In this document: positions 1 to 61,278 of the stretch, piece by piece | Layout: the number at the start of each line of letters is the position of its first letter | Numbering within the stretch: the stretch's first letter is position 1 | IMG/VR virus record: IMGVR_UViG_3300033153_009450 | Coordinates: 1 to 61,278 of that record | Length of the DNA stretch: 61,278 nt | Strand: one strand, 5' to 3' | From: a virus | Taxonomy: Duplodnaviria > Caudoviricetes | Program-made: the position numbers and the translations under genes | The notes under the pieces: generated by a model | What the model was told of the DNA's origin: nothing | Database searches by the model: none | What the model saw: only the letters and a program-made list of their open reading frames with translations

Positions 1-114
1 CACCGGCGCACGAAAGATTTGACAAGAATTTTTCGTTCTTTCTCATCACCGCTCGCCGCTATTATTTGGCCTGCAATATCATTTAAGGCATCATCGACCT
101 TGCGCCAGGCGGAA
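1..114. repeat. Terminal direct repeat, left copy (assembly overlap)
   Basis: Identical to 61165-61278. Confidence 0.97.
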
Positions 115-419
115 ATACGCTCAACCTTGTCCGCAATCTCTTCCCTGGACCAATCAAGGCACTGCTTCTCCATTTCCTCAAGTGCATCAAGGTCTTTTGG
201 CAGCTCTTTCTCGACATGGTCTTTAAATATTTTCTGTGACTCGGATGCGTTCTCATCGCTGCGTTTCTTCAACCAGCGGGAAACCGTAGGTTGGGAGATC
301 TTGAAACCGGCGGCAGTAAGAATAGCCGCGATCTGTCCGCCCTTCTTTTTTTCATCAATATTTAACCTGATGATTTCAGGTCCAAGGTTATGTTGATCAA
401 TAATCCCGACTTTAGGCAT
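1..419 (-). CDS. terS: Terminase small subunit-like HTH protein, 5' part (spans the circular junction; about 222 aa in total)
   Basis: Hand translation from ATG at 419: MPKVGIIDQHNLGPEIIRL...FKISQPTVSRWLKK (HTH-like); stays in frame with 60915..61175; lies directly upstream of terL. Confidence 0.7.
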   Translation of the reverse strand, partial: MPKVGIIDQHNLGPEIIRLNIDEKKKGGQIAAILTAAGFKISQPTVSRWLKKRSDENASESQKIFKDHVEKELPKDLDALEEMEKQCLDWSREEIADKVERISAWRKVDDALNDIAGQIIAASGDEKERKILVKSFVRR

Positions 420-444
420 TTAGAACCTTTCCGTTTCTTTTCCT

Positions 445-708
445 TTGAGCTTTCAGCTTTGAGCTTCTTTAATTCATTGAAACCCACCAGAACAATCCAA
501 ACTTAGAAAAATACATAACTCCGCTTAGCATGTTTTTCTCCTGTTCCGATGCTCTGGCGGCAATGCTCTGCGCTTGCCCGCCGTCTATCTGGTGGGTTGT
601 CGCCTTCCCATCGTTCGCGCTTTCTTCTGTAATTCCCGTATCACTTTCGTCATTCCGGGCTTGACCCGGAATCCAGTCTTTACCTTCAGCCTTCAACCTT
701 CAACCTTT
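445..708. repeat. Cluster of heptamer tracts and palindromes (families C, D-like and E)
   Basis: TGAGCTT tract at 445; GCCCGCCGTCTATCTGGTGGG at 576; GTCATTCCGGGCTTGACCCGGAATCCAG at 649; CCTTCAR tract at 683. Confidence 0.8.
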
Positions 709-1064
709 CTTCCTGTCTTCAATTCACTTCATTATTCAATACAGACGAATCATAACACGGTTTTTGACGGAATTATCTGGTAGGGTAGGGGGGTAAACTA
801 AGAAAAGACTTATGAAGATTTATAGAGAAACTATACGAGAAAAAATCTTTGGCAGGACGTCACTTTTTCCTTGACATGCATAAATTCATACAAAATACAG
901 CGTATTCACATAATCAAACTACCACATCCTGATTTTACTCAGGGGCAGGGCATAAGTTATTCCAAATCCGAGCTTAGGATTATAAACCGGCATGTCACCA
1001 CCGAATATAAATCCCCGCAATCTTTTATACCATAAAAGATCGTTCACAGGTTCCTTCGCCATTT

Positions 1065-1349
1065 TCACACCTCCTTTATTTCCCTTTCTCCATCAGTAAA
1101 TATTGGCTCAAGTCGTTGGGCATCTACGGTAAACTTTCCAGGGCCGTCAGGACTAATGAAAAAATACAATTCGCGAACGAACCCGGGGGCGTCTTTATGT
1201 CTCATCAGTTCGGATTCAACCCTAACGGGGTATAGTTTACCATCTCTACCCCTATAGTTTGCCTTTTCTCCTATCGAAAAGGAAATCTCGACACCCGAAA
1301 TACCTGGCTCCCAATTATACTTTGATAAATAAACCATCGGTTTTAACAT
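1065..1349 (-). CDS. Hypothetical protein
   Basis: 94-aa ORF with GAGGA RBS, same strand as neighbours. Confidence 0.6.
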   Translation of the reverse strand: MLKPMVYLSKYNWEPGISGVEISFSIGEKANYRGRDGKLYPVRVESELMRHKDAPGFVRELYFFISPDGPGKFTVDAQRLEPIFTDGEREIKEV

Positions 1350-1367
1350 TAATAATCCTCCTTTCCT

Positions 1368-1757
1368 TCAAATTAGCAAAAACCAACATTCCTCACCATT
1401 TTTACGCCAACCTTCCATACCACGCCAATGGCATCGTACAGCCCCGCAAGAACAACGCTCACGACCTGCCACGTTACTATCAACCAAAACCTTTCTACCA
1501 CAAAAAAGACACGGCCACCATACAAAACCGGCTTCAAGCTGATCACCTGTCTCTTGGATAGCCCCGGTATATACTTCACCTCTCTTTGCTCCTGGCATAA
1601 CCGGAGTTTGATCTGTTATCACTTCCATCCTTAACACAATTTCTATTTTTTCAACCATTCTCAACATCCCTCCTTTCCTTCCTGAAAACCCGCACCCCCA
1701 GTTAAAAATTAACCATGGGTGAGAGCAAAAGTCCCTGAAATTTTTCACACCAACCAA
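1368..1757 (-). CDS. Hypothetical zinc-ribbon protein (start probably nearer 1667)
   Basis: CLFC...CSC motif; AGGAGG upstream of the internal Met. Confidence 0.55.
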   Translation of the reverse strand: MVGVKNFRDFCSHPWLIFNWGCGFSGRKGGMLRMVEKIEIVLRMEVITDQTPVMPGAKRGEVYTGAIQETGDQLEAGFVWWPCLFCGRKVLVDSNVAGRERCSCGAVRCHWRGMEGWRKNGEECWFLLI

Positions 1758-2176
1758 GTTGATATAGGGGGGTAGGGACTCCAGTCTCCGCTTTTCCGAT
1801 TTCCGGCTTTCCGTTTTTCATCATCTCACCCACCTGGCCCTGGACACATCCCGGTCCGATTGCCGCCCATCATCCGATCCGAAATCTCCCTTCTAAATTC
1901 CAAAATCATAAACCTCAACTCCCGGACTTTCGATCTCCCGACAATCACTCGAAAGCCATCGACACATCCAGGATTGAACTGTAAGTCGCAAGAATTTAAA
2001 GTTTACACTCTGTATATTATCTGACCTTGATTTTTCATTTTCGACCTGGAGGCTATCAATCAACCACGCTTCGACCTGGATCTTCACGATTTTGAAATTT
2101 CGCCAAAGTGGCACAAACCGCTCTATGGTCATATGCTCACAACCTCCATTTCCAGCCCACTGGCCTAAATCGCCGC

Positions 2177-2512
2177 TCATCGCCCGTAACCGCCTATAAT
2201 CCCATTTCCAGACGTAAACCCCGGACTTACAGTATTATTTATTGTTTTTCTCAATTCTTGAGCCAATATCGGATGACATACCACGGTCCCACCATCGACC
2301 AAATACCATGTCTCCGTATCAGGAACCCGCCGCACATACTTCTTAGCACACTTCTTTCTGATCCTCTTTTTCTTGGATCTTGGAAAGAAATACTGCTCCG
2401 GTTTCGTCAACAACGGATTCCCAATCACCCTTATGCCGCCCGTGAACCTCCGGCCTAATCCTGCATCAAACAACCTCTCCGCCAGTCCTAAGCCGTATTG
2501 CTCTTCCATCAT
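2177..2512 (-). CDS. Hypothetical protein
   Basis: 111-aa ORF with GGAGG-like RBS; RSKKKRIRKK motif typical of small phage proteins. Confidence 0.6.
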   Translation of the reverse strand: MMEEQYGLGLAERLFDAGLGRRFTGGIRVIGNPLLTKPEQYFFPRSKKKRIRKKCAKKYVRRVPDTETWYLVDGGTVVCHPILAQELRKTINNTVSPGFTSGNGIIGGYGR

Positions 2513-2769
2513 ATACCTCCTTCCGAGTATCCTTAATTCAAATCACCACAAATCTCAATTCAAATCCCCATTTCAATAATAAATAGTGTTTTCAAGGTGT
2601 TATCTCGCCCGCCCTTTTCCCCCTCTTAACCCAACATTTACCGCCCATTCCATGTATTTCTATCTGAATCCTGGACCGCCGATTTCCAAAAAACTTTAAA
2701 TCTTCACCTCTATATCGTGTTATTATTCAGATCCGCCGATCAACATAAGACTTTTCCTTATCGGACCTG

Positions 2770-3030
2770 GTTTCCAGGCTATTTCATGCTTTTAATGAAC
2801 CTTTTCATGCTTTCATCATACTTTCAGGTTGATTTTACTTATTATTTCAACCACTCACGTTTTTGACCCTTTATTTTCTACCTTAACTTATATTTTTTAT
2901 AAGAAGAAAGAATAATATATAAAGGTTGTATACACCTGAAACCATGAAAACATGAATTCCTTGACTTAATTAAGTTAAACCATACAGTTACGCCTTCATA
3001 CTTTCATTTTCATTTCATGAAATAGGTGGT
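2770..3030. promoter_or_regulatory. Putative replication origin (TTCATG/CATGAA iterons around an AT-rich core)
   Basis: Non-coding, directly downstream of the D5 helicase; clustered ttcat(g) repeats in both orientations flanking an AT-rich tract at about 2880-2930. Confidence 0.55.
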
Positions 3031-3151
3031 TATAAATTAAATTTGGGATAAAAGGGAAAAACGCAAACGCCCGAAACCCAAAAAAAAATAAAAGCACTTG
3101 ACGCAGAAAACATGCAGTCATCACAGCTCCTTTTTTAAGCCTCGTTTCTTC

Positions 3152-4945
3152 TTATACGTCTATTGCGTGCGGATTTGCCAGTAGACCCATACCGTAAAAA
3201 TACTCTCTCGTGCCTTTAGGATCTTTTCTTTTCTTAACCTGCGGAAAATTCAAATTGATCTGCTCATAGAAATTCTGCTTACCCAACCCCTGGACCTTTC
3301 CATCCTCACACCAATCCGTATAAGCCTTATACAACATGGCAGGCAATACCTTTATTTCTGTTACCTTGGCTTCATCCTCGCTGAGCTTACAAAGCTCGTC
3401 CACGAACACCAGGACTGGGTTGACCTTATGCCTAAACCGCTTCTTCGCCATCACGACCGACTCAGGGACCTGTATCTCATCATTTTTTAACACCTGCTCC
3501 AGCCCTTCCATAGCCCACTTAAATACCCCGTTCAATTCCGTCTCAATTATTTTATCCGCTCTACGCTTATCGTCTTCTTTGCCCTCAAAGCTTTGTTTAT
3601 ATTCCATCACTATGATTCTTCGGAAAAAGGCGTCCGTCTTCTCTTTAACGCCCGGAAACGAATTCATAGAGATCATGTGCTTGGCAATCGGTATGAATTT
3701 AATATCCGACTTGTATTTGACTTCCGCCTGGATCTCATCCCCGGCACAAATAGCTTTAAAGTTCGTGACATCGAGCTGCTTGGCTTCGGTTTCACCACAA
3801 CTGTTCAGGAGCTTGTCTTTCAGCTCAATCGGCCCGAAATCCTTTTCCATTCGTTTCATGGAAATATGGCTCACGTTATCTTTTCCAAGGACAGCGCATA
3901 AGACTTTTTCTACCAGCGCTTTTCCATTACGCCCCTGGCCGATCTGGAAGAGCGCAGCCGGAAATATTATTTTCGGATAAAGACAATACCCACAAAACTG
4001 CTGTAGCACGTCCGCCTTCTCAAGATCATCGGCAAAAATACCTGCCAGCGTCTCAATCCAAAGGCCGCAAGCCGCTTTTTCGTCATATTTCACGTTTAAT
4101 TGGACACGCGAATTAAAATCGGGAGAATGAGGGGCGGTTTTCTTGGTAGGCAGATGCAGCATGGTATTTGTAATGTTCAACCACATAGGGTCTGCCGCTA
4201 TTTCATCCGGTGCGCCTTTATAGGTTTGTGCCTCTAACAACGTGATAGCATCCCGGATCCAGTTTGGTTTGGCGTTTTTACCCAGCTCTTTTCGGCATTC
4301 CCTCCACAACTCCGCGTATGGCAGGAATTTCCATACGCCATGCTTGCGGTACTGATAAAACAGATCTCCAAAATCTCGTCCTTCATGCATCAACGGCTGG
4401 AATTTCTTTTCCATCCAATCCGCCATCTCAGCAGGTACGAACCGTGGCCGCTTGCCTTCTGCGCTTATTATTAAAAATGGTTTATCAGGATCTGATTTTT
4501 TTTTTGATGGAGAGGAAGGGGAGGGCGATTTCGCAGGCGGCTTCCAGTTTGGATCATAACCCTGGCAAAATGGTGCAAGCGATTCTTCGCCGGAGATCTC
4601 TCTCCTGGCATCAAACCAGGTGCGGGTTGCACATCCCGTGTGAAAGCACTGGTAGGCTAATCCGCCATCATCAAATTGTTGAATCGAGGCATCCCACCCA
4701 TGATCAGGGTTGAACAGGCATGAAATCTTGTAGATAGTGAAATTATCGCCGTGGCGTGGTGCTTTTCGGTCATAGGCGATGCCAAAATGAGATAAATACT
4801 TTTCAACGTCCAGAGGGCCTAAATCGGCTTTACCAGAGCCACGTGGCTGGACTTTCTCGGCCCTGGCCGTATCCTGGCCTTCCTTCTTTTTCTTTTCAAT
4901 AGCAGCGCCTCTGGCTGCAAGCGCTGCTAATCCTTTAGCTGGCAT
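3152..4945 (-). CDS. P4/D5-family SF3 helicase with N-terminal Cys/His domain and C-terminal winged helix
   Basis: Walker A GQGRNGK, D5_N-like segment, FFRR motif, C-terminal LYKAYTDWC. Confidence 0.9.
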   Translation of the reverse strand: MPAKGLAALAARGAAIEKKKKEGQDTARAEKVQPRGSGKADLGPLDVEKYLSHFGIAYDRKAPRHGDNFTIYKISCLFNPDHGWDASIQQFDDGGLAYQCFHTGCATRTWFDARREISGEESLAPFCQGYDPNWKPPAKSPSPSSPSKKKSDPDKPFLIISAEGKRPRFVPAEMADWMEKKFQPLMHEGRDFGDLFYQYRKHGVWKFLPYAELWRECRKELGKNAKPNWIRDAITLLEAQTYKGAPDEIAADPMWLNITNTMLHLPTKKTAPHSPDFNSRVQLNVKYDEKAACGLWIETLAGIFADDLEKADVLQQFCGYCLYPKIIFPAALFQIGQGRNGKALVEKVLCAVLGKDNVSHISMKRMEKDFGPIELKDKLLNSCGETEAKQLDVTNFKAICAGDEIQAEVKYKSDIKFIPIAKHMISMNSFPGVKEKTDAFFRRIIVMEYKQSFEGKEDDKRRADKIIETELNGVFKWAMEGLEQVLKNDEIQVPESVVMAKKRFRHKVNPVLVFVDELCKLSEDEAKVTEIKVLPAMLYKAYTDWCEDGKVQGLGKQNFYEQINLNFPQVKKRKDPKGTREYFYGMGLLANPHAIDV

Positions 4946-5667
4946 ACCGGCACATCTTTCAGCTTGGTCGGCTGGTCAGTGAATAGAAAACTCTTCCGAT
5001 GCGGACGGTCCTTTATCGAATCCCCCTTCCTTGCAGATGTGCCGTAAATTTTCCAAATCCTGGCAGGGTTGAATACAGACAGATCAACATTAACCTGTTC
5101 GTTCCCGCAGACTTCCTCCAGATTCATCAAAATATCCTTTATCAACGCCTTATTGTCCCCGTTATTCTCCAGGTCATCGAGCCTGTATACTATATGATAC
5201 CCGTTGCCCGAGCACGCTCGTATCCCTTTTTCCAGGCCGAATTCGCCCTCAAGGAACTCCGTAACCTTCTTAGCCACGTCTTTAGTTAGCGCCAACTCTT
5301 CATCGCTGGAAGATATCCCGGACGGTCGCACAGGGTCCAGGTCGATGGGCAGCCACCGCAGGCATCTAATATCATGATCCGCAGTGGTGTTCTTCATCAC
5401 GCTGGGAGACACCTTTAGACAATTCGCTGATCTTGCAAGTAACGCCGGCACACAAGGATTGAGAGTAAAGTAAACCCCGCGTGCCTTACGCTTATCCAGG
5501 GCCAGCGCATCCCTCGCGAAATCTTTCTTGTTATCATAATACCCGGCAATAGTGCTTTTCGGCCCGGCGAATCCCTCCCACAACTGGCTCTTACCGGTCA
5601 ACCCGAACGCCCGGATCTCCACAACTTCACCTTTTTTGAAAAATAAATCATATACCTTCCCCGGCAT
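4927..5667 (-). CDS. AEP-type primase domain
   Basis: VYFTLNP, IDLD, SGNGYH and NPARIWKIYGT motifs; overlaps the helicase ORF. Confidence 0.8.
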   Translation of the reverse strand: MPGKVYDLFFKKGEVVEIRAFGLTGKSQLWEGFAGPKSTIAGYYDNKKDFARDALALDKRKARGVYFTLNPCVPALLARSANCLKVSPSVMKNTTADHDIRCLRWLPIDLDPVRPSGISSSDEELALTKDVAKKVTEFLEGEFGLEKGIRACSGNGYHIVYRLDDLENNGDNKALIKDILMNLEEVCGNEQVNVDLSVFNPARIWKIYGTSARKGDSIKDRPHRKSFLFTDQPTKLKDVPVCQLKD

Positions 5668-5669
5668 AG

Positions 5670-5882
5670 TTATCCCTCCTGCTTAGATGGTTTCCATTGC
5701 TCTATTATAGATTTAGATTTCAACATCTCATAACCAGGATCATCTCTGTAAATCCTGCAATAATATAAAACCATTCTTTTGACTATTTCCCCGCCTGGAT
5801 AGATTAAACAATCAGTCTCTTCGACCGTCTGCACTAATAAATATTTTCCGTTCTTATGTGATTTGATATATAATTTTCCCAT
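5670..5882 (-). CDS. Hypothetical protein
   Basis: ORF packed in the early operon. Confidence 0.5.
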   Translation of the reverse strand: MGKLYIKSHKNGKYLLVQTVEETDCLIYPGGEIVKRMVLYYCRIYRDDPGYEMLKSKSIIEQWKPSKQEG

Positions 5883-6126
5883 CCGTTTTTCCCTGGATCA
5901 CTGTATTGACTCCTATGCCTTCAAAACGTAGGCCATCTAAGTATTGTCTTGTCCCAGAACACCGCCTGGACTCCAAAACAATAGATAAGAAATAGTTTCG
6001 GGACATAGGATAGAAGGCTTTTTCTTTTTTGAGCCAACTACAAAACATCTTGTATAGTATCTCGACATTAATAGATAAATCTGGGTTGAGAATCACCTCG
6101 CCTGACTCACTCAGGTATTGCTTCAC
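5854..6126 (-). CDS. Stand-alone winged-helix protein resembling the D5 helicase C-terminus
   Basis: LYKMFCSW...MSRNYF...RFEGIG parallels LYKAYTDW...LGKQNF...YFYGMG of 3152..4945. Confidence 0.55.
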   Translation of the reverse strand: MKQYLSESGEVILNPDLSINVEILYKMFCSWLKKEKAFYPMSRNYFLSIVLESRRCSGTRQYLDGLRFEGIGVNTVIQGKTDGKIIYQIT

Positions 6127-6222
6127 CAGCCCTTTATTTTTGTGCCACTATATCGTTTTTCATTATTTTATTAAGCTGGTTTGCCATGGCCACAAATGCG
6201 TTTACAAGGACTACCGGCACCT

Positions 6223-6636
6223 CTATTGTTCTTTCCATTTCAAAGCCTCCTTAAATTTCTTCCAAAACCGTGCCACTTTTGCGGTCAATGTTGGGCGTGT
6301 TAGGCGTTTAATCATAACATCTCTTTCAACGATCATTTCAACCGCCTCAGCGAGCTTTTGCGCCCATCTCGCGCTGTATGCCGGTGGATCTCCATCCCAA
6401 GCATAAAGCTTATCCATATAATAGTTTATATATCTATCTTTCCCTGCAGGCATCTCGCTGATTCGGCGCACATCAATATGCCTACACAACTCCAACATCG
6501 GGATAATTTTATCCTCGAAAAAACTGAATTGGTCGGGGTCAAGACTCTCCGCACACATTTTAGAGAAATTTTCAGCTATTGTTGTTTCGTATAATTTGTC
6601 CATAGCATACCTTCTTCCTGTTTTTACGTGTTTCAT
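6223..6636 (-). CDS. Hypothetical protein
   Basis: 137-aa ORF in operon. Confidence 0.55.
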   Translation of the reverse strand: MKHVKTGRRYAMDKLYETTIAENFSKMCAESLDPDQFSFFEDKIIPMLELCRHIDVRRISEMPAGKDRYINYYMDKLYAWDGDPPAYSARWAQKLAEAVEMIVERDVMIKRLTRPTLTAKVARFWKKFKEALKWKEQ

Positions 6637-6675
6637 GCATTTTACATCCCTCTTTCCTTTGAGCTTTGAGCTTCT

Positions 6676-7563
6676 TCATATTTGTTCCACAAACCCCGCC
6701 GCGCCCTTATGCCCGCCCCCGCCTTTGGCCTTGGCAATCGCCCCGACATCAACGGTCGCGCTATACAGATTATTCTCCCGCACCATGCCGACAACATCTT
6801 TCCTCGTCTCCGTATAGCACCATGCGATGTCATAACCCAATTCTTGCCTTACAACCTCGCCCATATCGCCGGACCCTGGATAGTTCATTTTCAGGACCCG
6901 GTACGGTTGAGGTAAATGAGTTCCGTCCAACTTGACTTCGTATCCCAACCGCAGCGCAATGCTCTTTAGTTGCCTCCGCCTGGCCTTTCGCAACGCTTTA
7001 CCGGTAGAAAGATACGTCAATATTTCATCCGTAGTTGCCTGGGTAAGATACCAGTCCCACAATTTACTATTAGGATGGGTATCCTCTTCCTGGAGATATA
7101 TTTCATAAAAAAACCTGGTATCATCCCCATGCTCAAACTTCCACAAATCCCGGTCTGCGATAAAACGCACAGGGAGTGGGAGTTCTGTTGCCGGATTGAG
7201 ACTGGTATTACAGAAAACCCACACAAGGAAACACGCGGCATGGGTGGTCATTCGCGTCCCGTTTAAACGCTCGAATGTCTCGAACAGCTCTTTTTGCGTC
7301 TCATGATGATCAAACCAGTAAAAATTACTCTCACCTACCAACTGGGCTAAGTGGAACATATCCGGCTCACCATAAGAAAAATCCACAACCCAGATCTCAT
7401 CTTTGCCATGTACCAGCTCATTCAATCGGTCCCATGGGACGGGATCGGCGTAATCCGTTGCAATATACTCCACCTCGGTATCTTCAAATTTCTGATACCG
7501 CCCGGCAATAGCTGCCGAGCACTTCCCATCCGCATCATTATGATAAATAATAACCTTCTTCAT
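6676..7563 (-). CDS. DHH/DHHA1 phosphoesterase (nanoRNase-like)
   Basis: YHNDADG, VVDFS, FDHH, DRDLW and GGGGHKGAAGF motifs. Confidence 0.9.
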   Translation of the reverse strand: MKKVIIYHNDADGKCSAAIAGRYQKFEDTEVEYIATDYADPVPWDRLNELVHGKDEIWVVDFSYGEPDMFHLAQLVGESNFYWFDHHETQKELFETFERLNGTRMTTHAACFLVWVFCNTSLNPATELPLPVRFIADRDLWKFEHGDDTRFFYEIYLQEEDTHPNSKLWDWYLTQATTDEILTYLSTGKALRKARRRQLKSIALRLGYEVKLDGTHLPQPYRVLKMNYPGSGDMGEVVRQELGYDIAWCYTETRKDVVGMVRENNLYSATVDVGAIAKAKGGGGHKGAAGFVEQI

Positions 7564-7715
7564 ACTTTTACCCCTCCCTTTTTTATTCTGTTAACCGGGC
7601 ACCTCGATCTCGTGCTTTCTTTAAAAGCTGAGACGCCCTTACAGCCGCCTGTTTCGTGTAATATTCCTCCACTTTTGTCTCCCCCATCATTATCCTCCTT
7701 CCTGTCCGCCATAGC

Positions 7716-7922
7716 TCATAAGAGCGACGGCGGATCACCCCCTTCCTCAGTTTCTTTTGCTGTGAGCTGTGAGCTATGAGCTTCTTCCAGCATCCCCAAC
7801 AACTTGGCCGTAAACCGCATCCGCCCGGCATTCACATATGTAACCCGGAAAACATACGGCCCTAAATTAAACTCAAATCCGATGGGCGGCAGCCACCGCG
7901 CTTTGTCCTTGTTGGTCGCCAA
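7716..7922 (-). CDS. Hypothetical protein
   Basis: 68-aa ORF; C-terminus carries heptamer- and palindrome-derived residues. Confidence 0.5.
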   Translation of the reverse strand: MATNKDKARWLPPIGFEFNLGPYVFRVTYVNAGRMRFTAKLLGMLEEAHSSQLTAKETEEGGDPPSLL

Positions 7923-8187
7923 ATTGAACTCCCTTGTCCGCCATAGCCTTGGCGACGGCGGATGAGCTTCTTGCTAATTGATACACCGGGCAAACCTCAA
8001 CCGACTTACACCTGACCTCGCACACACGGATATTCAGCCGTGGATTCCCCCTGCGATTCGGACAATGAACATATTTAATTTCCTGAAAGTCTTGAATTTT
8101 TAACTTTGAGTCATTCGACCTTGAGGCTCTCGACAGGCTTTCAGCCGTTCGGCCCTGAGCCCGTCGAAGGGCTTTCAGCTTTAACAT
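7873..8187 (-). CDS. Hypothetical Cys-rich protein with in-frame repeat insertions
   Basis: HCPNR...CEVRCKSVEVCPVY core; LRRAQG and SAVAKAMADK derive from palindromes. Confidence 0.5.
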   Translation of the reverse strand: MLKLKALRRAQGRTAESLSRASRSNDSKLKIQDFQEIKYVHCPNRRGNPRLNIRVCEVRCKSVEVCPVYQLARSSSAVAKAMADKGVQFGDQQGQSAVAAAHRI

Positions 8188-8933
8188 TATCCCTCCTTTC
8201 TGTTACTCCCCAATATCCCGTAACCAGCAATATCCTTAAACGGGTTCTCAAGGGCAGTGTCTTTATAGCCCGTTGCAACCCGGAACAGCTTGTCTATTAT
8301 CCTGGTAACAGCCAGCATGTCACCATACTGATCCGGCTTAATCCCGTCCGGATACAAAGCCCGTAAAACTTGCCCCGATCTACCGAACGAATCCCCATAA
8401 GCCTTCTGTTTCTGATCAACCATGCACCCAATCGCATACGCTATGGCAGTATACTGCCCGGCAACTGTCCGTGGTGGTCCGTTTTCCTCAAACAAAGACT
8501 TGGCCTTATAAAGAATCTCCCCTGGGAAAGGTTCCCTCCCGCTCATGAACCTCGCTATCGGATCATCACCTGATATCGCTTGCCTCACATCCGCCCATCT
8601 CTTATTCGCGCAACCAGCGTGTGGACAATTATATGTCACCATACCTGACGGTGATTGAATAATAGCTGTCTTGAGAGGCCAATGAGTTTCGACAACTGGT
8701 GCGCCGAAAATACAATGTTCAAGAAAATAATATTTGTCGTTATTAGGTGTCACTTGCTTCTTAAATCCAATCCCATAATGCTCAAGATATGCACCTACGT
8801 CTAATGTCCCTAATTCTGGCTGTGTCGTTCCCTGCTTATTCTCCTTTAGCCTTTCACCTGACTTTCGGACCTCGTTTACTGGTAGTACCAGATCTTTTTC
8901 TTCTTCCGCCTGACCTACTTCTGTATCTTCCAT
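8187..8933 (-). CDS. Fusion of a helicase-type Cys/His domain and a DUF6378/Nmad-like helical domain
   Basis: N-terminal half aligns by eye to the N-terminus of 3152..4945; C-terminal KQKAYGDSF...DKLFR...ENPFKDIAGYG. Confidence 0.65.
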   Translation of the reverse strand: MEDTEVGQAEEEKDLVLPVNEVRKSGERLKENKQGTTQPELGTLDVGAYLEHYGIGFKKQVTPNNDKYYFLEHCIFGAPVVETHWPLKTAIIQSPSGMVTYNCPHAGCANKRWADVRQAISGDDPIARFMSGREPFPGEILYKAKSLFEENGPPRTVAGQYTAIAYAIGCMVDQKQKAYGDSFGRSGQVLRALYPDGIKPDQYGDMLAVTRIIDKLFRVATGYKDTALENPFKDIAGYGILGSNRKEG

Positions 8934-8977
8934 CCTTACCTCTCCTTTCCTTTTAGCTTTCAGCCTTGAGTCGTCAG

Positions 8978-8998
8978 ACCCTGAGCTTGCCGAAGGGC
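8978..8998. repeat. Family B palindrome, representative copy
   Basis: CCCTGAGCTTGCCGAAGGG; also near 8152, 22953, 25476 and 55020. Confidence 0.8.
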
Positions 8999-9044
8999 TT
9001 TGAGCTTCTTTTCGCTTTGAGCTTTCAGCTTTGAGCCTTGAGCT

Positions 9045-9392
9045 TTAATCCTTCACTTTATAAACCTTCCCATTACCCGGATGCACAAGCGTCATATCCT
9101 CATCTTCTTTTAAAACAGTCCTGGTCTTCCTGTCCGCCATAGCCTTGGCGGCGGCGGATGTGTTTCTCTTCTTTTTCGGCAGATCAAAGGGGCATTCCGG
9201 GATCTCGTTATTCATCCATTTATCTAATACCCGGACATCATACAGCCTGATCCGGTTATCCCCGCCATGCGGCAGATCACGCGAGTGAGAATCAAACATA
9301 GACTGCGAGATCCCGCAATATTTAGCCGCCTCTTCTCGTCGCAGCCAGGGAGTCGTTATAGTCCGGCCATTGCCCATTTTGATTTCCTTCAT
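9045..9392 (-). CDS. Excisionase-like HTH DNA-binding protein
   Basis: WLRREEAAKYCGIS...RLYDVRVLDKWM (HTH_17/Xis pattern). Confidence 0.7.
   Translation of the reverse strand: MKEIKMGNGRTITTPWLRREEAAKYCGISQSMFDSHSRDLPHGGDNRIRLYDVRVLDKWMNNEIPECPFDLPKKKRNTSAAAKAMADRKTRTVLKEDEDMTLVHPGNGKVYKVKD
9132..9158. repeat. Family A palindrome, representative copy (in frame in the Xis-like gene)
   Basis: GTCCGCCATAGCCTTGGCGGCGGCGGA; related copies near 7704, 7936, 15284, 16633, 16677, 25265, 25465, 31775, 37571, 39314, 39389, 48947, 52129, 55009 and 56051. Confidence 0.9.
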
Positions 9393-10867
9393 ACCAGCTC
9401 CATTTGTTTGGGCCTTATCGCCTCGCCCTCGATCCTGGGTATTGCCAGGTCATCCAGATACTCCTGTTTTAAATCTATCCCGACAAAACGCCGGAAATGC
9501 TCAAGCGCAACCTTGCCTGTGGTGCCGGACCCTAAAAACGGATCGAGCACAACACACGGCGTAACATTTGCCTGACATTTACAGGTCTCTTCCCATTTTA
9601 CTGTTCCCGTATATGTTGACCCTCGCGGATATCCTTTCCAATTATTATCTTCATACATTTCCTTCTGCCCTGGTCCACCTCGCATACCTTTTTTAATAGA
9701 AACATCCTCCTGCGGAACAAACGCCCTCTTAACAACCCGCTTATAAGGCGCTCCACAGGATGCGCAACATCCCTTCTCGGATGTCCCGGCCAAAATGCAC
9801 GGCTCTACTAATTTTTCAGGGAAAGTGGCAAAATGCGCCCCAGGATAGGGCTGTGTGGGGATGGTCCAAACGCTTCGTTTATTTCGCGTACCTATCGCGG
9901 CCAGATCCTGCCGGGCCTTGGCATTTTTAATACACCCATCTGCGCTGTATGGCTGCAAGCCTGTCTCCCCATCGGATGCGATATTATATCTGGTATTTAG
10001 CCCTTTCTCGGCCTCGGCTAATCGCCGGGCCCTTTCATACTCAACCTGCGGTTCTTTGATAGCCTCTGCGTCATAAAAATAATGTTCTGATTTAGTAAGA
10101 AGGAAGAGATATTCATGGGCCTGGGTACACCGATCCTTTACGCTCTCCGGCATGGGATTAGGCTTATTCCAGATTATATCCTCTCGTAACCACCACCCAT
10201 CGGCCTGTAGAGCAAGGGCAATTCGCCAGGGGATGCCGACAAGATCTTTTTTCTTTAAATTTTTTAAGTCGCGGCCACGCGGGATTACTTTTGCTTTATC
10301 TCTTCTGAAACTGTTTCCTGTAGATGTAGGGTATGAGGCATAACTATCGCCCAAATTAAGCCAGCACGTCCCATCCTTCCGCAATACACGCCGGATCTCA
10401 CGGAATATTTGTACAATATGCTGAATATAAAGCTCCGGAGTCGGTTCAAGCCCCAGCGATCCGCGCCATGCCCCACAATTTTTACAGAAACGGCCTTGAG
10501 AACTTTCACCGATTTGAAAATTCCCGCTCTTGCCAACGCCTTGATGGTTTTCCTTGTAACTTTCATTAACCCATCCGCCGCCTTGCTGTTTAGCTGTCAA
10601 TTCTTCTCCCCAATCATGCCTACATTTTAATCTACCCTCACCATTACATTCCGGGCATTGATCTCTGCCTTTTCCACCTTCATATCCGCTACCCAAACAA
10701 TTAGTACAAACTGTCCCGAAATCATTCCAGACCTGCGGCTCGGTTTTATAATCCCGGAGGGACCAATAAGGAGGCGAGGTCACAACGCAATGCACGGACT
10801 CGGATTCCAGCTTCTTTAAAACCTCCAATACATGCCCCTGGTATATGGTATATTTATCTGCGTACAT
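9389..10867 (-). CDS. Site-specific DNA methyltransferase (N4-C/N6-A, beta class)
   Basis: TSPPY catalytic motif N-terminal, DPFLGSGTT SAM motif C-terminal, HFATFP. Confidence 0.93.
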   Translation of the reverse strand: MYADKYTIYQGHVLEVLKKLESESVHCVVTSPPYWSLRDYKTEPQVWNDFGTVCTNCLGSGYEGGKGRDQCPECNGEGRLKCRHDWGEELTAKQQGGGWVNESYKENHQGVGKSGNFQIGESSQGRFCKNCGAWRGSLGLEPTPELYIQHIVQIFREIRRVLRKDGTCWLNLGDSYASYPTSTGNSFRRDKAKVIPRGRDLKNLKKKDLVGIPWRIALALQADGWWLREDIIWNKPNPMPESVKDRCTQAHEYLFLLTKSEHYFYDAEAIKEPQVEYERARRLAEAEKGLNTRYNIASDGETGLQPYSADGCIKNAKARQDLAAIGTRNKRSVWTIPTQPYPGAHFATFPEKLVEPCILAGTSEKGCCASCGAPYKRVVKRAFVPQEDVSIKKGMRGGPGQKEMYEDNNWKGYPRGSTYTGTVKWEETCKCQANVTPCVVLDPFLGSGTTGKVALEHFRRFVGIDLKQEYLDDLAIPRIEGEAIRPKQMELV

Positions 10868-11120
10868 AAAAATGTGCTTCGCCTTCTATCCAGTGGGATA
10901 TGTTACCTTCTTCTACTAACTCTCCTAATGCCTCAAAGAACGGTGTTTTATCCCATGAAAATAAGGGATATCCTGTAAATTGTGTAAGCACTGTCCCGTG
11001 AACATCTAAACCGCCTAAAAAATCTTCATCAAAGTCCGAAGGCTGCCGTGTTTCACCATCGGAAAAATAATCAACAAGCCAGTTCTTGGCCAAATCTATC
11101 ATTCTTCTTCGTCTATCCAT
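10854..11120 (-). CDS. Hypothetical protein
   Basis: Overlapping operon ORF. Confidence 0.55.
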   Translation of the reverse strand: MDRRRRMIDLAKNWLVDYFSDGETRQPSDFDEDFLGGLDVHGTVLTQFTGYPLFSWDKTPFFEALGELVEEGNISHWIEGEAHFYVRR

Positions 11121-11497
11121 TTTACCGCCGCGTCATACGCCTCTTCGTATCCGTCACCCATTCGGGAATAAAGATCAGTCTGTAAATCCCTGCGAAGTTT
11201 CTTGAAACATCTATAGCAAAACGACTTCTTAGGCTTTTTCTCAGCTCCGCAATAACACTCATTACTCATCAGCGCATCGAGATATGGATTCTTATACTTC
11301 TTGACCGCAACATCCTTGACAATCGAATCCTTGCAAACCCGGATCTCAACAAAAGAATGAGAGCAATTATCCAACTCACCCTCATCAAACCACGCGCATT
11401 TCCTGTTCAGACATTTTATGATTCCCATTCGCCTGCCTCCTAAGATTAATAAAAACCAATTCCTCAACTGGTCCTTCCGCCTTGATACATCGCCCAT
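11099..11497 (-). CDS. Hypothetical Cys-rich protein (start probably at MGIIKC)
   Basis: CYCG...FCYRC motif; RBS before the internal Met. Confidence 0.55.
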   Translation of the reverse strand: MGDVSRRKDQLRNWFLLILGGRRMGIIKCLNRKCAWFDEGELDNCSHSFVEIRVCKDSIVKDVAVKKYKNPYLDALMSNECYCGAEKKPKKSFCYRCFKKLRRDLQTDLYSRMGDGYEEAYDAAVKWIDEEE

Positions 11498-11624
11498 CCT
11501 TCACCATTGCAACAAACAGGCACTTAGACCCACCGCTATTATGGTAATGGTTCATTCCCACGATTGACCACTCATCTAATGGCGGCTCTGTCCATGGGAG
11601 ATACATTTCATATTTAGGTTTCAT
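11385..11624 (-). CDS. Hypothetical protein
   Basis: WSIVGMNHY...LFVAMVKDGRCIKAEG, phage-like small protein. Confidence 0.6.
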   Translation of the reverse strand: MKPKYEMYLPWTEPPLDEWSIVGMNHYHNSGGSKCLFVAMVKDGRCIKAEGPVEELVFINLRRQANGNHKMSEQEMRVV

Positions 11625-11665
11625 TTAAAGCCATAGCCCCTTCCCGCCTTATGGTGTTGCCGCCT

Positions 11666-11884
11666 TCAACATTGGGCTTTAAAAACTCGAACAGGATAAG
11701 CCCCATCCCTGGCCCGCATAAATTCTTTTCCACATGTACAAACCCGGCCCCAGCTATCCACACAAATCACATCCTCACTACGAAGGCCAGCGGATGCAAA
11801 TTTACTCTTGGCGGTATCACACCAATTGTCAAAATCCGAGAATTGGAAAACCTCATCTCCCACTGTTATATTGATATCGTGCAT
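11666..11884 (-). CDS. Hypothetical protein
   Basis: ICVDSWGRVCTCGKEFMRARD motif. Confidence 0.6.
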   Translation of the reverse strand: MHDINITVGDEVFQFSDFDNWCDTAKSKFASAGLRSEDVICVDSWGRVCTCGKEFMRARDGAYPVRVFKAQC

Positions 11885-12035
11885 GATTCACCCAAACCGT
11901 TTCACGCCGAATATGACGGCATAGTTTAAAAGGCCCGCTGCCAGCCCGATATGCTTTAACGGAAATACCTTCATCACTTTCAAGATCAACCCGTTTCATT
12001 CCAGCAATATTTGCTTATAAGCCTGCTCTATTAAT

Positions 12036-12266
12036 TTAAGCGTATCCATTGTTTTCCCTTTCAGCTTCTTGCCCGCCGTTTGTGTGGCGGGTCAGCTTCT
12101 CTTCTCTCAATTCCTCTCCACAACCAGGACAATGGGTAATGACATCAAAACAGGTCTCTTTTTCTTCGCAATCGTCGCCGTCATCATGATAAACATTAAC
12201 GAATGCGTGACCATTCCACCTCAGATCAACCCAGATAACGTATCCGCATTGACAGAACTTTCTCAC
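12036..12266 (-). CDS. Hypothetical zinc-ribbon protein
   Basis: CQCG...HCPGCG. Confidence 0.55.
   Translation of the reverse strand: MRKFCQCGYVIWVDLRWNGHAFVNVYHDDGDDCEEKETCFDVITHCPGCGEELREEKLTRHTNGGQEAERENNGYA
12071..12092. repeat. Family C palindrome, representative copy
   Basis: GCCCGCCGTTTGTGTGGCGGGT; also near 576, 15193, 18267, 19764, 19798, 24343, 24367, 24413, 38325, 39330, 55520 and 56232. Confidence 0.85.
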
Positions 12267-12586
12267 TATGCCGGATCCGTGAATAATAAATCCTGCAACC
12301 TATCAATCTCCGCCGCAATCAAAGCCCCGGCAATTTCTAATCTACGGATTCTTTGGTGTTTAGCTCGTTTGTCCCAAATAGGGTCCCACCAATCTGGCCA
12401 GGGATCTATGAAGCGATACACACCCGGCGGCCCGCCGAGGCATTTATAGATATTTGCCGGCGCTGCATAACAACAAGCGCACCAGGCCAGCTCATTATTT
12501 CTAAATATAACATCATGTCCTGCCGTAAAGCCTTCTTCCTCTATCTGCCGCTTCCTCTCAGCAGCGATCAATTCCACTCCAGTCAT
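12266..12586 (-). CDS. Conserved phage hypothetical protein
   Basis: IAAERKRQ...GFTAGHD...AGALIAAEIDRL family pattern. Confidence 0.75.
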   Translation of the reverse strand: MTGVELIAAERKRQIEEEGFTAGHDVIFRNNELAWCACCYAAPANIYKCLGGPPGVYRFIDPWPDWWDPIWDKRAKHQRIRRLEIAGALIAAEIDRLQDLLFTDPA

Positions 12587-12598
12587 ACTAACCCCCTT

Positions 12599-12811
12599 TC
12601 AAAGTTTTCCATCGGGCAAACCGGAAACATAGTTTGCCTTTGTTCGCCAAAGAGCATGGCATGTGCGACAAAACACCCCGGAATAATCGCTGTATGTTTT
12701 CCGGTATCCGTTAAAAGCTGAATAATTGCAGTACCGCATATATACAATCCAGTTCCGTTCATGGACTGGTTTTTTCCTTTCTTCACAATGACAAGCTCCC
12801 GGGCCGCTCAT
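12599..12811 (-). CDS. Hypothetical zinc-binding protein
   Basis: NYSAFNGY...SDYS...CRTCHALWRTKANYV; start overlaps the upstream stop (ATGA). Confidence 0.6.
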   Translation of the reverse strand: MSGPGACHCEERKKPVHERNWIVYMRYCNYSAFNGYRKTYSDYSGVFCRTCHALWRTKANYVSGLPDGKL

Positions 12812-13107
12812 AAACTCACTCCCCCATCCTGTTTAGGCTCAATACCCACTTCCTCAATGAGCCATTTGTCCATACAATCAAGGCAAGTATAATACCGCTC
12901 CCATTCTCCATCCACCAAAGCGGAATCGTATTTTGCCTTTTTTCCAATAGGTATTTCATGTGGTTTGTTGCCGATTAAATCAGCCAAAAAGCAGGGGTGT
13001 GTTTTTCTGACTTTTACTATTTTGAAGGTGTGACAACGGATATCGACATCCCTATCAGAGCCACTAAAAGGGTCATTGTTTAAATACACATCATCAGTGA
13101 ATTTCAT
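12808..13107 (-). CDS. Hypothetical protein
   Basis: KVRKTHPC...CLDC; GGAG RBS. Confidence 0.6.
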   Translation of the reverse strand: MKFTDDVYLNNDPFSGSDRDVDIRCHTFKIVKVRKTHPCFLADLIGNKPHEIPIGKKAKYDSALVDGEWERYYTCLDCMDKWLIEEVGIEPKQDGGVSL

Positions 13108-13142
13108 ATCTCTCCTTCAGCCTTCTACCTTCTACCTTCTTC

Positions 13143-14045
13143 CTACCATCCCAATTCATTCCACACCTTTCCATCAAGCATCCGGCCTGCTACTTTCTTG
13201 CCGACTCTCATCATTTGGATACAGTTGTATGGATAGGCGTAGTCATAGCTTTCACCGTCGATATGCACCCATTTACGTTTAGGAGTACTCCCGGATGGCC
13301 AAACAAAATCGAAATCGTCCGGACAGTACTCTCCCCACTGCTTGAAAAAGAAAGGGACCATCGCTTCTTGGCATTGCTCGCGAATAGACCTCACCCATTC
13401 CGGGTGCATGGGCCGCGCATCTGATCCTGATTCACCACCGACAATTACCCAGTCAATTCCCTCGCCGCCGAATTGAGGATCCGCGCAATAATCAATTATA
13501 CTAATCGGCCCTAAAAGCGGCTCGAAATTAACAAACAGATTCCCTTTAATCTTTAGCAGTTCCTGTATCCGCCATGCATACTTTGCTAATTCGACACTCA
13601 CGCCAAACCATACATTAGGCCCTATGTGCAACCAGTGCTCGATAGATCGGAAAAACTTCCTCATCAGGTCGGGGCGCTTCGTAAGAATAAGGTAAGTGTG
13701 CTGACTGGCAACCGCCATGGCCTCAAAAGCCCGGATCTGAAACTCGTACTGCACAAGCGGATGAAACAGATCATTCCAGACAGAATATGTTTTCGGCTCC
13801 TGACGCGGTGTGACTTTATCCAGGTCTTCCCACATCAAACGGATCTTGCCGGTCCACTTACCATTTGAACCAGTAAGTTCTTTGTGCCTCGCACTAACCT
13901 TCTCATTCGGATTATTCTCCCGCATATGAGATGCAGTTGCAGCCCAGCAATGAGCACACCCCTCGGAAACAGGCGAACATCCCTCGACAAGCGACAACGC
14001 CCTATCCCAGTACAATCCTTTTTCAATCCGCTTAATATCCGTCAT
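13143..14045 (-). CDS. Phage Gp37/Gp68 (DUF5131) radical-SAM-like protein
   Basis: GCSPVSEGCAHCWA, DLFH, LTKRP, EPLLG, WVIVGGESG, PFFFKQWG. Confidence 0.92.
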   Translation of the reverse strand: MTDIKRIEKGLYWDRALSLVEGCSPVSEGCAHCWAATASHMRENNPNEKVSARHKELTGSNGKWTGKIRLMWEDLDKVTPRQEPKTYSVWNDLFHPLVQYEFQIRAFEAMAVASQHTYLILTKRPDLMRKFFRSIEHWLHIGPNVWFGVSVELAKYAWRIQELLKIKGNLFVNFEPLLGPISIIDYCADPQFGGEGIDWVIVGGESGSDARPMHPEWVRSIREQCQEAMVPFFFKQWGEYCPDDFDFVWPSGSTPKRKWVHIDGESYDYAYPYNCIQMMRVGKKVAGRMLDGKVWNELGW

Positions 14046-14302
14046 TTTTCCTCCGGAGGAACAAACCCCTTTTTATCCAAACCCAACACTTGAATATCCG
14101 CCTCAGTATGCAAGGTGAACCCCGGATCAGTTCCAAGATCCACTAACCTTTCTTTGGCATTAATGTGGCAAAAAGCATGTTTATCAAGCCATTCTAAAAT
14201 TCCATTATCTCGGGTAGTAATTCCTGTTGACGGAAAATATTTCAAAAGCGTTCTCCAACCGCCACAACCAGTACAACGTATGAACACACGATCATTTGCC
14301 AT
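14042..14302 (-). CDS. Hypothetical protein
   Basis: MANDRVFIRCTGCG; overlaps the next start. Confidence 0.6.
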   Translation of the reverse strand: MANDRVFIRCTGCGGWRTLLKYFPSTGITTRDNGILEWLDKHAFCHINAKERLVDLGTDPGFTLHTEADIQVLGLDKKGFVPPEEK

Positions 14303-14340
14303 CCTTCTTTTCCTTTGAGCTTTCAGCTTTGAGCTTCTTA

Positions 14341-14625
14341 TTACACCGGCCTTAGAGTAACCTTCCCGTTTGGTCTGGCAGCTATAACTTTATACGTTGC
14401 CTCTTCCACTTGTCCGCCGTCCTTGTGGTGGACGGTGATTGTCATACCCCTTTTCAACCGGAACACCCGGACTTCCTTAACATTCGGATCATCCAGGTGC
14501 GCTTCTATTTTTCTCTCGTTATACCGCTCAACCATTCGTCTGGTCCCATCGTGTTCAATCGCCTGCATTAATAGCTTCCTCCCCTCCCCGCACTTTGCCT
14601 CAAAGTGCGGGGTACTCAAACTCAA
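14341..14625 (-). CDS. Hypothetical protein
   Basis: ORF in operon; start uncertain. Confidence 0.5.
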   Translation of the reverse strand: MSLSTPHFEAKCGEGRKLLMQAIEHDGTRRMVERYNERKIEAHLDDPNVKEVRVFRLKRGMTITVHHKDGGQVEEATYKVIAARPNGKVTLRPV

Positions 14626-14947
14626 TCCTGTTCACTTTCGTCTCAGGAGTACACTTCTTCTGTGACTCGCAGAAAGCATCAATAAATTCCTCCACACTCC
14701 AACCCCAGAAACCTTCCTTCTCAACATCATTTTCGTCTATTGCTGATAACGGTTCTCCCCTGGTTGTCAAAATGCGAATCGGACAAATGCGTTTTATTTT
14801 CTCACCCTTCTTTAGGCCCTGGGCCTTCTCTACCGCATTAACGATGTCCCCGGGTTTAAGAAACCACCAACCCAACCGTCTTGTAACCGTCTTAAATCTG
14901 CCTCTGACCTGCTGAGTCGTCATAGAGAAAGACATATTCCGTGGCAT
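14600..14947 (-). CDS. ASCH-domain protein
   Basis: KTVTRRLGW...LKPGD...EGF...RIEF. Confidence 0.8.
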   Translation of the reverse strand: MPRNMSFSMTTQQVRGRFKTVTRRLGWWFLKPGDIVNAVEKAQGLKKGEKIKRICPIRILTTRGEPLSAIDENDVEKEGFWGWSVEEFIDAFCESQKKCTPETKVNRIEFEYPAL

Positions 14948-14952
14948 GTTCC

Positions 14953-15189
14953 CTACCTAACCAGTCCGCACCGACCTTTTTTTACAATACCTATATCATC
15001 AGGTTCTTCAGTCGCTGCTGGGCTCTCATCAATCCACATCATGCATCTATCGGTAATGCATGTGCACATATGATCATCTTTACCTCGATTAATAGCAGGA
15101 CGTCCTCTATCGTTGTCATAAATCCCAATTACTCTCGCGAATGGGCACCATCGTTTTTCAGCCTTTTCGACACTATGGACTGATTTTAC
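14953..15189 (-). pseudogene. Cys-rich phage protein frame lacking a canonical start
   Basis: Hand translation VKSVHSVEKAEKRWCPFAR...CITDRCMMW...GRCGLVR*, preceded by an in-frame TAA. Confidence 0.45.
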
Positions 15190-15324
15190 TTACCCGCCGT
15201 CAGTATGGCGGGAAAGCCCCCCGTCCGGCCTGCAACCCCTTAGCTGCCTCTCGGTCAGTCAGCAGCTTGCAGGTTATCGACTTGCCCGCCATAGCTTTAG
15301 CATAGGCGGGAACGGGGAGCTTCA

Positions 15325-15654
15325 TTAACTGCGTTTTTTCCAAAAACATATCTCCAATTTAGCCTTCACGGCTTTGTCACCATATCTTCGACATGCAGCC
15401 CATTTCTTCCGGGTGTTTTTCTCGTGATCTCGAATCGCACACTGGCGGGTATCAGTAAACGATGAAAAGTAAAAGCCTATTTTGGGATTCCAGATCGCCC
15501 ATCCAAACTCTTTATTTTTGTCTTCACAAACTTGAGAAACATCAATCTTATGATCTGGATCGAAAATCCTCGGTCCTTGCTCATAACACCATGACGGGAC
15601 ATAGGGACTTTCATCACTCGGCCCTGGATTCGACTCACTCACTGGTCCTGGCAT
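15325..15654 (-). CDS. Hypothetical protein
   Basis: AAGGAG RBS, 109 aa. Confidence 0.55.
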   Translation of the reverse strand: MPGPVSESNPGPSDESPYVPSWCYEQGPRIFDPDHKIDVSQVCEDKNKEFGWAIWNPKIGFYFSSFTDTRQCAIRDHEKNTRKKWAACRRYGDKAVKAKLEICFWKKRS

Positions 15655-15683
15655 TATATTTCTCCTTAAGGCATATCATCGAG

Positions 15684-15965
15684 CTAACCAGTTGCTCTCT
15701 GGTTATCTTTGATTATCCATTCGTCAATAATCTCTTGAGCTTCTTTTTCGCTCATATCCCACAAATCTCTACTCGTTATATGAGACCAGCTAATACCCCT
15801 AACCACAGCATACAACTCACGAGGCGATAGGCCACCACGTTCAGCAAGTTGTTTTAGGGATTGGCTATGATTACGTTTTGCTTGAGATTCACGGGAAGCT
15901 ACTAAAGACCAAGGGACGCTTTTTCGCCATTGATGAAATTCACTCAATATTGGAAACTCCTTCAT
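15684..15965 (-). CDS. Conserved phage hypothetical protein
   Basis: VPW...QAKRNHSQSLKQLAERGGLSPREL. Confidence 0.7.
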   Translation of the reverse strand: MKEFPILSEFHQWRKSVPWSLVASRESQAKRNHSQSLKQLAERGGLSPRELYAVVRGISWSHITSRDLWDMSEKEAQEIIDEWIIKDNQRATG

Positions 15966-15995
15966 TACTTGCCTTCACCCTTCAATCTTGAGCTT

Positions 15996-16223
15996 TCAGC
16001 TTTCAGCTATGAGCTTTTCCTTTCTCTGCAACCACTGAGGAACCCAAGCCTCTAATATTTCTTCGTCACCTTCTTTATACCGATATAAAGAAACGGCCCA
16101 CTTAGCACACCAGACAATTATTGGGCCTTTGGCCGTATCAAGAACCAGCCGGATATCGTCATCATCTCTCACCGGTTCTTCAAGCACCCGGTACGGATCT
16201 CTTATCGAATGTCCCCGCTCCAT
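15996..16223 (-). CDS. Hypothetical protein
   Basis: GAGG RBS, packed in operon. Confidence 0.5.
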   Translation of the reverse strand: MERGHSIRDPYRVLEEPVRDDDDIRLVLDTAKGPIIVWCAKWAVSLYRYKEGDEEILEAWVPQWLQRKEKLIAES

Positions 16224-16782
16224 CCTCTTTCAATCCCCGGACGATATATGCCAGAGCCTGATGTTCGACAGTACGGATATGGACAACAGCGCTCTGCTCT
16301 AAATTGTCTATGAGATCAGGATAAAGTGTCGTATCAATAAATAATCCCTTCGTAGACCCTAAGCCAGCCGAAGGGTTTTCTTTCGATTCCGGTTCAGTTT
16401 TCACCTTAGCCACCGGCGGAATCGGTTCCGGTTTTATTGTTTCCTTGGCCTTCTTATTTCGGTTTTTATAACGATCCTTTGCCTGTTTGGCCCGGCAAGC
16501 CTTACACGTATTTTCATGTCCGTCTTTGCAGCCCTCATGTTTGGGGAATTCATCCAATACCTTTTCCTCACCACATGCGTGACACTCTTTACGCGGCTGA
16601 TTATCAATATCTTTCGTTCCACCCCTCCCTTTGTCCGCCTTAGCCTCTTGGCGGCGGCGATTAGCGGCGGCGGATTGCCCGCCATAGCTCGTTAGAGCGG
16701 CGGCGGATTCTTTCGTAAGGCAAAGCGCACATTGCCCTTTAGGCAGTCCGTGTTTGCATCGTTTTTTTTCGTTCTCGCCCAT
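16180..16782 (-). CDS. Zinc-finger protein
   Basis: CKHG...CALC and KECHACGEEK...F...DG...CKAC. Confidence 0.6.
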   Translation of the reverse strand: MGENEKKRCKHGLPKGQCALCLTKESAAALTSYGGQSAAANRRRQEAKADKGRGGTKDIDNQPRKECHACGEEKVLDEFPKHEGCKDGHENTCKACRAKQAKDRYKNRNKKAKETIKPEPIPPVAKVKTEPESKENPSAGLGSTKGLFIDTTLYPDLIDNLEQSAVVHIRTVEHQALAYIVRGLKEDGAGTFDKRSVPGA

Positions 16783-16788
16783 CTTCCT

Positions 16789-17010
16789 TCAGCTCACTTT
16801 TTCCAGTTTCTTAATCCGTCTTTTTAGATTCTCAATCATAGTCGCCCGGTTCTGATTTTGATTTTCGTAGTGCAGGCATAAATCCAACACGGTTAAATCT
16901 GTCTCATTCTCGATGCTATATTTGGCATCTTCTACCGACGTACAGCATATCCACTCTATCCGTTCTTTGTATTTTGTCATTTTACCTCTAACCCCCTTTA
17001 TCTGTGTCAA
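16789..17010 (-). CDS. Hypothetical protein
   Basis: Helical small ORF; start probably at MTKYK. Confidence 0.5.
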   Translation of the reverse strand: MTQIKGVRGKMTKYKERIEWICCTSVEDAKYSIENETDLTVLDLCLHYENQNQNRATMIENLKRRIKKLEKVS

Positions 17011-17176
17011 TCTGCGTTAATCTGCGTCCTAAATCCCTCGCCCATAAATTAGAAAGCCATGCGCAAGCGGTGAACGCCCCGAATCCGATCAAATTCACCC
17101 ACGGAAACCATCCGCCTTCATTCGCTGCTAATACAATCCCCACAAGAAATAGCGTGATACAGATACCTGCTTTCAT
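16988..17176 (-). CDS. Small two-TM membrane protein
   Basis: MKAGICITLFLVGIVLA...WFPWVNLIGFG. Confidence 0.5.
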   Translation of the reverse strand: MKAGICITLFLVGIVLAANEGGWFPWVNLIGFGAFTACAWLSNLWARDLGRRLTQIDTDKGG

Positions 17177-17417
17177 AAATATGTCTCCAGATATTTTCTT
17201 TAAAAACAGCATACGCTTTGCTGTTTACACCATCTTCCAAAAATGCAATCTCACTCTCCAAATAACAAACCGCCCTGTGAAGGGCAGGGTAAGCGGGCGA
17301 ATACCAGCATTCCATAACGTCATTCCCGCGTAGGCGGGAATCCAGCAATGGCGCAATAAACACTATCGCTATTAAAACAATTAAAAATAGTAAAAATTTC
17401 CTAAAGAGGAATCTCAT
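17118..17417 (-). CDS. Membrane-anchored hypothetical protein
   Basis: MRFLFRKFLLFLIVLIAIVFIA hydrophobic N-terminus; contains an in-frame palindrome (LDSRLRGND). Confidence 0.4.
   Translation of the reverse strand: MRFLFRKFLLFLIVLIAIVFIAPLLDSRLRGNDVMECWYSPAYPALHRAVCYLESEIAFLEDGVNSKAYAVFKENIWRHIYESRYLYHAISCGDCISSE
17319..17345. repeat. Family E palindrome (GTCATTCC...GGAATCCAG)
   Basis: Also at 649 and 25817. Confidence 0.85.
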
Positions 17418-17514
17418 CAATCCTGTTCTCCGCCGCGCTCCGCAACAGCCCGGCAACCACCAACCCGATGGCAACACCGACAAATAAACATATCGCACAA
17501 TAAATCCAACACAT
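17401..17514 (-). CDS. Small single-TM protein (37 aa)
   Basis: GGGAGG RBS; MCWIYCAICLFVGVAIGLVVAGLLRSAAE; below the ORF-track cutoff. Confidence 0.55.
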   Translation of the reverse strand: MCWIYCAICLFVGVAIGLVVAGLLRSAAENRIDEIPL

Positions 17515-17529
17515 GATTATGCCTCCCTT

Positions 17530-18030
17530 TCATGAGTACCCAATAACTAATTGAACCTGTCTTGGATTTTCATGTATTTCCTTCATAGCCTCATTCAACG
17601 CCTTTAAGCCTTTCCTTCGACAACGGTCACGCCAATTAATAAGATTTGCGGCCATCTGTCTTTTGCAACCAAATACTCCACATTTTACGGTTCTACACAT
17701 AGACCTGAGTTTCTTGCCCGAAAAATCCTTAACCATCTGTTCAATGCCTGGGTCCGGTCCGAAAAGGAAAGACATGTCTTCCCCCCGCTTTTCCATTTCG
17801 ATTGCTTCTCGATAGCCGATAAGATTGTCTTTGGTCCTGTAAGCAATGAGCATGTGCCTAATCTCGTAGCAATTAGCTATGCGTTGAACCAATAAAGCCT
17901 TGGATCCAGACTTAGAAACGCCAATCAAAATAGCGATGCATTCCAACTCGTCTTTTTTTAAACCCGAGAGGTTGCCCGTATTGCATGGTTCCTTCCCGGT
18001 AATGATCTGTTTTAAGATATATGATCCCAT
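17530..18030 (-). CDS. Protein with SAP-like DNA-binding motif(s)
   Basis: LKKDELECIAILIGVSKSGSKALLVQRI. Confidence 0.55.
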   Translation of the reverse strand: MGSYILKQIITGKEPCNTGNLSGLKKDELECIAILIGVSKSGSKALLVQRIANCYEIRHMLIAYRTKDNLIGYREAIEMEKRGEDMSFLFGPDPGIEQMVKDFSGKKLRSMCRTVKCGVFGCKRQMAANLINWRDRCRRKGLKALNEAMKEIHENPRQVQLVIGYS

Positions 18031-18039
18031 CCTTTTGTC

Positions 18040-18258
18040 TCACGCCGCGATCTTCACGGGCTCGCATGACCTTCTTTCCGCCAACTTTGCCATACATACC
18101 TGGCAATTCTCCGGGATATCATCATAACCCTGAGTAAGATCCACATCCTGATCAATCCACCACAGCCTGCACAAAGACCGATTGTTAATAAAATAATGTC
18201 TCTTCTTGCAACCAGTCCGCCAACCCCATCCTTCACTCATGATCTCTCTCTTAAACAT
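18040..18258 (-). CDS. Hypothetical zinc-binding protein
   Basis: EGWG...HYF...SLC...CQVC. Confidence 0.6.
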   Translation of the reverse strand: MFKREIMSEGWGWRTGCKKRHYFINNRSLCRLWWIDQDVDLTQGYDDIPENCQVCMAKLAERRSCEPVKIAA

Positions 18259-18289
18259 CTAATCTTGCCCGCCGGGTGTGTGGCGGGTC

Positions 18290-18349
18290 TGGCAGGTTAA
18301 CCTCTGGCATCCCAACGTGAACCTCTGGCGTCTTGAGGTTAACCTGCCA
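18290..18349. promoter_or_regulatory. Perfect 15-bp inverted repeat with internal direct repeat
   Basis: TGGCAGGTTAACCTC (18290-18304) and GAGGTTAACCTGCCA (18335-18349); AACCTCTGGC occurs twice. Confidence 0.6.
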
Positions 18350-18360
18350 ATGAAAAAAAA

Positions 18361-18636
18361 TTAGGGCAACTTCTCCATCAGGGAAACAATTGCATCCCTG
18401 TACTTTCGGAGGTTGCCCTCATGCTCGTACCATTCGATATAAAACTTTGTTGCCCGGCGGATCAGTTCGGCGATTGTGATACCCTCGGCATAGGCCAGCT
18501 TATTGAGAAATTCTTTCTCCGAAAATGTGGCCTTCATGGCAACCGGGTTAGATCTCGATTCCGGTGGACCGCTTTCGTTGATAATCACGGTGTCGATGTT
18601 ATTATCGGAAAACAGATTGTTCTGTTTCATGCTCAC
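18361..18636 (-). CDS. Ribbon-helix-helix regulator (CII position)
   Basis: MKATFSEKEFLNKLAYAEGITIAELIRRA. Confidence 0.7.
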   Translation of the reverse strand: MSMKQNNLFSDNNIDTVIINESGPPESRSNPVAMKATFSEKEFLNKLAYAEGITIAELIRRATKFYIEWYEHEGNLRKYRDAIVSLMEKLP

Positions 18637-18938
18637 CTTTCATTCACAACCTTCGGAAAAAGTTCCTCTACCGTCAGTTCCAACCGTTCCGCAGCCTGCT
18701 TCATAACCATGGGGTTTAGATCCTTTCCGGTACTTTGCATTGTTCGTGTCACCGAGGCTTGTGAAGCCACGCCGGATTTCAAAACACCCATGGGATATTC
18801 ATTCAAAACCATGAGTGCCTTTCGGATTGCAGGCAAAGAAAACCCGGAAGCAATCAAAAAATTGAGCACTGTTCGGTTTCGATTTTCTTTTCCTTGTAAA
18901 TATCTTCCGGTTTTGTTACGTTTAAATATTCTAAACAT
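18633..18938 (-). CDS. Cro-like HTH regulator
   Basis: Divergent from the repressor; SQASVTR...LELTVEELF. Confidence 0.65.
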   Translation of the reverse strand: MFRIFKRNKTGRYLQGKENRNRTVLNFLIASGFSLPAIRKALMVLNEYPMGVLKSGVASQASVTRTMQSTGKDLNPMVMKQAAERLELTVEELFPKVVNER

Positions 18939-18969
18939 CGGAAACTCCTATTTATTTTATGTTAAACAT

Positions 18970-18998
18970 CTTTTATCCGTAATGACGTATAATGTCAA
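18970..18998 (-). promoter_or_regulatory. Putative early (cro) sigma70 promoter
   Basis: TTGACA-17 bp-TAAAAG on the minus strand upstream of the cro-like gene. Confidence 0.4.
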
Positions 18999-19642
18999 GT
19001 AAAAAAATACGTAAATCAGGAAAAAAATACTGCCCCCTTGGAAATCGCATCCAGAGGCTACAGGAAATCAACGACCTGAAAGCCTATGAACTGGCCCTTA
19101 TGCTCGGAATATCAACATCTTATCTGAGTGATATAAAATATGGGAGATCCGGGGTAACTGGATTTAAATTTTGGGATGCTATTAGGAGAAAAATGCCGGA
19201 ATGGGAGTATTATCTGAAAGGAAAGGCTAAAAATCCGGAAAAACGAACCAATCTAATACGCATATATGATGATGAAGGAAAACCTGTCAGCATCATGCCA
19301 AAGGCCCATGTAAAGTACAAAATCGAAACAGGCGGACCCGCCGGACAGGCGATAGAACCCGAGGGCGTCTATGAAATACCTTCAAAATGGTATCACGAAA
19401 CATTAGATAATATTCTCAACAGTGGCGACATGGAGATCATCCAGGCGGTTCAGTCTGTCCTTGTGGCATGTAAGGCTAAAACAATAGAGAAAGACCAGTT
19501 AGACTCCCGGATTCAAAATCTGGAACAAGTTATTATGGAACAAAAACCGCCGTCGGGGACCAAAGAACGCCGGAGCATCTGGAAGGACTTTAAAGAATTA
19601 TTACAAAGAGGAAATGAGCCTGGGATCGTCAAACACGATTAA
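18992..19642 (+). CDS. XRE-family repressor (CI-like)
   Basis: LGNRIQRL...ELALMLGISTSYLSDIKYG HTH; no S24 peptidase domain apparent; start uncertain. Confidence 0.8.
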   Translation: MSSKKIRKSGKKYCPLGNRIQRLQEINDLKAYELALMLGISTSYLSDIKYGRSGVTGFKFWDAIRRKMPEWEYYLKGKAKNPEKRTNLIRIYDDEGKPVSIMPKAHVKYKIETGGPAGQAIEPEGVYEIPSKWYHETLDNILNSGDMEIIQAVQSVLVACKAKTIEKDQLDSRIQNLEQVIMEQKPPSGTKERRSIWKDFKELLQRGNEPGIVKHD

Positions 19643-19826
19643 CATTTCCGCCTGGCACCGTCTCCATTCCTGGCACCGGCGCTCTGCGGCGGCGCCATTT
19701 ATCTCGTTACGACGCGGAGCATCGTAACGAGGGGTTTTTAAAAATCGTCAATCTTCAATCCTTGCCCGCCGTCAGTGTGGCGGGGTCAATCTTCAATCCG
19801 CCAAACTGACGGCGGATAAATCCAAC

Positions 19827-20921
19827 ATGCCCGTCTACCCAAAAAACGGCCTTTACTACTGTGTCTACTACCAGGGCAGCAAGCGCGTCTGGGAACCTTT
19901 CGGTCGCGGATCCGGCGCAAAAGAGGCCGCCGAGGCCAGAGACCTTGAAATAAAGCTCAAGAAAAAGACCGGTCAGATGCGACATGCCCCGGCCGGCCGA
20001 ACCTCTTTCATGGACCTGGCCCGCATGTATACCGATGCCCGAAAGAACGAACTGGCCGATAATACCATGGACGGGATCTTGAGAACCATCACCACCTATG
20101 CCGGACCAATCAGTAAAAAACCGATCAACCTGATCACAATGGACGACTGGCGCAAGATCGAGCAGAAAATGATCCGGAGGAAAATAAAGAACCGGACAAT
20201 CAATACCTACTTCGTATACCTTTCAAACATCCTGGACTGGGCCATGGGTGACGGCCTTATGGAAAATAACCCGTGGACCCGCCGGAAACGCCTCAAGGAG
20301 CGAAATAGATTTATGATAGACCTCTTCACCATCGACGAGTTTAATCGCATCCTGGCCGTATCTGCGCCTCATTTAGCATGGATTTTGGACACGGCCTATC
20401 ATACGGGTGTCCGGCCCGGGCCCACTGAACTATTTTGCATGAAATGGGAGGACGTGGATTGGCACCTAAAGCGAATCCGTATCTATTCGCAAAAGACCGA
20501 TACCTGGCGCTGGCAGTACCCGGACAAAAAATACTTCCGCCGCATGGTATCTAAACACAAACAAATGCAGAAAAAGTATCCCGGCTGCCCCTGGATTTGT
20601 TCGTACAACGGCAGGCAGATCACGAGTGTCAAAAGGGTATGGAAGGATGCTAAGGAAAAGGCAGGCATCAAGCGCCGGATCCGGCTCTACGATATTCGTC
20701 ACTTCTACATCACCTATGCCCTGGCGAACGGCGCAAACATAACCGAGTTAGCGGAAAGGGTAGGGCACGTGAACCCGCGCATGATTGTCAACGTCTATGC
20801 CCACCTTGCAAAGGACATCGCCCGCAACAAACCCTTCAAACTCCCCGAACTGAAAATCCCCGCCAAAACAGTAGATATAAACAGTAGACAAAGAAAGGCC
20901 GTCCCCGAAAAGACGGCCTAA
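19827..20921 (+). CDS. int: Tyrosine integrase
   Basis: HTGVRP, YDIRH, VGH...YAH catalytic pattern; adjacent attP. Confidence 0.93.
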   Translation: MPVYPKNGLYYCVYYQGSKRVWEPFGRGSGAKEAAEARDLEIKLKKKTGQMRHAPAGRTSFMDLARMYTDARKNELADNTMDGILRTITTYAGPISKKPINLITMDDWRKIEQKMIRRKIKNRTINTYFVYLSNILDWAMGDGLMENNPWTRRKRLKERNRFMIDLFTIDEFNRILAVSAPHLAWILDTAYHTGVRPGPTELFCMKWEDVDWHLKRIRIYSQKTDTWRWQYPDKKYFRRMVSKHKQMQKKYPGCPWICSYNGRQITSVKRVWKDAKEKAGIKRRIRLYDIRHFYITYALANGANITELAERVGHVNPRMIVNVYAHLAKDIARNKPFKLPELKIPAKTVDINSRQRKAVPEKTA

Positions 20922-21093
20922 CTACTTGATTTTATTGGTGGAGCTGAGGGGGATCGAACCCCTGACCTCATGACTGCCAGACAGGGGACGTGGTGCGGGT
21001 ATGGGCTAAGTAGCTGATTTTATTACAGGCCAATTTTCTCAACTACCTATAATTAACTATAATTATGCCCACAACAGTAGATGAACAGTAGAT
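20867..21093. promoter_or_regulatory. attP arm-type and IHF-like sites
   Basis: AACAGTAGA at 20867, 20880, 21073 and 21084; AATCAAGTAGTTA (IHF consensus) on the minus strand at about 20919-20931. Confidence 0.7.
20936..20980 (-). other. attP core: 3' half of tRNA-Ala(GGC)
   Basis: Reverse complement CTGGCAGTCATGAGGTCAGGGGTTCGATCCCCCTCAGCTCCACCA gives anticodon loop, T-arm, acceptor strand and CCA. Confidence 0.9.
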
Positions 21094-21094
21094 A

Positions 21095-21718
21095 TCATAA
21101 CAATTGAATTTCGGCTTCATAAAGCGGTAATTTTGCGATGCCGCCGGGTCGAAGGGCCTTTCCGGAAAGTAGCAGCTCAAGCCATTTGTTTGGAAGATAT
21201 TTTTCAAGGATCTTGCGGGGAATCCCGGGATCGGCTAAAAACTTCTTCTTTTCTTTTTTCTCCGGAGGATACCAGACAGAAGCACCGGTCAGCTCACTAC
21301 AAAAAAACTGCGCCCCATTCGTAGACACCCTGGAGATCATATTTCCGAACAGGCTCATGAAATCATATTCGATGCCGAGATGAGCCCATAAAAAGTTTAC
21401 GATCGCAGGACGGAATTCCTCTAAGTCGGGTTTTAATTTGTGGAGATAACACCGGCCTTTGTAGCCCTTCAGTTTTTGGGATAGCAGCCGGGTGTTGACC
21501 TCCCCCTGGTCCGCCTCGATAATGAGCCTTCTCATAACCCCCGCCTGGACCTCTCCTAATGCGCTGCTCGCATGGCTGCGGTCGGACCATAGCCTAATAC
21601 CCCAGGATATAGGGCCTGATCCCACCCAGGTAATAGGATCGCCAGGGCGGATCAGGTCCCGGTAGTGGTAATAACGTTCAAGATTATTGCTCATTTGATT
21701 CCCCTCGACACACGCCAA
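21095..21718 (-). CDS. Permuted NlpC/P60 (YiiX/YebB-like) protein
   Basis: IRPGD...SHAS...EA...YDF...FFCSEL (His before Cys). Confidence 0.75.
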   Translation of the reverse strand: MACVEGNQMSNNLERYYHYRDLIRPGDPITWVGSGPISWGIRLWSDRSHASSALGEVQAGVMRRLIIEADQGEVNTRLLSQKLKGYKGRCYLHKLKPDLEEFRPAIVNFLWAHLGIEYDFMSLFGNMISRVSTNGAQFFCSELTGASVWYPPEKKEKKKFLADPGIPRKILEKYLPNKWLELLLSGKALRPGGIAKLPLYEAEIQLL

Positions 21719-21743
21719 TAAATTTCAGGTGCAAAGAGTTTTA

Positions 21744-21968
21744 TTAAAACGGCCCGTGCTTCCCTCCGACATCGAAATCCTCTACCTGGACAGGAGGAAA
21801 CAGGACATCATCCCTATACTTCCAAATTTTCCGAACGGCCTTCACTACTTTTTCCAGGTACACAAGTCGCTCATGGTCACTCTTGGTCTCTTTGTCCTCC
21901 AGTTCATACCCCTTGTCTGGTATCTCATCTTTCCACTCCGGGTTTCCATTTAATGTGTCTTTTCCCAT
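21744..21968 (-). CDS. Hypothetical protein
   Basis: GGAGG RBS, in lysis cassette. Confidence 0.5.
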   Translation of the reverse strand: MGKDTLNGNPEWKDEIPDKGYELEDKETKSDHERLVYLEKVVKAVRKIWKYRDDVLFPPVQVEDFDVGGKHGPF

Positions 21969-21986
21969 AATACTTTCCTCCTTTGA

Positions 21987-22451
21987 TTAAAGTTTATAAA
22001 ACCAATGGCCTCCCCATTTAAAAACAGGGATTTTTTCCTCTGCCCAATAGGGTAGTTTAAACTCATGTATCCTACCGGTAGTGCTCACTTCTGTCTTAAC
22101 CTCCACATGATAATGGTTAGCTCCGTTTGTTATATCGCCAACCCAATCATAAAGAACAAGAAAGGCCGCCGACCAGCACTCCCGCCACCATGCCTCAGAC
22201 CAGAAATGTTTGAAGTACCGATAAAGGAAATATGGGGCTATCTCCATAGTCCTGTTGATAGAATTCAGACAAGAAAATTGTTTAGCCTGTAGAATGACAG
22301 CCTTGTAATCATTAGACCATCTACGAGAATCATTAACCCTGTTACGCACAGCGCAGGCCACGGCCAGCTTGCCTACGAAGTCTTCTCCGGCTGCTTCACC
22401 TATTATCATACCGGTGAATAGGTCTTGTACGTCAAGTTCAGATAGTTTCAT
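21987..22451 (-). CDS. SleB/Hydrolase_2 cell-wall hydrolase (endolysin)
   Basis: IIGEAAGE...AVA...NRV...QFSC...TNGANHYH...HWFY. Confidence 0.88.
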   Translation of the reverse strand: MKLSELDVQDLFTGMIIGEAAGEDFVGKLAVACAVRNRVNDSRRWSNDYKAVILQAKQFSCLNSINRTMEIAPYFLYRYFKHFWSEAWWRECWSAAFLVLYDWVGDITNGANHYHVEVKTEVSTTGRIHEFKLPYWAEEKIPVFKWGGHWFYKL

Positions 22452-22592
22452 TCTTTCCTCTCGTTCTCCCGCCTTTGGCGGGACTAACCACCTGGTTCCG
22501 ATGCTCCGCGTCGGAACTTCTTCGTCTTTACCTTCAGCCTTCAGCCTTCAGCCTTCCACCTGGTTCCGATGCTCCGCGTCGGAACCGATGAT

Positions 22593-22931
22593 TTAACCCT
22601 TTTCCAACACAGCGATCATTTTTTTGAGTTCTTCCAGCGGACTCTTGATCCCTAAATTATTCTTTATCAGCGTGATATCGGTCCGCAACGACTCGAAAGA
22701 TCCTTGTCCTTTTTCCAGCAGGGCTGTATGTTTATTCAAAGATGTACATAAAGTCTTTACCTCGGCTCTCATATCGCACCTCTTGCAATCGTCTTCAGAT
22801 AAATACCCTTTCAGGGTTTCAGTTAGCTTTTCACCAAACTCCCCCCTTGCCTTATAATATCCGATTATCATTCCGGCGATGGTTCCAATTATGGCAACAA
22901 CTGCCACAACCGCCCATGCTTCAGGATTCAT
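22593..22931 (-). CDS. Holin-like single-TM coiled-coil protein
   Basis: N-terminal TM helix; directly upstream of the endolysin. Confidence 0.5.
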   Translation of the reverse strand: MNPEAWAVVAVVAIIGTIAGMIIGYYKARGEFGEKLTETLKGYLSEDDCKRCDMRAEVKTLCTSLNKHTALLEKGQGSFESLRTDITLIKNNLGIKSPLEELKKMIAVLEKG

Positions 22932-22977
22932 GGTGTTATCCTCTCGTCTTCGACCCTGAGTTTATCGAAGGGCTAAA

Positions 22978-23385
22978 TTAGCGATACCGTCTATAAGCCA
23001 TTGCCTTAAACGTGCCGCCACAGGTGAAATCTATATAAAGCCCTTTTTCCAGAAATATTGGCGGATTAAAGATAAGCTCCTTGTCCCTGTCAATAGAGCT
23101 GGTCGTGACATACCATATGGGAAACGGACTTGCCCCGCTCGCTTCTGTTGCATTATCGTATGCCGCAACAGTTACGCCACTGGTCCCGTCTGTCATCACC
23201 ACAAAACTATAAAGAAACCCGGGCCTTGTCATTGCGATGCCGTCAGCGATCATCACATCGCCATATTCTGCATATTCCGGGGGCATGAAAGCATTGCTTT
23301 TACCTGGAACAATAAAAGCGGTGCCGATCAATACCAGGGTGATTAAAACAGCAACTAAATATCGTTTCATCTTTTTCCCTCCCAT
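22978..23385 (-). CDS. Secreted beta-rich protein with Sec signal peptide
   Basis: MKRYLVAVLITLVLIGTAFIVPGKSNA then YDNATEASG...FNPPIFLEKGLYID. Confidence 0.65.
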   Translation of the reverse strand: MGGKKMKRYLVAVLITLVLIGTAFIVPGKSNAFMPPEYAEYGDVMIADGIAMTRPGFLYSFVVMTDGTSGVTVAAYDNATEASGASPFPIWYVTTSSIDRDKELIFNPPIFLEKGLYIDFTCGGTFKAMAYRRYR

Positions 23386-23434
23386 AAAAAAAGCCTCTTC
23401 CGGAGCCTGGCGCCGGAGGAGGCTTTTCGTTTTT
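23386..23434. terminator. Intrinsic terminator (bidirectional shape)
   Basis: A7-GCCTCTTCCGG...CCGGAGGAGGC-TTTTCGTTTT. Confidence 0.75.
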
Positions 23435-23466
23435 GCCGGACTTGCCCGGCAGTTAAATTGTTGACT

Positions 23467-23496
23467 ATTAAACTATAAATTTTACATTTTTGTCAA
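23467..23496 (-). promoter_or_regulatory. Putative promoter of the lysis-cassette leader
   Basis: TTGACA-18 bp-TTTAAT on the minus strand, just upstream of the terminator. Confidence 0.5.
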
Positions 23497-23897
23497 CCTT
23501 TCCCCTCAATACCTGCTCCGTTTAATAGTTGCTTATTTACTGCCTTCGATATCGGGTTTCGCAAATTAGACCAATCAGCTTCTTTATCGAACACTCTGTA
23601 TTTATTCCACAGATAGCCAGCATACCACTGAATAAAATTTTTAATAAATACCGCCAACCCTAAAGAAGCAAACACCACCCATAAGGGAATACCCCAACCC
23701 AACTTCATTAAAATGTTATCCGCACCTAAATAGGTTATTACTAAAGCCTGGTAAGATATGAGATTACGAATTAACCCTAATTCAGTCTGTCCTTTCATAT
23801 ATAAATTTCTGTGATGGATATAAAATCGCAAGAGCCTGTTAGCCCTGTCTTGTTTTGGCCCGAACATCCGCCTTACTATGTCTCCTACTAATGACAT
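23493..23897 (-). CDS. Two-TM membrane protein
   Basis: Hydrophobic helices; C-terminal NP motif. Confidence 0.6.
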   Translation of the reverse strand: MSLVGDIVRRMFGPKQDRANRLLRFYIHHRNLYMKGQTELGLIRNLISYQALVITYLGADNILMKLGWGIPLWVVFASLGLAVFIKNFIQWYAGYLWNKYRVFDKEADWSNLRNPISKAVNKQLLNGAGIEGKG

Positions 23898-23900
23898 TAT

Positions 23901-25673
23901 TTAAGCCGCCTTTTTCTCTCCTTCAGCCTTCAGCCTTATACCTTCAACCTGCTCCTCAATCCCCTCTATCCGCTCTATCCCGGCCTTGGCCTCCCTGTGT
24001 TCCGGCCAAAAGGTCAAGGCCGCTTCGTAACATGACTTCGCTAAAAGCAGTGATCCGCTGCGGAATAACACAGTCCCAAGGTTAAGCCACATATCCCACA
24101 GCCTGAGATCCCCATCGCAAAAAACCGCGCATCGAGCGGCGTGTTTATACGCCATCGGGAGATCGTTTTTATTAAGGTGATGCACCGTCACCAATGCGTT
24201 TACCCTGGTCCCTCCGCCATTACATCGCAAGGCCCGGTCCAGGTACCGGTAATCCTTGGATCTCATGTACCGGTCTAAGGAAAAATCCGTGATCAAATGC
24301 CGGACGCTGTATTTGTAAACAAAATATCCGAAAATGATATAACCCGCCAAACAGACGGCTGGTAAACCAGCCACACTGACGGCAGGCGAGCCCGCCAAAT
24401 AATAGCCGACTTGCCCGCCGTCTATCTGGCGGGTCAGGCTGCCGATCAGATACCAGAAAACAATATTTACATTGGTCACATGAAACGTATGGAAAAATAT
24501 TCCGTTAGCAAGAAGGGCCACAAGAGCGGAACCTTGCATTAGCGCAAGAGTATCCTGAGACTCTATCCCCATAAAAAGGGCAACGACAATAAAGCAAAGC
24601 AGCAGCATAAGTCCCGGTATGCCGTTATCCGTAATATGCTGTAAATAGTCGTTATGGGCCTTCTGCGGCCACGGATTCTGATAGTTCTCCTGTTTCAGGA
24701 ACTTACCGCCGGTCCGCATGTCTATATCTCGCTGTAAGAATGGCACGCGGGATTTTAACACATCGAACCCTAAACCGAAAAGAGGGGTCCTGATCACCTG
24801 TTCCACGGCGACCGTCCAATAATTCCACCGTTCATTGATTGAGTTTTTATCCAGGGCCCGGCGTCCTGATTTACCGCCTTTAATCAGGTAAAAGACAACG
24901 CCGCCGCATCCTATGAGCAAAAACGGGATCTCTGATACGGCATCGCCGTAGATAATTAATCCGCAGACAAGGCCAAAAAACGCCCCCCGGCACTCGGTCA
25001 ACCAGAGCGCATAAAGCACAGGGGCTAATGCCACGGTCCATATGAGCGATTGCGCATGAATCAGATAAAGGACAAAGAAAACATGCGGCACAAGGTAAGA
25101 AGCCAACATGTTAGGATTCCCGACAAGGCCCCTGGGCTGAAAGGGCGTCATTAATGTAGGTAAACCCTTCAGGGGTTCCCATTTAAACGTATGCTGGACA
25201 ATGGCGTATATGCTGTTTATTAGGGCCGCCGAAACTAATAAAATCAGACCGACCCCCTGCTCCTGTCCGCCATAGCCCGTTAGGGCGGCGGCGGAATCGG
25301 TGCCGGTAACAAGAAACAGGCCGAAACAAGCGACCATGGTGAACTTTACGAAATTCCGCAATGCAATGTCTTTTCTGGGCGACATCAGGGAGCACAGAAA
25401 CCACCACCCGAACAGTGCAAGGCTTAATGTCAGGATTTCCGGTTCGAAGTATATGGTCCGGCCTGCCCTCCATAGCCCTGAGCTTGTCGAAGAGGCGACG
25501 GAGGGGCCAAAGAACAACCAGTAACCCATTAACAGATATCCGGCCACAGCAAGCAGGGTGTTGCGGGGAGTCCTATACGGCCTGATACTATATCCCGGCA
25601 AAACAAACACGCACGCAAACGCTAAAATCACCATTGAAATTATTGAAAGCATCACCTCTCCTGATAATCGCAT
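23901..25673 (-). CDS. O-antigen ligase / O-oligosaccharyltransferase family (Wzy_C) membrane protein with C-terminal TPR-like helices (start probably 25652)
   Basis: Many TM helices; GLVGNPN, TECRGA, ERWNYW, PLFGLG, AHNDYLQ. Confidence 0.85.
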   Translation of the reverse strand: MRLSGEVMLSIISMVILAFACVFVLPGYSIRPYRTPRNTLLAVAGYLLMGYWLFFGPSVASSTSSGLWRAGRTIYFEPEILTLSLALFGWWFLCSLMSPRKDIALRNFVKFTMVACFGLFLVTGTDSAAALTGYGGQEQGVGLILLVSAALINSIYAIVQHTFKWEPLKGLPTLMTPFQPRGLVGNPNMLASYLVPHVFFVLYLIHAQSLIWTVALAPVLYALWLTECRGAFFGLVCGLIIYGDAVSEIPFLLIGCGGVVFYLIKGGKSGRRALDKNSINERWNYWTVAVEQVIRTPLFGLGFDVLKSRVPFLQRDIDMRTGGKFLKQENYQNPWPQKAHNDYLQHITDNGIPGLMLLLCFIVVALFMGIESQDTLALMQGSALVALLANGIFFHTFHVTNVNIVFWYLIGSLTRQIDGGQVGYYLAGSPAVSVAGLPAVCLAGYIIFGYFVYKYSVRHLITDFSLDRYMRSKDYRYLDRALRCNGGGTRVNALVTVHHLNKNDLPMAYKHAARCAVFCDGDLRLWDMWLNLGTVLFRSGSLLLAKSCYEAALTFWPEHREAKAGIERIEGIEEQVEGIRLKAEGEKKAA

Positions 25674-25801
25674 TCATTATTGGAACAAGTTTCACTGCAA
25701 TCTGGATGGCTGACAATCAGCGCTCCGCACTTTGGGCACCTTCTTTCTGTAAGAATACTTTGGTCGTACAAATCATCACCATACAAATCATCTTCATCCA
25801 T
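25652..25801 (-). CDS. Small zinc-ribbon protein (49 aa)
   Basis: Hand translation MDEDDLYG...CPKCG...CSNNECDYQER*; GAAGGAG RBS; stop overlaps the ligase ATG. Confidence 0.55.
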   Translation of the reverse strand: MDEDDLYGDDLYDQSILTERRCPKCGALIVSHPDCSETCSNNECDYQER

Positions 25802-25900
25802 TCCCGCATCTCCTTCGTCATTCCGGCAAAAGCCGGAATCCAGTCCTTACCACTATATCTTGTGTCGCAGCGAGCTGCCGGCTTTCCATATCTTGTGTTC

Positions 25901-25929
25901 TTGATTTTTCATTAATCCTGTTATAAAAT
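25901..25929 (+). promoter_or_regulatory. Promoter of the lipoprotein moron
   Basis: TTGATT-17 bp-TAAAAT. Confidence 0.5.
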
Positions 25930-25959
25930 CCCATTGAACCTTTAACGAAAGGATCTGTC

Positions 25960-26337
25960 ATGAAAAATCTATTTTTATTCCTATTTCTCATTCTTCTAAG
26001 TTGCGCCCATTACTCCACAACGGGAGACCAGCCCGAAAGCCGGAACATAATAAATGCACCCGTTGATATGGTCTGGGACCAAACCCTCCGTATTCTCCCA
26101 AACGAACGGATAGATATTAAAAGTGCCGATAAAGCCACATACTCAATAAAGGCACGCAAACGCATGACGCTCTGGAGCATAGGGGATGATATTGCAATAC
26201 GGCTCATCCCGCATGGCAGCCGGACAATAATGCACTTTGAAGCCGAGGCCGGTGGTGTCCAATGGATAGGATGGGGCCACCAGGAGCGCATGGTCAAAAG
26301 CATCTTTGCAAAGATTAAACTTGCATGTGAACGATAA
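25960..26337 (+). CDS. Lipoprotein moron
   Basis: MKNLFLFLFLILLSC lipobox; opposite strand to the late operon. Confidence 0.8.
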   Translation: MKNLFLFLFLILLSCAHYSTTGDQPESRNIINAPVDMVWDQTLRILPNERIDIKSADKATYSIKARKRMTLWSIGDDIAIRLIPHGSRTIMHFEAEAGGVQWIGWGHQERMVKSIFAKIKLACER

Positions 26338-26338
26338 T

Positions 26339-29300
26339 TCATGCTGCCTCTTTTTTTCCTTCAGCCTTCAACCTTCTACCTTCTTTAACCATCATCCTCT
26401 TAATCTTTCCGCGTATCCGTTTACGGGCATTCCTGATGACGGCCCGGATCTTCCTGGCCTTCCATTCATCAGATCTCCGGGAATTAATAATCCCTGCGAG
26501 TTTTCTCCGGGCGATGGTGCTCGATTCCTCTAAATATTTATCATACTGCTCTCGGCTCATTTTCTGGTTGACACCGTTTATATTCAAATACCTGCTCGGC
26601 GGTCCCATATTCAGGGTTTCGTTTTTGAGCATCTCGTTTATAACGTCCATTACAGGGTCCGGCCCCTTTTCCGCCGCAATAATCGGGGTCTCAAGTCTTG
26701 GCCCCCATGCCGTATGAGTCGCAGCGCCCATGCTGTGCATGATTGCCGTCAACCCGTCTTCCTCGCCCTGCATATACCGGATAAAATGACCCACCTGGAT
26801 GGGCTGCATATTTACCACCTGGTTAACCACTACCGATGGCAGCCGGTTCAAACCGCCTACCTTTTCCTGAAAAGCGGATTTTTTAATGGTCTTCCCCGTG
26901 GTCACAAACTCCTTGATTCCCGTAAACGGCCTTTCCGCCCAGTCGGACCCGGAAAACGCGGCGGATGCGGCACGGACAAAAGGACTGCCCTTATGTTTCA
27001 CCAACCGGAAAGGATCAATCAGTTTGAGCGGGTCAAAGAAATGTCCGCCCAAAGAAAATGTCTTTCGCTGGCCTTCGGTATCAACGCCTAACATATGGTA
27101 CAGCTTTGTAACGTCGATCTCGGTCCACCTGAGTTTATTCGCCTTGTTTGAAAGGAGCTGCTCTTCCAGGAATTCCTCGGTCTCATCCGACCCATTGAGC
27201 AGGAGCTGGGCGACAATGGTGCTCACGGCAATCCTGAGCATCACACGGCCCCAGAATCGCCTGTATACATCCTCCATAGCCTTTGGACCGGGGACATCGC
27301 CTACGGTTTTGCTGATAAATTTATTTAGCCCGGGCACCATGCCTGATACGGTCCTGAAATTGGATTCAGTCCAATCCGGCGCAAGCAATAACATCCGGGC
27401 CATCTTCTGAAGCGTGGGATTCCTGCCCATTCGTTTCAGATGCAGCCCGCCAAAGTCCGCATTAATCAACCTGGCGACCCGCTCCGCGATCTGATTAGGG
27501 TTGGGTGGCAGCTTGGACCTGCCGGATGTATATTTCTCATTCTCCTTTTGAAGCTCATGGGTGTACTCGACAACAAACGCCTCGGCCTTGAGACCTGCAA
27601 AGTATTTCTTGAACAGGCTGTCCGTGAAACGCTCACGGTAAAAGCGGCCAGCCTCTATTACCTTGCCGGTCTTTTCTAATCCTAAGTAATTTACCAGTTT
27701 TTCAGTCAATCCCGTGGATGCCCTTAATTCACTCTCCGCCCAATCCTGAAGCTCGCCTACCGTAAGCCCGTTCTTGATCCCTAACTCGATTAGGGGATGC
27801 AGATCCTCGATCTTTTTCAAACCGGCCTTAAATGCCTTGACCGGATTTACGTTCTTCCACCCATGATGTACGCCGAATACCCATGACCGCGTACCTGCCA
27901 TATGATGAAAGAAACTGGACAGGAGTATCCAGGTCTTTATGCCCGTATTAAGCCGGAGAAGCTCCTTTGCTACCGGTGTTGTATTAAAGAGCGTATCCGT
28001 GGCCGTCATCTTATTAATCATCTCGGCGATGGGTTTAGGCGCATAAAGCGGTTGTTTTTCAAACATCTTGGACACGTCCTTGGGGGGCCTCCGCTCGATA
28101 CGATCATAATGTCTTTTGTCAGCAAATTCCTCGGCCTCTTCCATGGTATCAAACAGCTTTATGGCCTTTTTCGATTCTTCATTTTTGTAAACCGCAAATT
28201 GCTCCGGTATGCGCTCGGGTGTGGTAGCAAAGAACTTGCGGCCATATGTGTCCACAACAAGGGCCTCTTCATCTCTGAATTCGGATTCAATCTCGGCCTT
28301 ACCCGCCCATCTCCACACAGAGAAACCGGACGCCTTTAGCGGTGCATATCCGGGTTTGGGCTTTGCCGTAAACATGGCATTGCCGGATACATCGACCGTA
28401 GCAACTCCGCGCTGCAAGAAAGCCTTGTTTGACATGATAGTAGCAAGTTCGGTCATATATCGTTCGTAGCTGCTCGTAATCCCCTGGACACGAAGCTCGT
28501 AACCTGCCATCCAGCCGTCTAAGATAGTATCGAAAGTCCTTTGCTTGGCCGCAGTGGTGTAGACCTTGAACCCGTAACCGGGACCGGTACCCCTAAATTC
28601 TTCGGCTTTGCCTTCCGGTAGTTTCCACAAACGCCGTACATAATTGTCCCGGTGTGTCTTAATGATCTTGTGGGCATTGGCTAACGAGAACGCATCTTCA
28701 AACAGATCACCCATATGATCAACAAAGTCATTCTGCTCATCTGTCAGCTTAAACGCCTGGTCTAATATTTTTAACTGGCCCTTGATCTTTAACCGGTCCC
28801 TGGCCGGAATATCCCCGGCTAATTGTTCTTTGGCCCATGCCCTGAATTCATCCGCTTTTTCCAGGTTATCGCCCAGATCCCGGCGTATCGTCATTGCCTT
28901 GTCAAGTTGATCCGATGCAAAAGACCTCTTCAATTCCGGCTTATATGCAAACCCCAGGGTAAGTTTCTTCCTGCTTGCCGGACCCGCCAACCTTTTGACC
29001 TGATCCTGGAGATCCCAGACACTGTTCTGGATCCGGAAAACAGCAAGGTCTTTCATCTCAAATAGCTTGTTCACAAAAGAACGATCGTTCTCAATATCCT
29101 GCGCAACCTCGCGCCCGGTCGGCTGTTTCTGTACGGAATAGTACGCCTGCCCCTCAAAAAGCACCGACTGTTTCATCTCCGATGTAATGTCAACGGAATG
29201 GACGGTCTCAAGATCATCCTTAAAATCGGCCTCGCTCGCTCGTTCTAAATTTTTCGCCATATCCTTTCTAAGCCATTTAGGTCCTTCAGGCGTTCGATAA

Positions 29301-32300
29301 TAAGCCCAATCTCCTACTTCTAATCCAACAGCACCCGCAGCGGGTTCTTTTGTAACAATCTTTTGCTCTCCAACCTTACCACTCCACTGCTTTACATATT
29401 TCCGCATGAACCCGGGGAGCAACTCATCATAGAACGCCCTCATGCCTATACCGCCGATGGAAAGATCCTCACCCTTAAACGTGCCGTAAGGTTCCTTAGA
29501 GGTTATTATCTGTTGTGCAAGGGGTTTGCCGATAACGTCTTTAAGTTCTACTTCTTTTCCTTTTATGGCGGTTGTACCTTTGAGGGGAATATTGGCGCTA
29601 AAAACAGAATTGTTTTTTTTCTTTGCTGAAACCTCTACCTCGCCTGCCGCAGTATTCTTAAACCATCTAATCTCATCAACATTCTGCCTTAATGCATCTT
29701 CATACCGTGCGATCTGGTGTTTGCCCTTAGTCCAGGCTACGGTATCAAACCCATTTTCCGCTGCATACCTGAGCATCCGCTTCATACACACTTCATGCCA
29801 GTTTTCAAGAAAAGGAGCTGGGGGGACACCAACATCAGTAGCATACATTCTGTTATGTAACCCCCTTGCTTCTTCTTCCAACATCCTTAGCCTGTCAGCA
29901 TCTTTATCTTTTGTGGCACTGATTATATCTCTCTCTATTTGTTTTAATCTATCAATTGCGTCTGTTTTTTCTTTTGGTGTCAATGGTTTAAGCTGACCCT
30001 TAAACCCCTTCTCCTTAGCTTCCTGTAACCAATCCGACTGAATCTCTTCTATAAACAGAACCCGCTTACCTTCGGCATCGGTACGCTCGTTAAACCGGAC
30101 ATGAGCTAAGACATTAGGTTCATCCCAGTGGGTAGCGCGGTAAGTATCTGGTGAAATTATTTCATCTTTACTCTTTCTTCTGTGAAGTAAACTGGCGATA
30201 TGTTTTTCGTCAACATTTAGATCGTTGAACCTTTTCCCATATTGTTCTTGTGCTGCATCATCTAAGCTAAAATCTTGTTTGACGGATATTTCCGGCAACA
30301 TAAACAGCAATTCCCGGTATCCTTCGCCGCCGGGGAGGGTATATGTTTCAAATTTCGGGGAACCTGCGCCTTCTTTTAGCTGGTCAATATGTTGTTCATA
30401 AAGACCTTCAATATCAACACCTGTTAATTTCAATAACTCTTCACTTGCATTATCATTTCCTCCGCCGCTGTCCTCATATTCATTAAGCAATTCATCAACT
30501 CTGCGTTTCCAAAAAGCAGATACAGAGATACCAATATCTCTATCTGGATATTCTTCAACAATCATCTCTTCGTCAATCATACCTCCTGGCTCTGCTTCTC
30601 CTATGATTCCCCGGAATTCTTCAATAGCATCTGTCAACGCCGCGTCTTGAATGTCAGCGGTAATGTCTGTATGCCTTACACTCTTCTCAATTTCCCTAAT
30701 CTCAATCTGATTCGCCTTCAGAAAATCAAGAAAGGCATCCTTATCAATTTTGCCTTCCTTCTGATTCTCTTTAAGCCAATCCTCAACACCCATCCATTTC
30801 ATTTCTGCCGGTTTTACCTGTTTCCGTTGCAGCCATTTAGTTAATGACTGTACCTTGCGGGGCATATCCGTTGCCGTCTCAACGGCACGCATAAGCTGTG
30901 AATAAAAGGGAGGGGCGGTTGTCGCAAACATCTGGGCTTGCTCCGCAGCGCCCGGCCCGGTTTTGAGATCAAAGATTCTCCCCGTTTCAATATCCCGCGC
31001 AACTCCCCGCGCAGTCCGGTGAAACAGGTTCACAAAACGTTCAACCCAATCCCTGATCTTTTTCAAGATCCGGCCAACAGGGCCTTTAACATCCTTGTTT
31101 AACTGATCAGCGATATAGCTTGCCCTGTCCTCCGGTCCGCCTATGTCCTCCTTATTTCTTGTAGTAAACTTGCCGTTATTGACCAATTGCTTGATCCGGG
31201 TCTTCAACGCTGCAATATCCCTGTTTGTCAAAATACCGGCATCCTCAAAGAAATGAACCGACTCATGGCTCAGGGTCCATTTATTCCCAATATCCTCCTG
31301 AATCTCGATTACGCCGCTCTTATACTTTCCGGCAATAAACTCGCCGGTCTCCTTCTGACGACCATAGGTTAATTTAAAAGACGCGCTATCCTCGGAAATC
31401 TGTTGAACGGTCTTTATTGTAACGCCATGCCCGGCCTTTGTGCGCACCCATATATCACCATCCGGCGAGATCCCCACATGCTGACCCTTGAACACGGCCC
31501 GCACATCGTCGAGGGATATGGCATCCGTAACAAATCCCCTGGTTTTCTGCCGTTTCGCGGCTTCTGGCAAAACCCCGAACGATTCATGCAATTGCTTGAT
31601 ACGAGCAGGGAGATCTTTCAGGTCTTTGACGGTTACGGAAGAATTCGTTACATTATCCGTAAAGGCATACGGCCTTCCCGCAAGGCTCTCCCATCGCCCG
31701 TCATATGTGAGATTATGTTTTTTGGTAAGCGCTGCAATGGCAGGAGTAACGGAATACTGCTCCGGTTTCTCCATGTCCGCCTTAGCCTTGGCGGCGGATT
31801 CGCCCGTTACCCATGGAGATTCGCCATATTCCTCGACAGATTGTTCAGAAAGCCCTAAGACCTCTTCCTCACCATGGCCTTCTAATGCTTGCCTTGCATT
31901 ATCTATAGCCTCTTTTTTTGAAAGACCTTGCCTTACGATAATACCGCTTCGGGCATCTGAAACAATCCATGTTCCCATGTCTTTATCTTGATGGATAAAT
32001 GTCTCAAGCCAGGGTACAATTTCAACCCCTTTCGCATCAAGCAGTGCTTCAAACTCTTTATTATTATTTAATTTATAATACGCTCTGCCCGCCGCAGGCG
32101 CTATTTCCGGCGCAGCGCCCATCAAAGTTGCATTGATCTCTCTTGATTTTTTCCTTAATTCCTCTAACTTGTCTATGTCTTTGAAGGTTTCTTTGTTAAC
32201 GGATTCGCTCTCAAGGCTGGATACCTCGGTATTGAGTTTCTTGATCAGGTCTTCATATCTCTTCAACTCACCATCTAATCCGTCAATCTCCCTGTTCAAC

Positions 32301-35300
32301 TGGCTGATATAAGTGGATATGGCGCTTTCTTCGTTCGCATAAGAGCTGACAGGCTTTACAGGAATCATATTCCCGTGTTCACCAACAAATAATGTCTGTG
32401 TATTTTGATATATATTATCAAGATACAGCGTGAATCCCCGGTACCCGCCAACAGCTAATGTTCGCTCTCTGAATTTCTTCTTGCCCTCGATCTTAGCCAT
32501 CCCGTATAGCTCGGCAAGGGCCTGGCCTGCCTCTTTCTTGTCCGTGATGGTTTTTTCTTCAATGTCGTATTCAGGAATTCCGTGGATTATAAAGCTGAAT
32601 TCCTTGTCGTCAGGTTTTGGCTGCCTGGTCTCAATATCCTTCTTTATATCCTCTATCCTTCTTCCCACCGATGTTATTCGGGTCTTTCTCGATGCAATCC
32701 CGGATTGTAAATCGAACCTCTGATCCATCCATCCACGATGCATGGCCTCCATTTTTATCAGGTCGGCATCAACCCTGACCTTTTCCAGAATCAGCGGGTT
32801 GCTGGACGCAATAGCCTTTACAGTGGCATAATCCAGAACGGCCTTGCCGATATCCTCCATCTCATCGACACCGCCCTTCATGGCCTGCACAATGAATTTT
32901 GCCTTGTTCTCTAATATCTGCCAGCGATACGCATCGAACGTGCCCCGTGTGACGTACCGGATAATATGAACTTCATCGTTCAGATTGTCGGGCCTGATAG
33001 CCCTGCCGTCTCTCTGTTCCACATCGGAAGGACGCCATGGTGCATCAAGATGATGAATGGCAATCAGTTTTCTTTGCACATTCATACCTTCTCCCATCTT
33101 GCCGGTGCTTCCCATCAAGATTCGCACCTGCCCTCTATTCATTTTTAAAAATAGTGCCGCCTTTTTCGCATCCGTATTGGCATCATGGATAAAGACGATC
33201 TCCTTCTCCGGTATGCCTCTATCTATGAGTTTTTGCCTTACATCATGATACACGTTGAATTCGTCTTTTTTGGGAATCGAAAAATCGCAGAAAATAAGCT
33301 GGGTGAGCTTGTCTTCGGAAGTCTTTTTATAAATATCAACAGCCCGGTTGATCATTAGATTGACCTTACTGCCGGGATTATCAGGTAGGGTCGGCTCGAT
33401 AAGCCGCATATCAAGGGCCGCCTTTACCCCATCCGTTGTTACGACTAAGGCATTATCTTCTCTGGGGTCAACCTGTCCACTGCGTATCGCATCCATGCGC
33501 CCGTCTAATTCCTGGATATACTCTTTCTGTTCATCCGATGGTTCCGCCCGGTTGATATCAGGTTCCCCGCCGACCATCTTGGGGACTTTCAGAAAGGGAA
33601 TATCTTCAATATGCACAATATCCGCGAACTCCCGGAACAGGGTGGATAGCTGGCCCATATTAATGAAATTCCTGAATCTGGTATGCATCCTGAAACCTGA
33701 TCCGGTAGGCGTTACCTCCGGCTCTTCCGCAACATCCCCGAAAGTAGCGGCCCATGCATCGAAATTATGGATCTGCAGATCTTTCAATACATCCTGGGCC
33801 AGATACCTCTGTATGGTAAACATCTCGCCCATGGAGTTTGAAATAGGAGTGCCGGTTGCAAAGATAACACCCCTGCCATTATTAAGGCGCTGGACATACT
33901 GTGCCTTTAGAAATAAGTCCATGGTCTTGTCCGCGCCCTGCATCTGTACCCCGGCAACACGGGTCATGCGGGTTGCGGCCCACAGGTTCTTGAACTTGTG
34001 GGATTCATCCACAAACATATAGTCGATGCCTAATTCCTCGAATGTTACGGTCTTGTCCCTCTCACCTTTTTTAAGCACCGTAGCCAGGCGGACTTCCAGC
34101 CGTCTTTTTGACTTTTCAAGCTCCTTGACTGTCTTGGTCTTGCGCCTGCCGCGATCATAAGCCGGGAGACCAGCCTCTTCTTCTATAACAGCGGCCTCTA
34201 ATTCCTGGATCTGCGCCCGGATAAAATCGGCCTGGGCCTTCTTGCTCATGGGTAGCTTGATCATATTTGGGTGGGTGATTATGACTGCATCCCAGTCGCC
34301 CGTGGTTATCCGGGCCATAAACTCGGCCCTCTGGGCGGGTGTGAGGCTCTTTTCAGTAGGGGCAAGGAGCTTGGCGCCGGGATAAAAACGCATGAATTCG
34401 CTCTGCCACTGCATAATCAAATGCTTTGGCACGATAAACAGAGGCTTTTTCGATAATCCTAACCGCTTCAGCTCCATTGCCCCCGTGATCATAGAGAGCG
34501 TCTTACCCGATCCAACCACATGGCCTAACATGGTATTCCCGCCGTGTATAATCCGCCACACGGCATCTTTTTGATTAGGTCTCAGGCTGGCCCACGCAGC
34601 CATGCCTGGCAAACGATCAGGAAGATGGCCTCCGTCATATTTCCGGTTGCGCACACTGTTAAAATTACGGTTATAGATTTCAATCAGATTCCGTTGTCTT
34701 TCGATATCCTCAAAGATCCATTTCTCAAAATGTTCTTTTATCTCTTTCTGCTTGACCTGCGCATTCACGGTGGCGGTCTGATCAACATGGGATTTGCCCT
34801 CGCTGTCGGTATACGTAATAACCGTGGCCTTTAGATTGAGCGCATCCCCGATCAGGCGGATTGCATCCGCTCCGTGAACACCCCATCTTTGCTCTCTCAA
34901 CATATTGTCAGAGCCGGACCATCTATCAAATTCCGTTACCCATGTGGCCGTCTCCGGGATATATTTTACCTTGTGCCCCCGGGCGCTTATGAGTTCGCTC
35001 AGGTACTCTTCGATATAATTGTTAGGAATCCAGCCCATACCCAACCGTGCCTTAATCCTGGATGGCGGGATATCCTCGGGTTGGGCCTTTTCCAGCGCCT
35101 CTATGTTTTCCTTATATTTACTGTCTATCTCCGCTGCTGCCCTGGCCGCCTCTAACTTGGCCCTTACATTGCCGGAGAGATATTCGTCCGCAGTTACCCG
35201 CTTCTCGCCTTCGGGATCTAAATAAACCATCCCTTTGAGTTCTTTTTCCAGCGATTCAACGCTTTGCCCGGATATACGGGCCATATGCTCGAAATCCAGC

Positions 35301-38300
35301 CCACCTCGCTCAAACATCGAGACGACAAGGGCATCCTGGGCTGTTTCAACCTTCTCGACCGGTGTGAACCGGGCCATAGTCGGCTTTCTGAATATATCGG
35401 CCTTCTCGGCTGTTTTTTCTTCCGGGTCGTAAACTTCTAATGAAAGCAACAGGGGAAGATCAGGATCATCTTCTACTGACTTCATGTTATATACATTATG
35501 GATATATCCGTAATTTTTGACAAAACGGTCGTAAACCTGGTTGAGTTTTTTCAGGTCGGATTGTTCTAAGTCTGTTTTGCCTTCAAGCTGGTTGTGGAGT
35601 GTCTGGCGGGTAATGTCCCGCAACCGGACAAGCCCCTTTATACGACCCAATTCCTTCTTTGTGCCGGGGACCGGGATAGCGTCGTCACCCTTTTTCTGGT
35701 AGATCTCCCCGTCCTGCTCAAAATAGGCGAAATTTTTGACGGTATCCGGCGCTGGCATAAGGTCTTCTGTTTTCGGGGCCTCTGTAGCCTCATGCACGGG
35801 TTTTATATACATCTCCGCAGGTATGCCCGTATCAATCGCACCGGCAAGGGCCTCGCCTAAATCCCGTCCGTCAGACGCCAGAGCCGCCCGTCCCGGATGC
35901 AGCTTATCGTCAACAAGTTTTCCAAGCATCATGTGCGGATATTTGGCAAAATACTCATTAATAAGGTATTTCTTATATTCCTTTGTCTCTACCCATTTAG
36001 CCCCCCTGGGCTTCTTGCCTGCCTCTAACTTGCGCAAAAAGATGATATCCGCCGTAACCTCGGTATTTGCTATCTTCTTGAACGCATCGCCCGGTAAGCG
36101 GATCGCGGCGACCAGTTCCGCACGCTCGGAGATGTATTCCCGGATCCGGGAATCCTTTTTATTCATCATACCCGCAGAAGTAATAAAGGTAATCAGGCCG
36201 CCGGGCCGTACCTTATCAATGGATTTTGCAAAGAAATAATCATGAATGAAAAATTTCAGGTGGTTATAGTCGGGATCAAAGACCTTGTAATCCCCGAAAG
36301 GAACATTGGAAATGGCAAGATCAAAGAAATCATTTGGCAGTTTGGTGTCTTCATATCCCTGCACGCGGATATCCGCTTCCGGGTAAAGCAGCTTTGCGAT
36401 CCTGCCGGATATTGAATCAAGCTCGATGCCGACAATTTTAGAATTCCATTCTGCCGGTACAAGCCCTTCAAACATACCCGTACCGCCCATGGCTGGATCT
36501 AAAAGTCGTCCGCCGTCAAATCCCATGCGTTTTAAGGCATCGTATATATTTGAAACAATTAAGGGCGAGGTATAGTGTGCATTAGGTGTGCTGGCCCTTG
36601 CGGCCTCGTATTCCTCTTCGGTGAGTAGTTCTTCTAATTTTTCAGCACGCCCGGTCCATGGTGTATCTTTATAGGAATAGGTCTTAAACGCCTCGGGCAT
36701 ACCGCCCCAGCCCACATACTTGACCAGAACAGCCTGGTCTTCAGGTGTGGCCTGCCGTTTTTCTTCCTCAATTTTTTTTAGGAGTTTTATGGCAGCGATA
36801 TTGCGGTCGTATTTCGCGACCTTGCCGCCGGATTCGATATCGTCTCGGTCGGTTATTCGGTAGTTTCGCCCAGCTTCGGGACCTCTTCCTCGCTCGGCAG
36901 GAGGATGTGCTGGGGCAGTACGATCTCTTCGGCCTCGTAGATCTTCAGCCCCTTCAGCACGAGGTTGCGCACTTCCTCGCCCGCCCTCTCCCCGGACTCC
37001 TTCAGGAACTCGTTCAGCTCTCCCTTCTCCTGCAATTCCTGAAACATCGTCGGGCGGAATTCCTTCAAGTGGTCGTGTGCCCTCAGTGCGTACCCCCTCA
37101 ACTCTTTCAGGTTTGCGTCCACCTTCTTCACCCCCTATCTCTTCTCTGACGAATTTTTCAAAATAGGGCCTACCCCTAATTCCAAGATTGTCTACGGCAA
37201 TGGAAACAAATTCTTCAAGGCTTTTTCCCGCAGCAACGATCTCGTCCCATGCCTCTTTGAGTAAGACCCTGACCTGTTGCCATGTTGTATCGTTCTCATC
37301 TATTTCCTCAAACGATATTACGCCTTCATCACCTAATAACTTATTGATCTCTTTAAACTTGGAAACTGCGTTCGCAACATGCTCCCCGGCCTCTTTCAGT
37401 TTCTCCTTTGCCGGTGGTTTCGCACCCTGCCTGGCAGCCTGTTCCTTTTTCTTTTCTGCCAGCCTGCGATCATATGCTGCTAACAAATCTTCAGGGGTTG
37501 CTTTTAATTTAACCTCTTTTTTCTCCTTTGTCAAGGCCCCTGTTTCTTCCTTGTCCGCCGGAGCTTCTCTGTCCGCCTTAGCCTTGGCGGCGGCGGAAGC
37601 GGCGGCGGATTCAACAACTTCCGGCGCCTTACCTGTCTCGGCCTCCACTTCTTTGTCCGATGCCTGTATCTTAGCACCGCTGTCGGTCTTGACAAGATAA
37701 CCGACCATTCCACCGGCCTTTGTCCCGTAGATCGTTGTAAACTTAATAGAAATTACCTCGACAACCTCACCATGCTGCTTGGTCCCGGTCTTAAGTACAA
37801 CCCGATCACCCTTTGCGAACTTGCTTGGCTTTTCTACCTCTTCTTCTACCCCAGCTTCTTTGACTTCGCCTTTTTTTTCTTCCAGTACTCCACCTGGTTC
37901 AGCCGGTGATACGCCGTGCCCTTCGCCGGGTTCTTCCGGTCGCCTTTCTCCTGGTACGGGCCGCCCAGGTGCCTTCTCTTCCCGTCCGGGCCTTTCTTCT
38001 CGCTCAGGACGTGATACCCGTCCTTTCTCTTCACTAACATGTTCCTTCTCCTTAATGGTATATGGCAGGCTTTCTTTTTCAAGAATTTCTATAACCTTAT
38101 CGTAAGGGATACCAACGTCTTCCCCTTCTTCATTAAAGAATACATTCTCGCCGAAAACCTCAACAGCGGCATCCTGCTCATCGCCGGAAAAATCATCAGG
38201 CAGCCATGCCCTGCCATCATCCCGGATCTCAACATAACTCCTGCCGCCCCGGGCATTCTCGAAATCAATCCCTGCTACGTCTTTGGCAAGCAGTGTCTTA

Positions 38301-40834
38301 CCGGTCAATACAAGCGGCTTTTTACCCGCCGGTTCTGTGGCGGGCCGTCCCGTCATCGCCGCTACGGCTGGACTTGGCTTTTTTGGCTTTCGTAATGTAG
38401 TTACTACCAAATGAGTTTCTTGTTCTACCTTGCCTTCAATACCTGGGATTTCAATGGCTTCAATGTCATGTCCTTCTCTGAATTTCTCGACCTTAAAGCC
38501 TTCTTCCTCCGCAAATTGTTTTATTTCCCCGGGTGTCCAATAGCTGACCCATTTATCGCCTGTCTTGGTCCGGGTATAGAGAAACAATTTAGCCTGTCCG
38601 CCGGGCCTTAAGACTCGATTTATCTCTCTGAATGTAAACCTTATGGGTGTGGAATGAAGAGCTGCCACGGAATAAACAGCATCGAATGATTCGTCCTCAT
38701 ATTGAAGATTTTCCGCATCTCCTACTTCAAATGCAATATTCTTTACGCCCCTTGCGGCTTTCTTTGCCCTCTCAATAGCCTTGTCAACGACGTCGATCCC
38801 TGTAACATCGTGGCCTTTCTTTGCCATAAAAATACTATCACGACCATTGCCGGTGCCTATTTCTAATATATCGGCATTTTTTAAATCTTCACGGTCGAGG
38901 TCTTCAATTATTTCGTCGGCAAGAGGGGAATGCTCTTTTTCTTCGACATAATGAGGTTCTTCCACTTCCGCATATTCCTTTTGCCATTCATCGGAAGTCA
39001 TCTTTTTATTGTATGCTTCAATGCGCTTCTTCTCTTCACTGGATCTTTCAGAAAATGGAATCACCTCTTTTGCTTCCGGCGGAGGTTGAACCTTCTTACC
39101 CGTCATCGCCGCAATGCCCTGGCCTTTCTTCCCTTCTACCTTCAGCCTTTCACCTTCCACCTTCTTAGTGGTGGGAACCCCCTCCGTCATTGCAGTTCGG
39201 TCAGGCTGCTCGGGAGGGGGCTTTGGGGTTGGCTCTGGGATTTCTTGAATCTTTTTTTCTTCGGCTAATTCCTCAGCCGCTATCCTTTGCTCTTCTTCCT
39301 CATGGGCCAACTCGTCCGCCATAGCTTTACCCGCCGTCAGTGTGGTGGGTTCGGCGGCGGCGGATTCTTCGGCTGCAATGGCCTCCATGTCCGCCATAGC
39401 CTCGGCGGCGGCGGATTCTTCAACCCTAATTCTCTCAGCTTCAATCTTAGCGGCCTCTTCCTCGGCAATAATCTCACCCATTATGCCTTCAGCTTTGAGC
39501 CTCTTTTCCTCTTCAGCCTTCAGCCTTCTACCTTCTGCCTTCTCTTCTAATACCGATTCTTCACCGATATCCTTAATCATGCCCTGGTTATCGGAAATTC
39601 CACCCTCGTCTTCCTTCAGCCTTCTACCTTCTACCTTTTCTTTTTCTACCTTCTCCCTGAATTTCCTTGCTACCTCGACAAGATCCTCGCCCATCGCTAT
39701 GGATTCTTTTTTAATGACCGCGATGGTAGCGTTCATCTTCCATACACGGGCGATATCCGCGTCAACATCCTTTAAGGTTTTGTAGACCTCATTAACGGCA
39801 GATAGCCGGATCTTTTTATCTTCCTGCGTATCTGCTAATTTCTTCGCAATATCCCTGCGCTGCAAACTGGTTATGCTTGATCCAACCCCGAAGAAGATAA
39901 TACTTGCAACCGCAGTAGGGCCTAATGCGCTTTGCGCTGCTTCCCAGAATCTAACATCACCCATGCCGATATCATGGGCAAGCTCGGCCTGGACACCGGC
40001 GGTCGCTGTCTCGGTAGATACCTCGGCAAACATAATTCCACCGGCCTTTTTTAAATGCTGCCTGAATCCGGTACGAAATATTTGTTTGAGCCCGGCTTTT
40101 AAAGCGGATTTTGCAGGTGTTGTTAAAGGCTTTGCAATTCCAACGGTCAGACCTTCTAAGATATTCGAGACAAACTCAAAGCCGCCTTCCGCCATACCGG
40201 ACAGCATGGCATTGGTTTGTGCCTCACTTTTCGGGATACCTTTCTTTTCTGCCTCTTCAATAAAACTGTCATATTCCGCCAATCCGAACTGGACCCCGCC
40301 GCTTAATGCATAGCCGATCAATGCGCCTATTGCGGTACCCACACCCGGACCGAATAGTGTCCCGATTCCAGCGCCTGCTACGGCACCGGGAGCACCGGCT
40401 AAGAGTGATTGAACCGCTGCTTCAACACCTTCTGTAACCCACCGGCGCCATCCTTCTTTTGATTGCGGTGTTGGTTGGACAAATGGTGTCTCTTCTCTGA
40501 ATCTCTCAATGCTCTCTATGCCTGATGTTGCGGCTTCCTCTATCCAGTCTATCCCGCCTTCAGGGTCCAGAGTACGCAGCGCTCTTAATCCGGTTTCACC
40601 GGCTGAAAGTACGCCACGGGAGATCAAAGAACCTGCTTCCGCAAAAAAACCCCGCTCCGCAGGCGGGTCCCTTATCTCACTCGGTTCCTCTCCCAATAAC
40701 TCCGCAACAGTGAAATATTTTCGACCTGCCCGCCGGACGGCAGGCGGGTCTGAAACAGGAGGTCTTTTTACCGGAATAAACGGCGAGGGAGTTTCTTCTC
40801 CTAATAGTTCTCTGGCTGTATAGAATGAAGCCAT
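26339..40834 (-). CDS. Giant polyvalent/internal virion protein: class I SAM methyltransferase, DarB-like N6-MTase plus SNF2 helicase, HExxH and EEIQSD domains
   Basis: LEIGTGNG; LDPAMGGTG, NVPF, VGSGKT, DESH, ATGTP, QRDGR; HESVH; follows the ejection-protein genes. Confidence 0.9.
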   Translation of the reverse strand: MASFYTARELLGEETPSPFIPVKRPPVSDPPAVRRAGRKYFTVAELLGEEPSEIRDPPAERGFFAEAGSLISRGVLSAGETGLRALRTLDPEGGIDWIEEAATSGIESIERFREETPFVQPTPQSKEGWRRWVTEGVEAAVQSLLAGAPGAVAGAGIGTLFGPGVGTAIGALIGYALSGGVQFGLAEYDSFIEEAEKKGIPKSEAQTNAMLSGMAEGGFEFVSNILEGLTVGIAKPLTTPAKSALKAGLKQIFRTGFRQHLKKAGGIMFAEVSTETATAGVQAELAHDIGMGDVRFWEAAQSALGPTAVASIIFFGVGSSITSLQRRDIAKKLADTQEDKKIRLSAVNEVYKTLKDVDADIARVWKMNATIAVIKKESIAMGEDLVEVARKFREKVEKEKVEGRRLKEDEGGISDNQGMIKDIGEESVLEEKAEGRRLKAEEEKRLKAEGIMGEIIAEEEAAKIEAERIRVEESAAAEAMADMEAIAAEESAAAEPTTLTAGKAMADELAHEEEEQRIAAEELAEEKKIQEIPEPTPKPPPEQPDRTAMTEGVPTTKKVEGERLKVEGKKGQGIAAMTGKKVQPPPEAKEVIPFSERSSEEKKRIEAYNKKMTSDEWQKEYAEVEEPHYVEEKEHSPLADEIIEDLDREDLKNADILEIGTGNGRDSIFMAKKGHDVTGIDVVDKAIERAKKAARGVKNIAFEVGDAENLQYEDESFDAVYSVAALHSTPIRFTFREINRVLRPGGQAKLFLYTRTKTGDKWVSYWTPGEIKQFAEEEGFKVEKFREGHDIEAIEIPGIEGKVEQETHLVVTTLRKPKKPSPAVAAMTGRPATEPAGKKPLVLTGKTLLAKDVAGIDFENARGGRSYVEIRDDGRAWLPDDFSGDEQDAAVEVFGENVFFNEEGEDVGIPYDKVIEILEKESLPYTIKEKEHVSEEKGRVSRPEREERPGREEKAPGRPVPGERRPEEPGEGHGVSPAEPGGVLEEKKGEVKEAGVEEEVEKPSKFAKGDRVVLKTGTKQHGEVVEVISIKFTTIYGTKAGGMVGYLVKTDSGAKIQASDKEVEAETGKAPEVVESAAASAAAKAKADREAPADKEETGALTKEKKEVKLKATPEDLLAAYDRRLAEKKKEQAARQGAKPPAKEKLKEAGEHVANAVSKFKEINKLLGDEGVISFEEIDENDTTWQQVRVLLKEAWDEIVAAGKSLEEFVSIAVDNLGIRGRPYFEKFVREEIGGEEGGRKPERVEGVRTEGTRPLEGIPPDDVSGIAGEGRAERVPEGVRGEGGRGSAQPRAEGAEDLRGRRDRTAPAHPPAERGRGPEAGRNYRITDRDDIESGGKVAKYDRNIAAIKLLKKIEEEKRQATPEDQAVLVKYVGWGGMPEAFKTYSYKDTPWTGRAEKLEELLTEEEYEAARASTPNAHYTSPLIVSNIYDALKRMGFDGGRLLDPAMGGTGMFEGLVPAEWNSKIVGIELDSISGRIAKLLYPEADIRVQGYEDTKLPNDFFDLAISNVPFGDYKVFDPDYNHLKFFIHDYFFAKSIDKVRPGGLITFITSAGMMNKKDSRIREYISERAELVAAIRLPGDAFKKIANTEVTADIIFLRKLEAGKKPRGAKWVETKEYKKYLINEYFAKYPHMMLGKLVDDKLHPGRAALASDGRDLGEALAGAIDTGIPAEMYIKPVHEATEAPKTEDLMPAPDTVKNFAYFEQDGEIYQKKGDDAIPVPGTKKELGRIKGLVRLRDITRQTLHNQLEGKTDLEQSDLKKLNQVYDRFVKNYGYIHNVYNMKSVEDDPDLPLLLSLEVYDPEEKTAEKADIFRKPTMARFTPVEKVETAQDALVVSMFERGGLDFEHMARISGQSVESLEKELKGMVYLDPEGEKRVTADEYLSGNVRAKLEAARAAAEIDSKYKENIEALEKAQPEDIPPSRIKARLGMGWIPNNYIEEYLSELISARGHKVKYIPETATWVTEFDRWSGSDNMLREQRWGVHGADAIRLIGDALNLKATVITYTDSEGKSHVDQTATVNAQVKQKEIKEHFEKWIFEDIERQRNLIEIYNRNFNSVRNRKYDGGHLPDRLPGMAAWASLRPNQKDAVWRIIHGGNTMLGHVVGSGKTLSMITGAMELKRLGLSKKPLFIVPKHLIMQWQSEFMRFYPGAKLLAPTEKSLTPAQRAEFMARITTGDWDAVIITHPNMIKLPMSKKAQADFIRAQIQELEAAVIEEEAGLPAYDRGRRKTKTVKELEKSKRRLEVRLATVLKKGERDKTVTFEELGIDYMFVDESHKFKNLWAATRMTRVAGVQMQGADKTMDLFLKAQYVQRLNNGRGVIFATGTPISNSMGEMFTIQRYLAQDVLKDLQIHNFDAWAATFGDVAEEPEVTPTGSGFRMHTRFRNFINMGQLSTLFREFADIVHIEDIPFLKVPKMVGGEPDINRAEPSDEQKEYIQELDGRMDAIRSGQVDPREDNALVVTTDGVKAALDMRLIEPTLPDNPGSKVNLMINRAVDIYKKTSEDKLTQLIFCDFSIPKKDEFNVYHDVRQKLIDRGIPEKEIVFIHDANTDAKKAALFLKMNRGQVRILMGSTGKMGEGMNVQRKLIAIHHLDAPWRPSDVEQRDGRAIRPDNLNDEVHIIRYVTRGTFDAYRWQILENKAKFIVQAMKGGVDEMEDIGKAVLDYATVKAIASSNPLILEKVRVDADLIKMEAMHRGWMDQRFDLQSGIASRKTRITSVGRRIEDIKKDIETRQPKPDDKEFSFIIHGIPEYDIEEKTITDKKEAGQALAELYGMAKIEGKKKFRERTLAVGGYRGFTLYLDNIYQNTQTLFVGEHGNMIPVKPVSSYANEESAISTYISQLNREIDGLDGELKRYEDLIKKLNTEVSSLESESVNKETFKDIDKLEELRKKSREINATLMGAAPEIAPAAGRAYYKLNNNKEFEALLDAKGVEIVPWLETFIHQDKDMGTWIVSDARSGIIVRQGLSKKEAIDNARQALEGHGEEEVLGLSEQSVEEYGESPWVTGESAAKAKADMEKPEQYSVTPAIAALTKKHNLTYDGRWESLAGRPYAFTDNVTNSSVTVKDLKDLPARIKQLHESFGVLPEAAKRQKTRGFVTDAISLDDVRAVFKGQHVGISPDGDIWVRTKAGHGVTIKTVQQISEDSASFKLTYGRQKETGEFIAGKYKSGVIEIQEDIGNKWTLSHESVHFFEDAGILTNRDIAALKTRIKQLVNNGKFTTRNKEDIGGPEDRASYIADQLNKDVKGPVGRILKKIRDWVERFVNLFHRTARGVARDIETGRIFDLKTGPGAAEQAQMFATTAPPFYSQLMRAVETATDMPRKVQSLTKWLQRKQVKPAEMKWMGVEDWLKENQKEGKIDKDAFLDFLKANQIEIREIEKSVRHTDITADIQDAALTDAIEEFRGIIGEAEPGGMIDEEMIVEEYPDRDIGISVSAFWKRRVDELLNEYEDSGGGNDNASEELLKLTGVDIEGLYEQHIDQLKEGAGSPKFETYTLPGGEGYRELLFMLPEISVKQDFSLDDAAQEQYGKRFNDLNVDEKHIASLLHRRKSKDEIISPDTYRATHWDEPNVLAHVRFNERTDAEGKRVLFIEEIQSDWLQEAKEKGFKGQLKPLTPKEKTDAIDRLKQIERDIISATKDKDADRLRMLEEEARGLHNRMYATDVGVPPAPFLENWHEVCMKRMLRYAAENGFDTVAWTKGKHQIARYEDALRQNVDEIRWFKNTAAGEVEVSAKKKNNSVFSANIPLKGTTAIKGKEVELKDVIGKPLAQQIITSKEPYGTFKGEDLSIGGIGMRAFYDELLPGFMRKYVKQWSGKVGEQKIVTKEPAAGAVGLEVGDWAYYRTPEGPKWLRKDMAKNLERASEADFKDDLETVHSVDITSEMKQSVLFEGQAYYSVQKQPTGREVAQDIENDRSFVNKLFEMKDLAVFRIQNSVWDLQDQVKRLAGPASRKKLTLGFAYKPELKRSFASDQLDKAMTIRRDLGDNLEKADEFRAWAKEQLAGDIPARDRLKIKGQLKILDQAFKLTDEQNDFVDHMGDLFEDAFSLANAHKIIKTHRDNYVRRLWKLPEGKAEEFRGTGPGYGFKVYTTAAKQRTFDTILDGWMAGYELRVQGITSSYERYMTELATIMSNKAFLQRGVATVDVSGNAMFTAKPKPGYAPLKASGFSVWRWAGKAEIESEFRDEEALVVDTYGRKFFATTPERIPEQFAVYKNEESKKAIKLFDTMEEAEEFADKRHYDRIERRPPKDVSKMFEKQPLYAPKPIAEMINKMTATDTLFNTTPVAKELLRLNTGIKTWILLSSFFHHMAGTRSWVFGVHHGWKNVNPVKAFKAGLKKIEDLHPLIELGIKNGLTVGELQDWAESELRASTGLTEKLVNYLGLEKTGKVIEAGRFYRERFTDSLFKKYFAGLKAEAFVVEYTHELQKENEKYTSGRSKLPPNPNQIAERVARLINADFGGLHLKRMGRNPTLQKMARMLLLAPDWTESNFRTVSGMVPGLNKFISKTVGDVPGPKAMEDVYRRFWGRVMLRIAVSTIVAQLLLNGSDETEEFLEEQLLSNKANKLRWTEIDVTKLYHMLGVDTEGQRKTFSLGGHFFDPLKLIDPFRLVKHKGSPFVRAASAAFSGSDWAERPFTGIKEFVTTGKTIKKSAFQEKVGGLNRLPSVVVNQVVNMQPIQVGHFIRYMQGEEDGLTAIMHSMGAATHTAWGPRLETPIIAAEKGPDPVMDVINEMLKNETLNMGPPSRYLNINGVNQKMSREQYDKYLEESSTIARRKLAGIINSRRSDEWKARKIRAVIRNARKRIRGKIKRMMVKEGRRLKAEGKKEAA
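36853..37131 (-). CDS. TnpV-like small protein nested in the +1 frame of the giant ORF
   Basis: YALRAHDHLKEFRPTMFQELQEKGELNEFL...YEAEEIVL; the giant frame here is low-complexity. Confidence 0.65.
   Translation of the reverse strand: MKKVDANLKELRGYALRAHDHLKEFRPTMFQELQEKGELNEFLKESGERAGEEVRNLVLKGLKIYEAEEIVLPQHILLPSEEEVPKLGETTE
37846..38040 (-). CDS. Small basic phage protein nested in the +1 frame of the giant ORF
   Basis: AAGGAGAAGGAAC-ATG; MLVKRKDGYHVLSEK...HLGGPY...AYHRLNQVEYWK. Confidence 0.65.
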   Translation of the reverse strand: MLVKRKDGYHVLSEKKGPDGKRRHLGGPYQEKGDRKNPAKGTAYHRLNQVEYWKKKKAKSKKLG

Positions 40835-40835
40835 C

Positions 40836-42149
40836 TTATCCTGTTATCCCGCCTCTGATGAATCTTGACTTACCCCTTGACCGATTTGATATAAAGGAAA
40901 CAACCTCAGCCATATTCTCATCACCATGTTTTTCATAAAGCTCTTTAATCCTGGCTGTCTGACCATTCTTTCTGTAACGCCCATATTGCAGTGCGATCTT
41001 CTTTATTTCATCCGAACTAAGAGAAGGTGGTGCTATCTTCGCACCCTTTATGCCGAACTTTTCTTCCGGTTCCTTCTTCAACCTGTTCGAAACCTTTTTA
41101 AAAATATCCGCAGGTAGTAATTCCTTTAATCTTGACAGTGCCTTTTCTCTCTGTTTCGTATCCTTGATACTGAGCAGTTCATTGACCTGGGTATCAACCT
41201 CAAATCCCTCGCCATCTTTCCCGCCTATGGCTTTCTTGATCCGGGACTGGATCTCGTTATACTGTTTCTGGAGCGGGCCGCTGTCTGATATCTCCGAGAG
41301 CTGGTTTATTCCGTCCTTGATAAAGAGATCCCGGGCCTCTGTCTCATCACCATTTGCCTGTTTTAAATACTCCTGTCTGATCTGATCTTCTTCACTCAAC
41401 ATATCCCAACCGTCAGTAAGTACCTGCCTTGCTTTAAGAAGATCTTTTGCCGACATCTTCTTGTCAGCAACAGCCATGTTCAACATCTTCAATGTATTGG
41501 TTATCTTTCCTAACGCCTGCTTTTCCTGGTCGGTTGCCGTCCCGTTATTAATCTTTGCCAGGATGCCATCAGCCGTATCATGCAAACCGATCAATATCTG
41601 AGTGGCCGCGATCTTTGGATTCTCCTGTATCCATTTTTGAATCTTTTCATATTGTTTCATGGGCAGCTTTACGTTCGGATCAGGGAATAGTTTCATAAAG
41701 ATGGAATTACCCAACTTCCCCAATCCTAACTGGCCGCTTATCTCTGCAGGCGTATACTCCTTTGTCAACCGCTCATGTTCTTTCTTTTCTAAGTCAAATT
41801 CCTCTTTTTCCCGAACATCGCGGGATTTTTTCAATTTAATATCTTCTGTTCTCCAATCCCTCATAGCACTCCCGGCGGTCTCGGCCTCGGTAACTTTCCG
41901 CAGATCGAGCGCATGGCCGGCCTCAAAACGTCTTCCTTCCGCCTCGACTTTTGCGAGGCCCGTCCGGGCCTGAAGGATATCCTTCTGCCCTGATATCTCG
42001 GCCATGGATTTTGCGGCCTCAACATCGGCTAAGGCCACCTTTGTCTTGGACTCAAGGATTTTGTGGCCTAAATAATCCTTCATGATATCGCTTAAAGCCA
42101 ACCGCGTTTCTTTTAAAGCCGCTGGTACGGCCCCGTATGGATTCATCAT
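40836..42149 (-). CDS. Putative internal virion (ejection) protein
   Basis: Helical, charged; position. Confidence 0.6.
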   Translation of the reverse strand: MMNPYGAVPAALKETRLALSDIMKDYLGHKILESKTKVALADVEAAKSMAEISGQKDILQARTGLAKVEAEGRRFEAGHALDLRKVTEAETAGSAMRDWRTEDIKLKKSRDVREKEEFDLEKKEHERLTKEYTPAEISGQLGLGKLGNSIFMKLFPDPNVKLPMKQYEKIQKWIQENPKIAATQILIGLHDTADGILAKINNGTATDQEKQALGKITNTLKMLNMAVADKKMSAKDLLKARQVLTDGWDMLSEEDQIRQEYLKQANGDETEARDLFIKDGINQLSEISDSGPLQKQYNEIQSRIKKAIGGKDGEGFEVDTQVNELLSIKDTKQREKALSRLKELLPADIFKKVSNRLKKEPEEKFGIKGAKIAPPSLSSDEIKKIALQYGRYRKNGQTARIKELYEKHGDENMAEVVSFISNRSRGKSRFIRGGITG

Positions 42150-42670
42150 CGCTTAACCTCCCACAACTCAACCGTATTTTTCAAAATAGCTGCTAACTGA
42201 TCTGATAAACCGAACCGCTTTTTATTGATTTGAATGCTCTTCTGTATATCTCCGTCATTGTGTCGCATCGTGGCTGCCTTCCAATCGCAAAGCATCTCTA
42301 TTACATCAATCAAATTCATACAATTTACGGGCGTTGCACGAAAGGTAGCGTCTGCCTCCATTTCAAAATGCTCTGGATGATGTCTATTGTGCCCATAATG
42401 ATGATCGAGCCCGAATTTCATTTCCTCAAGGTATTTTTTGTATTCATCACTTCCATATGTAGTCTTTGCCAGTTTAGGGGTATATTCCACAAATACAGAT
42501 AATTCAGGTTCTTCAAGTTTTGACTGGTCATGTTTTTTTGCACGTTCCAGCAACTCTGAAATCACAGTGCCCAGCATGTCAGATACGTTTTTGATATGTT
42601 TCAAAGTTTCGTAGCAAATAATCTTTTCTGTCTCTCTCAAAAAAATTCCTCCATAATCTTCAATCTTCAA
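42146..42670 (-). CDS. DUF5662 HD-like protein
   Basis: HDQSK...HHY..NRHHPEHF...EMLCDWKAA. Confidence 0.8.
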   Translation of the reverse strand: MKIEDYGGIFLRETEKIICYETLKHIKNVSDMLGTVISELLERAKKHDQSKLEEPELSVFVEYTPKLAKTTYGSDEYKKYLEEMKFGLDHHYGHNRHHPEHFEMEADATFRATPVNCMNLIDVIEMLCDWKAATMRHNDGDIQKSIQINKKRFGLSDQLAAILKNTVELWEVKR

Positions 42671-42680
42671 TCGTCAATCA

Positions 42681-43097
42681 TCAATCCAGGAGTTCCTTCA
42701 AAATCCTCACATAAGTCTTCCCCGCAGTATCCGTATGCACACCGTTGATTATCCAGCCTGTGTGAAGTGCCACAAGAATGGTAGAGATATTGGTATTCTC
42801 CACATGGCCTAACATGAACCGGAGACCCTCTTCTTTCACATATGCCATGACATCCTTAAAAAACTGCTGTGCCAGACGTTGCCCGCGAATCTCCTTTGGT
42901 ATGCCTATCCTCTGGATATAGTAAGTCACCGCATCATGATAATACACGCTCATAAAGCCGATGTACTTCTCGTCTTCAAACCCTAAATAGATAATTGCCG
43001 GTATGTGCTTAGGGTCAACATCGTCAAATACTTCATTATGGATCGCAGGATATTGTTCCGCAATCTGATCATAATTGTATTTCTCTATCCTGAGCAT
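42681..43097 (-). CDS. GNAT acetyltransferase
   Basis: IGFMS...RGQRLA...VENTN...GW. Confidence 0.75.
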   Translation of the reverse strand: MLRIEKYNYDQIAEQYPAIHNEVFDDVDPKHIPAIIYLGFEDEKYIGFMSVYYHDAVTYYIQRIGIPKEIRGQRLAQQFFKDVMAYVKEEGLRFMLGHVENTNISTILVALHTGWIINGVHTDTAGKTYVRILKELLD

Positions 43098-43146
43098 TTA
43101 TCTGTTTCCCCCAATCTTCAATCTTCAATCTTCAATCGTCAATTCC

Positions 43147-43968
43147 CTACTTGTTTCCCCCGACCAATCCACTGACAAGACCGGCAGCTCCACCGACAAT
43201 TGCCCCGATTGGCCCACCGGCTGCAAATCCTATTCCAACTCCTGAAATTGTGCCTGCAACAGCGCCCTTTGTCCTGCTCTGTGTCATTCGCCCGACACCA
43301 TAACCGATACCGGCACCGGCAATAGGCCCTGCTGCATATCCGGCTACGCTCGGACCTGCCACCTCGACCGGTACTAAACCTGCGGATGCGCCTGCACCTG
43401 CAAACCCTTCGCTTGCCACTGCAAGTGAGGGGGCTGCCGTTGCCGCCGTAGGCCCTGCCGTACCTGCTGATATGGCAGCCAGAGATTGCCCGCCTTCAGG
43501 AGCCACTATGCCCGGAACTGTTTCCGCTGCTGTAATTTCCGACAAAGAAGTGGGGGCCGCATCATATCCAAGTACCGATGCAGTCTCTTCCACCCCGGTC
43601 GTCCCTCCCTTAAGCATCGAAGGGAGTTTTTCAATCCCGCTCACTCCTTTATCGCCGGATTTCAACCAGCCTAATCTCTTTGCACCATACAATCCCTGGC
43701 CGATTGCCGTGGCTCCTGAAATTCCCGTGCTAATCTTGCCCTGTTTTTCGGCTTCCTCGGCTGTGATCCTATCCAGGGCCAATTTGTCACTAAATTGTCT
43801 CCGGCTTTCTTCAAACCTGGCCTCGTCAAGGTCCTCTAATGCCCTGTTCCGACCGGACGCTATATATGCCGGGAGCTGAAACCTGGTAATATCGCCCAAA
43901 TTAATCCTGCGCCGCCGCCCGGTAACCGCCCCGTATTGCGAATCACTCAAATCACTAAGCGAAATCAT
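43147..43968 (-). CDS. Putative ejection/pilot protein with glycine-zipper C-terminus
   Basis: GGPIGAIVGGAAGLVSG. Confidence 0.6.
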   Translation of the reverse strand: MISLSDLSDSQYGAVTGRRRRINLGDITRFQLPAYIASGRNRALEDLDEARFEESRRQFSDKLALDRITAEEAEKQGKISTGISGATAIGQGLYGAKRLGWLKSGDKGVSGIEKLPSMLKGGTTGVEETASVLGYDAAPTSLSEITAAETVPGIVAPEGGQSLAAISAGTAGPTAATAAPSLAVASEGFAGAGASAGLVPVEVAGPSVAGYAAGPIAGAGIGYGVGRMTQSRTKGAVAGTISGVGIGFAAGGPIGAIVGGAAGLVSGLVGGNK

Positions 43969-44032
43969 TTGTCTTTACCTCCTCGTATCTACACCACCTA
44001 ATCCATGGTTCCGATGCTCTGCGTCTGAACCC

Positions 44033-44743
44033 TTATCTTGGTATCTCCACTCTCGTATCTACACCACCTATATATCTATTAGGATGGCCTGCTGCTTTAA
44101 ACCTTGAATCCCAATGATATCTGTTATCCTCGGGAGACAAAACAGGTTCAATGCCAGCCTTATATGCAGCCCTGTAATCATAATGATGTCCCGGATCGTC
44201 GGGATTAGGGTTGATTCCGATCTTCTCAGCCCATGTCTTGTACCAGGATTGAAACTCTTTCTCGTTAAATTCGCTATTTAGAGCACTTATCTGCCCTTCA
44301 TAAAACGGCCTTAACAACTCCAGGTTCTTTTTTCGTATCTCATTTGATTCCCTTATTAACCTGATATTTTCAAGATTCAACAATTCCTGCTTCTTTGCCT
44401 CTTCCAGGCTGATCTTCGCCCCTATACCGGCAACGCCTAAATTTGCCAGAGAAATACCCGTGGCCCACCGGTTAGCCTTTTTCGCATCGTCTAAAAGCTC
44501 GTACCTGAATCCCATCCGCGCATCATGCTGCCTGGACAGCTCCGCAAGACTCTTTCTTCCCATGGCTATCTTTTCGCCGAATTGCCTGGCTTCTTCCGCC
44601 TTTCGAGTCTCCGCCGTGATATATGCAAGGTCGATATCCTGAGTTGTAGGCAATGCCCTCACTGATCCGGGTGTCCTGTCCCTTTTTCTAAGGGCCTGCT
44701 GGTAATAATAATCACTATCCGCTAAGGCCAAAGGTACTGACAT
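44033..44743 (-). CDS. Putative ejection protein with appended C-terminal globular domain
   Basis: TGISLANLGVAG; C-terminal FQSW...YDYRAAYKAG...HWDSRFK...HP. Confidence 0.6.
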   Translation of the reverse strand: MSVPLALADSDYYYQQALRKRDRTPGSVRALPTTQDIDLAYITAETRKAEEARQFGEKIAMGRKSLAELSRQHDARMGFRYELLDDAKKANRWATGISLANLGVAGIGAKISLEEAKKQELLNLENIRLIRESNEIRKKNLELLRPFYEGQISALNSEFNEKEFQSWYKTWAEKIGINPNPDDPGHHYDYRAAYKAGIEPVLSPEDNRYHWDSRFKAAGHPNRYIGGVDTRVEIPR

Positions 44744-44847
44744 TTTTAAACTCCTTTAAGTAGGTATTTAGGTTGAAGGTTGAAGGCTGAAGCAAAACCT
44801 TTCTTTTTTTTCCTTCAGTCTTCAGTCTAATCACCTTTTACCTTCTT

Positions 44848-47800
44848 TCAAAGATCTTCTCTTAATACCTCATACTGATAACCCCATGCCAAAAAGGGCA
44901 CTCCCAGGGCCGTGCTTCCCGTGCTCGCGGAGAACTTAAATTGATGCGACCACGCTTTGAGTTTTTGCGATTTACAATCCCGCACATGGCGGTTGCTTCC
45001 GTTGACAGACATTGAATCCAGGGTTGTCGAGCCGGATGCGCCGTCCGCAAAATGCTCGATACTTATAGAAACAGTCTCCGAAATCTTTTTCGTAACCAGT
45101 TTCAACCTGCGAATGGACGTGTAATCCCATATATCGCCCGTAGGGACAAAATCAGCCGTCACAACAAACGCCTCCATGTCCTCGCCGTCCCAGTTATTCC
45201 CGTGCTCCAATCGCATCATATGGCCGTTGTCTCTCAGCCCGTAAACATACTGTGCGCCGTTGGTATCGGACACCCGGAACGCGGCCTGGGGATATGCGTT
45301 AGCCCCTTTAGGCACTATTTTTGTCCATTTCTTGCGAATCAGGTCGAATTCCAGCCATACATTGATTTCCGTCTGTCCGGTACCCGAGGGGATACCTAAA
45401 TTGTAAACCATGTTATCCGGGTCCACCCATCCGTCTGAGTTTTCAATGGCATCGAAATTGATACACCGGGTGTCGTGCTTGTTAAAATAGCACTTGATCC
45501 TCTCCCGGATAGGAACGATAACCGCCCCGTCAAACAGCACCGGGCCATTATAGCTTAACCACAGGGCGATGTTGCGCACCGCGTCTTCAGCGACCCCATA
45601 ACCGACCTCTGCCGTATCCATTGTTAGAGGGGCAGGGCACCCGACCGTCTCCGATATCTGGTACTTCCGCCAGGTATCCCTGTCATACCCGTTTAGTAAA
45701 TGTGTCTCGGTTGCCTTACAGAAAACACCCGTATTAAATATAGTAGAACCGAACCGGTTGTATATCTGGCACGCACAAACAAGATCTTCCTGACCTCCGA
45801 AATAAAGCGGGCCCGGAGATCCGAAACTGCTGTCTTCACCATTATAAACATCCGCCGAGTACATCATGCCATAATCAACGCGGTTCCCTTGTTTACCGGC
45901 CTTATATCCGCACAGCATGGGGCGATTCTGAAACATAAAGGGGAAAGCATATTCACCGGATATATTTCGCGGCGCCGGGATCCCCCCGACATAATCCACC
46001 CATACATTCGCGCTCAATGTCTGGGAAAATTTAAAACGGTAGCAGTATAATGGAATGGACTTGCTGATCTCGGTGCGGAATTCCACGTTATCATCGGGCG
46101 GGTTCCATGTGATCAGGCCGGATTTAGCAAAGGATTTATTGTCTTCCATGGTCCCGTCCGTGATTACCCCTACGTCAACCCAGTCATCCCCGTCATGGTA
46201 TTCCACGGTCAGGAGCGTATTGGCCGTTGTATTTACCTTGCCGCCTACAAGAACAACATTGACCCCCATGATCCGTTCATCAAAACTCATGACAACCCAG
46301 TCTGTTCCGGTCCCCAGACTGCTGATATCTGCATATGTGGCGGTATTGGCCGAACTGTAATCCTCTTCCGTAACGTTCAGGGTGTGCTCATTGTATGTGC
46401 TGTTGTCATAAACCAGAAACGCCACGGCTGTCCTTAGAACACCGTCCCAGATGTCTTTTATTGCCTGGAAAGGAGCATCGACTGATATGTGCGATATTGT
46501 AGTGGTGGCATCGGCGTCCGTAATCGAAATACGATACCAGTAAAGAACCGTGGAATTTATCGCCTTGATTTTTGCAATATCTACCGTGCTGTCAAAACTG
46601 ATAATGCCCGTCTGGGCTAATGGAACGCCGCCGCTTGCAGTACCGTCTGAAAGACCGGTCACGGCGGCCCATCCGCTGCCATCCCAATAATCCAACGATA
46701 ATGTGCCTGCTGTTGTGTTTGCGGTCTTTACGTATATTTTTTTGGCCTTTAGCGGCCTGGTTGAGCCTATATACCCATATGTCCGGGTTGTTGCCGAACC
46801 GTAAGCTGCAAGAGGAATCTCAAACGCACCCGTGTGCCTGGCAGAATTGGATACGCGGTATTCGTCCATGTACCCTGCATAATAATCGGTCCCGTCATAT
46901 CCTATTCTCACGACCTGTGTATAATCCGCTGCCCGGTTTGCGTCCGATAAATATGCCTTCTGGACCCCGTCAACAAATATCCACCAGTTATCGCCCGATT
47001 CCACAAGCTCAATATGATACCAGGTGCCCGCGCTGATAACCCCGTTTTCCGTTGCAAGCGCAACAACCTCTACGCCTGCGTCAAAAATAGACAGCTTGAC
47101 CGCGCCGTTCTCGTCCACATGAAACGAAAAGTAATTGGTTGCGTCTGTCTCCTGGTAATAAATAGGTGCGACCTTTCCTGCAGCGGGCAGGGAACTTAAA
47201 CGGAATCGGCCATCGATGGTGAATGTCCCGCCGGATAAATCAAAGTCCGGGTCATCAGGTATGGTCATATTCCCGGTTGTGCCGTTGAACACAGCCGAAT
47301 GTGTCCCGAATACCTTGACCGAACTGTTGTAGGTTATATTATTGGCCGTTACCGTGTGTGGTGTGGCAGGGCTGGAATCCGTGACATTATTGTCAAGATG
47401 AAGGAGCAACATGGTATTTGCATCAACGCTTTCCGATACCCTGTGCAGCGTGGCGATGTTCTTTGCATCATCTTCCGTATTGGCAATAACCTCCGAAAAG
47501 TCATAGCTGAAATCGCCCGAAGGATCGTAATTGATAAAACCGGCTGCCCGCATCTCATTACCGGCATAGACCATCATCTCCTTGCCGTTCCCGTAAGCGA
47601 TGTTGCCGCCCGGAAATTTTGAAAATCGGCCCAGACCGGTGCCGGATTTATCCGTATGAACCACGGTCGCCTCAAAATCGCCCTGGTCCGGTATGGTTGC
47701 TTTGTTCTCCAGGACAGCCGAAGCATCTCCGGCTGCGTTTTTTGCCTGGATCAATATACGGGAATTGCCGGAATAGGGACTCTTTAACTGTATGCCGCTC

Positions 47801-48000
47801 CGGCCTTTGAGATACGTGGCAAGGGCGGTCGTATTTATCTTGGTGTACCCAAGAATGCCTTCAACGCCCACCTTGCCGTAACGGTAATTCTGGATATCCG
47901 CAAAGTTCTTTTCACCGATCTTGAGCGGATCTTCATCCGGGATCCACTCCCCCATAAAAAGAAACTGTTTTCTCTTATATTTTGTCCCTTCAACACTCAT
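44848..48000 (-). CDS. Tail nozzle/stabilisation-type protein with LamG (concanavalin A-like) domain
   Basis: LLLHLD...FTIDGRF...WYHIELV...IFVDG...YAGYMDEYRVS; podovirus gene order. Confidence 0.75.
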   Translation of the reverse strand: MSVEGTKYKRKQFLFMGEWIPDEDPLKIGEKNFADIQNYRYGKVGVEGILGYTKINTTALATYLKGRSGIQLKSPYSGNSRILIQAKNAAGDASAVLENKATIPDQGDFEATVVHTDKSGTGLGRFSKFPGGNIAYGNGKEMMVYAGNEMRAAGFINYDPSGDFSYDFSEVIANTEDDAKNIATLHRVSESVDANTMLLLHLDNNVTDSSPATPHTVTANNITYNSSVKVFGTHSAVFNGTTGNMTIPDDPDFDLSGGTFTIDGRFRLSSLPAAGKVAPIYYQETDATNYFSFHVDENGAVKLSIFDAGVEVVALATENGVISAGTWYHIELVESGDNWWIFVDGVQKAYLSDANRAADYTQVVRIGYDGTDYYAGYMDEYRVSNSARHTGAFEIPLAAYGSATTRTYGYIGSTRPLKAKKIYVKTANTTAGTLSLDYWDGSGWAAVTGLSDGTASGGVPLAQTGIISFDSTVDIAKIKAINSTVLYWYRISITDADATTTISHISVDAPFQAIKDIWDGVLRTAVAFLVYDNSTYNEHTLNVTEEDYSSANTATYADISSLGTGTDWVVMSFDERIMGVNVVLVGGKVNTTANTLLTVEYHDGDDWVDVGVITDGTMEDNKSFAKSGLITWNPPDDNVEFRTEISKSIPLYCYRFKFSQTLSANVWVDYVGGIPAPRNISGEYAFPFMFQNRPMLCGYKAGKQGNRVDYGMMYSADVYNGEDSSFGSPGPLYFGGQEDLVCACQIYNRFGSTIFNTGVFCKATETHLLNGYDRDTWRKYQISETVGCPAPLTMDTAEVGYGVAEDAVRNIALWLSYNGPVLFDGAVIVPIRERIKCYFNKHDTRCINFDAIENSDGWVDPDNMVYNLGIPSGTGQTEINVWLEFDLIRKKWTKIVPKGANAYPQAAFRVSDTNGAQYVYGLRDNGHMMRLEHGNNWDGEDMEAFVVTADFVPTGDIWDYTSIRRLKLVTKKISETVSISIEHFADGASGSTTLDSMSVNGSNRHVRDCKSQKLKAWSHQFKFSASTGSTALGVPFLAWGYQYEVLREDL

Positions 48001-48043
48001 CTTCTTTTCTTTCTTTCCTGTGAGCTATGAGCTTTGAGCTTTT

Positions 48044-48955
48044 TTACCCTTGTATTCTGGCCTGTGCCGTCTCACGCCTCATCCGTGTAACCTCGGCGGC
48101 AAACAACCCGCCGATCTTATCAGACTCCTTAAATTCCCTCTTAGGCATCTTGAACAGTGCGGCTGCCCCCGCAGCAATCGCCTTGCACGCCCTGGGTGAT
48201 ATGCGCCAGAACCCGTAATCCGAAAAAACAGGGGTCGGCAAACAAACATACGGAAAAGTGAACACGTCCCCGCTGCTCTCGGACGGGGCGTCTAAAAAAA
48301 TCTGCTTTTCCGCCGCAGGCTGGATGATGTATGAATCCCCGTTCGTAAAATCATCATCCGTGCCCTCGAAAAGCGCCACAACAAGATGCGTATCGTCCGT
48401 GACGCTCAACACGTAGCCATCAGATCCGTCCGTGGTATTATGGATAATATCTCGCGGATAGACCTTGTTTGTGGTGTTAAAGAGCATGGAAGCATCGTGC
48501 AGTATGCACTGGCCTCCGCTCTTAGCACCGTCCGAATCGACCGTGCCCTGGATCAGATCTTCCTTGTCAGCCTTGTCGATAACCGCAAACCTGCCGGGCG
48601 TGCTTCTCTCCGTGGTGTAATTGGCCCTGAAAAGCTTTTCATAACTGGCCATCGTGACCCAGGAATAGTTTGCCCCGTCATAATACCGGGCAATATACTT
48701 ACTCCGGGTGTCTTTCATGTGCGGGCGTACATAATCGGGGGGGATATCGTAATTCTGCTGGGATGCAACCATGGTTATATCGAACATCTTATGGAGGATG
48801 CCGGTCTCGCGGGCGAAGATCTGGACTGATAAATCAAGGTTCTCATAAATTTCGCGTGCGCCCGCGTAAAGATCCGATACGGTATCTTCATCTAAAAAAT
48901 CCAACACTGCCTGAGTCAATTTCTTCCCGTCCATCTTTATCCCCCTGCCCTCCAT
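48044..48955 (-). CDS. Head-tail adaptor-like protein (start probably 48934)
   Basis: FARETGIL...QQNYDIPPD; position. Confidence 0.65.
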   Translation of the reverse strand: MEGRGIKMDGKKLTQAVLDFLDEDTVSDLYAGAREIYENLDLSVQIFARETGILHKMFDITMVASQQNYDIPPDYVRPHMKDTRSKYIARYYDGANYSWVTMASYEKLFRANYTTERSTPGRFAVIDKADKEDLIQGTVDSDGAKSGGQCILHDASMLFNTTNKVYPRDIIHNTTDGSDGYVLSVTDDTHLVVALFEGTDDDFTNGDSYIIQPAAEKQIFLDAPSESSGDVFTFPYVCLPTPVFSDYGFWRISPRACKAIAAGAAALFKMPKREFKESDKIGGLFAAEVTRMRRETAQARIQG

Positions 48956-49009
48956 AGCCTTGGCGACGGAGGGTTCTTTCCTGTGAGCTTCTTTTTTGCC
49001 TTCAGTCTT

Positions 49010-49327
49010 CTACCTTCTACCTTTAACCTTTTTTTGTACCGCCTTCACGGCATCTTCAATAGACACCTTCTTATTGGCCTCGGGCACTATAATCTCACAG
49101 GTCTTGATTTGGACGGTGAACCTCTTTCCCGGATCCCACTCATCCGCCTTGTCACTGACTGAAGTTACCTCGCCCTTTACCACGACCGTCACATTCTCTC
49201 CCACGTTCGCGTCGCTGAAACCTTTTGGTTGCACCTTGCCGTCTTTGGGAAAACTCAATCTTAACTTAGGCTTCTCTTTCGGTTCTGCCATTGTGCTTAC
49301 CTCCTTTACTGGTCCTATTGTTGCCAT
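49010..49327 (-). CDS. Hypothetical protein
   Basis: OB-like VGENVTVVVKGEVTSV. Confidence 0.55.
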   Translation of the reverse strand: MATIGPVKEVSTMAEPKEKPKLRLSFPKDGKVQPKGFSDANVGENVTVVVKGEVTSVSDKADEWDPGKRFTVQIKTCEIIVPEANKKVSIEDAVKAVQKKVKGRR

Positions 49328-49336
49328 TATTAACCC

Positions 49337-51106
49337 CTAAAATGGCTTAATAACCATCGTCTGCTGTTTTATTTTATCATTTAAATTCGCGCATTCGCCT
49401 TTGAACAGCACGGTAACACCGCTGGTTGTATCTTGGGTGGCTGTCTCGTATCCTTGCATCATTGTTGTGCCGGACCAGCAAACCCAGGATATTTTTTGAG
49501 AGTTCAAGATATTATTATAATTCATAATTTCAGCTTCAAATCGCCAGTCTTCTGTATCATTATTTGGATCAACTATTGTCACACCTGACTCTGTCCCCCA
49601 ATGAAACCATATTGCCTTAGTGTTGTTTGCGCCCTGTTTTGTCCCGGAGGCGGTTATCTTTAGGCCGCCGTGCATCCCCATATTATCTGCCGGCACAACA
49701 TAGCTCATCAGATCGTCTACGCCGGTCCCCGATGTCTCCACGGTTACATCCTGTTTTTCGGTCGAGCCGATCTTAGATACAATACAGGAAGGCCCTGCTT
49801 GATAATAAGAAAGATTCCCGATAATATTACAATGGCTTCCCGCAGCACCATGTATATAGGCATACGCGACCGTATCACCGCCCATGTGACCGCCGATAAT
49901 CTGGCTTGTATGAGTACCTGGAATCCACATGCGAACAACATAACGTTGATACCGAATTGTAGTTCCACGACAACCAATTACATTGGCTGTACCTGAACAA
50001 AATAATCCGGCATTGCCGGCGGCCAAACTCCCTGCGCTTTCCCAGTTATTCTCAAAGTGTGCACCTATAACTATAGATCCGCCTGAGTTTGCAAGATAAA
50101 CACCATATTCTTGTGCGGTGAGAAAAGTTCCGCCATATATATTCACGTCACCAACCGGACTTTCAACATAAACACCGTTCTTCCCATACCTTGTCTGACA
50201 ATTAACAAGATCGATGCTCGATATAGGCCCGTGCGCTCCGTTATCAAAATGCAAACCATACCCGGATACATTACTGCTATGGGCGTCGGCCCGGACATTC
50301 ATCAAACTGCATTCAAAAATATCATTAATAAAATAAATTCCTGTTCCGGCGAATCCTTTCAAATTCAAGTCTGTCAAACTTAGTTCATAAATTGCATGAT
50401 TTGAGCCTAAATCGTCACCATCCAATTTTATAAGGCCATCTTCGTTCTGACTGCCTACAACCGTCAACCCCTGAACAGTGAAGTATCTGATATAGGCATT
50501 GGCTGTAATAGTCAGCAACACGCCGGTCGACAGGCCGCTGGTCAATTTAGAACCATAGCCGTCAATTACTGCCGCCCCTTCTATATTTGAGGTAACAGTT
50601 TTTGAAATAGCGGTGTTGCATAGATAGTTTTTGCCAGGGACAAATTGGAAATTTCCCGGCACTGTCCTTTGCAGCCAGTGCGTCAGGGCAACATCTATGG
50701 CGTCATGGTCATCCGTTGAACCGTCGCCTTTGGCCCCCCACCACTCGGATATAATAGCATCGACAATCATGTTTCCGGTGACGGTTACGCCGCTGCCGAA
50801 TATCTGCCATTCACCTGCATCGACAACACAATCGTCTAATTTTAACTCAACATCTGAACCTGTTATTTTTCCATTAGGCCCAAATATAAGTGAGGCGGTT
50901 TTCGGTACGGTCACGCCGGATGTTAATGCCTGGGTATCGGTAATCAAAAGAGTGGTCGGAGTTGACCCGACAATGGATAATGCCTCGGCCAGGCCGCCGT
51001 ATCTGTTCACATTCCGGCCAATCTGATCCCCGGTCGCACCCGCGTATTCGGCAAAAAACAAAATCAAAAGGAAAAACGAAATAAATATGCTAAATTTTCT
51101 TCGCAT
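49337..51106 (-). CDS. Tailspike-like beta-helix protein with N-terminal signal peptide
   Basis: MRRKFSIFISFFLLILFFAEYAGA; WWGAKGDGSTDD; beta-helix-like repeats; AAGGAG RBS. Confidence 0.75.
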   Translation of the reverse strand: MRRKFSIFISFFLLILFFAEYAGATGDQIGRNVNRYGGLAEALSIVGSTPTTLLITDTQALTSGVTVPKTASLIFGPNGKITGSDVELKLDDCVVDAGEWQIFGSGVTVTGNMIVDAIISEWWGAKGDGSTDDHDAIDVALTHWLQRTVPGNFQFVPGKNYLCNTAISKTVTSNIEGAAVIDGYGSKLTSGLSTGVLLTITANAYIRYFTVQGLTVVGSQNEDGLIKLDGDDLGSNHAIYELSLTDLNLKGFAGTGIYFINDIFECSLMNVRADAHSSNVSGYGLHFDNGAHGPISSIDLVNCQTRYGKNGVYVESPVGDVNIYGGTFLTAQEYGVYLANSGGSIVIGAHFENNWESAGSLAAGNAGLFCSGTANVIGCRGTTIRYQRYVVRMWIPGTHTSQIIGGHMGGDTVAYAYIHGAAGSHCNIIGNLSYYQAGPSCIVSKIGSTEKQDVTVETSGTGVDDLMSYVVPADNMGMHGGLKITASGTKQGANNTKAIWFHWGTESGVTIVDPNNDTEDWRFEAEIMNYNNILNSQKISWVCWSGTTMMQGYETATQDTTSGVTVLFKGECANLNDKIKQQTMVIKPF

Positions 51107-51124
51107 GACAACTCCTTAATTCAC

Positions 51125-51150
51125 TGGTTCCGATGCTCTGCGTCGGAACC
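51125..51150. repeat. Family D palindrome, representative copy
   Basis: TGGTTCCGATGCTCTGCGTCGGAACC; also near 22493, 22561, 44006, 53966 and 60922, with a variant at 19703. Confidence 0.9.
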
Positions 51151-51160
51151 TTTCAACTTC

Positions 51161-51550
51161 CTAAAATTCTATATGGGTTGAAACACCATCACCCGTCAGC
51201 TTTATCGTCTGGTATTGCCCGGTCAGCTTTCCGCTTGTAGCCCCTTCGATGGTATCCGCACCGGCACGGGTATAAGTTATAACGCCAGTACCGGAATTCG
51301 CTATCTTTACGGTCCATTCTTTGCTTGCAAGGGCCAGGGTGATGGTCAACGTCCCGGTTGCAAAAATAACCTCATTATCATGGCTGACAGTGTAATCGCC
51401 CGTGACTCTCGTAACATATGTGGACCGGACGTATTGCTGCTTGACTCTTTTGGTTTTCGGAATAGACATATCCACACATAATAATAAGTCTTCCGAGGCC
51501 ATAGGCTCGGCAAGTTCCTCTAACTGGGTTATTCTCTGCCCCTCGCTCAT
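51161..51550 (-). CDS. Tail-fibre-associated protein
   Basis: RITQL...DLLLCVD...TKRV; GADTIEG module. Confidence 0.6.
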   Translation of the reverse strand: MSEGQRITQLEELAEPMASEDLLLCVDMSIPKTKRVKQQYVRSTYVTRVTGDYTVSHDNEVIFATGTLTITLALASKEWTVKIANSGTGVITYTRAGADTIEGATSGKLTGQYQTIKLTGDGVSTHIEF

Positions 51551-51598
51551 TTGCCCTCTCTCTCTACCTTCAGCCTTCTACCTTCAGCCTTCTTCACA

Positions 51599-51862
51599 TT
51601 AGATCCTTTGTTCCGTAATCAACCACTTGCCGTCTTCCGTGATCAATGGCCCTGCCGTTTCCGTATATATAATTCGCCTGAATTTACTTGTGCCTTCGCC
51701 TATAAACGCGAAACGGTCATCCTCTTCAATGACCATTGTGGAGGGATACTTCCCGCAACGAGGGCAGCGCTCCGTATCTTCCTGCATCTCTTCATCTGCT
51801 ACCCATATATGTCCGCAATATTTACACATATTCACGGGCATATCTGTTATCGGTCCTGACAT
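51599..51862 (-). CDS. Small zinc-ribbon protein with LITEDG motif
   Basis: CKYC...CPRC; LITEDGKWLITE. Confidence 0.55.
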   Translation of the reverse strand: MSGPITDMPVNMCKYCGHIWVADEEMQEDTERCPRCGKYPSTMVIEEDDRFAFIGEGTSKFRRIIYTETAGPLITEDGKWLITEQRI

Positions 51863-51906
51863 ATCCCCTCACTCAGCCTTCAGTCTTCAGCCTTTAACCT
51901 TCTACC

Positions 51907-52878
51907 TTAGAATTCAAGCGATCCGGCCTTAACCAACAGCTCCACCTTTTCGGCTGCTGTCTTTGCCACAATCTGATCCAGACTTTTCATCAGCGAAACA
52001 GGGTCAACAGACTGTTCGATTTTCTCAATTTTCTTGATGGCATCCTTGGCCTTATCTTTTTTCAATTGCGCCTTAAACTCCTTCACCCTGGCTTCTGCAA
52101 TTAATTTTGCACCGGAGGCTGCCTCCTCGTCCGCCTTAGTCCCGCTTTCAGGCGGGGCGGCGGATTCTTTTTCCTTGGCTTCATACTCTGCTCTTATTTT
52201 AGCCTCTGCCGCATCCAGGGGCGCTTCAATTTCAGCTTTTACTTCTTCCCTGAGCGCAACGTCTTCTTCTTCCCTTTGAGCTATGAGCTGTGAGCTATGA
52301 GCGTCTTCTTCTTCCCCTTCAGTCTTCAGCCTTCCACCTTCAACCTCTTCCTTTACTTCCACAACCTCATATCGGTACCCGGAAATCTCGATAACATTGG
52401 CAAATCCCCACCATTCCGGCCTGGTCTCAAACCATTCATACCAGGTAGAAGGATCTGAAAATGCATCCCGGGCCCGTGTCGTTACAGGTCGCCGGATATA
52501 CAGGATCATATCCAGATCGCTGGAATCGCCCGATACACTTTCCAGTACGCCCTGGCTCTGCCGCTCCTGTAGATCCTGTTCCTGTTTTCTGTAATAATCG
52601 GCTGACTTTCTTGCCCCAACCCTGTTCCACCACAACTGGGCTAACTTTCTCTGGGCCGGGCTGGAAATTATATCCAATTCCGCTTCATTCAAGGCGGGGG
52701 CACCATCCTTATAGCCATACGTTCCGTCCGCGTGCAGGAACAACTGTTTTCCGCCGCCTTCGGTCCATGCACGAATGACCTTTACGACCCGGTTCCTGAC
52801 CCTCCCCTGTCCATCTTTTATTTTGATATAAAGTGTCTGCATGTCTTGTCTCCCTTTTTGTTTTGAATGACCCAGCAC
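51907..52878 (-). CDS. Hypothetical head/neck-region protein (start probably 52842)
   Basis: GGGAG RBS; carries in-frame repeat-derived peptides. Confidence 0.6.
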   Translation of the reverse strand: MLGHSKQKGRQDMQTLYIKIKDGQGRVRNRVVKVIRAWTEGGGKQLFLHADGTYGYKDGAPALNEAELDIISSPAQRKLAQLWWNRVGARKSADYYRKQEQDLQERQSQGVLESVSGDSSDLDMILYIRRPVTTRARDAFSDPSTWYEWFETRPEWWGFANVIEISGYRYEVVEVKEEVEGGRLKTEGEEEDAHSSQLIAQREEEDVALREEVKAEIEAPLDAAEAKIRAEYEAKEKESAAPPESGTKADEEAASGAKLIAEARVKEFKAQLKKDKAKDAIKKIEKIEQSVDPVSLMKSLDQIVAKTAAEKVELLVKAGSLEF

Positions 52879-52935
52879 TTAGTTTCAAGTGCTGGGTCTA
52901 CCTTCAGCCTTCTACCTTCGGCCTTCAGCCTATTT

Positions 52936-53295
52936 TCACTCCCCAATCATCAACAAAACCACCGACCTCTCCGCCGGGTTGCCGGAATATTCGGCGCTGT
53001 CCTCGACACTCGTGCCTGCGTCGTACATGGCTATTTTGTTGTTGGTTGCATCGTACTTATATACATAGGTATCCATGGCAGAGGGCATAGGGATCGCAAA
53101 TTTGACCTCCCTCTGGAATCCGAACCTGCCGATGGCAGGCATTGGCACGCCGCCTGCCGGATAACTCTTTGATCCGTCACCGAACTTAACCGTGGCAATG
53201 GATATGTTCTTCCTGATAGCCCCATGACCTATATCCCGCTCCCGGGATGCAAGGGTCACAGTGACATCCGTGGCTACAAGATCCCCCATTTTCAA
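52936..53295 (-). CDS. Putative capsid decoration protein
   Basis: FGDGSKSYPAGG...YKYD; follows the capsid gene. Confidence 0.55.
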   Translation of the reverse strand: MKMGDLVATDVTVTLASRERDIGHGAIRKNISIATVKFGDGSKSYPAGGVPMPAIGRFGFQREVKFAIPMPSAMDTYVYKYDATNNKIAMYDAGTSVEDSAEYSGNPAERSVVLLMIGE

Positions 53296-53317
53296 ACACC
53301 TCCTTTTTTGTTAATGT

Positions 53318-53346
53318 CCCCCGCACTTTGTTTCAAAGTGCGGGGG
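53318..53346. repeat. Family G palindrome (CCCCGCACTT...AAGTGCGGGG)
   Basis: Also at 14586 and 52871. Confidence 0.8.
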
Positions 53347-53389
53347 CTACTTCCCTTCAGCCTTCAGGCTAAATACCTTTAACCTTCTT

Positions 53390-53872
53390 TTATGCCGTTG
53401 CCTGCATACTGGAGATGTTAGCCGGGGTTTCAGGCATATACTTGACTAACAATTGCGGCCATACCGTGCCTTGGCCGGTTGCACCGGTAACTACCCTCAC
53501 GACAACCTCGTCTCCCGGATCAAGGATGGTCCCTTTGGCTACCTCGTCATAAGCAACGTCACCTTCCGCACTTACGCCGGTAACGCCTAAGTTTATATCT
53601 CCGATATCACCCTCTCCTCTGGCCGTATTCGAACCGGCGGTCGGGCGATGATCAAATTTCAACCGGGGCGTTCCGCCCATCCCTTCGGTGACAACAAGCT
53701 GGGCAATATGTACCTCACATTTATAGGGGATAACAAACTTTCCGATATCCCCGGCCTCATCCGTAGTCGTACCGGTAGCATGACCAGCCAGGTCTACCCC
53801 GTCATTATCTACAGTTGTCCCGCTCTCATTCATCTTGAAAACGAGACTGATTGGTTCTCCGCTTCGTAACAT
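53390..53872 (-). CDS. Putative capsid decoration/cement protein
   Basis: Beta-rich, directly after the capsid gene; AAGGAGG RBS. Confidence 0.55.
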   Translation of the reverse strand: MLRSGEPISLVFKMNESGTTVDNDGVDLAGHATGTTTDEAGDIGKFVIPYKCEVHIAQLVVTEGMGGTPRLKFDHRPTAGSNTARGEGDIGDINLGVTGVSAEGDVAYDEVAKGTILDPGDEVVVRVVTGATGQGTVWPQLLVKYMPETPANISSMQATA

Positions 53873-53997
53873 GATTTATTACCTCCTTAATTGGATTGAA
53901 GGTATTTAGGCTGAAGGCTGAAATAGCTTTCTTTCCTTCAGTCTTCTACCTTCGACCTTTAACCCTGGTTCCGATGCTCTGCGTCGGAACCAATTGT

Positions 53998-54966
53998 TTA
54001 CGCGCTTGCAATCCTCACAATCCGCGCTTCCATGTCGGTGGCCGTAGGGAACTTTGTGCCGAATGCCACAAGGCCATACCAGGCCACAGCGCCACGACGC
54101 CCGAAATCGCCTAAGTAATTGGGTTGCGCCCGCAGATGCGGATATTCCACCTCGATGCGTGCCACGGCATCCTCACCGAAAATAACTCCCTCGCCCAACA
54201 CATTGCCGCTTCCGACTGAATTGGACAGGGCGCTCTCGTTTTCGACCTCGATGCACCGCACGTTCTCCACCTGGCCGATCTCGCCGCGATAGATATGGTC
54301 CCCCTTCTGGAGATACAGGTTCCACGCCTCGATCACCTTATCGTCCCGCAGGCCGCGAAGTCCCTTTGTAGAAATCAGGCCGATATAGTGCTCTCCGTCA
54401 CCCCAGAAAGGCACATGCAGATCCTTAACCATATAGTCGCGGATAGCGGAAAGATGGTCCTTGGTCAGGTTTACCAATGCGGTAGTGGAGGGCGTACCGT
54501 CCGTATCCCATGTCCCGCCCGTAAGGCTGGTCGGGATAAAGATCACCTTGACATCGGTGCCGGTAAACTCCGCAGCCGCCGCATTGTCCATAGCCTTATT
54601 CATTTGAAGGGTGAGGGCCTTCTGTGCTCCCTCTTTGGGGTTAAACTTGGAAAGCTGCATTGCAAGATTGGTATATTCAACGCCGCGCCCCCATTCCTTA
54701 ATGGTAATGGTTTGCTTTCCCATTGTGAGCTGATCAATCGGGATGCGGATATCCTCGGTCAACTGGGCGTTTGTCGGATCGCTCAGGGCCTTGTAATACA
54801 GCAGCGTGATTGATTCGCCCTTGCCTTTGCCGAAGGAGTCTTCCTTATTCGTAAACGGAACGAATTTGAATTTCCTTGCGGCTAACGTCAAAAGCTTACC
54901 GGACAGCGTATGATTCTTATACACTCCGGTCGCTGCATCATATGTCCATGTAAACGTTGCACCCAT
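53998..54966 (-). CDS. Major capsid protein (N4-gp56-like, HK97 fold)
   Basis: GKGKGESI, EWG, GEIG..ENVR, DFGR...AWY; follows the scaffold gene. Confidence 0.88.
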   Translation of the reverse strand: MGATFTWTYDAATGVYKNHTLSGKLLTLAARKFKFVPFTNKEDSFGKGKGESITLLYYKALSDPTNAQLTEDIRIPIDQLTMGKQTITIKEWGRGVEYTNLAMQLSKFNPKEGAQKALTLQMNKAMDNAAAAEFTGTDVKVIFIPTSLTGGTWDTDGTPSTTALVNLTKDHLSAIRDYMVKDLHVPFWGDGEHYIGLISTKGLRGLRDDKVIEAWNLYLQKGDHIYRGEIGQVENVRCIEVENESALSNSVGSGNVLGEGVIFGEDAVARIEVEYPHLRAQPNYLGDFGRRGAVAWYGLVAFGTKFPTATDMEARIVRIASA

Positions 54967-55105
54967 TTTTTACTCCTTTCTTTCTTCGGCCTTCAGCCTT
55001 CAGCCCCTGTCCGTCTTAGCCCTGAGTTCATCGAAGGGCGGCGGCGGATTCAGCCTCTTTTCTTTCTTCCTTTGAGCTTTGAGCTTTCAGCTTTGAGCTT
55101 CATCT

Positions 55106-56290
55106 TCATAACACTCGTTCCTCACGAACTTTTTCCAGCGCATCGTCTAAGGAGACCGGTTTGGATTCGTCCTCGTCTTTCTTTTCCGCAGGGGTGGTTG
55201 TGGTTGATCTACCCAACGCCAGATCCTCCTCCTGCTGCTTTTTGTTTTTATCCGTGATCTCCGTTTTCAACGATGTACGGAAATTCTTTTCCTGGGAACT
55301 GTGATATTTTATTGTTTCATCAATGGCCCATTGGACCTGCTCGGGGATGGTCAATTCCTTTCCCTCCGCGTCAACATTCGGGGTTGACCTGCAAACTAAT
55401 AGAAAATGTTCGTCTTCAGGTTCTATCCCCGCCTCCTTTGCCTTATTATCCCTGTACACAACCACTTTCTTTGCCTGCGTTTCTGCATCATCATCTTCGG
55501 AAACCTCAAAGGTTTCTTGCCCGCCGTCTGGCTGGCGGGATTCCGCAGGTGAGGTTGTTTCGTCAGGGGTTGTTGATACCCCCTGCTCGCGTTCAAATCT
55601 CCTGATATCCCCGTCACGCTTCGCAAAGATTTTAGCTACCTGTTTTTGATAATCGTCGGCATCGGCATCCAACTCGTCGATTGCCAAAAGCGCCTTCTCG
55701 TAACAATCAGTGGCAAAATCCTCAGCTTCGGTTTCCGCTTTCTCCAGCTCGGCTTTACGCTTTTCTGCGGTCTCAAGATCCGTGATGCGTTTTCGCAGCG
55801 CAGCGTTCTCCTGTTCTACTTTGGTCTTCTCGCCCTGGAGATTCCGGTACCCTTCCTCAGACTCTTCATGAGTCTTAAATCTGGGTTCCTTAGCTTCCTT
55901 GTCCGCCTTAGCCTCTGCTTCCTTGGCCTTCTTTTCCTCTTCTTCCCTTTGAGCTTCTTTCTCGGGGTCTTCAGTCTCCTTTTCCTTTTCTTCCTTCAGC
56001 CTTTTACCTTCAGTCTCTCCTGGTGCAGGGCTGCTCTCTTCAGGTTTCTTGCCCGCCTTAGCCTTGGCGTCGGCGGATGCGGTCTCTTCTTTATCCGCCG
56101 GTGTTGTGGCGGATTCGTCTGCGGCGGCCTCAACGAGTTCTCCGCCATACTTTGCAAGTCCGTCCTTCATTACCTGATCAAGATCCAGCGTAGTCTGCTC
56201 TCCTTCTTTTCCCATCTCAAATCCTCCTTTTACCCGCCGGATGGTGGCGGGTGGCGTAGTCCCGTATCGGGGGCCTTTAATTTGCGCCAA
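55106..56290 (-). CDS. Scaffold-like acidic protein (start probably 56215)
   Basis: FKTHEESEEGYRNLQ coiled coil; AAGGAGG before MGKE. Confidence 0.7.
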   Translation of the reverse strand: MAQIKGPRYGTTPPATIRRVKGGFEMGKEGEQTTLDLDQVMKDGLAKYGGELVEAAADESATTPADKEETASADAKAKAGKKPEESSPAPGETEGKRLKEEKEKETEDPEKEAQREEEEKKAKEAEAKADKEAKEPRFKTHEESEEGYRNLQGEKTKVEQENAALRKRITDLETAEKRKAELEKAETEAEDFATDCYEKALLAIDELDADADDYQKQVAKIFAKRDGDIRRFEREQGVSTTPDETTSPAESRQPDGGQETFEVSEDDDAETQAKKVVVYRDNKAKEAGIEPEDEHFLLVCRSTPNVDAEGKELTIPEQVQWAIDETIKYHSSQEKNFRTSLKTEITDKNKKQQEEDLALGRSTTTTPAEKKDEDESKPVSLDDALEKVREERVL

Positions 56291-56344
56291 AAAGAAAGGG
56301 TTCTCTCCATTGATTCCGGCGCCGGAGAGAACCCTTATCTTTTC
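56289..56344. terminator. Intrinsic terminator/attenuator upstream of the scaffold and capsid genes
   Basis: AAGGGTTCTCTCC...GGAGAGAACCCTT with flanking A and T runs. Confidence 0.7.
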
Positions 56345-56397
56345 AACGTTTTACTCGCCGTCTTTCTGGCGAGTTACCCGCCTTTCGATGGGCGGGT

Positions 56398-56715
56398 TTA
56401 CTTACTTAAATTATTCATATACAAATCATCAATCGCATTTTTTGCCTGATTGATCTTATATCCCAACTCCTTTAATATATTGTGATAGGCGGTGGCCTCG
56501 GGATCGCTCTTGATTAATTTCTCGATCCGTTTCCGCAATTTAGTTTCAACTATTTTTTCAATCTCAATACCGGCATCTGACTGCATGATATTCAGGAATT
56601 TCGCCTTTTCTTGCAGACTCGCCGTCTTACCGGCCTCTTCAGCCGTCTTGAGCTTAGCTGCGACTTGTTCCTTTGGTAATCCCGATTCAATATCCGTATC
56701 AGCTCCCCGTTTCAC
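56398..56715 (-). CDS. Hypothetical protein between portal and scaffold
   Basis: AAGGAGG RBS, conserved position. Confidence 0.65.
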   Translation of the reverse strand: MKRGADTDIESGLPKEQVAAKLKTAEEAGKTASLQEKAKFLNIMQSDAGIEIEKIVETKLRKRIEKLIKSDPEATAYHNILKELGYKINQAKNAIDDLYMNNLSK

Positions 56716-56739
56716 TACCGACCTCCTTACTTTTTACCT

Positions 56740-58692
56740 TCAGTCTTCAGCCTTCATTCCTTCTTTACCTGCCTCCAGGCCCTGTATCCTGGCCGCTATT
56801 TCCTTAATATCCCCGCCTTGCGATTCTATTTCCTGGACCTTCTCGATTAGCTCGGTTATACCCATCGCCTCCTGAAGATCCTGAAGTTTCTCCGCAGCGT
56901 CCATCTGCTTGGCCTGGACCAATCGCTGCTGAATGTCAATCATCTTTGCCTCATCCTCGGTTGCTATAACTTCCTCATCCATGAGGTTGGCCCGTCGTTC
57001 AACTGCCTTCAATATTTTGAAAGGCTTAATATACAGTGCATAGCGAGGTTTTTCTGATAACGGGATGATAATCTCTTTGAGATTAATTAGCGTCTCATTA
57101 TCTTTCATGAGCGCCTGGATCCCGGAGATATGAAACGACCCGTCCAATTTTGGCATCCTTACGCCGGACTTGCTGGTAGGATCCATCTCAACGCCATACT
57201 TTTTCAAGTCTTCTTCCGTAAAAATATCATCAAGGTCGGCAATACCCGCATGGGTCTCGACTATTTCCGCCCCGGCGGACACAGCCGTAACAGCACCGTC
57301 CTCCGTATTCTCCCCCATCAGGCCGAAAACACCCATGGCCTGGTCCAGATTCATGGATGCCTCTCTGAATGTTATGTCCTTGCGATATCCGGGCAATCCC
57401 TGTACGGCATCCGAGACATTAGACCCCCGCTGAAACATCTGATCATAATGCTGTGAATTTGCTAATACGTCATTCGTCCTGGATCTGCGCTGCACAACAC
57501 GGACAACCTGGTTGCCATGTACTGTATCCCTGGTCAGGTACTTCATTCCCGGATGGAGATCCGCGTCATTCGGATCGACTAAGCCGTCCACATTGATCTC
57601 GGTAGGCGGGTCAACTACCCATTTCAGGTAATCTTCATGCATACACATGATATTGCACATGGCTTCCCATATGGTAAGAACACCCTCTAACAACCCCCGC
57701 CCGCCGAACTTCAAAATATCGGGAAGGGGAGAAAAGGAAATACCCGGCCACCTGAGCGTCTTATATGGTGATGCCTTTGGCTTCTGAATAACCCGGCCAC
57801 CTGCGAAGGTGTATTTCGCCCTGGGCAGAAGCATCTCGCCTTGGGGGTCGAGCACAATCCCCCAGAACTCGGAAGTCAAAATCATCTTCCTGAACTCCGA
57901 GCGCTCCCATATTTGTTCTTTCCTGGCTGCGATGGCCTCTTTTGTCATAAAGGGATTTGCGGGGTCCGTATCGCCGACGTCCTTAACCCGGGCCACATCA
58001 AAGTAACGGTTCTTTTTTTCACCGTCTTTCAAGACAAAATAATCCAACCATTCCTGATGTATCCAATACATACCCGACTGGCAATCCCTGGAGAGGGCAT
58101 CGGGTTCCCTATGTATCTTCCAGGGTTCAACCAGGCTGTATTCCAACCCTTTGTTAGGAATCCACCGGGGTATCATCTCCATGCTTACGCCGATAGCCAG
58201 GGCCATTACATCGGCATCCGTAAACTTCAGCGTGAAATTAGCGTGTTTATTGTTCAACTGATGGCTCATTAATTTTTGCCAGAAATCACCATCTTCTTTA
58301 TTTTTGGTATTCTCGATGCTAAGAAAATTCGGGGAAAACGCCTTCCTGACGGCAGCCGTTGCAAACTGCACCGTATTAAACGGCTTCGGCACAATGGTTC
58401 GTGACTGCCAAGGTTCCTTGTCTGCATAGCTTCCAGGTTCTTTCTCATTGTACACATGCCAGCAATACGCCTGTACCTGACGAACTTCTTCGTTTGCTTT
58501 TACGGATTGTTTAATACAATCCATTCCGTAATCTACAAAATGCTGTTCGTTCTCACTCGCATATGCATCGGCGGCATCTTCCCTCTCTTTCATTTCCTTA
58601 TCGTCAATGACGGAAAGACTGGCCGCCTTCTTCTCGATCTGCGCCCGGCGATTCTTTAATTCATCTGAAGGATCTTCTATTCTGATCACCAT
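56740..58692 (-). CDS. Portal protein
   Basis: 650 aa after terL; WQSRTIVP, EFWG, FGGRGL. Confidence 0.8.
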   Translation of the reverse strand: MVIRIEDPSDELKNRRAQIEKKAASLSVIDDKEMKEREDAADAYASENEQHFVDYGMDCIKQSVKANEEVRQVQAYCWHVYNEKEPGSYADKEPWQSRTIVPKPFNTVQFATAAVRKAFSPNFLSIENTKNKEDGDFWQKLMSHQLNNKHANFTLKFTDADVMALAIGVSMEMIPRWIPNKGLEYSLVEPWKIHREPDALSRDCQSGMYWIHQEWLDYFVLKDGEKKNRYFDVARVKDVGDTDPANPFMTKEAIAARKEQIWERSEFRKMILTSEFWGIVLDPQGEMLLPRAKYTFAGGRVIQKPKASPYKTLRWPGISFSPLPDILKFGGRGLLEGVLTIWEAMCNIMCMHEDYLKWVVDPPTEINVDGLVDPNDADLHPGMKYLTRDTVHGNQVVRVVQRRSRTNDVLANSQHYDQMFQRGSNVSDAVQGLPGYRKDITFREASMNLDQAMGVFGLMGENTEDGAVTAVSAGAEIVETHAGIADLDDIFTEEDLKKYGVEMDPTSKSGVRMPKLDGSFHISGIQALMKDNETLINLKEIIIPLSEKPRYALYIKPFKILKAVERRANLMDEEVIATEDEAKMIDIQQRLVQAKQMDAAEKLQDLQEAMGITELIEKVQEIESQGGDIKEIAARIQGLEAGKEGMKAED

Positions 58693-59033
58693 TATTCCGC
58701 CTCAAACTTTAACATTACGTTCTCCGGGATCAATTTCCGTATCGGCCCATATTCCATGTTGGGTATAAGATCCATGGTTTCTTCCATCTGACGCAACATC
58801 AACGCCTGAATGTCTTCATCAGGTTTAACTTCTAAAAGTTCTCCTGAAAACCTGTCGTATTCAATGGCCCGCCCGTATTCTATGAAAGTAATTTCTTGCT
58901 CCCCTAATACGGGCTGAACAATAGGTTTGCTGGTAGCTTGGGGAAAACCAACAACCGTTGAAACAGGCAACGTTAAAGAAGCCGTTGAGATCCCCAGCCA
59001 CTTTAAAAAACTTCTTCTTGTTATATTTCTCAT
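58692..59033 (-). CDS. Twin-arginine-signal protein carrying a capsid-like segment
   Basis: ITRRSFLKWLG; GEQEITFIEYGRAIEY...QMEETMD aligns by eye to the major capsid. Confidence 0.7.
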   Translation of the reverse strand: MRNITRRSFLKWLGISTASLTLPVSTVVGFPQATSKPIVQPVLGEQEITFIEYGRAIEYDRFSGELLEVKPDEDIQALMLRQMEETMDLIPNMEYGPIRKLIPENVMLKFEAE

Positions 59034-59078
59034 CTACTTTCCTTGCCTTCAGCCTTCAGCCTAAATACCTTCAACCTT

Positions 59079-59336
59079 TTATATTCCCGCATCCAATGCA
59101 TCAGGAAATATCCTCTCAAATTCCCGTTTATAATTATTACTCACATTCCCTGGCTTCCAGTCACTGTCCCTCGACTTACAATGATCTGCGCAAGCATTCG
59201 GATCCGGCTCTCCGTTCCAATCCTCTCCGGCCTCACTCTCTGCCCCACAATCCTTACACTTAAATATCTTATGCTTGCCTTTGTCATACGGCCCGCCTTC
59301 GCTCATTGGCCAGTATCGGTCAAATTTCCCCGCCAT
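59079..59336 (-). CDS. Small phage protein
   Basis: CKDC; SNNYKREFERIF. Confidence 0.6.
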   Translation of the reverse strand: MAGKFDRYWPMSEGGPYDKGKHKIFKCKDCGAESEAGEDWNGEPDPNACADHCKSRDSDWKPGNVSNNYKREFERIFPDALDAGI

Positions 59337-59417
59337 CTTTACCTTCAGCCTTCAGCCTAAATACCTTCAACCTGATGTTTTTTTTAATCTTCAATCTTCA
59401 CTAATCAATCGTCAATC

Positions 59418-60893
59418 CTACAGCCCCGCCGGAATGCCGCCCACACTAACCCTGGTCCTGCGGCTGAAATTCCCACCCCTGTAACTCATGGCCCGCTTTT
59501 TCTTTTCCGCATCAGTTACCTTTTTGAGTTCCTTGCGGGGATCAAAAGGCATCAATATTGCAATCCCGTTAGCGAACGCATCCCCCGGGTGGCTGTGCTC
59601 ATTTTTTACCGGCTTATCACCGGTCACATTCCCGTTATTATCGGTTTTGTAATGCCAGCCGCCTTTCAGGGCCCTGTGCAGGAGAACAGCGGACCGGGAT
59701 AAATACACCGCAGGGAGCCCGTTATCCAATCCCTTACGGAAACTTGGGTTTAAGGAGTCCTTTATGGTATTCCAGTGGGCCGGACCAGGCTCGAACCGTG
59801 GCCGGGCCGTGGGCGATGCAAAAGCGGCTTCGATTATTTTTGAGGTAACGGACTTGACACTACTCTGATCCGGAGTGGTCATTGTGCGGTCGCCCATAAG
59901 GCGGTAAGATTTGATTTTCCCTTTGTACTTGGGCGTATTGAAAAGAGGGACTAATTTATCCTCGATCAGTTCTTTTGGGGCGAGACCCTCCTTATAAACA
60001 ACGTCGTGGACAATTAGCTGCCCGGTCGGTGCATATTGCATAGTTATACAGCATGGATGCTGCCAGGAATCCCACGTCAGGATTATCTCGCCTGGCAATA
60101 CGGGCAGAATATTCTTTGAAAAATGCCGTTCCGGGCCATAAGCTAACGCCACTTTTTTACCCATATGAACGGACGCTGTTTCTCCCTCGATATACCGGGC
60201 CCTCTTCGCCGGATCATGCTGGAACGCCGCTAAGTTTGCCGCCCTGGTTAGGGGGCTTAGATGCTTGTTTTCCCCTTTCGGGATCCGGAAGGACTTCTTT
60301 ATTATCTTGGTAACATCTCCTGTATCCGGATCTTCGTAAACAGCATACTCGTCAGGTTCATCAGCCAACAGGCTCGTCCAGTGTTCTTCATCGGACGGGT
60401 TTTGCGTTATCTGGACTCGCAATATCGTGTCCTGTTGACGTGCTGCCCTGGCAATACTCATATCGAACACTTCCCGGGGGAGTCCGGCGTTTGCCTTCTC
60501 ATATATGGGCGCAGGTTCCTCTAACCATATAAGGGCATACTGCGGTCCTTGCAGCTTACTGATTGAAGCCTCGTCATCGATCCCGAAAAGATCGAAATCC
60601 ACCCTGGGCGTGGACATAATGGTCATGTGTTTTAAACCATCGGAAAAACGCACCCATGCGCCCATGCACTCCTTGATATCCGGTATGGTGGAGGTCTTTA
60701 TATTCTGAAAGGTGTCCCGGATTAACGCAGCCCGGATATTCTTTCTGTTTCGCTGGGCATGTGCGATTGAGGCGGCCATACCGGCGAAAGTCTTACCCTC
60801 GCCCATGGGGCCGAACAATTGGACGATATGAGCTAAACACGTCACAAACTCGTATTGGGTAGGGCTTAGATTAAAAAATAAATCACTCGGCAT
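59418..60893 (-). CDS. terL: Terminase large subunit
   Basis: GPMGEGKT, WLEE, TQNP, WDSW, HPGDAF. Confidence 0.9.
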   Translation of the reverse strand: MPSDLFFNLSPTQYEFVTCLAHIVQLFGPMGEGKTFAGMAASIAHAQRNRKNIRAALIRDTFQNIKTSTIPDIKECMGAWVRFSDGLKHMTIMSTPRVDFDLFGIDDEASISKLQGPQYALIWLEEPAPIYEKANAGLPREVFDMSIARAARQQDTILRVQITQNPSDEEHWTSLLADEPDEYAVYEDPDTGDVTKIIKKSFRIPKGENKHLSPLTRAANLAAFQHDPAKRARYIEGETASVHMGKKVALAYGPERHFSKNILPVLPGEIILTWDSWQHPCCITMQYAPTGQLIVHDVVYKEGLAPKELIEDKLVPLFNTPKYKGKIKSYRLMGDRTMTTPDQSSVKSVTSKIIEAAFASPTARPRFEPGPAHWNTIKDSLNPSFRKGLDNGLPAVYLSRSAVLLHRALKGGWHYKTDNNGNVTGDKPVKNEHSHPGDAFANGIAILMPFDPRKELKKVTDAEKKKRAMSYRGGNFSRRTRVSVGGIPAGL

Positions 60894-60914
60894 TAAGGCT
60901 CCTGGTTCCGATGC

Positions 60915-61278
60915 TCACTCCTGGTTCCGATGCTCTGCGTCGGAACCCTCCTTTTCTGATCCTACCAGATACAACTTCCGATCTTCCGCCGTCGCACCCT
61001 TGCCCGGCTTATCGGTTTCCGCCGGGCTTATAAAAATATTTCCCGAACCTGCCGCGTCGATAACACCGGCATGTCTGAGCTTGATCTCTATAATAGACCC
61101 TGCCATACGCATGGCGGTTAAACGGTCCTTCTGGTTTCTACGGTCCTCTAAAATCCATGTAAGGCACCGGCGCACGAAAGATTTGACAAGAATTTTTCGT
61201 TCTTTCTCATCACCGCTCGCCGCTATTATTTGGCCTGCAATATCATTTAAGGCATCATCGACCTTGCGCCAGGCGGAA
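60915..61278 (-). CDS. terS: Terminase small subunit-like protein, 3' part
   Basis: Continuation of the 419..1 frame across the junction; stop at 60915, about 20 bp before terL. Confidence 0.7.
   Translation of the reverse strand, partial: SAWRKVDDALNDIAGQIIAASGDEKERKILVKSFVRRCLTWILEDRRNQKDRLTAMRMAGSIIEIKLRHAGVIDAAGSGNIFISPAETDKPGKGATAEDRKLYLVGSEKEGSDAEHRNQE
61165..61278. repeat. Terminal direct repeat, right copy
   Basis: Identical to 1-114. Confidence 0.97.

Follow-up and report, generated by a model that had tools for sequence, protein, structure and literature searches.

The 61,278-nucleotide stretch of DNA analysed here (the window) spans an entire phage genome, terminal repeats included, and one of its genes encodes a 583-residue protein (P0001) of the Wzy_C superfamily which has a WaaL-like fold and an intact catalytic motif and carries a TPR domain at its C-terminus. 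This Wzy_C-TPR gene (23901-25652, minus strand) marks a clade of metagenomic phages of about 60 kb. Remodelling of surface glycan for exclusion is tentatively favoured as its function because the serotype-converting polymerases of phages epsilon15 and D3 hold the same slot. The original prediction had read the gene as a possible virion or receptor glycosylation system, and this interpretation is partly supported.

The reading frame listed for this gene spans 23901-25673, and translation probably begins at the ATG at 25652, which has a ribosome-binding site (GGAGAGG) in front of it and agrees with the gene call in the database. The ATG shares one base with the stop codon of the reading frame before it, and a search for a sigma-70-like promoter immediately ahead of the gene gave none. 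The protein matches the Pfam Wzy_C family (PF04932) with an E-value of 1.1e-12 and a bit score of 48.4, where the gathering threshold is 31.7. The match spans model positions 3-149 of 149, and all 55 aligned relatives also lie above the Pfam threshold. Thirteen hydrophobic helices are seen in the structural model and the family hydropathy profile, twelve of which form a membrane core (residues 1-413; 24414-25652, minus strand) with a WaaL-like fold. The AF2 model, which has a pLDDT of only 70.7, matches WaaL (7tpj_B) with a Z-score of 15.4 and an rmsd of 5.0 over 347 of 403 residues, and VIA-align pairs model residues 1-413 with residues 10-407 of that chain. The top Foldseek match is also a WaaL structure (7tpg_B, E 1.3e-3).

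The motifs of P0001 are GNPN (residues 178-181), RGA (222-224), ERWNYW (274-279), PLFGLG (290-295) and AHNDYLQ (332-338), with an HX10G signature which begins at H333. Helices 9 and 10 are joined by a large loop (residues 259-342; 24627-24878, minus strand), the predicted catalytic loop, which would face outwards from the inner membrane. R275, G293, G295 and the H333-X10-G344 motif belong to this loop, and these five residues are invariant in all 55 relatives. Every element named in the original prediction was located in the sequence where it had been placed, on the minus strand, and the recognition of a Wzy_C-like multi-TM protein from its GNPN, RGA, PLFGLG and AHNDYLQ motifs is borne out by the Pfam match and the WaaL fold. 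Two GC-rich palindromic elements were observed inside the gene, at 25266-25295 and 24414-24433, where they coincide with insertions at residues 120-132 and ~408-420 respectively; both insertions are unique to the protein of the window phage.

The core is followed by a thirteenth TM helix (residues ~430-449) and a three-repeat TPR domain (~450-583), which together occupy 23904-24365 on the minus strand. A single-sequence search returned one weak repeat (TPR_1, E 0.075). The family profile matches the engineered TPR protein 9qhb_A with an E-value of 3e-36 at profile positions ~418-520 and model residues 446-583 match TPR domains at a Z-score of ~13, so that the TPR-like helices of the original prediction were recovered by both routes. 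Four helices lie between the catalytic loop and the TPR domain, which in this model would place both on the same side of the membrane. Within the domain, D513, G514, W519 and P550 are conserved in at least 90% of the 55 relatives. Periplasmic TPR domains are also reported as scaffolds for polysaccharide export (PMC2943079; PMC9384988).

The family profile matches 120 clusters at 50% identity (E <=1e-30), and nearly all of the best 150 matches listed are full-length. The sources of the close relatives are records labelled as viral and metagenomic contigs no longer than ~62 kb. Relatives are mostly 500-575 aa in length, and none of the 20 clusters looked up lies on a contig longer than 62.3 kb. 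A tblastn search of the protein against 50,697 deposited phage records gave no match. Bacterial proteins of the same architecture are found in several phyla, and the gene could be a host-derived passenger which does nothing for the phage. Such an origin is extremely improbable in view of the number of clusters, the full-length matches, the invariant catalytic residues and the size of the contigs, together with a position that is conserved across phages whose Wzy_C proteins are only 26-39% identical.

This position was found to be between virion and lysis genes in all five records examined. The order in the window is virion genes, Wzy_C gene, TM protein, signal-peptide protein, lysis genes and integrase, and it is likewise in G005, whose integrase is 50% identical to the tyrosine integrase of the window (19827-20921, plus strand). 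The Wzy_C gene is co-oriented with the structural genes, as had been described. Its upstream neighbour in four of the five records is the gene for a giant protein, which in the window has 4831 residues with SAM methyltransferase and SNF2-type helicase domains (26339-40834, minus strand). A lipoprotein gene with the lipobox LLSC (25960-26337, plus strand) lies on the opposite strand and separates the giant gene from the Wzy_C unit; its sigma-70-like promoter is at 25901-25929, and it resembles a moron. Comparison of the window with G003 gave identities of 26.5% for the Wzy_C protein, 76% for the capsid protein and 30-53% for other virion proteins, and a low Wzy_C identity beside a conserved capsid would fit a host-glycan-specific function.

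A tyrosine integrase gave no match in two of the four complete or near-complete genomes which carry the gene. One of these (G003, 100% complete) contains no recombinase of any kind among 60 reading frames scanned, and the other (G006, 90% complete) gave none in a search with PF00589 only. Classical lysogenic conversion is therefore not the whole story.

The reading frame directly upstream of the Wzy_C gene (25652-25801, minus strand) encodes an acidic protein of 49 residues. It had been called a Zn-ribbon gene; its Cys-rich character stands, the Zn_ribbon_3 match is weak (E 0.066) and the frame is not conserved in relatives. Directly downstream is the gene for a 134-residue membrane protein (23493-23897, minus strand), where the hydropathy scan supports one strong hydrophobic segment of the two originally proposed and the second, weaker one was assigned by eye. 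This protein has homologues with 62-64% identity, one of which lies on a contig of 62338 bases, a length equal to that of the longest contig given for the Wzy_C homologue P0004, and a 30% identical homologue directly follows the Wzy_C gene of G006. It adjoins the Wzy_C gene and co-occurs with it in at least three phages. The 134-residue protein shows no similarity to the gp22 inhibitor of epsilon15; either a holin or a counterpart of the epsilon15/D3 polymerase inhibitors would be conceivable.

The next gene (22978-23385, minus strand) encodes a 135-residue protein with a signal-peptide-like N-terminus (by heuristic), beta strands (pLDDT 55.6) and an Ala/Ser/Pro-rich stretch, in agreement with the Sec-signal beta protein of the original prediction. 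It is an orphan whose homologue search was empty, and it is absent from G003, G005 and L013. Further downstream on the minus strand are a 112-residue protein with an N-terminal TM helix and a remainder that appears coiled-coil-like by eye (22593-22931), which we read as a lysis-cassette member from its position and for which analogous frames occur in L013 and G005, a Hydrolase_2/SleB-like endolysin (21987-22451; Pfam E 2.7e-12 and PHROG endolysin families) and a 207-residue protein of PHROG 1128 (21095-21718), whose homologue adjoins an endolysin-like gene in G006.

These neighbours raise the question of whether the purpose of the enzyme is lysis, or a late programme at the envelope, and not a change of receptor. 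By sequestering or diverting intermediates linked to undecaprenyl it could weaken wall synthesis before the endolysin acts, or it could alter an outer glycan layer which hinders release. In the records examined the gene is adjoined on its own strand by lysis-type genes, and endolysin-like genes occur 0.8-3.9 kb downstream of it in three of the five (the window, G005 and G006), whereas the match in L013 is weak (Peptidase_M15_2, E 0.052) and that in G003 was made by eye only. In addition, the block formed by the Wzy_C, 134-residue and 207-residue genes is common to the window and to G006, which has a different virion backbone and no homologue of the giant protein, and the gene is also present where no tyrosine integrase was matched. 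A role in lysis is nevertheless quite improbable: the converting genes of epsilon15, D3 and VarioGold also adjoin lysis genes, a simple sink needs no conserved TPR binding surface, and no Wzy_C enzyme is known to us to act in phage lysis.

Surface-glycan remodelling remains the function that we favour, and we infer its donor, acceptor, membrane side, time of expression and benefit to the phage as follows. The putative transferase, active in the inner membrane, would take a host-built glycan from undecaprenyl pyrophosphate and transfer it at the outer face of that membrane. A Pfam scan of 38 reading frames of the window, in which the small ones were only partly covered, showed no glycosyltransferase or sugar-synthesis family, as the original prediction had observed. 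The most likely acceptor would be a surface polysaccharide, with the enzyme acting as an alternative polymerase or ligase. The changed O-antigen or capsule-like glycan may be the substrate that the beta-helix depolymerase of this phage recognises and cleaves, so that cells which carry or replicate the phage would stop being good receptors. The outcome would be superinfection exclusion, and fewer progeny would be lost on debris, in the manner of the epsilon15 and D3 beta-polymerases. Furthermore, the thirteenth helix would put the TPR domain beside the catalytic loop, where it may dock a partner from the polysaccharide machinery or hold the acceptor. By analogy with epsilon15 and D3, a change of LPS or surface glycan, which the original prediction had offered as its alternative, fits better than the decoration of virions.

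The depolymerase-like protein of the window (589 aa; 49337-51106, minus strand) agrees with the signal-peptide tailspike of the original prediction in that it has a beta-helix fold (PF12708, E 0.0044) and, by heuristic, a signal-peptide-like N-terminus. Its N-terminal region is shared with a protein of G005 (E 2.6e-8). Signal peptides were called with a crude heuristic of our own rather than a trained predictor, and with two control phages. By this measure, signal-peptide-like N-termini were found on depolymerase- or fibre-like proteins in three of the four complete or near-complete genomes with the Wzy_C-TPR gene and on no such protein in the controls; the co-occurrence that had been expected between the gene and secreted proteins was thus not refuted, within the limits of a crude heuristic. 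Prophages of Acinetobacter which pair a depolymerase with a Wzy protein are described (PMC13228068).

The signal-peptide-like proteins bear on a second reading, in which the enzyme is a protein O-oligosaccharyltransferase similar to PglL and PglS whose outer-face TPR domain recognises exported proteins to which the host lipid-linked glycan is added. Candidate targets are pilins or other envelope proteins of the host, whose modification would mask receptors, or else the adjacent signal-peptide protein or the phage's own depolymerase- and fibre-like proteins. The length of 583 residues fits reported values for PglL (550-600 aa) and PglS (520-550 aa) (PMC9829042, Table 2), as do those of the relatives, and a C-terminal TPR motif is reported for PglL and for the S-layer O-OTase WsfB (PMC2943079). 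The predicted location of the TPR domain and the catalytic loop on one side of the membrane would also be consistent with this reading, and the conserved D513, G514, W519 and P550 may point to a specific binding surface. PglL genes often adjoin their targets (PMC3643930), and in the window the second gene downstream encodes the signal-peptide protein with the Ala/Ser/Pro-rich stretch; signal-peptide-like N-termini also occur on the depolymerase-like protein of the window and on fibre-like proteins of G005 and G006. The retention of the gene within late co-oriented blocks and without a tyrosine integrase match points in the same direction.

Several observations argue against protein glycosylation, which we regard as possible but doubtful. 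The Pfam check recovered Wzy_C and not PglL_A (PF15864), the model specific to PglL (PMC3643930): it was not returned for the protein at E-values up to 0.1 or 1, a range in which the HMMER filters drop most matches above ~0.1, nor do the 25 families listed for the 55 relatives include it. The neighbouring signal-peptide protein is an orphan, no characterised protein is included among the bacterial Wzy_C-TPR proteins retrieved, and the signal-peptide calls come from our own heuristic with two controls. That the ~60 kb clade has its own PglL-like enzyme, with a TPR domain that selects exported proteins including the phage depolymerase- and fibre-like ones in a late extracytoplasmic programme on host lipid-linked glycans, is unlikely; our literature search, which was of limited scope, found no phage-encoded O-oligosaccharyltransferase. 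No link between the enzyme and virion proteins emerged. The decoration of virions is very unlikely, since tailed phages build their virions in the cytoplasm and an exported spike could therefore not join them by any known route.

A widespread clade of uncultured phages, some of which show no tyrosine integrase, retains the Wzy_C-TPR gene at one position, and the gene travels with lysis genes between different virion backbones. Should the enzyme prove to be a polymerase or ligase, the clade would show that remodelling of receptors is not necessarily confined to prophages. Should it instead O-glycosylate proteins, it would be the first phage-encoded enzyme of this type known to us and a small candidate tool for making glycoconjugates.

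Conversion of the host serotype by phage-encoded Wzy_C polymerases is textbook knowledge, as for Salmonella phage epsilon15 and Pseudomonas phage D3; these enzymes are short, are borne by temperate phages and are read against the late genes. The order in epsilon15 is tailspike, beta-polymerase with a 2-TM inhibitor, holin and endolysin, and attP-int, and that in D3 is tail fibre, iap, oac, wzy-beta, endolysin and attP-int. The window resembles both in having a Wzy_C gene between the last virion or spike gene and the lysis cassette and near an integrase (also in G005), a small membrane protein encoded beside the enzyme, a glycan-cleaving spike-type protein, and the Arg and HX10G catalytic hallmark. 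R270 and H300 are reported as essential in the D3 Wzy-beta (PMC4815439), and hhalign places them on R275 and H333 with a probability of only 3.5%; the motif of the epsilon15 beta-polymerase (gp21) is aligned with an E-value of 3.3e-4 and a probability of 38%, and BLASTP against the D3 Wzy-beta gave no BLAST-level similarity (E 0.35), the profile matches being confined to the motifs. A Wzy_C gene beside a lysis cluster, signal-peptide and TM proteins and an integrase is also reported in phage VarioGold (PMC9658991).

The window enzyme differs from those of epsilon15 and D3 in its 583 residues, 13 helices and TPR domain (386 and 392 residues, 10 helices and no TPR in the latter), in its co-orientation with the late genes, against which their conversion genes are transcribed, in its retention in relatives without a tyrosine integrase match, and in having no acetylase or recognisable inhibitor with it. 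Its conserved TPR domain on the predicted catalytic side of the membrane is what sets it apart from known converting polymerases.

In its size and extra C-terminal domain the protein is closer to PglL and PglS than to WaaL or the phage Wzy-beta. It shares with PglL and PglS, the general O-oligosaccharyltransferases of Neisseria and Acinetobacter, a Wzy_C core and a larger C-terminal domain, predicted to be extracytoplasmic, a length within the 520-620 aa range and, with WsfB as well, a presumed use of lipid-linked glycans made by other genes, but it is phage-encoded and has no pilin or known glycoprotein gene beside it. WaaL of Cupriavidus metallidurans (7tpg/7tpj) is the best structural match for residues 1-413 and belongs to the same catalytic-loop family; it has ~400 residues, 12 helices and no TPR domain and is not phage-borne, and the sequence similarity to it is marginal (profile E 0.025, and none with a smaller N-terminal profile). 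The same full-length architecture is found in bacterial proteins of the 'O-antigen ligase family' from Myxococcota, Bacteroidota, Elusimicrobiota and Verrucomicrobiota, with Atlas structural TM-scores of 0.75-0.84 over ~500-545 residues. These counterparts are labelled bacterial, whereas the close relatives of the window protein come from the viral records and metagenomic contigs described above. Wzy_C-TPR proteins are common in bacteria, and whichever acceptor the phage enzyme uses, its TPR fusion offers a handle on the many uncharacterised ones.

The Wzy_C gene lies in an ORF at 23901-25673 on the minus strand, and its true start is most likely the ATG at 25652, which has a GGAGAGG ribosome-binding site and agrees with the database gene call of 583 aa (P0001). 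This start overlaps by one base the stop of a 49-aa Cys-rich ORF (25652-25801). The Pfam Wzy_C model was found to match the whole length of the protein with 48.4 bits against a threshold of 31.7, which confirms the family proposed in the original prediction, and all the sequence motifs named there were observed in the protein. The GC content of the gene is 0.487 compared with 0.42-0.52 across the window and therefore, base composition gives no sign of recent transfer from a host. The gene is a real, intact and phage-clade-specific Wzy_C transferase gene with a TPR domain. A scan of the 160 bases that precede the 49-aa ORF gave no sigma-70-like promoter, whereas the opposite-strand gene located between the giant gene and the Wzy_C genes has one of its own. 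This gene (25960-26337, plus strand) encodes a small lipoprotein with a lipobox before the cysteine, and a similar gene opposite to the late genes is present at 14266-14562 (minus strand) in L013, a record carrying a Wzy_C relative; both are candidate exclusion morons. The same relative (SDBT01000586.1) carries upstream of its Wzy_C gene a 48-aa ORF (9628-9774, plus strand) with a Cys-rich C..C..C..C tail, which has no sequence kinship with the 49-aa ORF at the equivalent place in the window.

Out of 1.84 billion representatives, a family profile search retrieved 18,240 proteins at E <= 0.001, with 120 members at E <= 1e-30, and the best 150 listed are nearly all 500-575 aa in length and match end to end. 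Fifty-five of these 150 were chosen for alignment, with full-length matches favoured. Residues R275, G293, G295, H333 and G344 are invariant (55/55), while at least 90% of the relatives have N179, L187, G231, P290, Q307 and G347, and also D513, G514, W519 and P550 of the TPR domain. H333 and G344 form an HX10G motif (H333-X10-G344). Both WaaL of P. aeruginosa and Wzy-beta of phage D3 are described as requiring the histidine of this motif and an upstream arginine, which are H300 and R270 in D3 (PMC4815439), and the equivalent triad is given as R215/R288/H338 in E. coli WaaL and R224/R298/H349 in PglL (PMC3643930). In profile alignments, R270 and H300 of D3 fall on R275 and H333 at a probability of only 3.5%, and the epsilon15 beta-polymerase aligns over the same Arg/HX10G motif with an E-value of 3.3e-4 and a probability of 38%. 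Judged from this pattern of sequence conservation, selection keeps the catalytic site intact.

An AF2 model of the protein was built with seven homologues (pLDDT 70.7). Its membrane core (residues 1-413) aligns to the WaaL cryo-EM structure with Z 15.4 over 347 residues (rmsd 5.0), and the next-best membrane fold matches are the SEDS proteins RodA and FtsW (Z 11-12). The model places an extra transmembrane helix at about residues 430-449, followed up to the C-terminus by a three-repeat TPR domain which many TPR proteins match at Z of about 13; the family profile also matches an engineered TPR protein (chain 9qhb_A) in this domain with E 3e-36. Between the large conserved loop (residues 259-342) and the TPR domain there are four helices and therefore, the loop and the domain should lie on one side of the membrane. 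The catalytic loop is periplasmic in WaaL, PglL and Wzy-beta (PMC4815439), and by homology to these enzymes the shared side should be outside the cytoplasm. The positive-inside rule was found to be uninformative, with K+R peaks in the very loops that homology makes extracytoplasmic, so that the placing of the TPR domain depends on the helix count and on the match to WaaL. A PDB search with the single sequence returned TPR proteins only, and the weak match to WaaL disappeared with a five-sequence profile restricted to the membrane core, which gave no residue-level map to WaaL. The BFVD search gave TPR-type matches only, none at E <= 0.001; NCBIfam matches were partial and far below threshold (IctB 32.5 bits against a cut-off of 366, PEP_O_lig_1 21 against 188), and no PHROGs family matched the protein.

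Two families of GC-rich palindromic elements, with 12 and 11 copies by pattern, are distributed between genes and also in frame within them. Those in the Wzy_C gene (24414-24433, 25266-25295 and about 25467-25514) coincide with three insertions unique to the protein of this phage, which are low-confidence stretches of the model within short loops predicted to be cytoplasmic. At least 20 further sites were observed (e.g. 7705-7734, 9133-9158, 31776-31798, 37572-37609, 39390-39415 and 55520-55539), and the palindromes in the giant protein gene encode repeated Ala-rich peptides.

The two ends of the window have 114 identical bases, and the record is assigned to the virus genomes with direct terminal repeats, at 100% completeness. 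The genes are on the minus strand almost throughout. In their order, the terminase (59418-60893) is followed by a portal-like protein, the major capsid protein (53998-54966), tail and fibre-type genes, a GNAT acetyltransferase, the gene for a giant protein of 4831 aa with methyltransferase and SNF2-helicase domains (26339-40834), the Wzy_C gene with its neighbours and finally the endolysin (21987-22451). Beyond the endolysin, a tyrosine integrase (19827-20921) and a repressor-like gene are found on the plus strand, followed by early and replication genes. The Wzy_C gene and its neighbours are therefore located at the far end of a co-oriented virion-plus-lysis block of about 40 kb, 3 kb from the integrase.

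In the giant protein, a SAM methyltransferase was observed at about residues 641-750 and an SNF2/ResIII helicase at about 2083-2614. Homologues of 3917 aa (G003) and of at least 3100 aa (G005 and L013) are present in these records with Wzy_C relatives, and the protein may resemble giant anti-restriction proteins that are injected, such as DarB. The terminase and portal-like genes have between them a 113-aa ORF (58692-59033, minus strand) that combines an N-terminus resembling a twin-arginine signal (sub-threshold Pfam TAT_signal match, E 7e-4) with a 59-residue stretch that has 36% identity to the capsid protein of the phage itself (residues 76-134).

Many gene starts of the minus strand are closely preceded by tandem 7-base repeats of about three units each. 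Three kinds were noticed, GAAGGCT, AAGCTCA and GATTGAA on the coding strand. One group is found for example at 13112-13158, 23918-23964, 26349-26395, 48997-49043, 51558-51604, 52892-52938, 53926-53972 and 56720-56756, a second at 422-469, 14292-14339, 47997-48044 and 55056-55103, and a third at 42654-42687, 43098-43145 and 59385-59418. The repeats run into the 3' ends of upstream genes and therefore, the giant and Wzy_C proteins end in a nearly identical ...RLKAEG.K.AA tail. The repeats might act as signals for translation or transcription that are specific to a class of genes. In addition, copies of a conserved hairpin some 25 bases long stand between late genes (22493-22521, 22561-22589, 44006-44034, 51125-51153, 53966-53994 and 60922-60950). 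Two of them precede the endolysin, one follows the capsid gene and one precedes the terminase; a terminator-like call was obtained for one copy, but for the plus strand.

All of the 20 family clusters that were looked up are metagenomic, with two members of one cluster labelled 'viral metagenome', and the longest contigs in five of them are 58.3, 59.7, 60.1, 61.5 and 62.3 kb, with none longer. A tblastn search with the Wzy_C protein gave no match among 50,697 deposited phage records. Pattern scans of viral contigs from the family alignments also gave no confirmed relative, which is a limit of the patterns, as single-protein queries later reached relatives. Genome contigs were searched with the Wzy_C alignment pattern and with the capsid protein, and neither gave a match that would point to a host. 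One further candidate, L015, was set aside as too distant; it is an ordinary polysaccharide locus of bacteria, and its Wzy_C protein has 450 aa and no TPR domain.

Gene context was compared in five records; G002, which is related by its capsid, ends within the giant gene and was left out. In the window (61.3 kb, complete, with a tyrosine integrase), the order is giant gene, opposite-strand lipoprotein gene, 49-aa ORF, Wzy_C gene, 134-aa membrane protein (23493-23897, minus strand), signal-peptide-like protein, TM protein and endolysin. In G003 (68.8 kb, 100% complete, capsid 76% identical to that of the window), the giant gene overlaps the start of a Wzy_C gene whose product is 26.5% identical, and small TM and other ORFs follow; no tyrosine integrase match was found there and no recombinase of any family among the 60 ORFs scanned. 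The 58.3 kb L013 record has the giant gene, a 74-aa ORF, Wzy_C (39% identical), small ORFs, a TM/coiled-coil protein and a weak M15-peptidase match. G005 (60.1 kb, terminal repeats) has the giant gene, a 64-aa ORF, Wzy_C (32% identical), a TM protein, an amidase endolysin, another TM protein and a tyrosine integrase 50% identical to that of the window. G006 (59.7 kb, 90% complete, no tyrosine integrase match) has a different virion backbone with no homologue of the giant gene, and the Wzy_C gene (30% identical) has head genes on one side and tail-fibre genes on the other. After the Wzy_C gene come homologues of two proteins of the window, the 134-aa membrane protein (E 1.6e-16) and, further on, the 207-aa protein, with two signal-peptide-like proteins and an endolysin-like metallopeptidase between them. 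Part of the Wzy_C block has therefore moved between virion backbones. The gene follows the giant gene in 4/5 records and lies between virion and lysis genes in all five; a lysis-linked role for its product is considered improbable. Two of the four complete or near-complete carriers have no tyrosine integrase match.

The original prediction also proposed that the phage may export some virion proteins and decorate them with host glycan. Signal peptides were called with a simple heuristic of our own on greedy ORF calls rather than with a trained predictor. Five ORFs were flagged in the window, namely the 135-aa neighbour of the Wzy_C gene, the lipoprotein, a 589-aa beta-helix protein (49337-51106, minus strand), the first helix of the Wzy_C protein itself and an antisense ORF that is probably spurious. 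The 589-aa protein is depolymerase-like, with a weak Pfam pectate-lyase match (E 0.0044) and Atlas structural neighbours in beta-helix and capsule-depolymerase clusters, many of them viral. Among the other carriers, the heuristic flagged two small proteins in G003 (67708-68058 and 68093-68452), three consecutive proteins of the tail-fibre region in G005 (47182-48384, 48386-48865 and 50113-51075), two in G006 (31358-32422 and 33796-34188), one of which has fibre-type repeats, and two in L013. The beta-helix protein and one G005 protein have their first 110-120 residues in common, including the hydrophobic leader (E 2.6e-8). Behind the leader, the small G003 and G006 proteins also begin alike, with a short ...LVCDPQ... 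sequence (E 0.001). For the controls D3 and epsilon15, the flagged proteins were Wzy-beta, Rz-like proteins and a single small TM protein, with no spike or fibre among them. Signal-peptide-like leaders are thus seen on depolymerase- or fibre-like proteins of several carriers, a pattern which is suggestive but thin with two controls; co-occurrence does not establish the leaders as a mark of virion parts or glycoproteins. Since tailed virions assemble in the cytoplasm, the simpler reading of an exported depolymerase is a free enzyme that acts on envelope glycan, and decoration of the virion with glycan would be very improbable.

Modification of other proteins was considered as well. PglL (550-600 aa) and PglS (520-550 aa) are described in PMC9829042 as Wzy_C enzymes with a larger C-terminal periplasmic region, which is proposed there to read internal sequons, and a C-terminal TPR motif is reported for PglL and the S-layer O-OTase WsfB (PMC2943079). 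Because of this likeness in size and TPR motif, a PglL-like role in protein O-glycosylation stays a serious rival. We nevertheless regard it as rather unlikely, as the PglL_A model returned no match for the Wzy_C protein or among the families listed for the 55 relatives, and the neighbouring signal-peptide protein (135 aa, 22978-23385, minus strand) is an orphan. No homologue of this neighbour was found, it is unlike the ORF at the same place in G006, and its single-sequence AF2 model (pLDDT 55.6) is too poor for structure search. Bacterial proteins with the Wzy_C-TPR layout are common in several phyla, and those retrieved are all uncharacterised.

Remodelling of surface glycan is the best-supported function because of the depolymerase-like protein and the parallels with epsilon15, D3, VarioGold and Acinetobacter prophages. 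By analogy, the Wzy_C-TPR protein would most likely be an enzyme that remodels the receptor glycan in a role akin to that of the epsilon15 and D3 polymerases, a reading which is favoured over the others but to which we give somewhat less than an even chance. The D3 Wzy-beta has no BLAST-level similarity to the Wzy_C protein, which is about 200 residues longer and adds a 13th helix and a conserved TPR surface. The Wzy_C gene of this phage is also co-oriented with the late genes, which is outside the classical converting-phage picture, as are the two carriers with no tyrosine integrase match. In epsilon15, which like the window has a GNAT gene among its virion genes, the order is tailspike, beta-polymerase (10 TM) with a two-TM alpha-polymerase inhibitor, 3-TM protein, holin, endolysin, Rz, attP and integrase, and in D3 it is tail fibre, iap, O-acetylase, wzy-beta, endolysin, attP and integrase. 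In VarioGold, a Wzy_C gene is reported to adjoin the lysis genes and to have signal-peptide and TM proteins and the integrase after it (PMC9658991), and in Acinetobacter prophages a Wzy is paired with a depolymerase (PMC13228068). The Wzy_C gene of the window occupies the genomic slot that is used by the classical converting phages.

Follow-up and report, generated by a model that had tools for sequence, protein, structure and literature searches.

Does a phage sequence in which a small ORF lies inside a giant one encode two proteins from the same bases, or is one of the two frames only apparent? The question is raised by a 279-base stretch within a giant gene of the window (the whole 61,278-nt stretch of DNA analysed here), whose virus record corresponds to a complete phage genome of 61 kb that carries terminal repeats. 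A preliminary description of this DNA had proposed a 92-aa, same-strand ORF nested in the +1 frame of the giant gene, and its coordinates, frame, and length were all borne out. On comparative evidence, the stretch appears to be a true dual-coding region, to which we assign a probability of roughly 0.85, in which a nested gene for a short-form TnpV protein shares its bases with a linker of the giant frame. Outside small viruses, embedded genes that are long, lie on the same strand, and persist across phyla are, to our knowledge, rare and contested.

The giant protein combines a class I SAM methyltransferase, an N12-class DNA methyltransferase, and an SNF2-type helicase in one polypeptide (Table 1). 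In Pfam searches, Methyltransf_11 matched residues 657-747, SNF2/ResIII residues 2083-2284, and Helicase_C residues 2534-2614; the NCBIfam methyltransferase matches on the class I domain were below their own cut-offs. There are 7853 long homologues, some of which are named 'N12 class adenine-specific DNA methylase' in their source, and relatives of the giant gene in cultured phages are annotated as 'DarB-like antirestriction'. With its three activities in one phage polypeptide, the giant protein resembles the polyvalent proteins described in the accessible part of Iyer et al. (2017, PMC5512222). However, P1 DarB aligned only to residues 97-282 of a 1380-residue methyltransferase-helicase query (13%), which is the methyltransferase core (31% identity, E 2e-18), and full-length similarity of P1 DarB to the giant protein was not found. 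It was also reported that a 4515-aa giant homologue, gp69 of phage JC1, is virion-associated by mass spectrometry with 51 unique peptides (PMC9144972). By analogy with gp69, the giant protein may be packaged in the virion and shield incoming DNA from restriction.

Table 1. Features of the giant gene and the nested gene, given as window positions in the order in which they are read.
Feature	Position	Strand	Basis
Giant gene, 4831 aa, polyvalent, DarB-like	26339..40834	minus	ORF list and translation
Class I SAM-dependent methyltransferase domain, about residues 652-750	38585..38881	minus	Pfam Methyltransf_11/25/31
Giant-frame linker, residues 1231-1323, G/R/E/P-rich, predicted flexible, overprinted by the nested gene	36866..37144	minus	Translation, composition
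Shine-Dalgarno-like AGGGGGTG, 6 nt upstream of GTG 37122	37129..37136	minus	Read from sequence
Nested gene, putative short-form TnpV-family protein, 92 codons	36853..37131	minus	GTG start; +1 frame of giant gene
N12-class DNA methyltransferase module start (NYRIT...), first 640 residues used	34946..36865	minus	Alignments A3, A5
Helicase core, SNF2/ResIII and Helicase_C, residues 2083-2614	32993..34588	minus	Pfam

The nested gene would encode a protein of roughly 10 kDa, the acidic tail of which (LPSEE-x-P-x-LGE) is conserved. Its stop codon (TAA, 36855-36853) falls in the I and T codons of NYRIT (the N codon being 36865-36863), and so overlaps the start of the methyltransferase-helicase module as had been described. 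Initiation in the window is probably at GTG 37122, which yields 89 codons and is preceded by AGGGGGTG-N6, and otherwise at GTG 37131; by its sequence, AGGGGGTG would pair with the anti-Shine-Dalgarno and act as a Shine-Dalgarno element. A +1-frame stop (TAG, 37137-37135) is located just upstream, one codon before the chosen start. The window's copy has a GTG start, as opposed to the ATG of most relatives.

The open length of the nested ORF is, taken alone, within chance for this gene, and homology is what exceeds chance. Other out-of-frame stop-free runs in the giant gene extend to 80, 80, and 73 codons (+1 frame) and to 97 codons (+2 frame), all of which read as junk on translation; over the nested stretch, the opposite strand is open as well, with an ORF of 134 aa.

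TnpV (PF14198) was first named on the Clostridium transposon Tn4451, and the family is found on antibiotic-resistance transposons and conjugative elements; we know of no established function for it. A likeness of the nested peptide to TnpV had been noticed from the sequence alone, with an HMM search against the family as the suggested check, and the search returned both a PF14198 match and profile-profile homology. The window peptide itself scored 23.2 bits (E 7.1e-5, residues 9-60 on model positions 21-72 of 111), which is below the PF14198 gathering score of 27 bits. Relatives in nested positions do exceed this cut-off, with 38.6 bits for one locus (L002) and up to 94 bits for Clostridial copies. 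The Clostridial nested ORFs are canonical TnpV, as all seven match PF14198 (best E 4.3e-29), and a match at E ≤ 1e-3 was obtained for 18 of the 28 members of the window-subfamily alignment (A1). When A1 was compared with the alignment of canonical nested TnpV (A4), hhalign gave a probability of 96.5% (E 7.9e-10, 73 columns). Judged from these profile comparisons, the nested peptide is a short-form TnpV relative. It shares with TnpV the motifs G-x-YG-x-M/A..HWKE-h-P..Y..L...G-L and AEEIVL, and in the giant genes of Clostridia, canonical TnpV of about 125 aa is likewise nested at this place in the +1 frame. On the other hand, the window protein is without about 20 middle residues and ends in the acidic tail, and its gene lies within another, while classic TnpV genes stand alone.

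Sequence searches with the nested peptide gave further relatives. An exhaustive phmmer search of 1.84 billion proteins returned 228 small-protein representatives at E ≤ 1e-3 and nine at E ≤ 1e-10, and a word-index homologue search returned zero matches. In the ESM Atlas, the nearest clusters consist of 95-100-aa 'hypothetical proteins' (similarity 0.90-0.91), and one cluster carries TnpV on 11% of its members (0.86), both of which serve as leads only. The window peptide also gives a plainly spurious Pfam match, to A1_Propeptide (E 1.3e-4).

The arrangement recurs well beyond the window. Based on similarity to the methyltransferase N-terminus (alignment A3), 174 loci were collected (173 fetched and the window), of which 168 had enough upstream DNA, 450 nt or more before the methyltransferase start, to be usable. 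A nested-family homologue (iE < 1e-3, at most 900 nt upstream of that start) was present in 102 of these 168 loci, in the +1 frame in 101 cases, in frame 0 in one, and in the +2 frame in none; the window's own match to the A1 profile is in the +1 frame with 112 bits. The resulting prevalence of 61% is biased, because the locus query was built from carriers of the nested gene. Of 67 non-redundant loci, 65 have no stop in the giant frame across the nested core, as compared with 3.5 expected from synonymous resampling of the nested codons, while the third frame is open in none (1.3 expected), and no nested core contains an internal stop. The same two-frame openness is seen in low-GC Clostridia and in GC-rich genomes alike. 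That both frames would stay open in relatives had been anticipated, and the +1 position in 101 of 102 loci and the openness of the giant frame agree with this. The nested arrangement spans phages, plasmids, and bacterial chromosomes or integrated elements of several phyla, for which public records (including RefSeq LASTA and PBC5 and many plasmids) give only the giant CDS over the nested gene.

The two frames differ markedly in the selection acting on them. An OLGenie-style estimate from 21 independent pairs of 77 sequences, with few SS sites (28), gave a dN/dS of 0.283 (bootstrap 0.21-0.36) for the nested frame versus 1.43 (1.22-1.84) for the giant frame. Differences at nested codon positions 1, 2, and 3 were 0.059/0.029/0.150 in 20 pairs of 85-97% nucleotide identity, 0.224/0.198/0.370 in a second set of 23 pairs, and 0.405/0.312/0.513 in a third set of 113 pairs, the pairs here and in the similarity comparison being related sequences. 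As a control, the adjacent methyltransferase region showed normal periodicity in frame 0 (0.389/0.300/0.643). BLOSUM62 similarity per site was 1.26 for the nested and 0.27 for the giant frame, with the nested frame higher in 555 of 561 pairs; when the alignment was built on the giant frame, the values were 0.75 and 0.47, and the nested frame was higher in 389 of 561 pairs. These substitution patterns indicate that the nested frame is under purifying selection and that the linker frame is without amino-acid constraint, which answers the question, raised in the preliminary description, of which frame would show a purifying dN/dS.

Across 34 loci, the linker consists of 20% G, 12% A, 10% P, and 10% R, with 11% hydrophobic residues versus 29% in the nested frame, and from this composition it is predicted to be disordered or flexible. 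The giant frame had been described as low-complexity and G/R/E/P-rich over the overlap, which holds for its composition but is qualified by family-wide motifs that are still present in the linker text. The giant-frame linkers of N12 methyltransferase giants carry conserved 'LEGVSPEDV.G' and 'ERRGR'-type motifs, which are conserved because they are the shadow of the two best-conserved motifs of the nested protein.

Initiation signals of their own are predicted for the nested ORFs from the sequence upstream of their starts. A GGAG/GAGG core at positions -16 to -4 before the start codon is found in 53 of the 67 nested ORFs versus an expected value of about 17% (2.9 candidate starts per ORF at a 6.6% background), and the chosen start is ATG in 56. 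Typically, relatives show GGAGG or GGAG 6-8 nt before the ATG; in one lineage, the Verrucomicrobia-type 'MTTLTQYGRM' ORFs, a Shine-Dalgarno core before the ATG is absent.

With regard to structure, the peptide had been thought to read like a folded helical protein, and AF2 confidently predicts four helices (pLDDT 83.2, pTM 0.69). A fold search against the PDB gave zero matches at E ≤ 1e-3 (best 2apl, E 3.2, TMq 0.54), and a PDB sequence search with the canonical TnpV profile gave chance-level MRE11 rows only (E about 0.2). The predicted fold of the nested protein also occurs in BFVD model Q8W6J4_2, a 1093-residue piece, which is probably the upstream protein (orf33) of Sinorhizobium phage PBC5. 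Complex prediction for the nested protein and the first 640 residues of the methyltransferase module scored 0.01 (mark 0.32), a value uninformative either way on binding.

Taken together, the frame, openness, and dN/dS data favor the earlier proposal of a dual-coding locus whose giant frame serves as the linker to the methyltransferase-helicase module. In frame 0, ribosomes would read the overlap as a flexible low-complexity linker leading from the upstream domains to the N12 methyltransferase/SNF2-helicase module, with amino acids that could drift freely as long as the frame stays open, this being the sole requirement. In the +1 frame, separate initiation at the internal Shine-Dalgarno element and start codon would yield a separate four-helix short-form TnpV protein with its acidic tail.

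Among the alternatives, a programmed +1 frameshift that appends the TnpV-like segment to the upstream giant part, with a truncated product ending at the nested stop, survives best but is very unlikely. It would supply both products from one mRNA, and in the PBC5 record the upstream CDS (orf33) does continue in frame into a TnpV-like domain and end at its stop, with the BFVD model showing the same fold. In Atu_ph08, a close relative of PBC5, the gene is nested in the ordinary way within one annotated CDS, so that PBC5 looks like the result of an indel or a sequencing error. The frequency of start signals proper to the nested ORFs also speaks against a frameshift. Moreover, in 31 of 67 loci a +1-frame stop precedes the chosen start by no more than 10 codons (a single codon in the window), and stops so near the start leave almost no space for a shift site; no conserved slippery motif was noticed in a non-systematic inspection. 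A covalently attached TnpV-like form may nevertheless occur in some elements, given the PBC5 record and locus L172, where the TnpV-like part is in frame with the neighbouring part.

A shade less probable is the existence of three separate genes (the upstream part, the tnpV-like gene, and the methyltransferase-helicase), with the open giant frame as a by-product of low T content. The coding strand over the nested stretch contains 14% T, which is the 4th percentile of the giant gene, and three frames are open over this stretch in the window; furthermore, at locus L170 a nested-family gene stands alone, with the methyltransferase gene coming after it as a gene of its own, and the PBC5 locus is annotated as two CDSs. 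Such a by-product is at odds with the near-universal openness of the giant frame, low-GC Clostridia included, and with a third frame that is never open. In addition, the upstream part of the giant gene is not closed by a stop codon, so ribosomes must read through the overlap, and in short-form giant genes frame 0 joins a conserved N-terminal QLDLF motif, which lies upstream of the overlap, to the methyltransferase. The presence of the JC1 homologue in virions may likewise argue against separate genes.

About equally improbable is a nested frame that is a decaying tnpV relic, or is conserved at the nucleotide or RNA level, and is no longer translated. The shortness of the window's copy relative to canonical TnpV and its GTG start would suit a relic, as would a sequencing-run search for the stretch, which listed two DNA-type runs (each with 5% of sampled words) and, among the runs listed, zero RNA runs. 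A relic would have gathered stops, and their complete absence from the 67 nested cores argues against it, as do the purifying dN/dS with codon-phase periodicity, the maintained Shine-Dalgarno element and ATG, the confident fold prediction, and the spread of the family over element types and a number of phyla. An ORF open by chance whose weak Pfam match is spurious, for which its unexceptional length, the A1_Propeptide match, and the empty word-index search might speak, has a negligible probability and is refuted by the phmmer homologues (nine at E ≤ 1e-10), the +1 position, the openness of both frames, and the dN/dS.

As for the origin of the dual-coding region, stand-alone TnpV genes are present in other mobile elements, which, together with the unconstrained linker frame, makes the small gene most likely the older of the two; the linker frame most likely arose by reading across it. 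The earlier notion of a captured gene is plausible in view of these stand-alone genes. A possible scenario, to which we give somewhat less than even odds, is that a tnpV gene between two others was read across in the -1 frame, which fused its neighbours into a polyvalent protein, and that the overlap has been kept across phyla since the small protein is an obligatory same-message partner of the methyltransferase-helicase. If true, this would mean that genes can fuse through the alternative frame of a gene between them, the opposite of classical overprinting, and a sizeable share of TnpV genes would be invisible to present annotation. A more doubtful suggestion is that the small protein, made from the same mRNA, cooperates with the methyltransferase-helicase module, perhaps as a regulator, an assembly factor, or an accessory subunit. 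The module, as a fixed genetic partner, does provide a lead to TnpV function.

In phage lambda, Rz1 is embedded in Rz, in the +1 frame and on the same strand. The present gene is similar in being a complete small gene in the +1 frame and on the same strand as a larger gene, with its own (here predicted) ribosome-binding site. It differs in that the small gene probably came first, while the frame around it reads as a featureless linker (dN/dS about 1.4) of a polyvalent protein 3000-5000 aa long, and in that the arrangement is kept across phages, plasmids, and chromosomes of several phyla.

Among the titles and abstracts returned by searches of the open literature, none describes a TnpV gene nested in these giants. 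The terms 'TnpV', 'overlapping', 'linker', and 'frameshift' are absent from the accessible part of PMC5512222, as is 'TnpV' from that of PMC9144972. The embedded gene is supported by dozens of independent lineages and is missed by annotation pipelines, and the TnpV family appears to have a large hidden branch inside giant genes. With dN/dS about five times higher in one frame than in the other, the locus is well suited to studying how a single sequence can serve two frames. The nested gene is carried by the cultured phages LASTA, Itty13, VvAW1, and Atu_ph08, and by JC1 in a weakly matching long form, which makes the locus open to experiment.

A small TnpV-like gene is very probably translated in its own right from the +1 frame of the giant DarB-like gene (from the sequences, we put the probability at about 0.85), and the dual-coding locus proposed in the preliminary description is borne out by the comparison of relatives, in which the nested frame is under purifying selection and the giant frame is kept open as a linker. 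In the proposed mechanism, frame 0 would yield a flexible tether of unconstrained sequence (dN/dS ~1.4) whose openness is required and which would join real modules (in short-form genes, the N-terminal QLDLF or QLSLF motif to the methyltransferase), while the product of the +1 frame would be a helical protein that folds and is subject to purifying selection.

At 61,278 bases and with direct terminal repeats, the window represents a complete virus record, which also encodes a terminase, a head-tail adaptor and an integrase, so that the phage is probably temperate. The giant gene occupies 24% of this genome, and its protein contains class I methyltransferase, N12-class DNA methyltransferase and SNF2 helicase domains. 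The methyltransferase-helicase part is matched by 135 phage records, many of which are podophages of ~60 kb with the giant gene annotated as DarB-like, whereas the alignment of P1 darB to this query is confined to residues 97-282 (31% identity). According to Table 6 of PMC9144972, the 4515-aa homologue of phage JC1 was detected in purified virions with 51 unique peptides. By analogy, the giant protein of the window may be packaged, injected or anti-restriction in function.

Features of the window and of related loci, with profile scores of nested ORFs in cultured phages
Feature	Source	Position	Strand	Remarks
Giant ORF	window	26339..40834	-	4831 residues, single ORF
Nested ORF	window	36853..37131	-	92 codons, GTG start, +1 frame of giant gene
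Opposite-strand ORF	window	36745..37149	+	134 aa
Second low-complexity stretch	window	37534..38088	-	giant residues about 915-1100
Integrase	window	19827..20921	+	
DNA methyltransferase	window	9389..10867	-	separate from giant gene
Primase	window	3152..4945	-	
Nested +1 ORF	LASTA			76 bits
Nested +1 ORF	VvAW1			71 bits
Nested +1 ORF	Itty13			75 bits
Nested +1 ORF	Atu_ph08			81 bits
Nested +1 ORF	PBC5			79 bits
Nested +1 ORF	JC1			13.6 bits, weak
Nested +1 ORF	BcepIL02			13.1 bits, weak
QLDLF/QLSLF motif	L028, L062, L100, L124, L135, L149 and others	~115-185 codons upstream of methyltransferase start		

The ORF described earlier within the giant gene was recovered on the same strand and in the +1 frame, and its TAA stop (36855-36853) does overlap NYRIT, with which the DNA-methyltransferase module begins, at the I and T codons. 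The giant frame over these bases (residues 1231-1323) is, in agreement with that description, G/R/E/P-rich, of low complexity and free of stops. The coding strand contains just 14% T over this stretch (4th percentile of the gene), and stop-free runs of 80, 80 and 73 codons (+1) and of 97 codons (one +2 run) occur elsewhere in the giant gene, with translations that are obvious junk; the openness of the nested ORF is not significant by itself. The opposite strand is also open here, which probably follows from the paucity of T on the coding strand. Low complexity recurs in a second stretch of the giant protein (RPEREERPGREEKAPGRPVPGERRPEEPGEG...), which includes the +1 runs of 80 and 73 codons; these runs read as basic junk without a protein-like pattern.

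Upstream of the nested ORF in the window, the +1 frame is closed by TAG (37137-37135). GTG codons then occur at 37131 and 37122, the latter 6 nt behind AGGGGGTG; either GTG may be the start. A start codon with a GGAG/GAGG core at -16..-4 was found in 53 of 67 non-redundant nested ORFs, against ~17% expected from 2.9 candidate starts per ORF and a 6.6% background (321/4844), and the chosen start is ATG in 56 of the 67. The core is absent in one lineage among them (MTTLTQYGRM..., Verrucomicrobia-type genomes). Given these starts and the nearby upstream stops, it is quite improbable that the small protein is made as a programmed +1 frameshift product of the giant gene.

The nested arrangement was followed through related loci from phages, plasmids, bacterial genomes and MAGs. 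Among a first set of 13 viral loci, five distinct ones (L001, L002, L006/L007, L008 and L013) have a +1 frame open over the linker, with an ATG behind GGAGG or GGAG, which encodes the same helical protein, and a +2 frame full of stops. A further 160 loci were fetched via the conserved methyltransferase N-terminus, and three-frame translations were searched with a profile of the nested family. A match within 900 nt of the methyltransferase start was obtained in 102 of the 168 loci with at least 450 nt upstream (101 in +1, one in frame 0 and none in +2), a sample that is biased, as the query alignment was built from carriers, and that contains duplicates, 67 nested ORFs being non-redundant. Of the 101 +1 matches, 53 have their nested stop no more than 45 nt from the methyltransferase start. 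Both frames stay open in relatives: the giant frame is stop-free over the nested core in 65 of 67 non-redundant loci, against 3.5 expected by synonymous resampling of nested codons with each locus's own codon usage, while the third frame is open in none (1.3 expected). The exceptions are L110, with one stop, and L170, a stand-alone small gene. An arrangement of three separate genes is still less probable in view of this conserved openness of frame 0.

Codon position differences follow the nested frame, with 0.059/0.029/0.150 at positions 1/2/3 for pairs at 85-97% nucleotide identity, 0.224/0.198/0.370 at 70-85% and 0.405/0.312/0.513 at 55-70%, so that variation in the giant frame is greatest at its first position and smallest at its third; in frame 0 of the neighbouring methyltransferase region the pattern is normal (0.389/0.300/0.643). 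As to which frame is under purifying selection, an OLGenie-style count over 21 phylogenetically independent pairs from 77 sequences gave a dN/dS of 0.283 (bootstrap 0.21-0.36) in the nested and of 1.43 (1.22-1.84) in the giant frame. BLOSUM62 scores per site were 1.26 for the nested versus 0.27 for the giant frame in the nested-frame alignment (nested higher in 555/561 pairs), and 0.75 versus 0.47 in the giant-frame alignment (389/561). The giant-frame linker consists of G (20%), A (12%), P (10%), R (10%) and E (9%), among other residues, with 11% hydrophobic residues versus 29% in the nested frame. Its family-wide motifs in database giants, PLEG[VI]P.E.V.G and ..ERRGR.., are, as the sequences read, the -1-frame shadow of HWKE-h-P..Y and LPSEE. 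An untranslated relic is improbable in view of the nested dN/dS and the maintained starts, and chance is a negligible explanation.

The likeness to TnpV noted earlier holds at the level of the subfamily. Against TnpV (PF14198), the nested peptide itself scores 23.2 bits (E 7.1e-5), below the cut-off of 27 bits; with a clearly spurious match of similar strength beside it, this match proves little alone. The nested +1 ORF of low-GC Clostridia encodes a complete canonical TnpV of ~125 residues (PF14198 matched in 7/7 tested, best E 4.3e-29). The window's protein can be assigned as a short-form TnpV relative, with its own Pfam score sub-threshold, because its subfamily aligns to these canonical nested proteins (probability 96.5%, E 7.9e-10) with a deletion of ~20 residues. 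A word-index homologue search with the nested peptide gave no match; exhaustive phmmer against 1.84 billion representatives gave 228 proteins at E<=1e-3, 9 of them at E<=1e-10. Their length is 70-150 residues in nearly every case, and they have in common A..HWKE-h-RPKMY..L...G-L close to the N-terminus and EA-E-IV...YILLPSEED-P-LGE at the C-terminus. The AlphaFold2 model (28-row family alignment) is confident (pLDDT 83.2, pTM 0.69), with helices predicted at 14-25, 27-36, 39-59 and 64-75; the acidic tail is less ordered. Fold and sequence searches of solved structures gave no match; the single match in the viral structure library was a 1093-residue piece, Q8W6J4_2 (E 7.3e-4, TMq 0.76), probably orf33 of phage PBC5 in its annotated reading, which runs in frame into the TnpV-like part.

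Three loci depart from ordinary nesting. L170 (Anaerolineales MAG) has a stand-alone family member at 740-1090, where the other frame contains 5 stops; a separate methyltransferase gene follows directly, its N-terminus resembling a cysteine-rich zinc ribbon, and the locus may represent the unfused state. L172 (Bryobacterales MAG) is the only locus with the TnpV-like domain in the methyltransferase frame, as an N-terminal domain ~360 nt upstream of the methyltransferase start, with the linker reading in +2 and ending just before the junction; it may reflect a 1-nt assembly error or a real fusion. The record of Sinorhizobium phage PBC5 (L177/L178, 23745-28975) divides the giant gene into two CDSs, of which the upstream CDS runs in frame into the TnpV-like domain, ends at its stop and is overlapped by the methyltransferase frame for ~580 nt; in Atu_ph08, a close relative, nesting is ordinary and within a single CDS. 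The PBC5 record seems to contain an indel or sequencing error here, unless the gene is naturally split. Of the two readings, the linker frame is probably the more recent, since homologues of the small gene occur on their own and the linker is unconstrained and predicted to be disordered. A role of the small protein alongside the methyltransferase-helicase module is suggested tentatively by its fixed position before the module in long and short genes and by the two in-frame fusions (PBC5, upstream half; L172, methyltransferase), both of which may be indels or sequencing errors.

Embedded +1-frame genes are already known in phages, as in lambda Rz/Rz1. No description of a TnpV gene nested in such giant genes was found among titles and abstracts in the openly accessible literature, and a term search of the polyvalent-protein and JC1 papers (PMC5512222, PMC9144972) did not return 'TnpV'. 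The arrangement is widespread, of ancient origin and missing from annotation, and it supplies TnpV with a constant genetic partner.

The annotation of plasmids from Heyndrickxia, Vescimonas, Salmonella and Klebsiella, and of streptococcal phages, includes stand-alone TnpV genes without a surrounding giant gene. On plasmids (43 records matched), 20 of 30 among the matches listed lie under one large 'SNF2-related', 'helicase-related' or similar CDS, the PLSDB gene tables being incomplete. Short-form methyltransferase-helicase genes carrying the nested ORF begin with a conserved frame-0 QLDLF or QLSLF (23 of 53 loci with a frame-0 ORF opening at most 210 codons upstream), which we take to resemble the beta-sliding-clamp binding motif QL[SD]LF; in Proteobacterial plasmid forms that lack the nested ORF, QLSFDF or QFSFDF takes the place of this motif. 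Matches to the window-type peptide occur in 8 records from 5 phages, in each case under a giant CDS, and in RefSeq LASTA the sole CDS listed over the nested region is 215..13516. The profile search found no nested +1 ORF in cultured phage Gervaise. In Pseudomonas phage Itty13 (L185, MW460249.1 1073-8461), two 'hypothetical protein' CDSs lie opposite the methyltransferase-helicase match, so the giant gene seems to be annotated on the wrong strand.

Follow-up and report, generated by a model that had tools for sequence, protein, structure and literature searches.

The window analysed here, a 61,278-nt stretch of DNA from an uncultured tailed phage, raises the question of whether a small gene can be carried and used out of frame inside a much larger one. 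A 64-codon ORF (37846–38040, minus strand) lies within the gene of a giant multidomain protein and is read in a different frame. The data presented below allow us to assume that this ORF is, in all likelihood, a functional and separately translated gene that occupies the +1 frame where the giant gene encodes a disordered linker.

Position of the Nested ORF and Its Host Gene

The nested ORF starts with an ATG codon (38040–38038, minus strand) and ends, after 64 codons, with a TAG stop codon (37848–37846). Its translation is MLVKRKDGYHVLSEKKGPDGKRRHLGGPYQEKGDRKNPAKGTAYHRLNQVEYWKKKKAKSKKLG. The ORF is located entirely within the 4,831-aa ORF at 26339–40834 (minus strand), in the +1 frame. A Shine–Dalgarno motif AAGGAG (38048–38053, minus strand) is located 7 nt before the ATG, a further AAGGAA is present between them, and the encoded protein is basic (pI 10.3). 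The initial annotation, which described a 64-aa basic ORF with its own strong ribosome-binding site and an ATG at 38040, is in agreement with these data, as is its placing of this ORF in the same +1 frame as a TnpV-like ORF (36853–37131). Openness alone is not special, since other +1 open runs of 93, 80, 73 and 72 codons are found in the giant gene. The nested ORF is open partly because it occupies the T-poorest stretch of that gene (10% T). A weak sigma-70-like match (TTGAAA-16-TACCAT, 9/12; 38055–38082, minus strand) ends 15 nt before the nested ATG and was considered a lead only; an internal promoter was not accepted, as the three sites in the region were not meaningfully above the number in shuffled sequences (1.0 ± 1.0).

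The host gene is located in the structural module of the phage, whose genome encodes a terminase, a portal-like protein, a capsid protein, an endolysin and an integrase. A class-I methyltransferase (aa 640–750) and an SNF2/ResIII helicase (aa 2083–2614; Helicase_C was also matched) were found in the giant protein, and its N-terminal and C-terminal domains are common to other giants. In uniting several enzymatic or effector domains of unrelated kinds, the giant corresponds to a polyvalent protein of a phage, and it is probably delivered with the virion.

The dual-coding stretch (37846–38041, minus strand) corresponds to residues 932–996 of the giant protein, an E/G/R/P-rich linker whose frame runs one base ahead of the nested one and reads HVSEEKGRVSRPEREERPGREEKAPGRPVPGERRPEEPGEGHGVSPAEPGGVLEEKKGEVKEAGV. 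Disorder-promoting residues constitute 85% of the overlap in the giant frame versus 60% in the remaining protein; the initial annotation noticed low complexity for this frame. Codons beginning with T make up 3% of the giant codons in the overlap, compared with 11% in the flanks and 13% gene-wide.

A Family of Small Basic Proteins

A phmmer search with the nested ORF against 1.84 billion (1.84e9) representative proteins revealed 12 matches at E ≤ 1e-3, the best one having E = 4.8e-8. Three of them were repeat proteins and were regarded as spurious. The other nine were proteins of 48–88 aa with 53–65% identity, in which the family domain aligns from about residue 1 of the ORF, the six shortest beginning there themselves. 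The stand-alone small proteins whose motif had been given in the initial annotation, with a homology search proposed as the check, were found by both phmmer and profile, and the motif is present in them. A profile built from 101 family members, the nested ORF being excluded, matched the nested open run with 68.8 bits (E = 2.5e-20), and this run was the only one of 1,350 across the six frames of the window to score E ≤ 10.

The family includes at least 2,796 proteins at E ≤ 1e-3, mostly of about 50 aa, and has the consensus MIVKRxxGYxVxSESKGKDGKRKNLGGPYKTRxxAxKRLxQVEYFKH. All 12 invariant columns of the family alignment (A1) are kept in the window protein, and its M1 aligns with the M1 of the stand-alone proteins. 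These sequence comparisons place the predicted product in a large and old family of basic proteins of about 50 aa that are usually encoded by stand-alone genes. An AlphaFold 2 model based on 102 sequences (pLDDT 84.1) contains strands at residues 2–5, 8–16 and 22–29 and a helix at residues 40–62; three predicted strands followed by a C-terminal helix are compatible with family membership. An eight-residue insertion between PY and the helix, located in a loop of the model, was observed in the window copy alone and could mean relaxed constraint.

A tblastn search of the window protein against cultured phages gave no match. With a stand-alone member as the query, one GenBank phage record was found, and the copy in it is unannotated; Aeromonas phage 1233 (OR359403.1) carries a stand-alone copy. 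Cellular copies, which belong to candidate-phyla bacteria and archaea, are located in ordinary non-viral neighbourhoods.

Recurrence of the Nested Arrangement in Other Phages

Nesting in the +1 frame was also found in 10 other viral loci, within mosaic polyvalent genes. Of the 68 viral loci detected by the family profile, nine have the small ORF enclosed by a giant open frame on the same strand (1,487 to more than 3,869 codons long), and a scan with the N-terminal domain of the giant revealed two further nested loci. Every nested case was in the +1 frame. Ten distinct nested genes were distinguished, which include the close pairs L061/L128, L059/L064 and L006/L017 and hence represent fewer than ten independent cases. 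The counterpart giants carry Pfam domains of polyvalent proteins, namely InPase, ART-PolyVal, LPD38, RadC and SNF2. The same predicted +1 embedding is thus shared by polyvalent genes of mosaic structure that are unrelated to one another and belong to other phages with genomes of about 56–63 kb.

The nested genes start with ATG (nine genes) or GTG (one gene) where the stand-alone proteins begin, namely at aligned residue 1 in nine of ten. A Shine–Dalgarno motif, counted when at least 5 nt long and located between −16 and −5, precedes eight of the ten, the exceptions being L059 and L064, versus 2–7% of the ATGs inside the same giants. Stand-alone homologues and a conserved start with its ribosome-binding site, on which the initial annotation had made its proposal depend, are both present in relatives.

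The nested copy is the sole copy in all six complete genomes, namely the window and all five others (98–100% complete). Standard gene callers forbid such overlaps, so the only copy of the family is invisible to annotation in each of the six complete genomes examined. No copy was seen in the related giants L132 and L133, whose records are 67–76% complete. A tree of 66 proteins (45 columns) was mostly unresolved; the nested label requires eight changes, compared with a mean of 9.6 in shuffles, 33 of 500 shuffles being as low as eight. Its starred branches force at least two changes; a single origin of nesting was not favoured.

Marks of Selection on Both Reading Frames

The comparison of the nested genes revealed that both frames bear marks of selection and appear to be in use. 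In each of the 45 pairs, the nested frame surpassed the giant frame in amino-acid identity (mean 0.56 versus 0.38). Nucleotide differences at the three nested codon positions were 0.415, 0.327 and 0.519, the third position of the giant being the least variable. These values bear on the possibility that the small gene was swallowed by the giant ORF, or shifted out of it, and now decays untranslated, so that the giant frame alone is functional. Both the insertion unique to the window copy and the two nested genes lacking a Shine–Dalgarno motif would fit such a history. However, it is the nested frame that is better conserved, all ten nested ORFs have remained intact and begin and end where the family does despite divergence to a mean of 56% identity, and the six complete genomes hold no second copy, so we regard decay as improbable.

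The possibility of a frameshift product is related to a further form of the family. Longer proteins, 88 in all, have the same domain in their own reading frame, at the N-terminus, at the C-terminus (23 proteins) or internally, with E values of 1e-14 to 1e-24 against the profile. Portal_Mu, Phage_portal_3, Phage_Mu_F (3), Peptidase_S49 (2), DUF2213 and DNA/RNA ligases are its in-frame partners, and L028 is a 576-aa protein with the domain at its end. A +1 shift would yield the N-terminal 930 aa of the giant followed by the small domain, or a −1 slip would fuse the domain to the remainder of the giant; the nested frame of the window has A AAA AAG at codons 55–57, where a −1 slip enters the giant frame. 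Nevertheless, slippery heptamers in register were found in only three of the ten nested genes, at differing places, the nested frame is closed 5–34 codons upstream of the ATG with no common motif there, and no stable RNA structure was found near the start (z = −1.19). A programmed frameshift site, which would combine a conserved slippery heptamer with a stimulator, was rejected on these grounds. Moreover, the copies fused in frame use the frame of the host protein and mostly have no start Met, whereas the nested copies of the same domain are in the +1 frame and have an ATG or GTG, a Shine–Dalgarno motif and a stop codon of their own; a conserved start with such a motif is what separate initiation needs. 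Synthesis by frameshifting is therefore as improbable as decay.

It could also be suggested that the giant ORF is not one gene, its frame being merely open over the small gene, with a protein initiated independently on each side of it. The low complexity and poor conservation of the giant frame over the overlap would agree with this. However, in each of the nested loci found, the frame runs uninterrupted for 1,487 to 4,831 codons, and no stop closes the upstream part. In addition, T ends only 13 of 525 nested codons (2.5%), versus 15–34% of the codons in the same giants, and this scarcity keeps the giant frame open; since zero stops in the giant frame served as the recognition criterion for nested cases, the independent evidence is the depletion at sites where a stop is impossible (13 of 315 codons). 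In the stand-alone viral genes, the T-ending fraction over the first 42 codons was 0.10–0.36 in 39 of 41, and the frame equivalent to that of the giant was stop-free in 4 of 41 viral and 1 of 53 cellular copies, i.e., an unadapted copy leaves this frame open in only 5 of 94 cases. Two separate genes are thus quite unlikely.

The possibility that the ORF had arisen by chance in a purine-rich stretch poor in T, its AGGAG being accidental, was rejected, because, although the T content there is the minimum of the giant gene and similar +1 open runs exist elsewhere, the phmmer matches, the family of 2,796 relatives, the score with the query-free profile and the recurrence in 10 other loci contradict it, as does the control, in which none of 110 other alternative-frame open runs of at least 60 codons in nine giants matched Pfam at E ≤ 1e-3.

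For a separately translated nested gene, the following scheme can be proposed. Ribosomes would initiate at the internal Shine–Dalgarno motif and ATG on the late mRNA of the giant gene and produce the separate small protein. Ribosomes coming from the ATG of the giant itself would read the same bases one position ahead and produce a charged, structureless linker. The linker would accept what the small gene dictates, unless T ends a nested codon that precedes a codon beginning with AA, AG or GA.

Putative Function of the Small Protein

In order to name the small protein, sequence and structure databases were used. Pfam gave nothing at E ≤ 10, the best PHROGs match had E = 0.16, and a PDB sequence profile search gave no matches at E ≤ 10. 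Foldseek found no matches at E ≤ 0.001 in PDB (best 4.3) or BFVD (best 0.43), the top BFVD match being a protein annotated as DUF5824 (TM 0.62, E 0.43), and the ESM Atlas contained only unnamed clusters, at 0.87. The source records of the family read "hypothetical protein" only, and there is no curated family entry. Weak matches to SPOR (PF05036) in 20 of 102 members (best E = 0.0017; none for the window protein) and to DUF6316 in 12 of 102 members were not accepted.

The pI values computed for the small proteins (10.2–11.3) hint at their function. Among the 48 non-nested viral loci considered, 12 have the large terminase in the neighbourhood; at other viral loci, the small gene adjoins, or is fused to, genes of portal, protease, tail or internal-virion proteins. 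Tentatively, the small protein might bind nucleic acids or reside in the capsid interior, being made together with the polyvalent protein. The non-viral neighbourhoods of the cellular copies argue against a purely capsid-specific role.

Origin of the Nesting

The initial annotation counted the TnpV-like ORF as a second independent nested gene and suggested that polyvalent proteins can grow by read-through of small genes that stay intact. Little was found for the former claim: TnpV (PF14198) matched this ORF below threshold (23.2 bits versus a gathering cut-off of 27; E = 7e-5; profile positions 21–72 of 111), a word-indexed search gave no homologues, and no counterpart was found in the 68 viral loci. 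A TnpV-like nested gene is thus weakly supported. As for growth by read-through, an unfused precursor with gene A, the small gene and gene B in the same order was not found, and in the nearest relative with a stand-alone copy (L057), the copy is located upstream of the giant gene, away from the nested position. Insertion of a cassette into the linker would fit equally well, as does a shift of an in-frame domain, which is conceivable given the 88 in-frame forms.

Taken more broadly, there is close to an even chance that these loci represent a conserved dual-coding module of uncultured tailed phages, in which the gene of an ancient, small and basic protein that folds independently, always in the +1 frame, is kept in the disordered linkers of virion-delivered polyvalent proteins. 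Such a module would have arisen at least twice independently, by the giant frame being laid over the older gene, contrary to classical overprinting, and the small protein made from the mRNA of the giant could work alongside it, for instance through binding to the packaged or ejected DNA, which the polyvalent enzymes would protect.

In this case, an old and widespread family occupies a linker encoded by the largest phage gene; at least 10 distinct contigs of phages show this, and the sequence signature is clean. Systematic detection is therefore possible through an alternative-frame profile match combined with a near-absence of T-ending codons. The family itself comprises thousands of small proteins of phages, candidate-phyla bacteria and archaea without a name or a fold match. 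As the embedded gene would be the older partner, the case bears on the origins of overlapping genes and on the disorder of the younger frame. If the proposed reading is true, linkers of giant proteins may be a general hiding place for genes missed by annotation.

Comparison with Known Systems

In overprinting of the phiX174 D/E type, one stretch of DNA encodes two proteins in different frames, one of which is more constrained. Such overprinting in small viruses is usually attributed to pressure on genome size, under which the second frame was born de novo. In contrast, the embedded gene considered here appears to predate the overlap and belongs to a dsDNA phage with a 61-kb genome. Few cases of embedded genes are recognised in dsDNA phages, for example, the spanins, and they are usually regarded as a peculiarity of small lysis genes.

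The host gene and its counterparts resemble the polyvalent proteins of phages and conjugative elements described by Iyer et al. in 2017 (PMC5512222), being multidomain mosaics with InPase, ART-PolyVal and LPD38, which were defined there, or with a methyltransferase and an SNF2 helicase. The main text of that paper, in which "nested" refers to a hairpin fold only, does not describe an out-of-frame embedded gene.

A close likeness exists to the Rz/Rz1 spanin genes of phage lambda, where a small gene with its own start is likewise located wholly inside a larger phage gene of the same strand, in the +1 frame, and where the overlaid frame is rich in disorder-promoting residues. In the present case, too, a larger ORF of the same strand encloses the whole small ORF, which has a conserved start and ribosome-binding site of its own, and both frames appear to be maintained by selection. 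Separated forms of the spanin genes also exist, and gene callers, being biased against the embedded form, overlook it (PMC6139136); together with the unannotated GenBank copy of the present family, this agrees with the view of the initial annotation that such genes are missed by standard annotation. Among the spanin families described in PMC6139136, none mixes the embedded with other architectures, whereas the present family has stand-alone, in-frame-fused and embedded members. The spanin products are subunits of one complex and form a small pair; the present host is instead a multi-enzyme protein of 4,831 aa, and a partnership is not implied. Finally, in contrast to Rz/Rz1, the embedded gene would be the old, widespread and folded partner, and the linker of the host protein the unconstrained frame.

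Giant Gene and the Nested ORF

The window record is a complete genome of 61,278 bp with direct terminal repeats. PHROG matches identified the large terminase (59418–60893), a portal-like protein (56740–58692), the major head protein (53998–54966), endolysin (21987–22451), integrase (19827–20921) and primase (3152–4945). The structural block is closed by a giant ORF of 4,831 codons on the minus strand (26339–40834), whose product is a mosaic. It contains a class-I methyltransferase (aa 640–750) and a SNF2/ResIII/Helicase_C module (aa 2083–2614), and regions aa 3896–4813 and 102–388 are among its matching blocks. The last 900 aa share 65% identity with the C-terminal part of the giant at L017 (L-numbers denote loci retrieved by homology), the methylase–helicase core matches L006 at 33–36% identity and the N-domain matches L061 at 40%. 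The motif EG(R/E)RLK occurs four times in this protein (aa 402, 434, 560 and 4818; 39614–39631, 39518–39535, 39140–39157 and 26366–26383, minus strand), each time following K and V, A or E, and in none of eight other giants. It might mark a site of processing or binding.

An ORF of 64 codons was found inside the giant gene in the +1 frame (ATG at 38040 to TAG at 37846, minus strand), with AAGGAG located 7 nt 5' of the ATG. Over the overlap the giant frame is rich in E, G, R and P, with 85% disorder-promoting residues vs 60% elsewhere. The initial annotation had described the ORF, its ribosome-binding site, its frame and the giant-frame reading correctly in every detail. Since T is scarcer in the overlap (10%) than anywhere else in the giant gene and further +1 open runs of 93, 80, 73 and 72 codons are present, openness by itself is no proof against chance; that question was settled by homology. 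A phmmer search of 1.84 billion representatives gave 12 matches at E ≤ 1e-3, nine of which are proteins of 48–88 aa with 53–65% identity to the nested ORF, so that the stand-alone homologues suggested in the initial annotation do exist. In these nine the family domain aligns from about ORF residue 1, and the six shortest start there themselves. The remaining three matches are repeat proteins and were regarded as spurious. With a family profile, 2,796 proteins were retrieved at E ≤ 1e-3; almost all measure 48–51 aa, and all are unnamed and lack a Pfam domain. Using a profile of 101 members without the window protein, the window open run scored 68.8 bits (E = 2.5e-20), and no second match was found among the window's 1,350 six-frame open runs. 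As a control, Pfam matches at E ≤ 1e-3 were found in none of 110 other alternative-frame open runs (at least 60 codons, from nine giant genes). Modeling with AlphaFold2 (102 sequences) led to three strands and a C-terminal helix (pLDDT 84.1), with the window-specific 8-residue insertion placed in the loop preceding the helix.

A second nested gene had also been proposed, namely a TnpV-like +1 ORF of 92 codons (36853–37131, minus strand) just before the DNA-methylase region. This proposal is weakly supported: the TnpV match (E = 7e-5, 23.2 bits) is below the cut-off of 27, a word-indexed protein search gave no homologues and the 68 viral loci matching the family profile contain no counterpart. 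It was the only Pfam-matching run of about 112 alternative-frame runs tested.

Nesting in Other Phages

At 9 of these 68 viral loci (L003, L005, L006, L017, L058, L059, L061, L064 and L066, with L064 and L066 identical in sequence) the small ORF is enclosed, out of frame, by an open frame on the same strand that spans 1,487 to >3,869 codons. At 11 loci the domain is in frame within an open run of 240–1,186 codons, and the remainder are stand-alone. A second scan with the giant's N-terminal domain as the query yielded six loci. Three of them are nested (L128, L130 and L129, the last being the same contig as L061), in L131 (same contig as L057) the copy stands alone and precedes the giant, and no copy was found in the other two, whose records are only 67–76% complete. 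The small ORF is +1 at every nested locus. The host genes encode true polyvalent proteins that are patchily related to each other: their Pfam domains include InPase (three), ART-PolyVal, LPD38, RadC, SNF2 and Strawberry-notch helicase, and BLAST similarity among them is limited to blocks. The nested copy is the sole family copy in the window and in all five other genomes considered (98–100% complete, 56–63 kb).

Ten distinct nested genes were used for start, codon and conservation counts. The start codon is ATG in nine of them and GTG in the tenth, and the nested starts coincide with those of the stand-alone proteins (aligned residue 1 in 9/10). A Shine–Dalgarno motif of at least 5 nt at −16 to −5 precedes eight of the ten, the exceptions being L059 and L064, compared with 2–7% of ATGs within the same giants. 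In-frame copies within larger proteins lack a start Met.

Signs of Selection on the Two Frames

Judging from sequence comparison, both frames look to be under selection. Pairwise nucleotide differences at nested codon positions 1, 2 and 3 were 0.415, 0.327 and 0.519 (0.333, 0.279 and 0.637 in stand-alone genes). Variation is lowest at nested position 2, the base that serves as third position in the giant; therefore, the small protein and not the giant dictates the sequence. Amino-acid identity was higher in the nested than in the giant frame in 45/45 pairs (means 0.56 vs 0.38).

For a stop to arise in the giant frame, a T-ending nested codon must precede AA-, AG- or GA-, and 210 of the 525 nested codon junctions could yield such a stop. 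T stands at the end of just 13 of the 525 nested codons (2.5%), every one at a harmless junction. The T-ending share is 15–34% in the same giants' own codons and, over the first 42 codons of 41 stand-alone viral genes, 0.10–0.36 in all but two, which have a GC of 0.64 and 0.73. Stand-alone copies are stop-free in the corresponding frame at only 4/41 viral and 1/53 cellular loci. The absence of giant-frame stops was the criterion by which nested cases were recognized; the independent part of the signal is the depletion of T at junctions incapable of a stop (13/315), in phages with a GC down to 0.50.

Possible Function of the Small Protein

The small protein has a pI of 10.2–11.3; no usable match came from Pfam, PHROGs, PDB sequences, Foldseek or the ESM Atlas. 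The large terminase is among the neighbours of the small gene at 12 of 48 non-nested viral loci examined; at other loci the neighbours or fusion partners are portal, head-maturation protease, tail or internal-virion proteins, and DNA-metabolism genes lie nearby at five loci. The domain was found in frame in 88 longer proteins (N-terminal in 23, C-terminal in 23, internal in 42). The Pfam-named partners are Portal_Mu, Phage_portal_3, Phage_Mu_F (3) and Peptidase_S49 (2), as well as DUF2213, ChaB (2), DUF5661 (3), 2'-5' RNA ligase/Acb1-like domains and DNA ligase. For example, the domain is fused in frame N-terminally to a head-maturation protease (L026, 5849–6721; the fusion at L027, 532–1320, has a closely similar downstream sequence), to the end of a portal/minor-head-protein ORF (L011, 15–2030) and N-terminally to an ATP-dependent DNA ligase (L008, 10001–12031).

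Very similar stand-alone copies (e.g., MIVKR.DGYYVLSEKT.KNLGGPYKTREEA.KRLRQVE(Y/F)FKH) were found among ordinary cellular genes at 53 loci in assembled genomes (L075–L127), some on contigs of 200–730 kb. These genomes are labelled as candidate-phyla bacteria (Patescibacteria), Micrarchaeota, Bathyarchaeota, Methanoperedens and Gammaproteobacteria. A purely capsid role is disfavoured because of these copies. A general nucleic-acid-binding module that phages place beside packaged DNA would fit all the hints, and we suggest this role tentatively, at somewhat less than even odds. At four Bathyarchaeota loci the gene lies 3' of DJ-1/PfpI and/or AHSA1 genes, and DUF3175 adjoins the cellular copy at two loci. 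The sole match among 50,697 cultured-phage records was Aeromonas phage 1233, whose stand-alone copy (L137, 5980–6132, plus strand; OR359403.1 around 54733–54852) is unannotated in its record (28 features in 67 kb). This phage is a possible experimental handle.

Possible Origins and Proposed Expression of the Nested Gene

The initial annotation proposed that read-through of intact small genes can enlarge polyvalent proteins. This may be so, and the outcome would look the same if a small-gene cassette had been inserted into a linker or if an in-frame domain had been shifted out of frame. Among phages whose copy stands alone, L057 is the closest; its giant has the window's N-domain and its small protein clusters in the tree with the nested L061 and L128. 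The small gene of L057 (10001–10135) is a separate unit some 1 kb upstream of its giant and not at the nested site, which in L061 (8385–8522) and L128 is at giant residue 491. These phages share a giant N-terminal domain and grouped small proteins in different architectures. The starred tree branches force at least two changes of nesting state, in a tree too short for counting events.

The late mRNA of the giant gene would most likely be read from two starts. Ribosomes from 40834 would produce the polyvalent protein, in which residues 932–996 may form a charged spacer without structure that separates a small domain ending ...LPYTIKEKE from the next domain, which begins at ...KFAKGDRVV, and those from the internal Shine–Dalgarno/ATG would produce a 7-kDa basic protein. 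The overlap would be cheap, since the linker needs little beyond staying open and hydrophilic. A frameshift connecting the two frames has no support: in-register slippery heptamers occur in 3/10 nested genes at differing positions, and no stable RNA fold was found near the nested start (z = −1.19). In the window, a non-conserved A AAA AAG (37870–37876, minus strand) is in register with nested codons 55–57, and a −1 slip there would move a ribosome from the nested into the giant frame.

Comparison with Known Systems

The terms 'frameshift', 'overlap' and 'TnpV' are absent from the main text of the polyvalent-protein paper (PMC5512222), and a full-text literature search for polyvalent proteins with overlapping genes, main texts only, returned nothing related. 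The closest known case is lambda Rz/Rz1, which likewise has an embedded +1 gene, a family that also occurs in separated form, and members missed by gene callers (PMC6139136). Here, in contrast to Rz/Rz1, a giant multi-enzyme protein acts as the host, the old, folded and widely distributed partner is the embedded one, and a single family has stand-alone, fused and embedded states.

Follow-up and report, generated by a model that had tools for sequence, protein, structure and literature searches.

Phage morons are accessory genes carried in variable slots of conserved modules, and they include secreted or lipoprotein exclusion factors. Signal peptides of the twin-arginine (Tat) type, described by the PF10518 and TIGR01409 models, are found on bacterial periplasmic proteins and usually have a cofactor enzyme as passenger. 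The small subunit of periplasmic [FeFe]-hydrogenase (PF02256) is a short Tat-leader protein that corresponds to a part split away from a larger fold, and it takes a signal-less partner across the membrane by 'hitchhiking'. The phage gene described here, ORF113, lies in a window of 61,278 bp (the whole stretch of viral DNA that was analyzed) and can be compared with each of these, as well as with the HK97-fold major capsid proteins (MCPs) of the 'N4-gp56 family' (PF25209). The finding is real and unusual: by sequence comparison, and far beyond chance, ORF113 is a genuine chimera in which a Tat-type leader is joined in frame to a diverged piece of the MCP of the same phage. The interpretation we tentatively prefer, to which we give slightly less than an even chance, is that ORF113 is a young, lineage-specific accessory gene that arose by partial duplication of the capsid gene, and that its product is directed to the envelope and is not a component of the capsid. 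The relevant features of the window are as follows.

58692..59033, minus strand: ORF113, 113 codons plus TAA (113 aa), its TAA overlapping the portal ATG by one base (TAATG)
58929..59033, minus strand: ORF113 leader, residues 1-35, with R2, R6, R7 and K11 in the n-region and residues 12-29 as the h-region
59001..59021, minus strand: twin-arginine motif T-R-R-S-F-L-K, residues 5-11, matching the S/T-R-R-x-F-L-K consensus
58749..58925, minus strand: MCP-derived core of ORF113, residues 37-95; the profile alignment reaches residue 23 (58967)
58695..58748, minus strand: C-terminal tail of ORF113, residues 96-113, outside every significant alignment and with no clear counterpart
59037..59044, minus strand: Shine-Dalgarno-like run AAGGAAAG, 4-11 nt 5' of the ORF113 ATG, as read from the sequence
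59046..59076, minus strand: 31-nt gene-start element made of heptamer repeats, immediately 5' of ORF113
59079..59336, minus strand: orf85, a small Cys-rich conserved gene (85 aa) between terL and the variable slot
56740..58692, minus strand: portal gene, predicted to be translationally coupled to ORF113
53998..54966, minus strand: MCP gene, 322 aa (Pfam Phage_capsid_4, 30.4 bits; phrog_1357)
54565..54783, minus strand: parent-like MCP segment, residues 62-134, comprising the E-loop tip, return strand, short helix and spine helix

ORF113 is an intact and well-coded gene. Its codon-usage score of 0.202 bits/codon compares with 0.247 ± 0.086 for right-frame pieces of trusted genes, none of 196 wrong-frame control pieces reaches it, and the remaining five frames of ORF113 are all negative; by part, the core scores 0.33 and the tail 0.32 bits/codon, but the leader scores poorly (-0.07), which counts against the interpretation we prefer. 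The start codon comes directly after an in-frame TAG. We regard the gene as real because its codon usage is like that of the phage genes and because it has a Shine-Dalgarno-like run, an exact copy of the 31-nt element, and a stop codon that overlaps the portal ATG, as the initial annotation had recognized. Translational coupling of ORF113 to the portal gene likewise appears real, and far beyond chance, from the arrangement of the sequence. The second exact copy of the 31-nt element is at 59342-59372, upstream of orf85, and near copies are present at 53354-53384 (minus strand) and 53894-53924 (plus strand), with zero copies expected by chance; no sigma-70-like promoter was found in 58300-59600.

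The position between orf85 and the portal gene is a variable slot. Among 21 related loci that hold both genes, the gap separating them is at most 57 nt in 11, 181-218 nt in four, and 489-1272 nt in six; gaps of at least 181 nt hold unrelated ORFs, including a lipoprotein-like 149-aa ORF in loci L009 and L031, and none of the 21 loci spanning orf85 to portal carries ORF113. The gene had first been placed between terL and portal; it does adjoin portal, but orf85, which has matches in 21 related loci and weak zinc-ribbon hits, intervenes on the terL side. Like morons, ORF113 is found in a single lineage, occupies a position that is empty or filled by unrelated small genes in relatives, and has a separate copy of this phage's gene-start element before it. 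Morons are foreign DNA, whereas ORF113 derives from a structural gene of the phage itself and is apparently coupled to a late structural gene.

The slot is also recombination-prone and is flanked by identical 31-nt repeats, and this favors an explanation in which ORF113 is a neutral by-product: a recombination event at the heptamer repeats, either illegitimate or mediated by the repeats themselves, would have placed a copy of part of the MCP gene beside a leader-like sequence, leaving an ORF that is open without any selected function. The base composition of ORF113 (GC 0.42, GC3 0.44), below the GC3 of the MCP (0.64) and portal (0.56) genes as for drifting sequence, points the same way, but the codon usage of the core and tail equals that of real genes. 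The location of ORF113, coupled to portal and inside the head module, is that of a morphogenesis gene and not of a classic lysogeny-expressed moron, which speaks against the envelope-directed accessory gene that we prefer. It favors instead a capsid-directed factor at work in the cytoplasm or on the inner side of the membrane: retained E-loop and spine-helix residues would bind MCP, scaffold (55106-56290) or a host capsid sensor, and the protein would modulate assembly, form a tether to the membrane, inhibit related phages in a dominant-negative way, or act as a decoy for immunity. In that case the twin-arginine leader would either remain uncleaved as an anchor or play no part in export. Roles of this family were put forward in the initial annotation, which also named a Tat jammer.

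BLASTP aligns ORF113 residues 37-95 with residues 76-134 of the phage's own MCP without gaps (21 of 59 identical, 44.3 bits, E 6e-11); the gapless alignment to the capsid protein proposed initially is thus real, and larger than was stated, and the MCP coordinates given for it (about 54585-54723) are correct, corresponding to MCP residues 82-127. The similarity is significant against shuffled controls, with a Smith-Waterman score of 96 compared to 28.8 ± 4.6 for shuffled sequences, none of 2000 being as good. Profile comparison by hhalign relates ORF113 residues 23-95 to MCP residues 62-134 (97.3% probability, E 1.8e-11, with an 18-sequence MCP alignment), and a 74-sequence MCP alignment gives 97.0% probability and E 9.3e-11. 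When 3765 non-MCP ORFs from 47 loci were each compared with their own MCP, ORF113 was an outlier by six orders of magnitude, and the MCP family HMM picks up its core (E 1.2e-9) among 11210 six-frame segments; Pfam PF25209 gives no match to ORF113 at E 0.1 or better. Identity to the parent-like MCP segment is 54% in nucleotides and 36% in protein. At third codon positions, ORF113 and the MCP gene of the same phage share 0.44 identity, the highest among 25 MCP genes (0.25-0.42 for the others); this is similar to the 0.47-0.51 that the own MCP shares with its 76-80% identical orthologues, and composition alone predicts 0.24.

A model of the MCP built from the 74-sequence alignment (pLDDT 78.4, pTM 0.75), which replaced an earlier 18-sequence model that was too poor (pLDDT 42), contains strands at residues 52-58 and 82-99 and helices at 100-105 and 110-135. 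Foldseek matches this model to the HK97-fold capsids of NF5, Pan3, N4 and HK97 (E 5e-16 to 3e-11), and when the MCP profile was searched against PDB sequences, a single weak match appeared, 9m66_A (E 0.014). ORF113 is homologous to the E-loop return strand and spine helix of such proteins and keeps many family-invariant residues, including, within the copied segment, 14 of the 21 positions at which MCPs are 90% or more conserved, which favors the capsid-directed alternative. It differs from them in having no N-arm, A-domain or P-domain sheet and in being acidic where they are near neutral, and it is not a capsid protein. Since only about 73 of 322 MCP residues (about 62-134) are represented, and the complete HK97 fold is absent, the fragment is not a foldable HK97 unit. 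The net charge changes from +1 in the MCP segment to -10 in the ORF113 copy (pI 4.05), with seven K+R and six D+E in the former and four K+R and 14 D+E in the latter. A fragment that cannot form the fold by itself, with its charge inverted, would be a poor mimic of the capsid surface, and the description of ORF113 as a capsid mimic is accordingly doubtful. Complex prediction for ORF113 residues 36-113 and the MCP, the latter with its 74-row alignment, scored 0.00 in a run without controls, and speaks neither for nor against binding. We consider the capsid-directed alternative distinctly unlikely. Two further observations weigh against a neutral by-product: the 113 codons have stayed open, with no indel in 59 aligned codons, in spite of a nucleotide identity of only 54%, and the charge change is strongly directional.

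The N-terminus of ORF113 fits the Tat consensus, as initially annotated, and T-R-R-S-F-L-K at residues 5-11 is the only occurrence of [ST]RRxFLK when all six frames of the genome (61278 bp) are translated. The claim of a Tat signal stands as regards this consensus but falls just short in the profile searches, in which residues 3-23 score 19.9 bits with Pfam TAT_signal (PF10518; curated cut-off 22.7) and 14.8 bits with TIGR01409 (curated cut-off 16.7). In common with known Tat signal peptides, the motif is N-terminal and matches the full consensus. It is followed by a moderately hydrophobic stretch that would form the h-region (18 residues, rich in S, T and G, mean Kyte-Doolittle 1.25) and by a possible signal-peptidase site of the small-x-small type, A-T-S at residues 33-35 as judged by eye, before the basic K36. 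ORF113 differs from them in lying just below both cut-offs, in being phage-encoded with its export predicted, and in having a capsid-gene fragment as passenger in place of a cofactor enzyme. On these features the product is probably sent to the Tat translocon. A consensus leader of this kind speaks for removal from the cytoplasm, and so against a capsid-directed role there; similarly, chance is unlikely to produce or maintain a full motif at residue 5 together with an h-region, as a neutral by-product would require.

The cargo of the Tat pathway is normally folded and the ESM Atlas's own model of ORF113 is of low confidence (pLDDT 0.39, pTM 0.18); rejection at the translocon is therefore possible. 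The low-confidence fold is also in keeping with a neutral by-product. Atlas look-alikes of the whole ORF113 are Tat-leader proteins and are lost when residues 36-113 are used alone. Among them is the [FeFe]-hydrogenase small subunit, with a feature look-alike score of 0.92. ORF113 is similar to it in size and layout, with a leader of about 35 residues and a short, mainly helical fragment of a bigger fold, and weakly matches the N-terminus of the hydA model; PF02256 gives no match at E 0.1 or better, and the Atlas likeness too is gone once the leader is removed. A metagenome scan with ORF113 gave two matches, each lying in an N-terminal signal or anchor segment of an unrelated protein. One is a predicted protease with a Tat-like leader (L037), the other a cytochrome-c-like protein with a single-Arg N-terminal hydrophobic segment (L036). 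TatC was found in four of the five metagenome-assembled genomes (MAGs) bearing related phage contigs. As to the source of the leader, a second HSP of 19.6 bits against the MCP in L060 gave a lead for derivation from the MCP, and the C-terminal G-R-R...W-Y-G block was considered; this was rejected, as the family HMM gives -2.7 bits and 32 of 300 shuffled sequences score equally.

ORF113 is a singleton in every database searched. A word-indexed search of 5.8 billion proteins returned ORF113 alone, tblastn of 50,697 phage records matched nothing, and a scan of viral contigs found none; in the metagenome collections no homologue was found, the two matches already described being confined to the leader or anchor. 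With HMMER, a scan through 1.84 billion representatives yielded, besides ORF113, a 2692-aa cell-wall-anchored repeat protein, which repeatedly matches residues 50-71 only and was judged spurious. Outside the MCP gene, none of 55 related phage loci contains a match to ORF113, and in the five MAGs it matches only frames of 310-327 aa, the MCP genes, at E 0.01 or below, with weaker matches at E 0.09-0.7. As no homologue at all was found, there is none that keeps both the twin-arginine motif and the capsid segment, conservation cannot be used to back any function, and without orthologues no test of conservation or dN/dS is possible. The family HMM also reveals no other MCP-like small ORF in the 55 loci, which further reduces the case for a capsid-directed factor. 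Singleton status favors the neutral by-product, which we consider unlikely, though worth weighing. In searches of open-access full text, PMC13673990 and 10.64898/2026.01.04.697583 among them, we found no phage-encoded Tat substrate derived from a structural protein.

The envelope-directed accessory gene that we prefer would have arisen through insertion, into the slot between orf85 and portal, of a cassette consisting of the 31-nt gene-start element and a chimeric frame. In this frame a twin-arginine-type leader (about 35 residues) is followed by the copied MCP segment, residues ~62-134, and by an 18-residue tail. The MCP copy would then have diverged to its present 36% identity and become strongly acidic. 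ORF113 would presumably be translated late, together with the portal gene, and the leader would take its product to the host Tat translocon, such that an acidic protein of about 78 residues would end in the periplasm or stay at the inner membrane of a Gram-negative host. Binning of phage-sized contigs in MAGs suggests that this host is probably of a sulfate-reducing or syntrophic 'delta-proteobacterial' lineage. The capsid-derived piece would thus have been raw material for a new envelope-directed factor and not a working copy of the capsid surface. If it is made and exported, ORF113 would be a clear case, and one that can be dated, in which a phage assembled a new envelope-directed gene from a piece of its own capsid gene and a Tat leader. 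It would also offer a handle on the origin of orphan phage genes, by partial duplication and then fast sequence change with a marked direction. Being one gene from one uncultured phage, it has the weight of a well-documented curiosity.

In L057, a distant relative, the portal gene is followed directly by an ORF of 140 aa whose N-terminus is Tat-like (TAT_signal 15.3 bits, cut-off 22.7) and part of which resembles the C-terminal block of the MCP of that locus (BLASTP E 2e-4; 2 of 5000 shuffled sequences as good). Such a pairing of leader and capsid-like stretch lends something to the capsid-directed alternative, but chance alone would give about one similarity at this level among the 3765 ORF-versus-MCP comparisons, and the L057 ORF is an orphan too. 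A broader reading, which we think highly improbable, is that, in this group of temperate phages with N4-gp56-type capsids, proteins joining a Tat leader to a capsid fragment have arisen repeatedly and been kept by selection, the leader taking a capsid-derived peptide to the Tat translocon; ORF113 would then supply an E-loop and spine-helix piece, and the L057 ORF a C-terminal-block-like piece beside the portal gene. By analogy with hydrogenase small subunits, the peptide of such a protein could ferry a capsid, scaffold or host protein bound to it to the other side of the membrane; alternatively, its occupation of TatBC could reduce host export of periplasmic redox enzymes late in infection.

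We note that relatives of the MCP are named 'N4-gp56 family major capsid protein' by some sources, and that the closest MCPs are P0039 (87% identical) and P0020 and P0025 (both 82%). In the C-terminal tail of ORF113, L-I-P-N-M is set by MAFFT against the F-I-P-T-S block of the MCP (residues 143-147), a placement that is tentative.

Tentatively, with a confidence just short of even, we read ORF113, a 113-aa gene of the phage head module, as a young, lineage-specific accessory gene in which a partial duplicate of the capsid gene follows a Tat-type leader, and whose product is probably directed to the Tat system and the envelope. The finding rests on one gene of one uncultured phage, and any role is a proposal. 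No report of such a leader joined to a capsid fragment was found in those parts of the open literature that were searched. At 61278 bp and with direct terminal repeats, the window constitutes a complete virus record; its long ORFs are nearly all encoded on the minus strand.

Genes of the head module and other genes of the window (strand in parentheses)
59418-60893, terL, head module
59079-59336, orf85, small head-module gene between terL and ORF113
58692-59033 (-), ORF113, head module, between orf85 and the portal gene
56740-58692, portal, head module
orf105, head module, between portal and the scaffold-like protein
55106-56290, charged scaffold-like protein, head module
53998-54966, major capsid protein (MCP), matching Pfam Phage_capsid_4 and phrog_1357
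23901-25673 (-), Wzy_C-type O-antigen-ligase-like membrane protein
21987-22451 (-), cell-wall hydrolase (Hydrolase_2)
19827-20921 (+), tyrosine integrase

Some sources call relatives of the MCP 'N4-gp56 family major capsid protein'. A D5-type primase-helicase and a DNA methylase are also encoded, and with the integrase, the Wzy_C-type protein, the hydrolase and other such genes the phage therefore looks temperate, with a Gram-negative host whose surface polysaccharide it may change. One ORF of 4831 aa (26339-40834, -) combines a class-I methyltransferase domain at roughly residues 640-750 with an SNF2/DEAD-type helicase domain at roughly residues 2083-2614, and may be a giant virion protein of the injected or anti-restriction type.

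ORF113 lies exactly where the initial annotation placed it, and its stop codon does overlap the portal start, TAA and ATG being shared as TAATG. An in-frame TAG immediately precedes its ATG, with a AAGGAAAG run 4-11 nt before the start codon. The codon-usage score of 0.202 bits per codon exceeds that of all 196 wrong-frame pieces and falls within the spread of pieces taken from trusted genes in the right frame (0.247 +/- 0.086 bits per codon), 28% of which score lower; the remaining five frames of ORF113 are all negative. By part, the score is 0.33 in the capsid-like core, 0.32 in the tail and -0.07 in the leader; GC3 is 0.44, below that of portal (0.56) and MCP (0.64). All 113 codons are open, with zero indels across the 59 codons aligned to the MCP despite a nucleotide identity of 54% (first, second and third codon positions: 0.54, 0.63 and 0.44), a pattern that argues for selection against disruption. 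We consider it unlikely that ORF113 is a neutral by-product of recombination.

The ungapped alignment to the phage's own capsid protein claimed in the initial annotation is recovered by BLASTP (ORF113 residues 37-95 against MCP 76-134, 21/59 identical, 44.3 bits, E 6e-11), and its Smith-Waterman score of 96 compares with 28.8 +/- 4.6 for shuffled sequences, none of 2000 equalling it. Among 3765 non-MCP ORFs of 47 loci, each compared with its own MCP, the next-best E value is about 2e-4, six orders of magnitude weaker. Profile comparison with MCP family alignments (97% probability, E 2e-11 to 9e-11) widens the match to ORF113 23-95 and MCP 62-134. The capsid-fragment observation is confirmed and statistically robust. 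Of the 21 MCP columns in the aligned stretch whose conservation across the family reaches 90% or more, ORF113 retains 14, although part of this enrichment is expected anyway because variable columns have changed in the MCP lineage too. The MCP segment carries 7 K+R and 6 D+E (pI 8.7), whereas that of ORF113 is strongly acidic, with 4 K+R and 14 D+E (pI 4.05).

An MCP model built from 74 sequences (pLDDT 78.4, pTM 0.75) matches the HK97-fold capsids NF5, Pan3, GP4, N4 and HK97 in Foldseek (E 5e-16 to 3e-11) and places strands at 52-58 and 82-99 and helices at 100-105 and 110-135. We take the strands to be the two E-loop strands, and helix 110-135 to be the spine helix, of the HK97 fold. On this model the piece present in ORF113 runs from the E-loop tip through the return strand and the short helix to the spine helix; missing from it are the N-arm, the first strand of the E-loop, the P-domain sheet and the A-domain. 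The ESM Atlas model folds the passenger with low confidence (pLDDT 0.39), a point against Tat export.

Third-position identity between ORF113 and its own MCP gene (0.44, with a sampling error of about 0.065 from 59 codons) is the highest among 25 MCP genes, the others giving 0.25-0.42; composition alone predicts 0.24, and the own MCP gene gives a similar 0.47-0.51 against orthologues that are 76-80% identical. With that sampling error, these values do no more than suggest a duplication inside the genome, of an age comparable to the splits from the 76-80% orthologues. In the protein comparison the phage's own MCP ranks 7th of 74 (23/59 identical, range 14-25), and the best-scoring MCPs all belong to the same subclade. 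No source of the leader was detected; a hinted derivation from the MCP C-terminal block held up neither against an HMM nor against shuffled sequences.

ORF113 has no match outside the MCP gene in 55 related loci (33 viral loci obtained through the portal protein at 44-68% identity, and 22 MAG loci through MCP alignment), and the MCP family HMM found no other small MCP-like ORF over 11210 six-frame segments. Across the protein and contig collections searched there are zero ORF113 homologues, and the expectation that relatives would keep both the RR motif and the capsid segment is not borne out. In 21 loci with both orf85 and the portal gene start, the gap between the orf85 and portal matches is at most 57 nt in 11, 181-218 nt in four and 489-1272 nt in six, with unrelated genes in the larger gaps. 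The occupants include a nucleotide-kinase-like ORF, further unrelated genes and two proteins absent from the window:

conserved basic protein of 53-64 aa, directly upstream of portal in relatives L004, L005, L009, L010, L031 and L043
149-aa ORF with a lipobox-like N-terminus and an HExxH motif, L009 2639-3088 and L031 3223-3672 (loci mutually identical)

Given the varied gaps and unrelated genes, this slot is a hot spot and ORF113 a gain in the window's lineage.

Residues 5-11 of ORF113 read T-R-R-S-F-L-K, which agrees with the twin-arginine consensus; no other [ST]RRxFLK occurs when the genome is translated in all six frames. The motif is followed by an h-region of 18 residues with many S, T and G (mean Kyte-Doolittle 1.25), then by A-T-S and K, a candidate site read by eye. 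Two Tat HMMs align to residues 3-23 and score below their curated cut-offs (19.9 against 22.7; 14.8 against 16.7). Feature look-alikes of ORF113 in the ESM Atlas are Tat-leader proteins, which disappear once the leader is removed; among them is a cluster of the periplasmic [Fe]-hydrogenase small subunit at 0.92. Of two metagenome sequences that match the N-terminus, one does so with a predicted protease's Tat-like leader and the other with a hydrophobic segment, containing a single Arg, at the N-terminus of a cytochrome-c-like protein. Twelve of the 22 MAG records with related contigs (L038-L059) bear sulfate-reducing or syntrophic 'delta-proteobacterial' labels in our own grouping of MAG names (Desulfobacterota, Thermodesulfobacteriota and 'Deltaproteobacteria', with Desulfosarcina, Smithella, Syntrophus, Desulfonema and others), and TatC is encoded in four of five MAGs with related contigs; the labels hint at the host range of the phage group, MAG binning of phage-sized contigs being weak host evidence. 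We hold it unlikely, slightly more so than neutral recombination, that the product is a capsid-directed factor, cytoplasmic or membrane-tethered, or a decoy. In the favored reading, as an envelope-directed accessory gene, the capsid gene would have been partly duplicated and joined to a Tat-type leader, and the product of ORF113, small and acidic, would probably go to the Tat translocon and the envelope of the cell.

A scan of ORF N-termini in related loci for an RR motif followed by a hydrophobic stretch gave two candidates, of which one, an antisense ORF, was rejected as implausible. The other, ORF140 of the distant relative L057 (4386-4808, +), adjoins the 3' end of the portal gene and begins with a Tat-like T-R-R-D-F-L-S (Pfam TAT_signal 15.3 bits, below the 22.7 cut-off). 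Its residues 87-119 resemble a conserved block at the C-terminus of the L057 MCP (13/33 identical, E 2e-4; equalled by 2 of 5000 shuffles), a score of a size that arises by chance about once per 3765 ORF-vs-MCP comparisons. This orphan is a lead, not support, for the idea that other phage proteins pair a Tat motif with capsid similarity.

A 31-nt element of GGYTGAA-type heptamers adjoins the upstream side of ORF113 (59046-59076), an identical copy lies upstream of orf85 (59342-59372), and two near copies lie close to the MCP gene. The 16-mer GGCTGAAGGCTGAAGG has 48 matches at up to three mismatches against 0.68 expected, 45 of them on the coding strand and mostly right before gene starts. Tandem heptamers occur phage-wide in intergenic positions upstream of many gene starts (further examples: 54990-55005, 53354-53384, 22531-22560, 23920-23942, 26358-26380 and 51567-51596); a promoter, a translation signal and a recombination site are candidate roles. 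Judged from this distribution, ORF113 occupies a standard gene cassette of the phage with repeats at its borders, which could have mediated its insertion. Elsewhere, a conserved inverted repeat, GTTCCGACGC.GAGCATCGGAAC, occurs in three intergenic regions, upstream of 60893 (terL), 51106 and 22451. Another conserved element, GCCCTTCG.. ..CTCAGGG, precedes the MCP gene as well as the genes that start at 22931 and 8933; both elements are probably hairpin signals.
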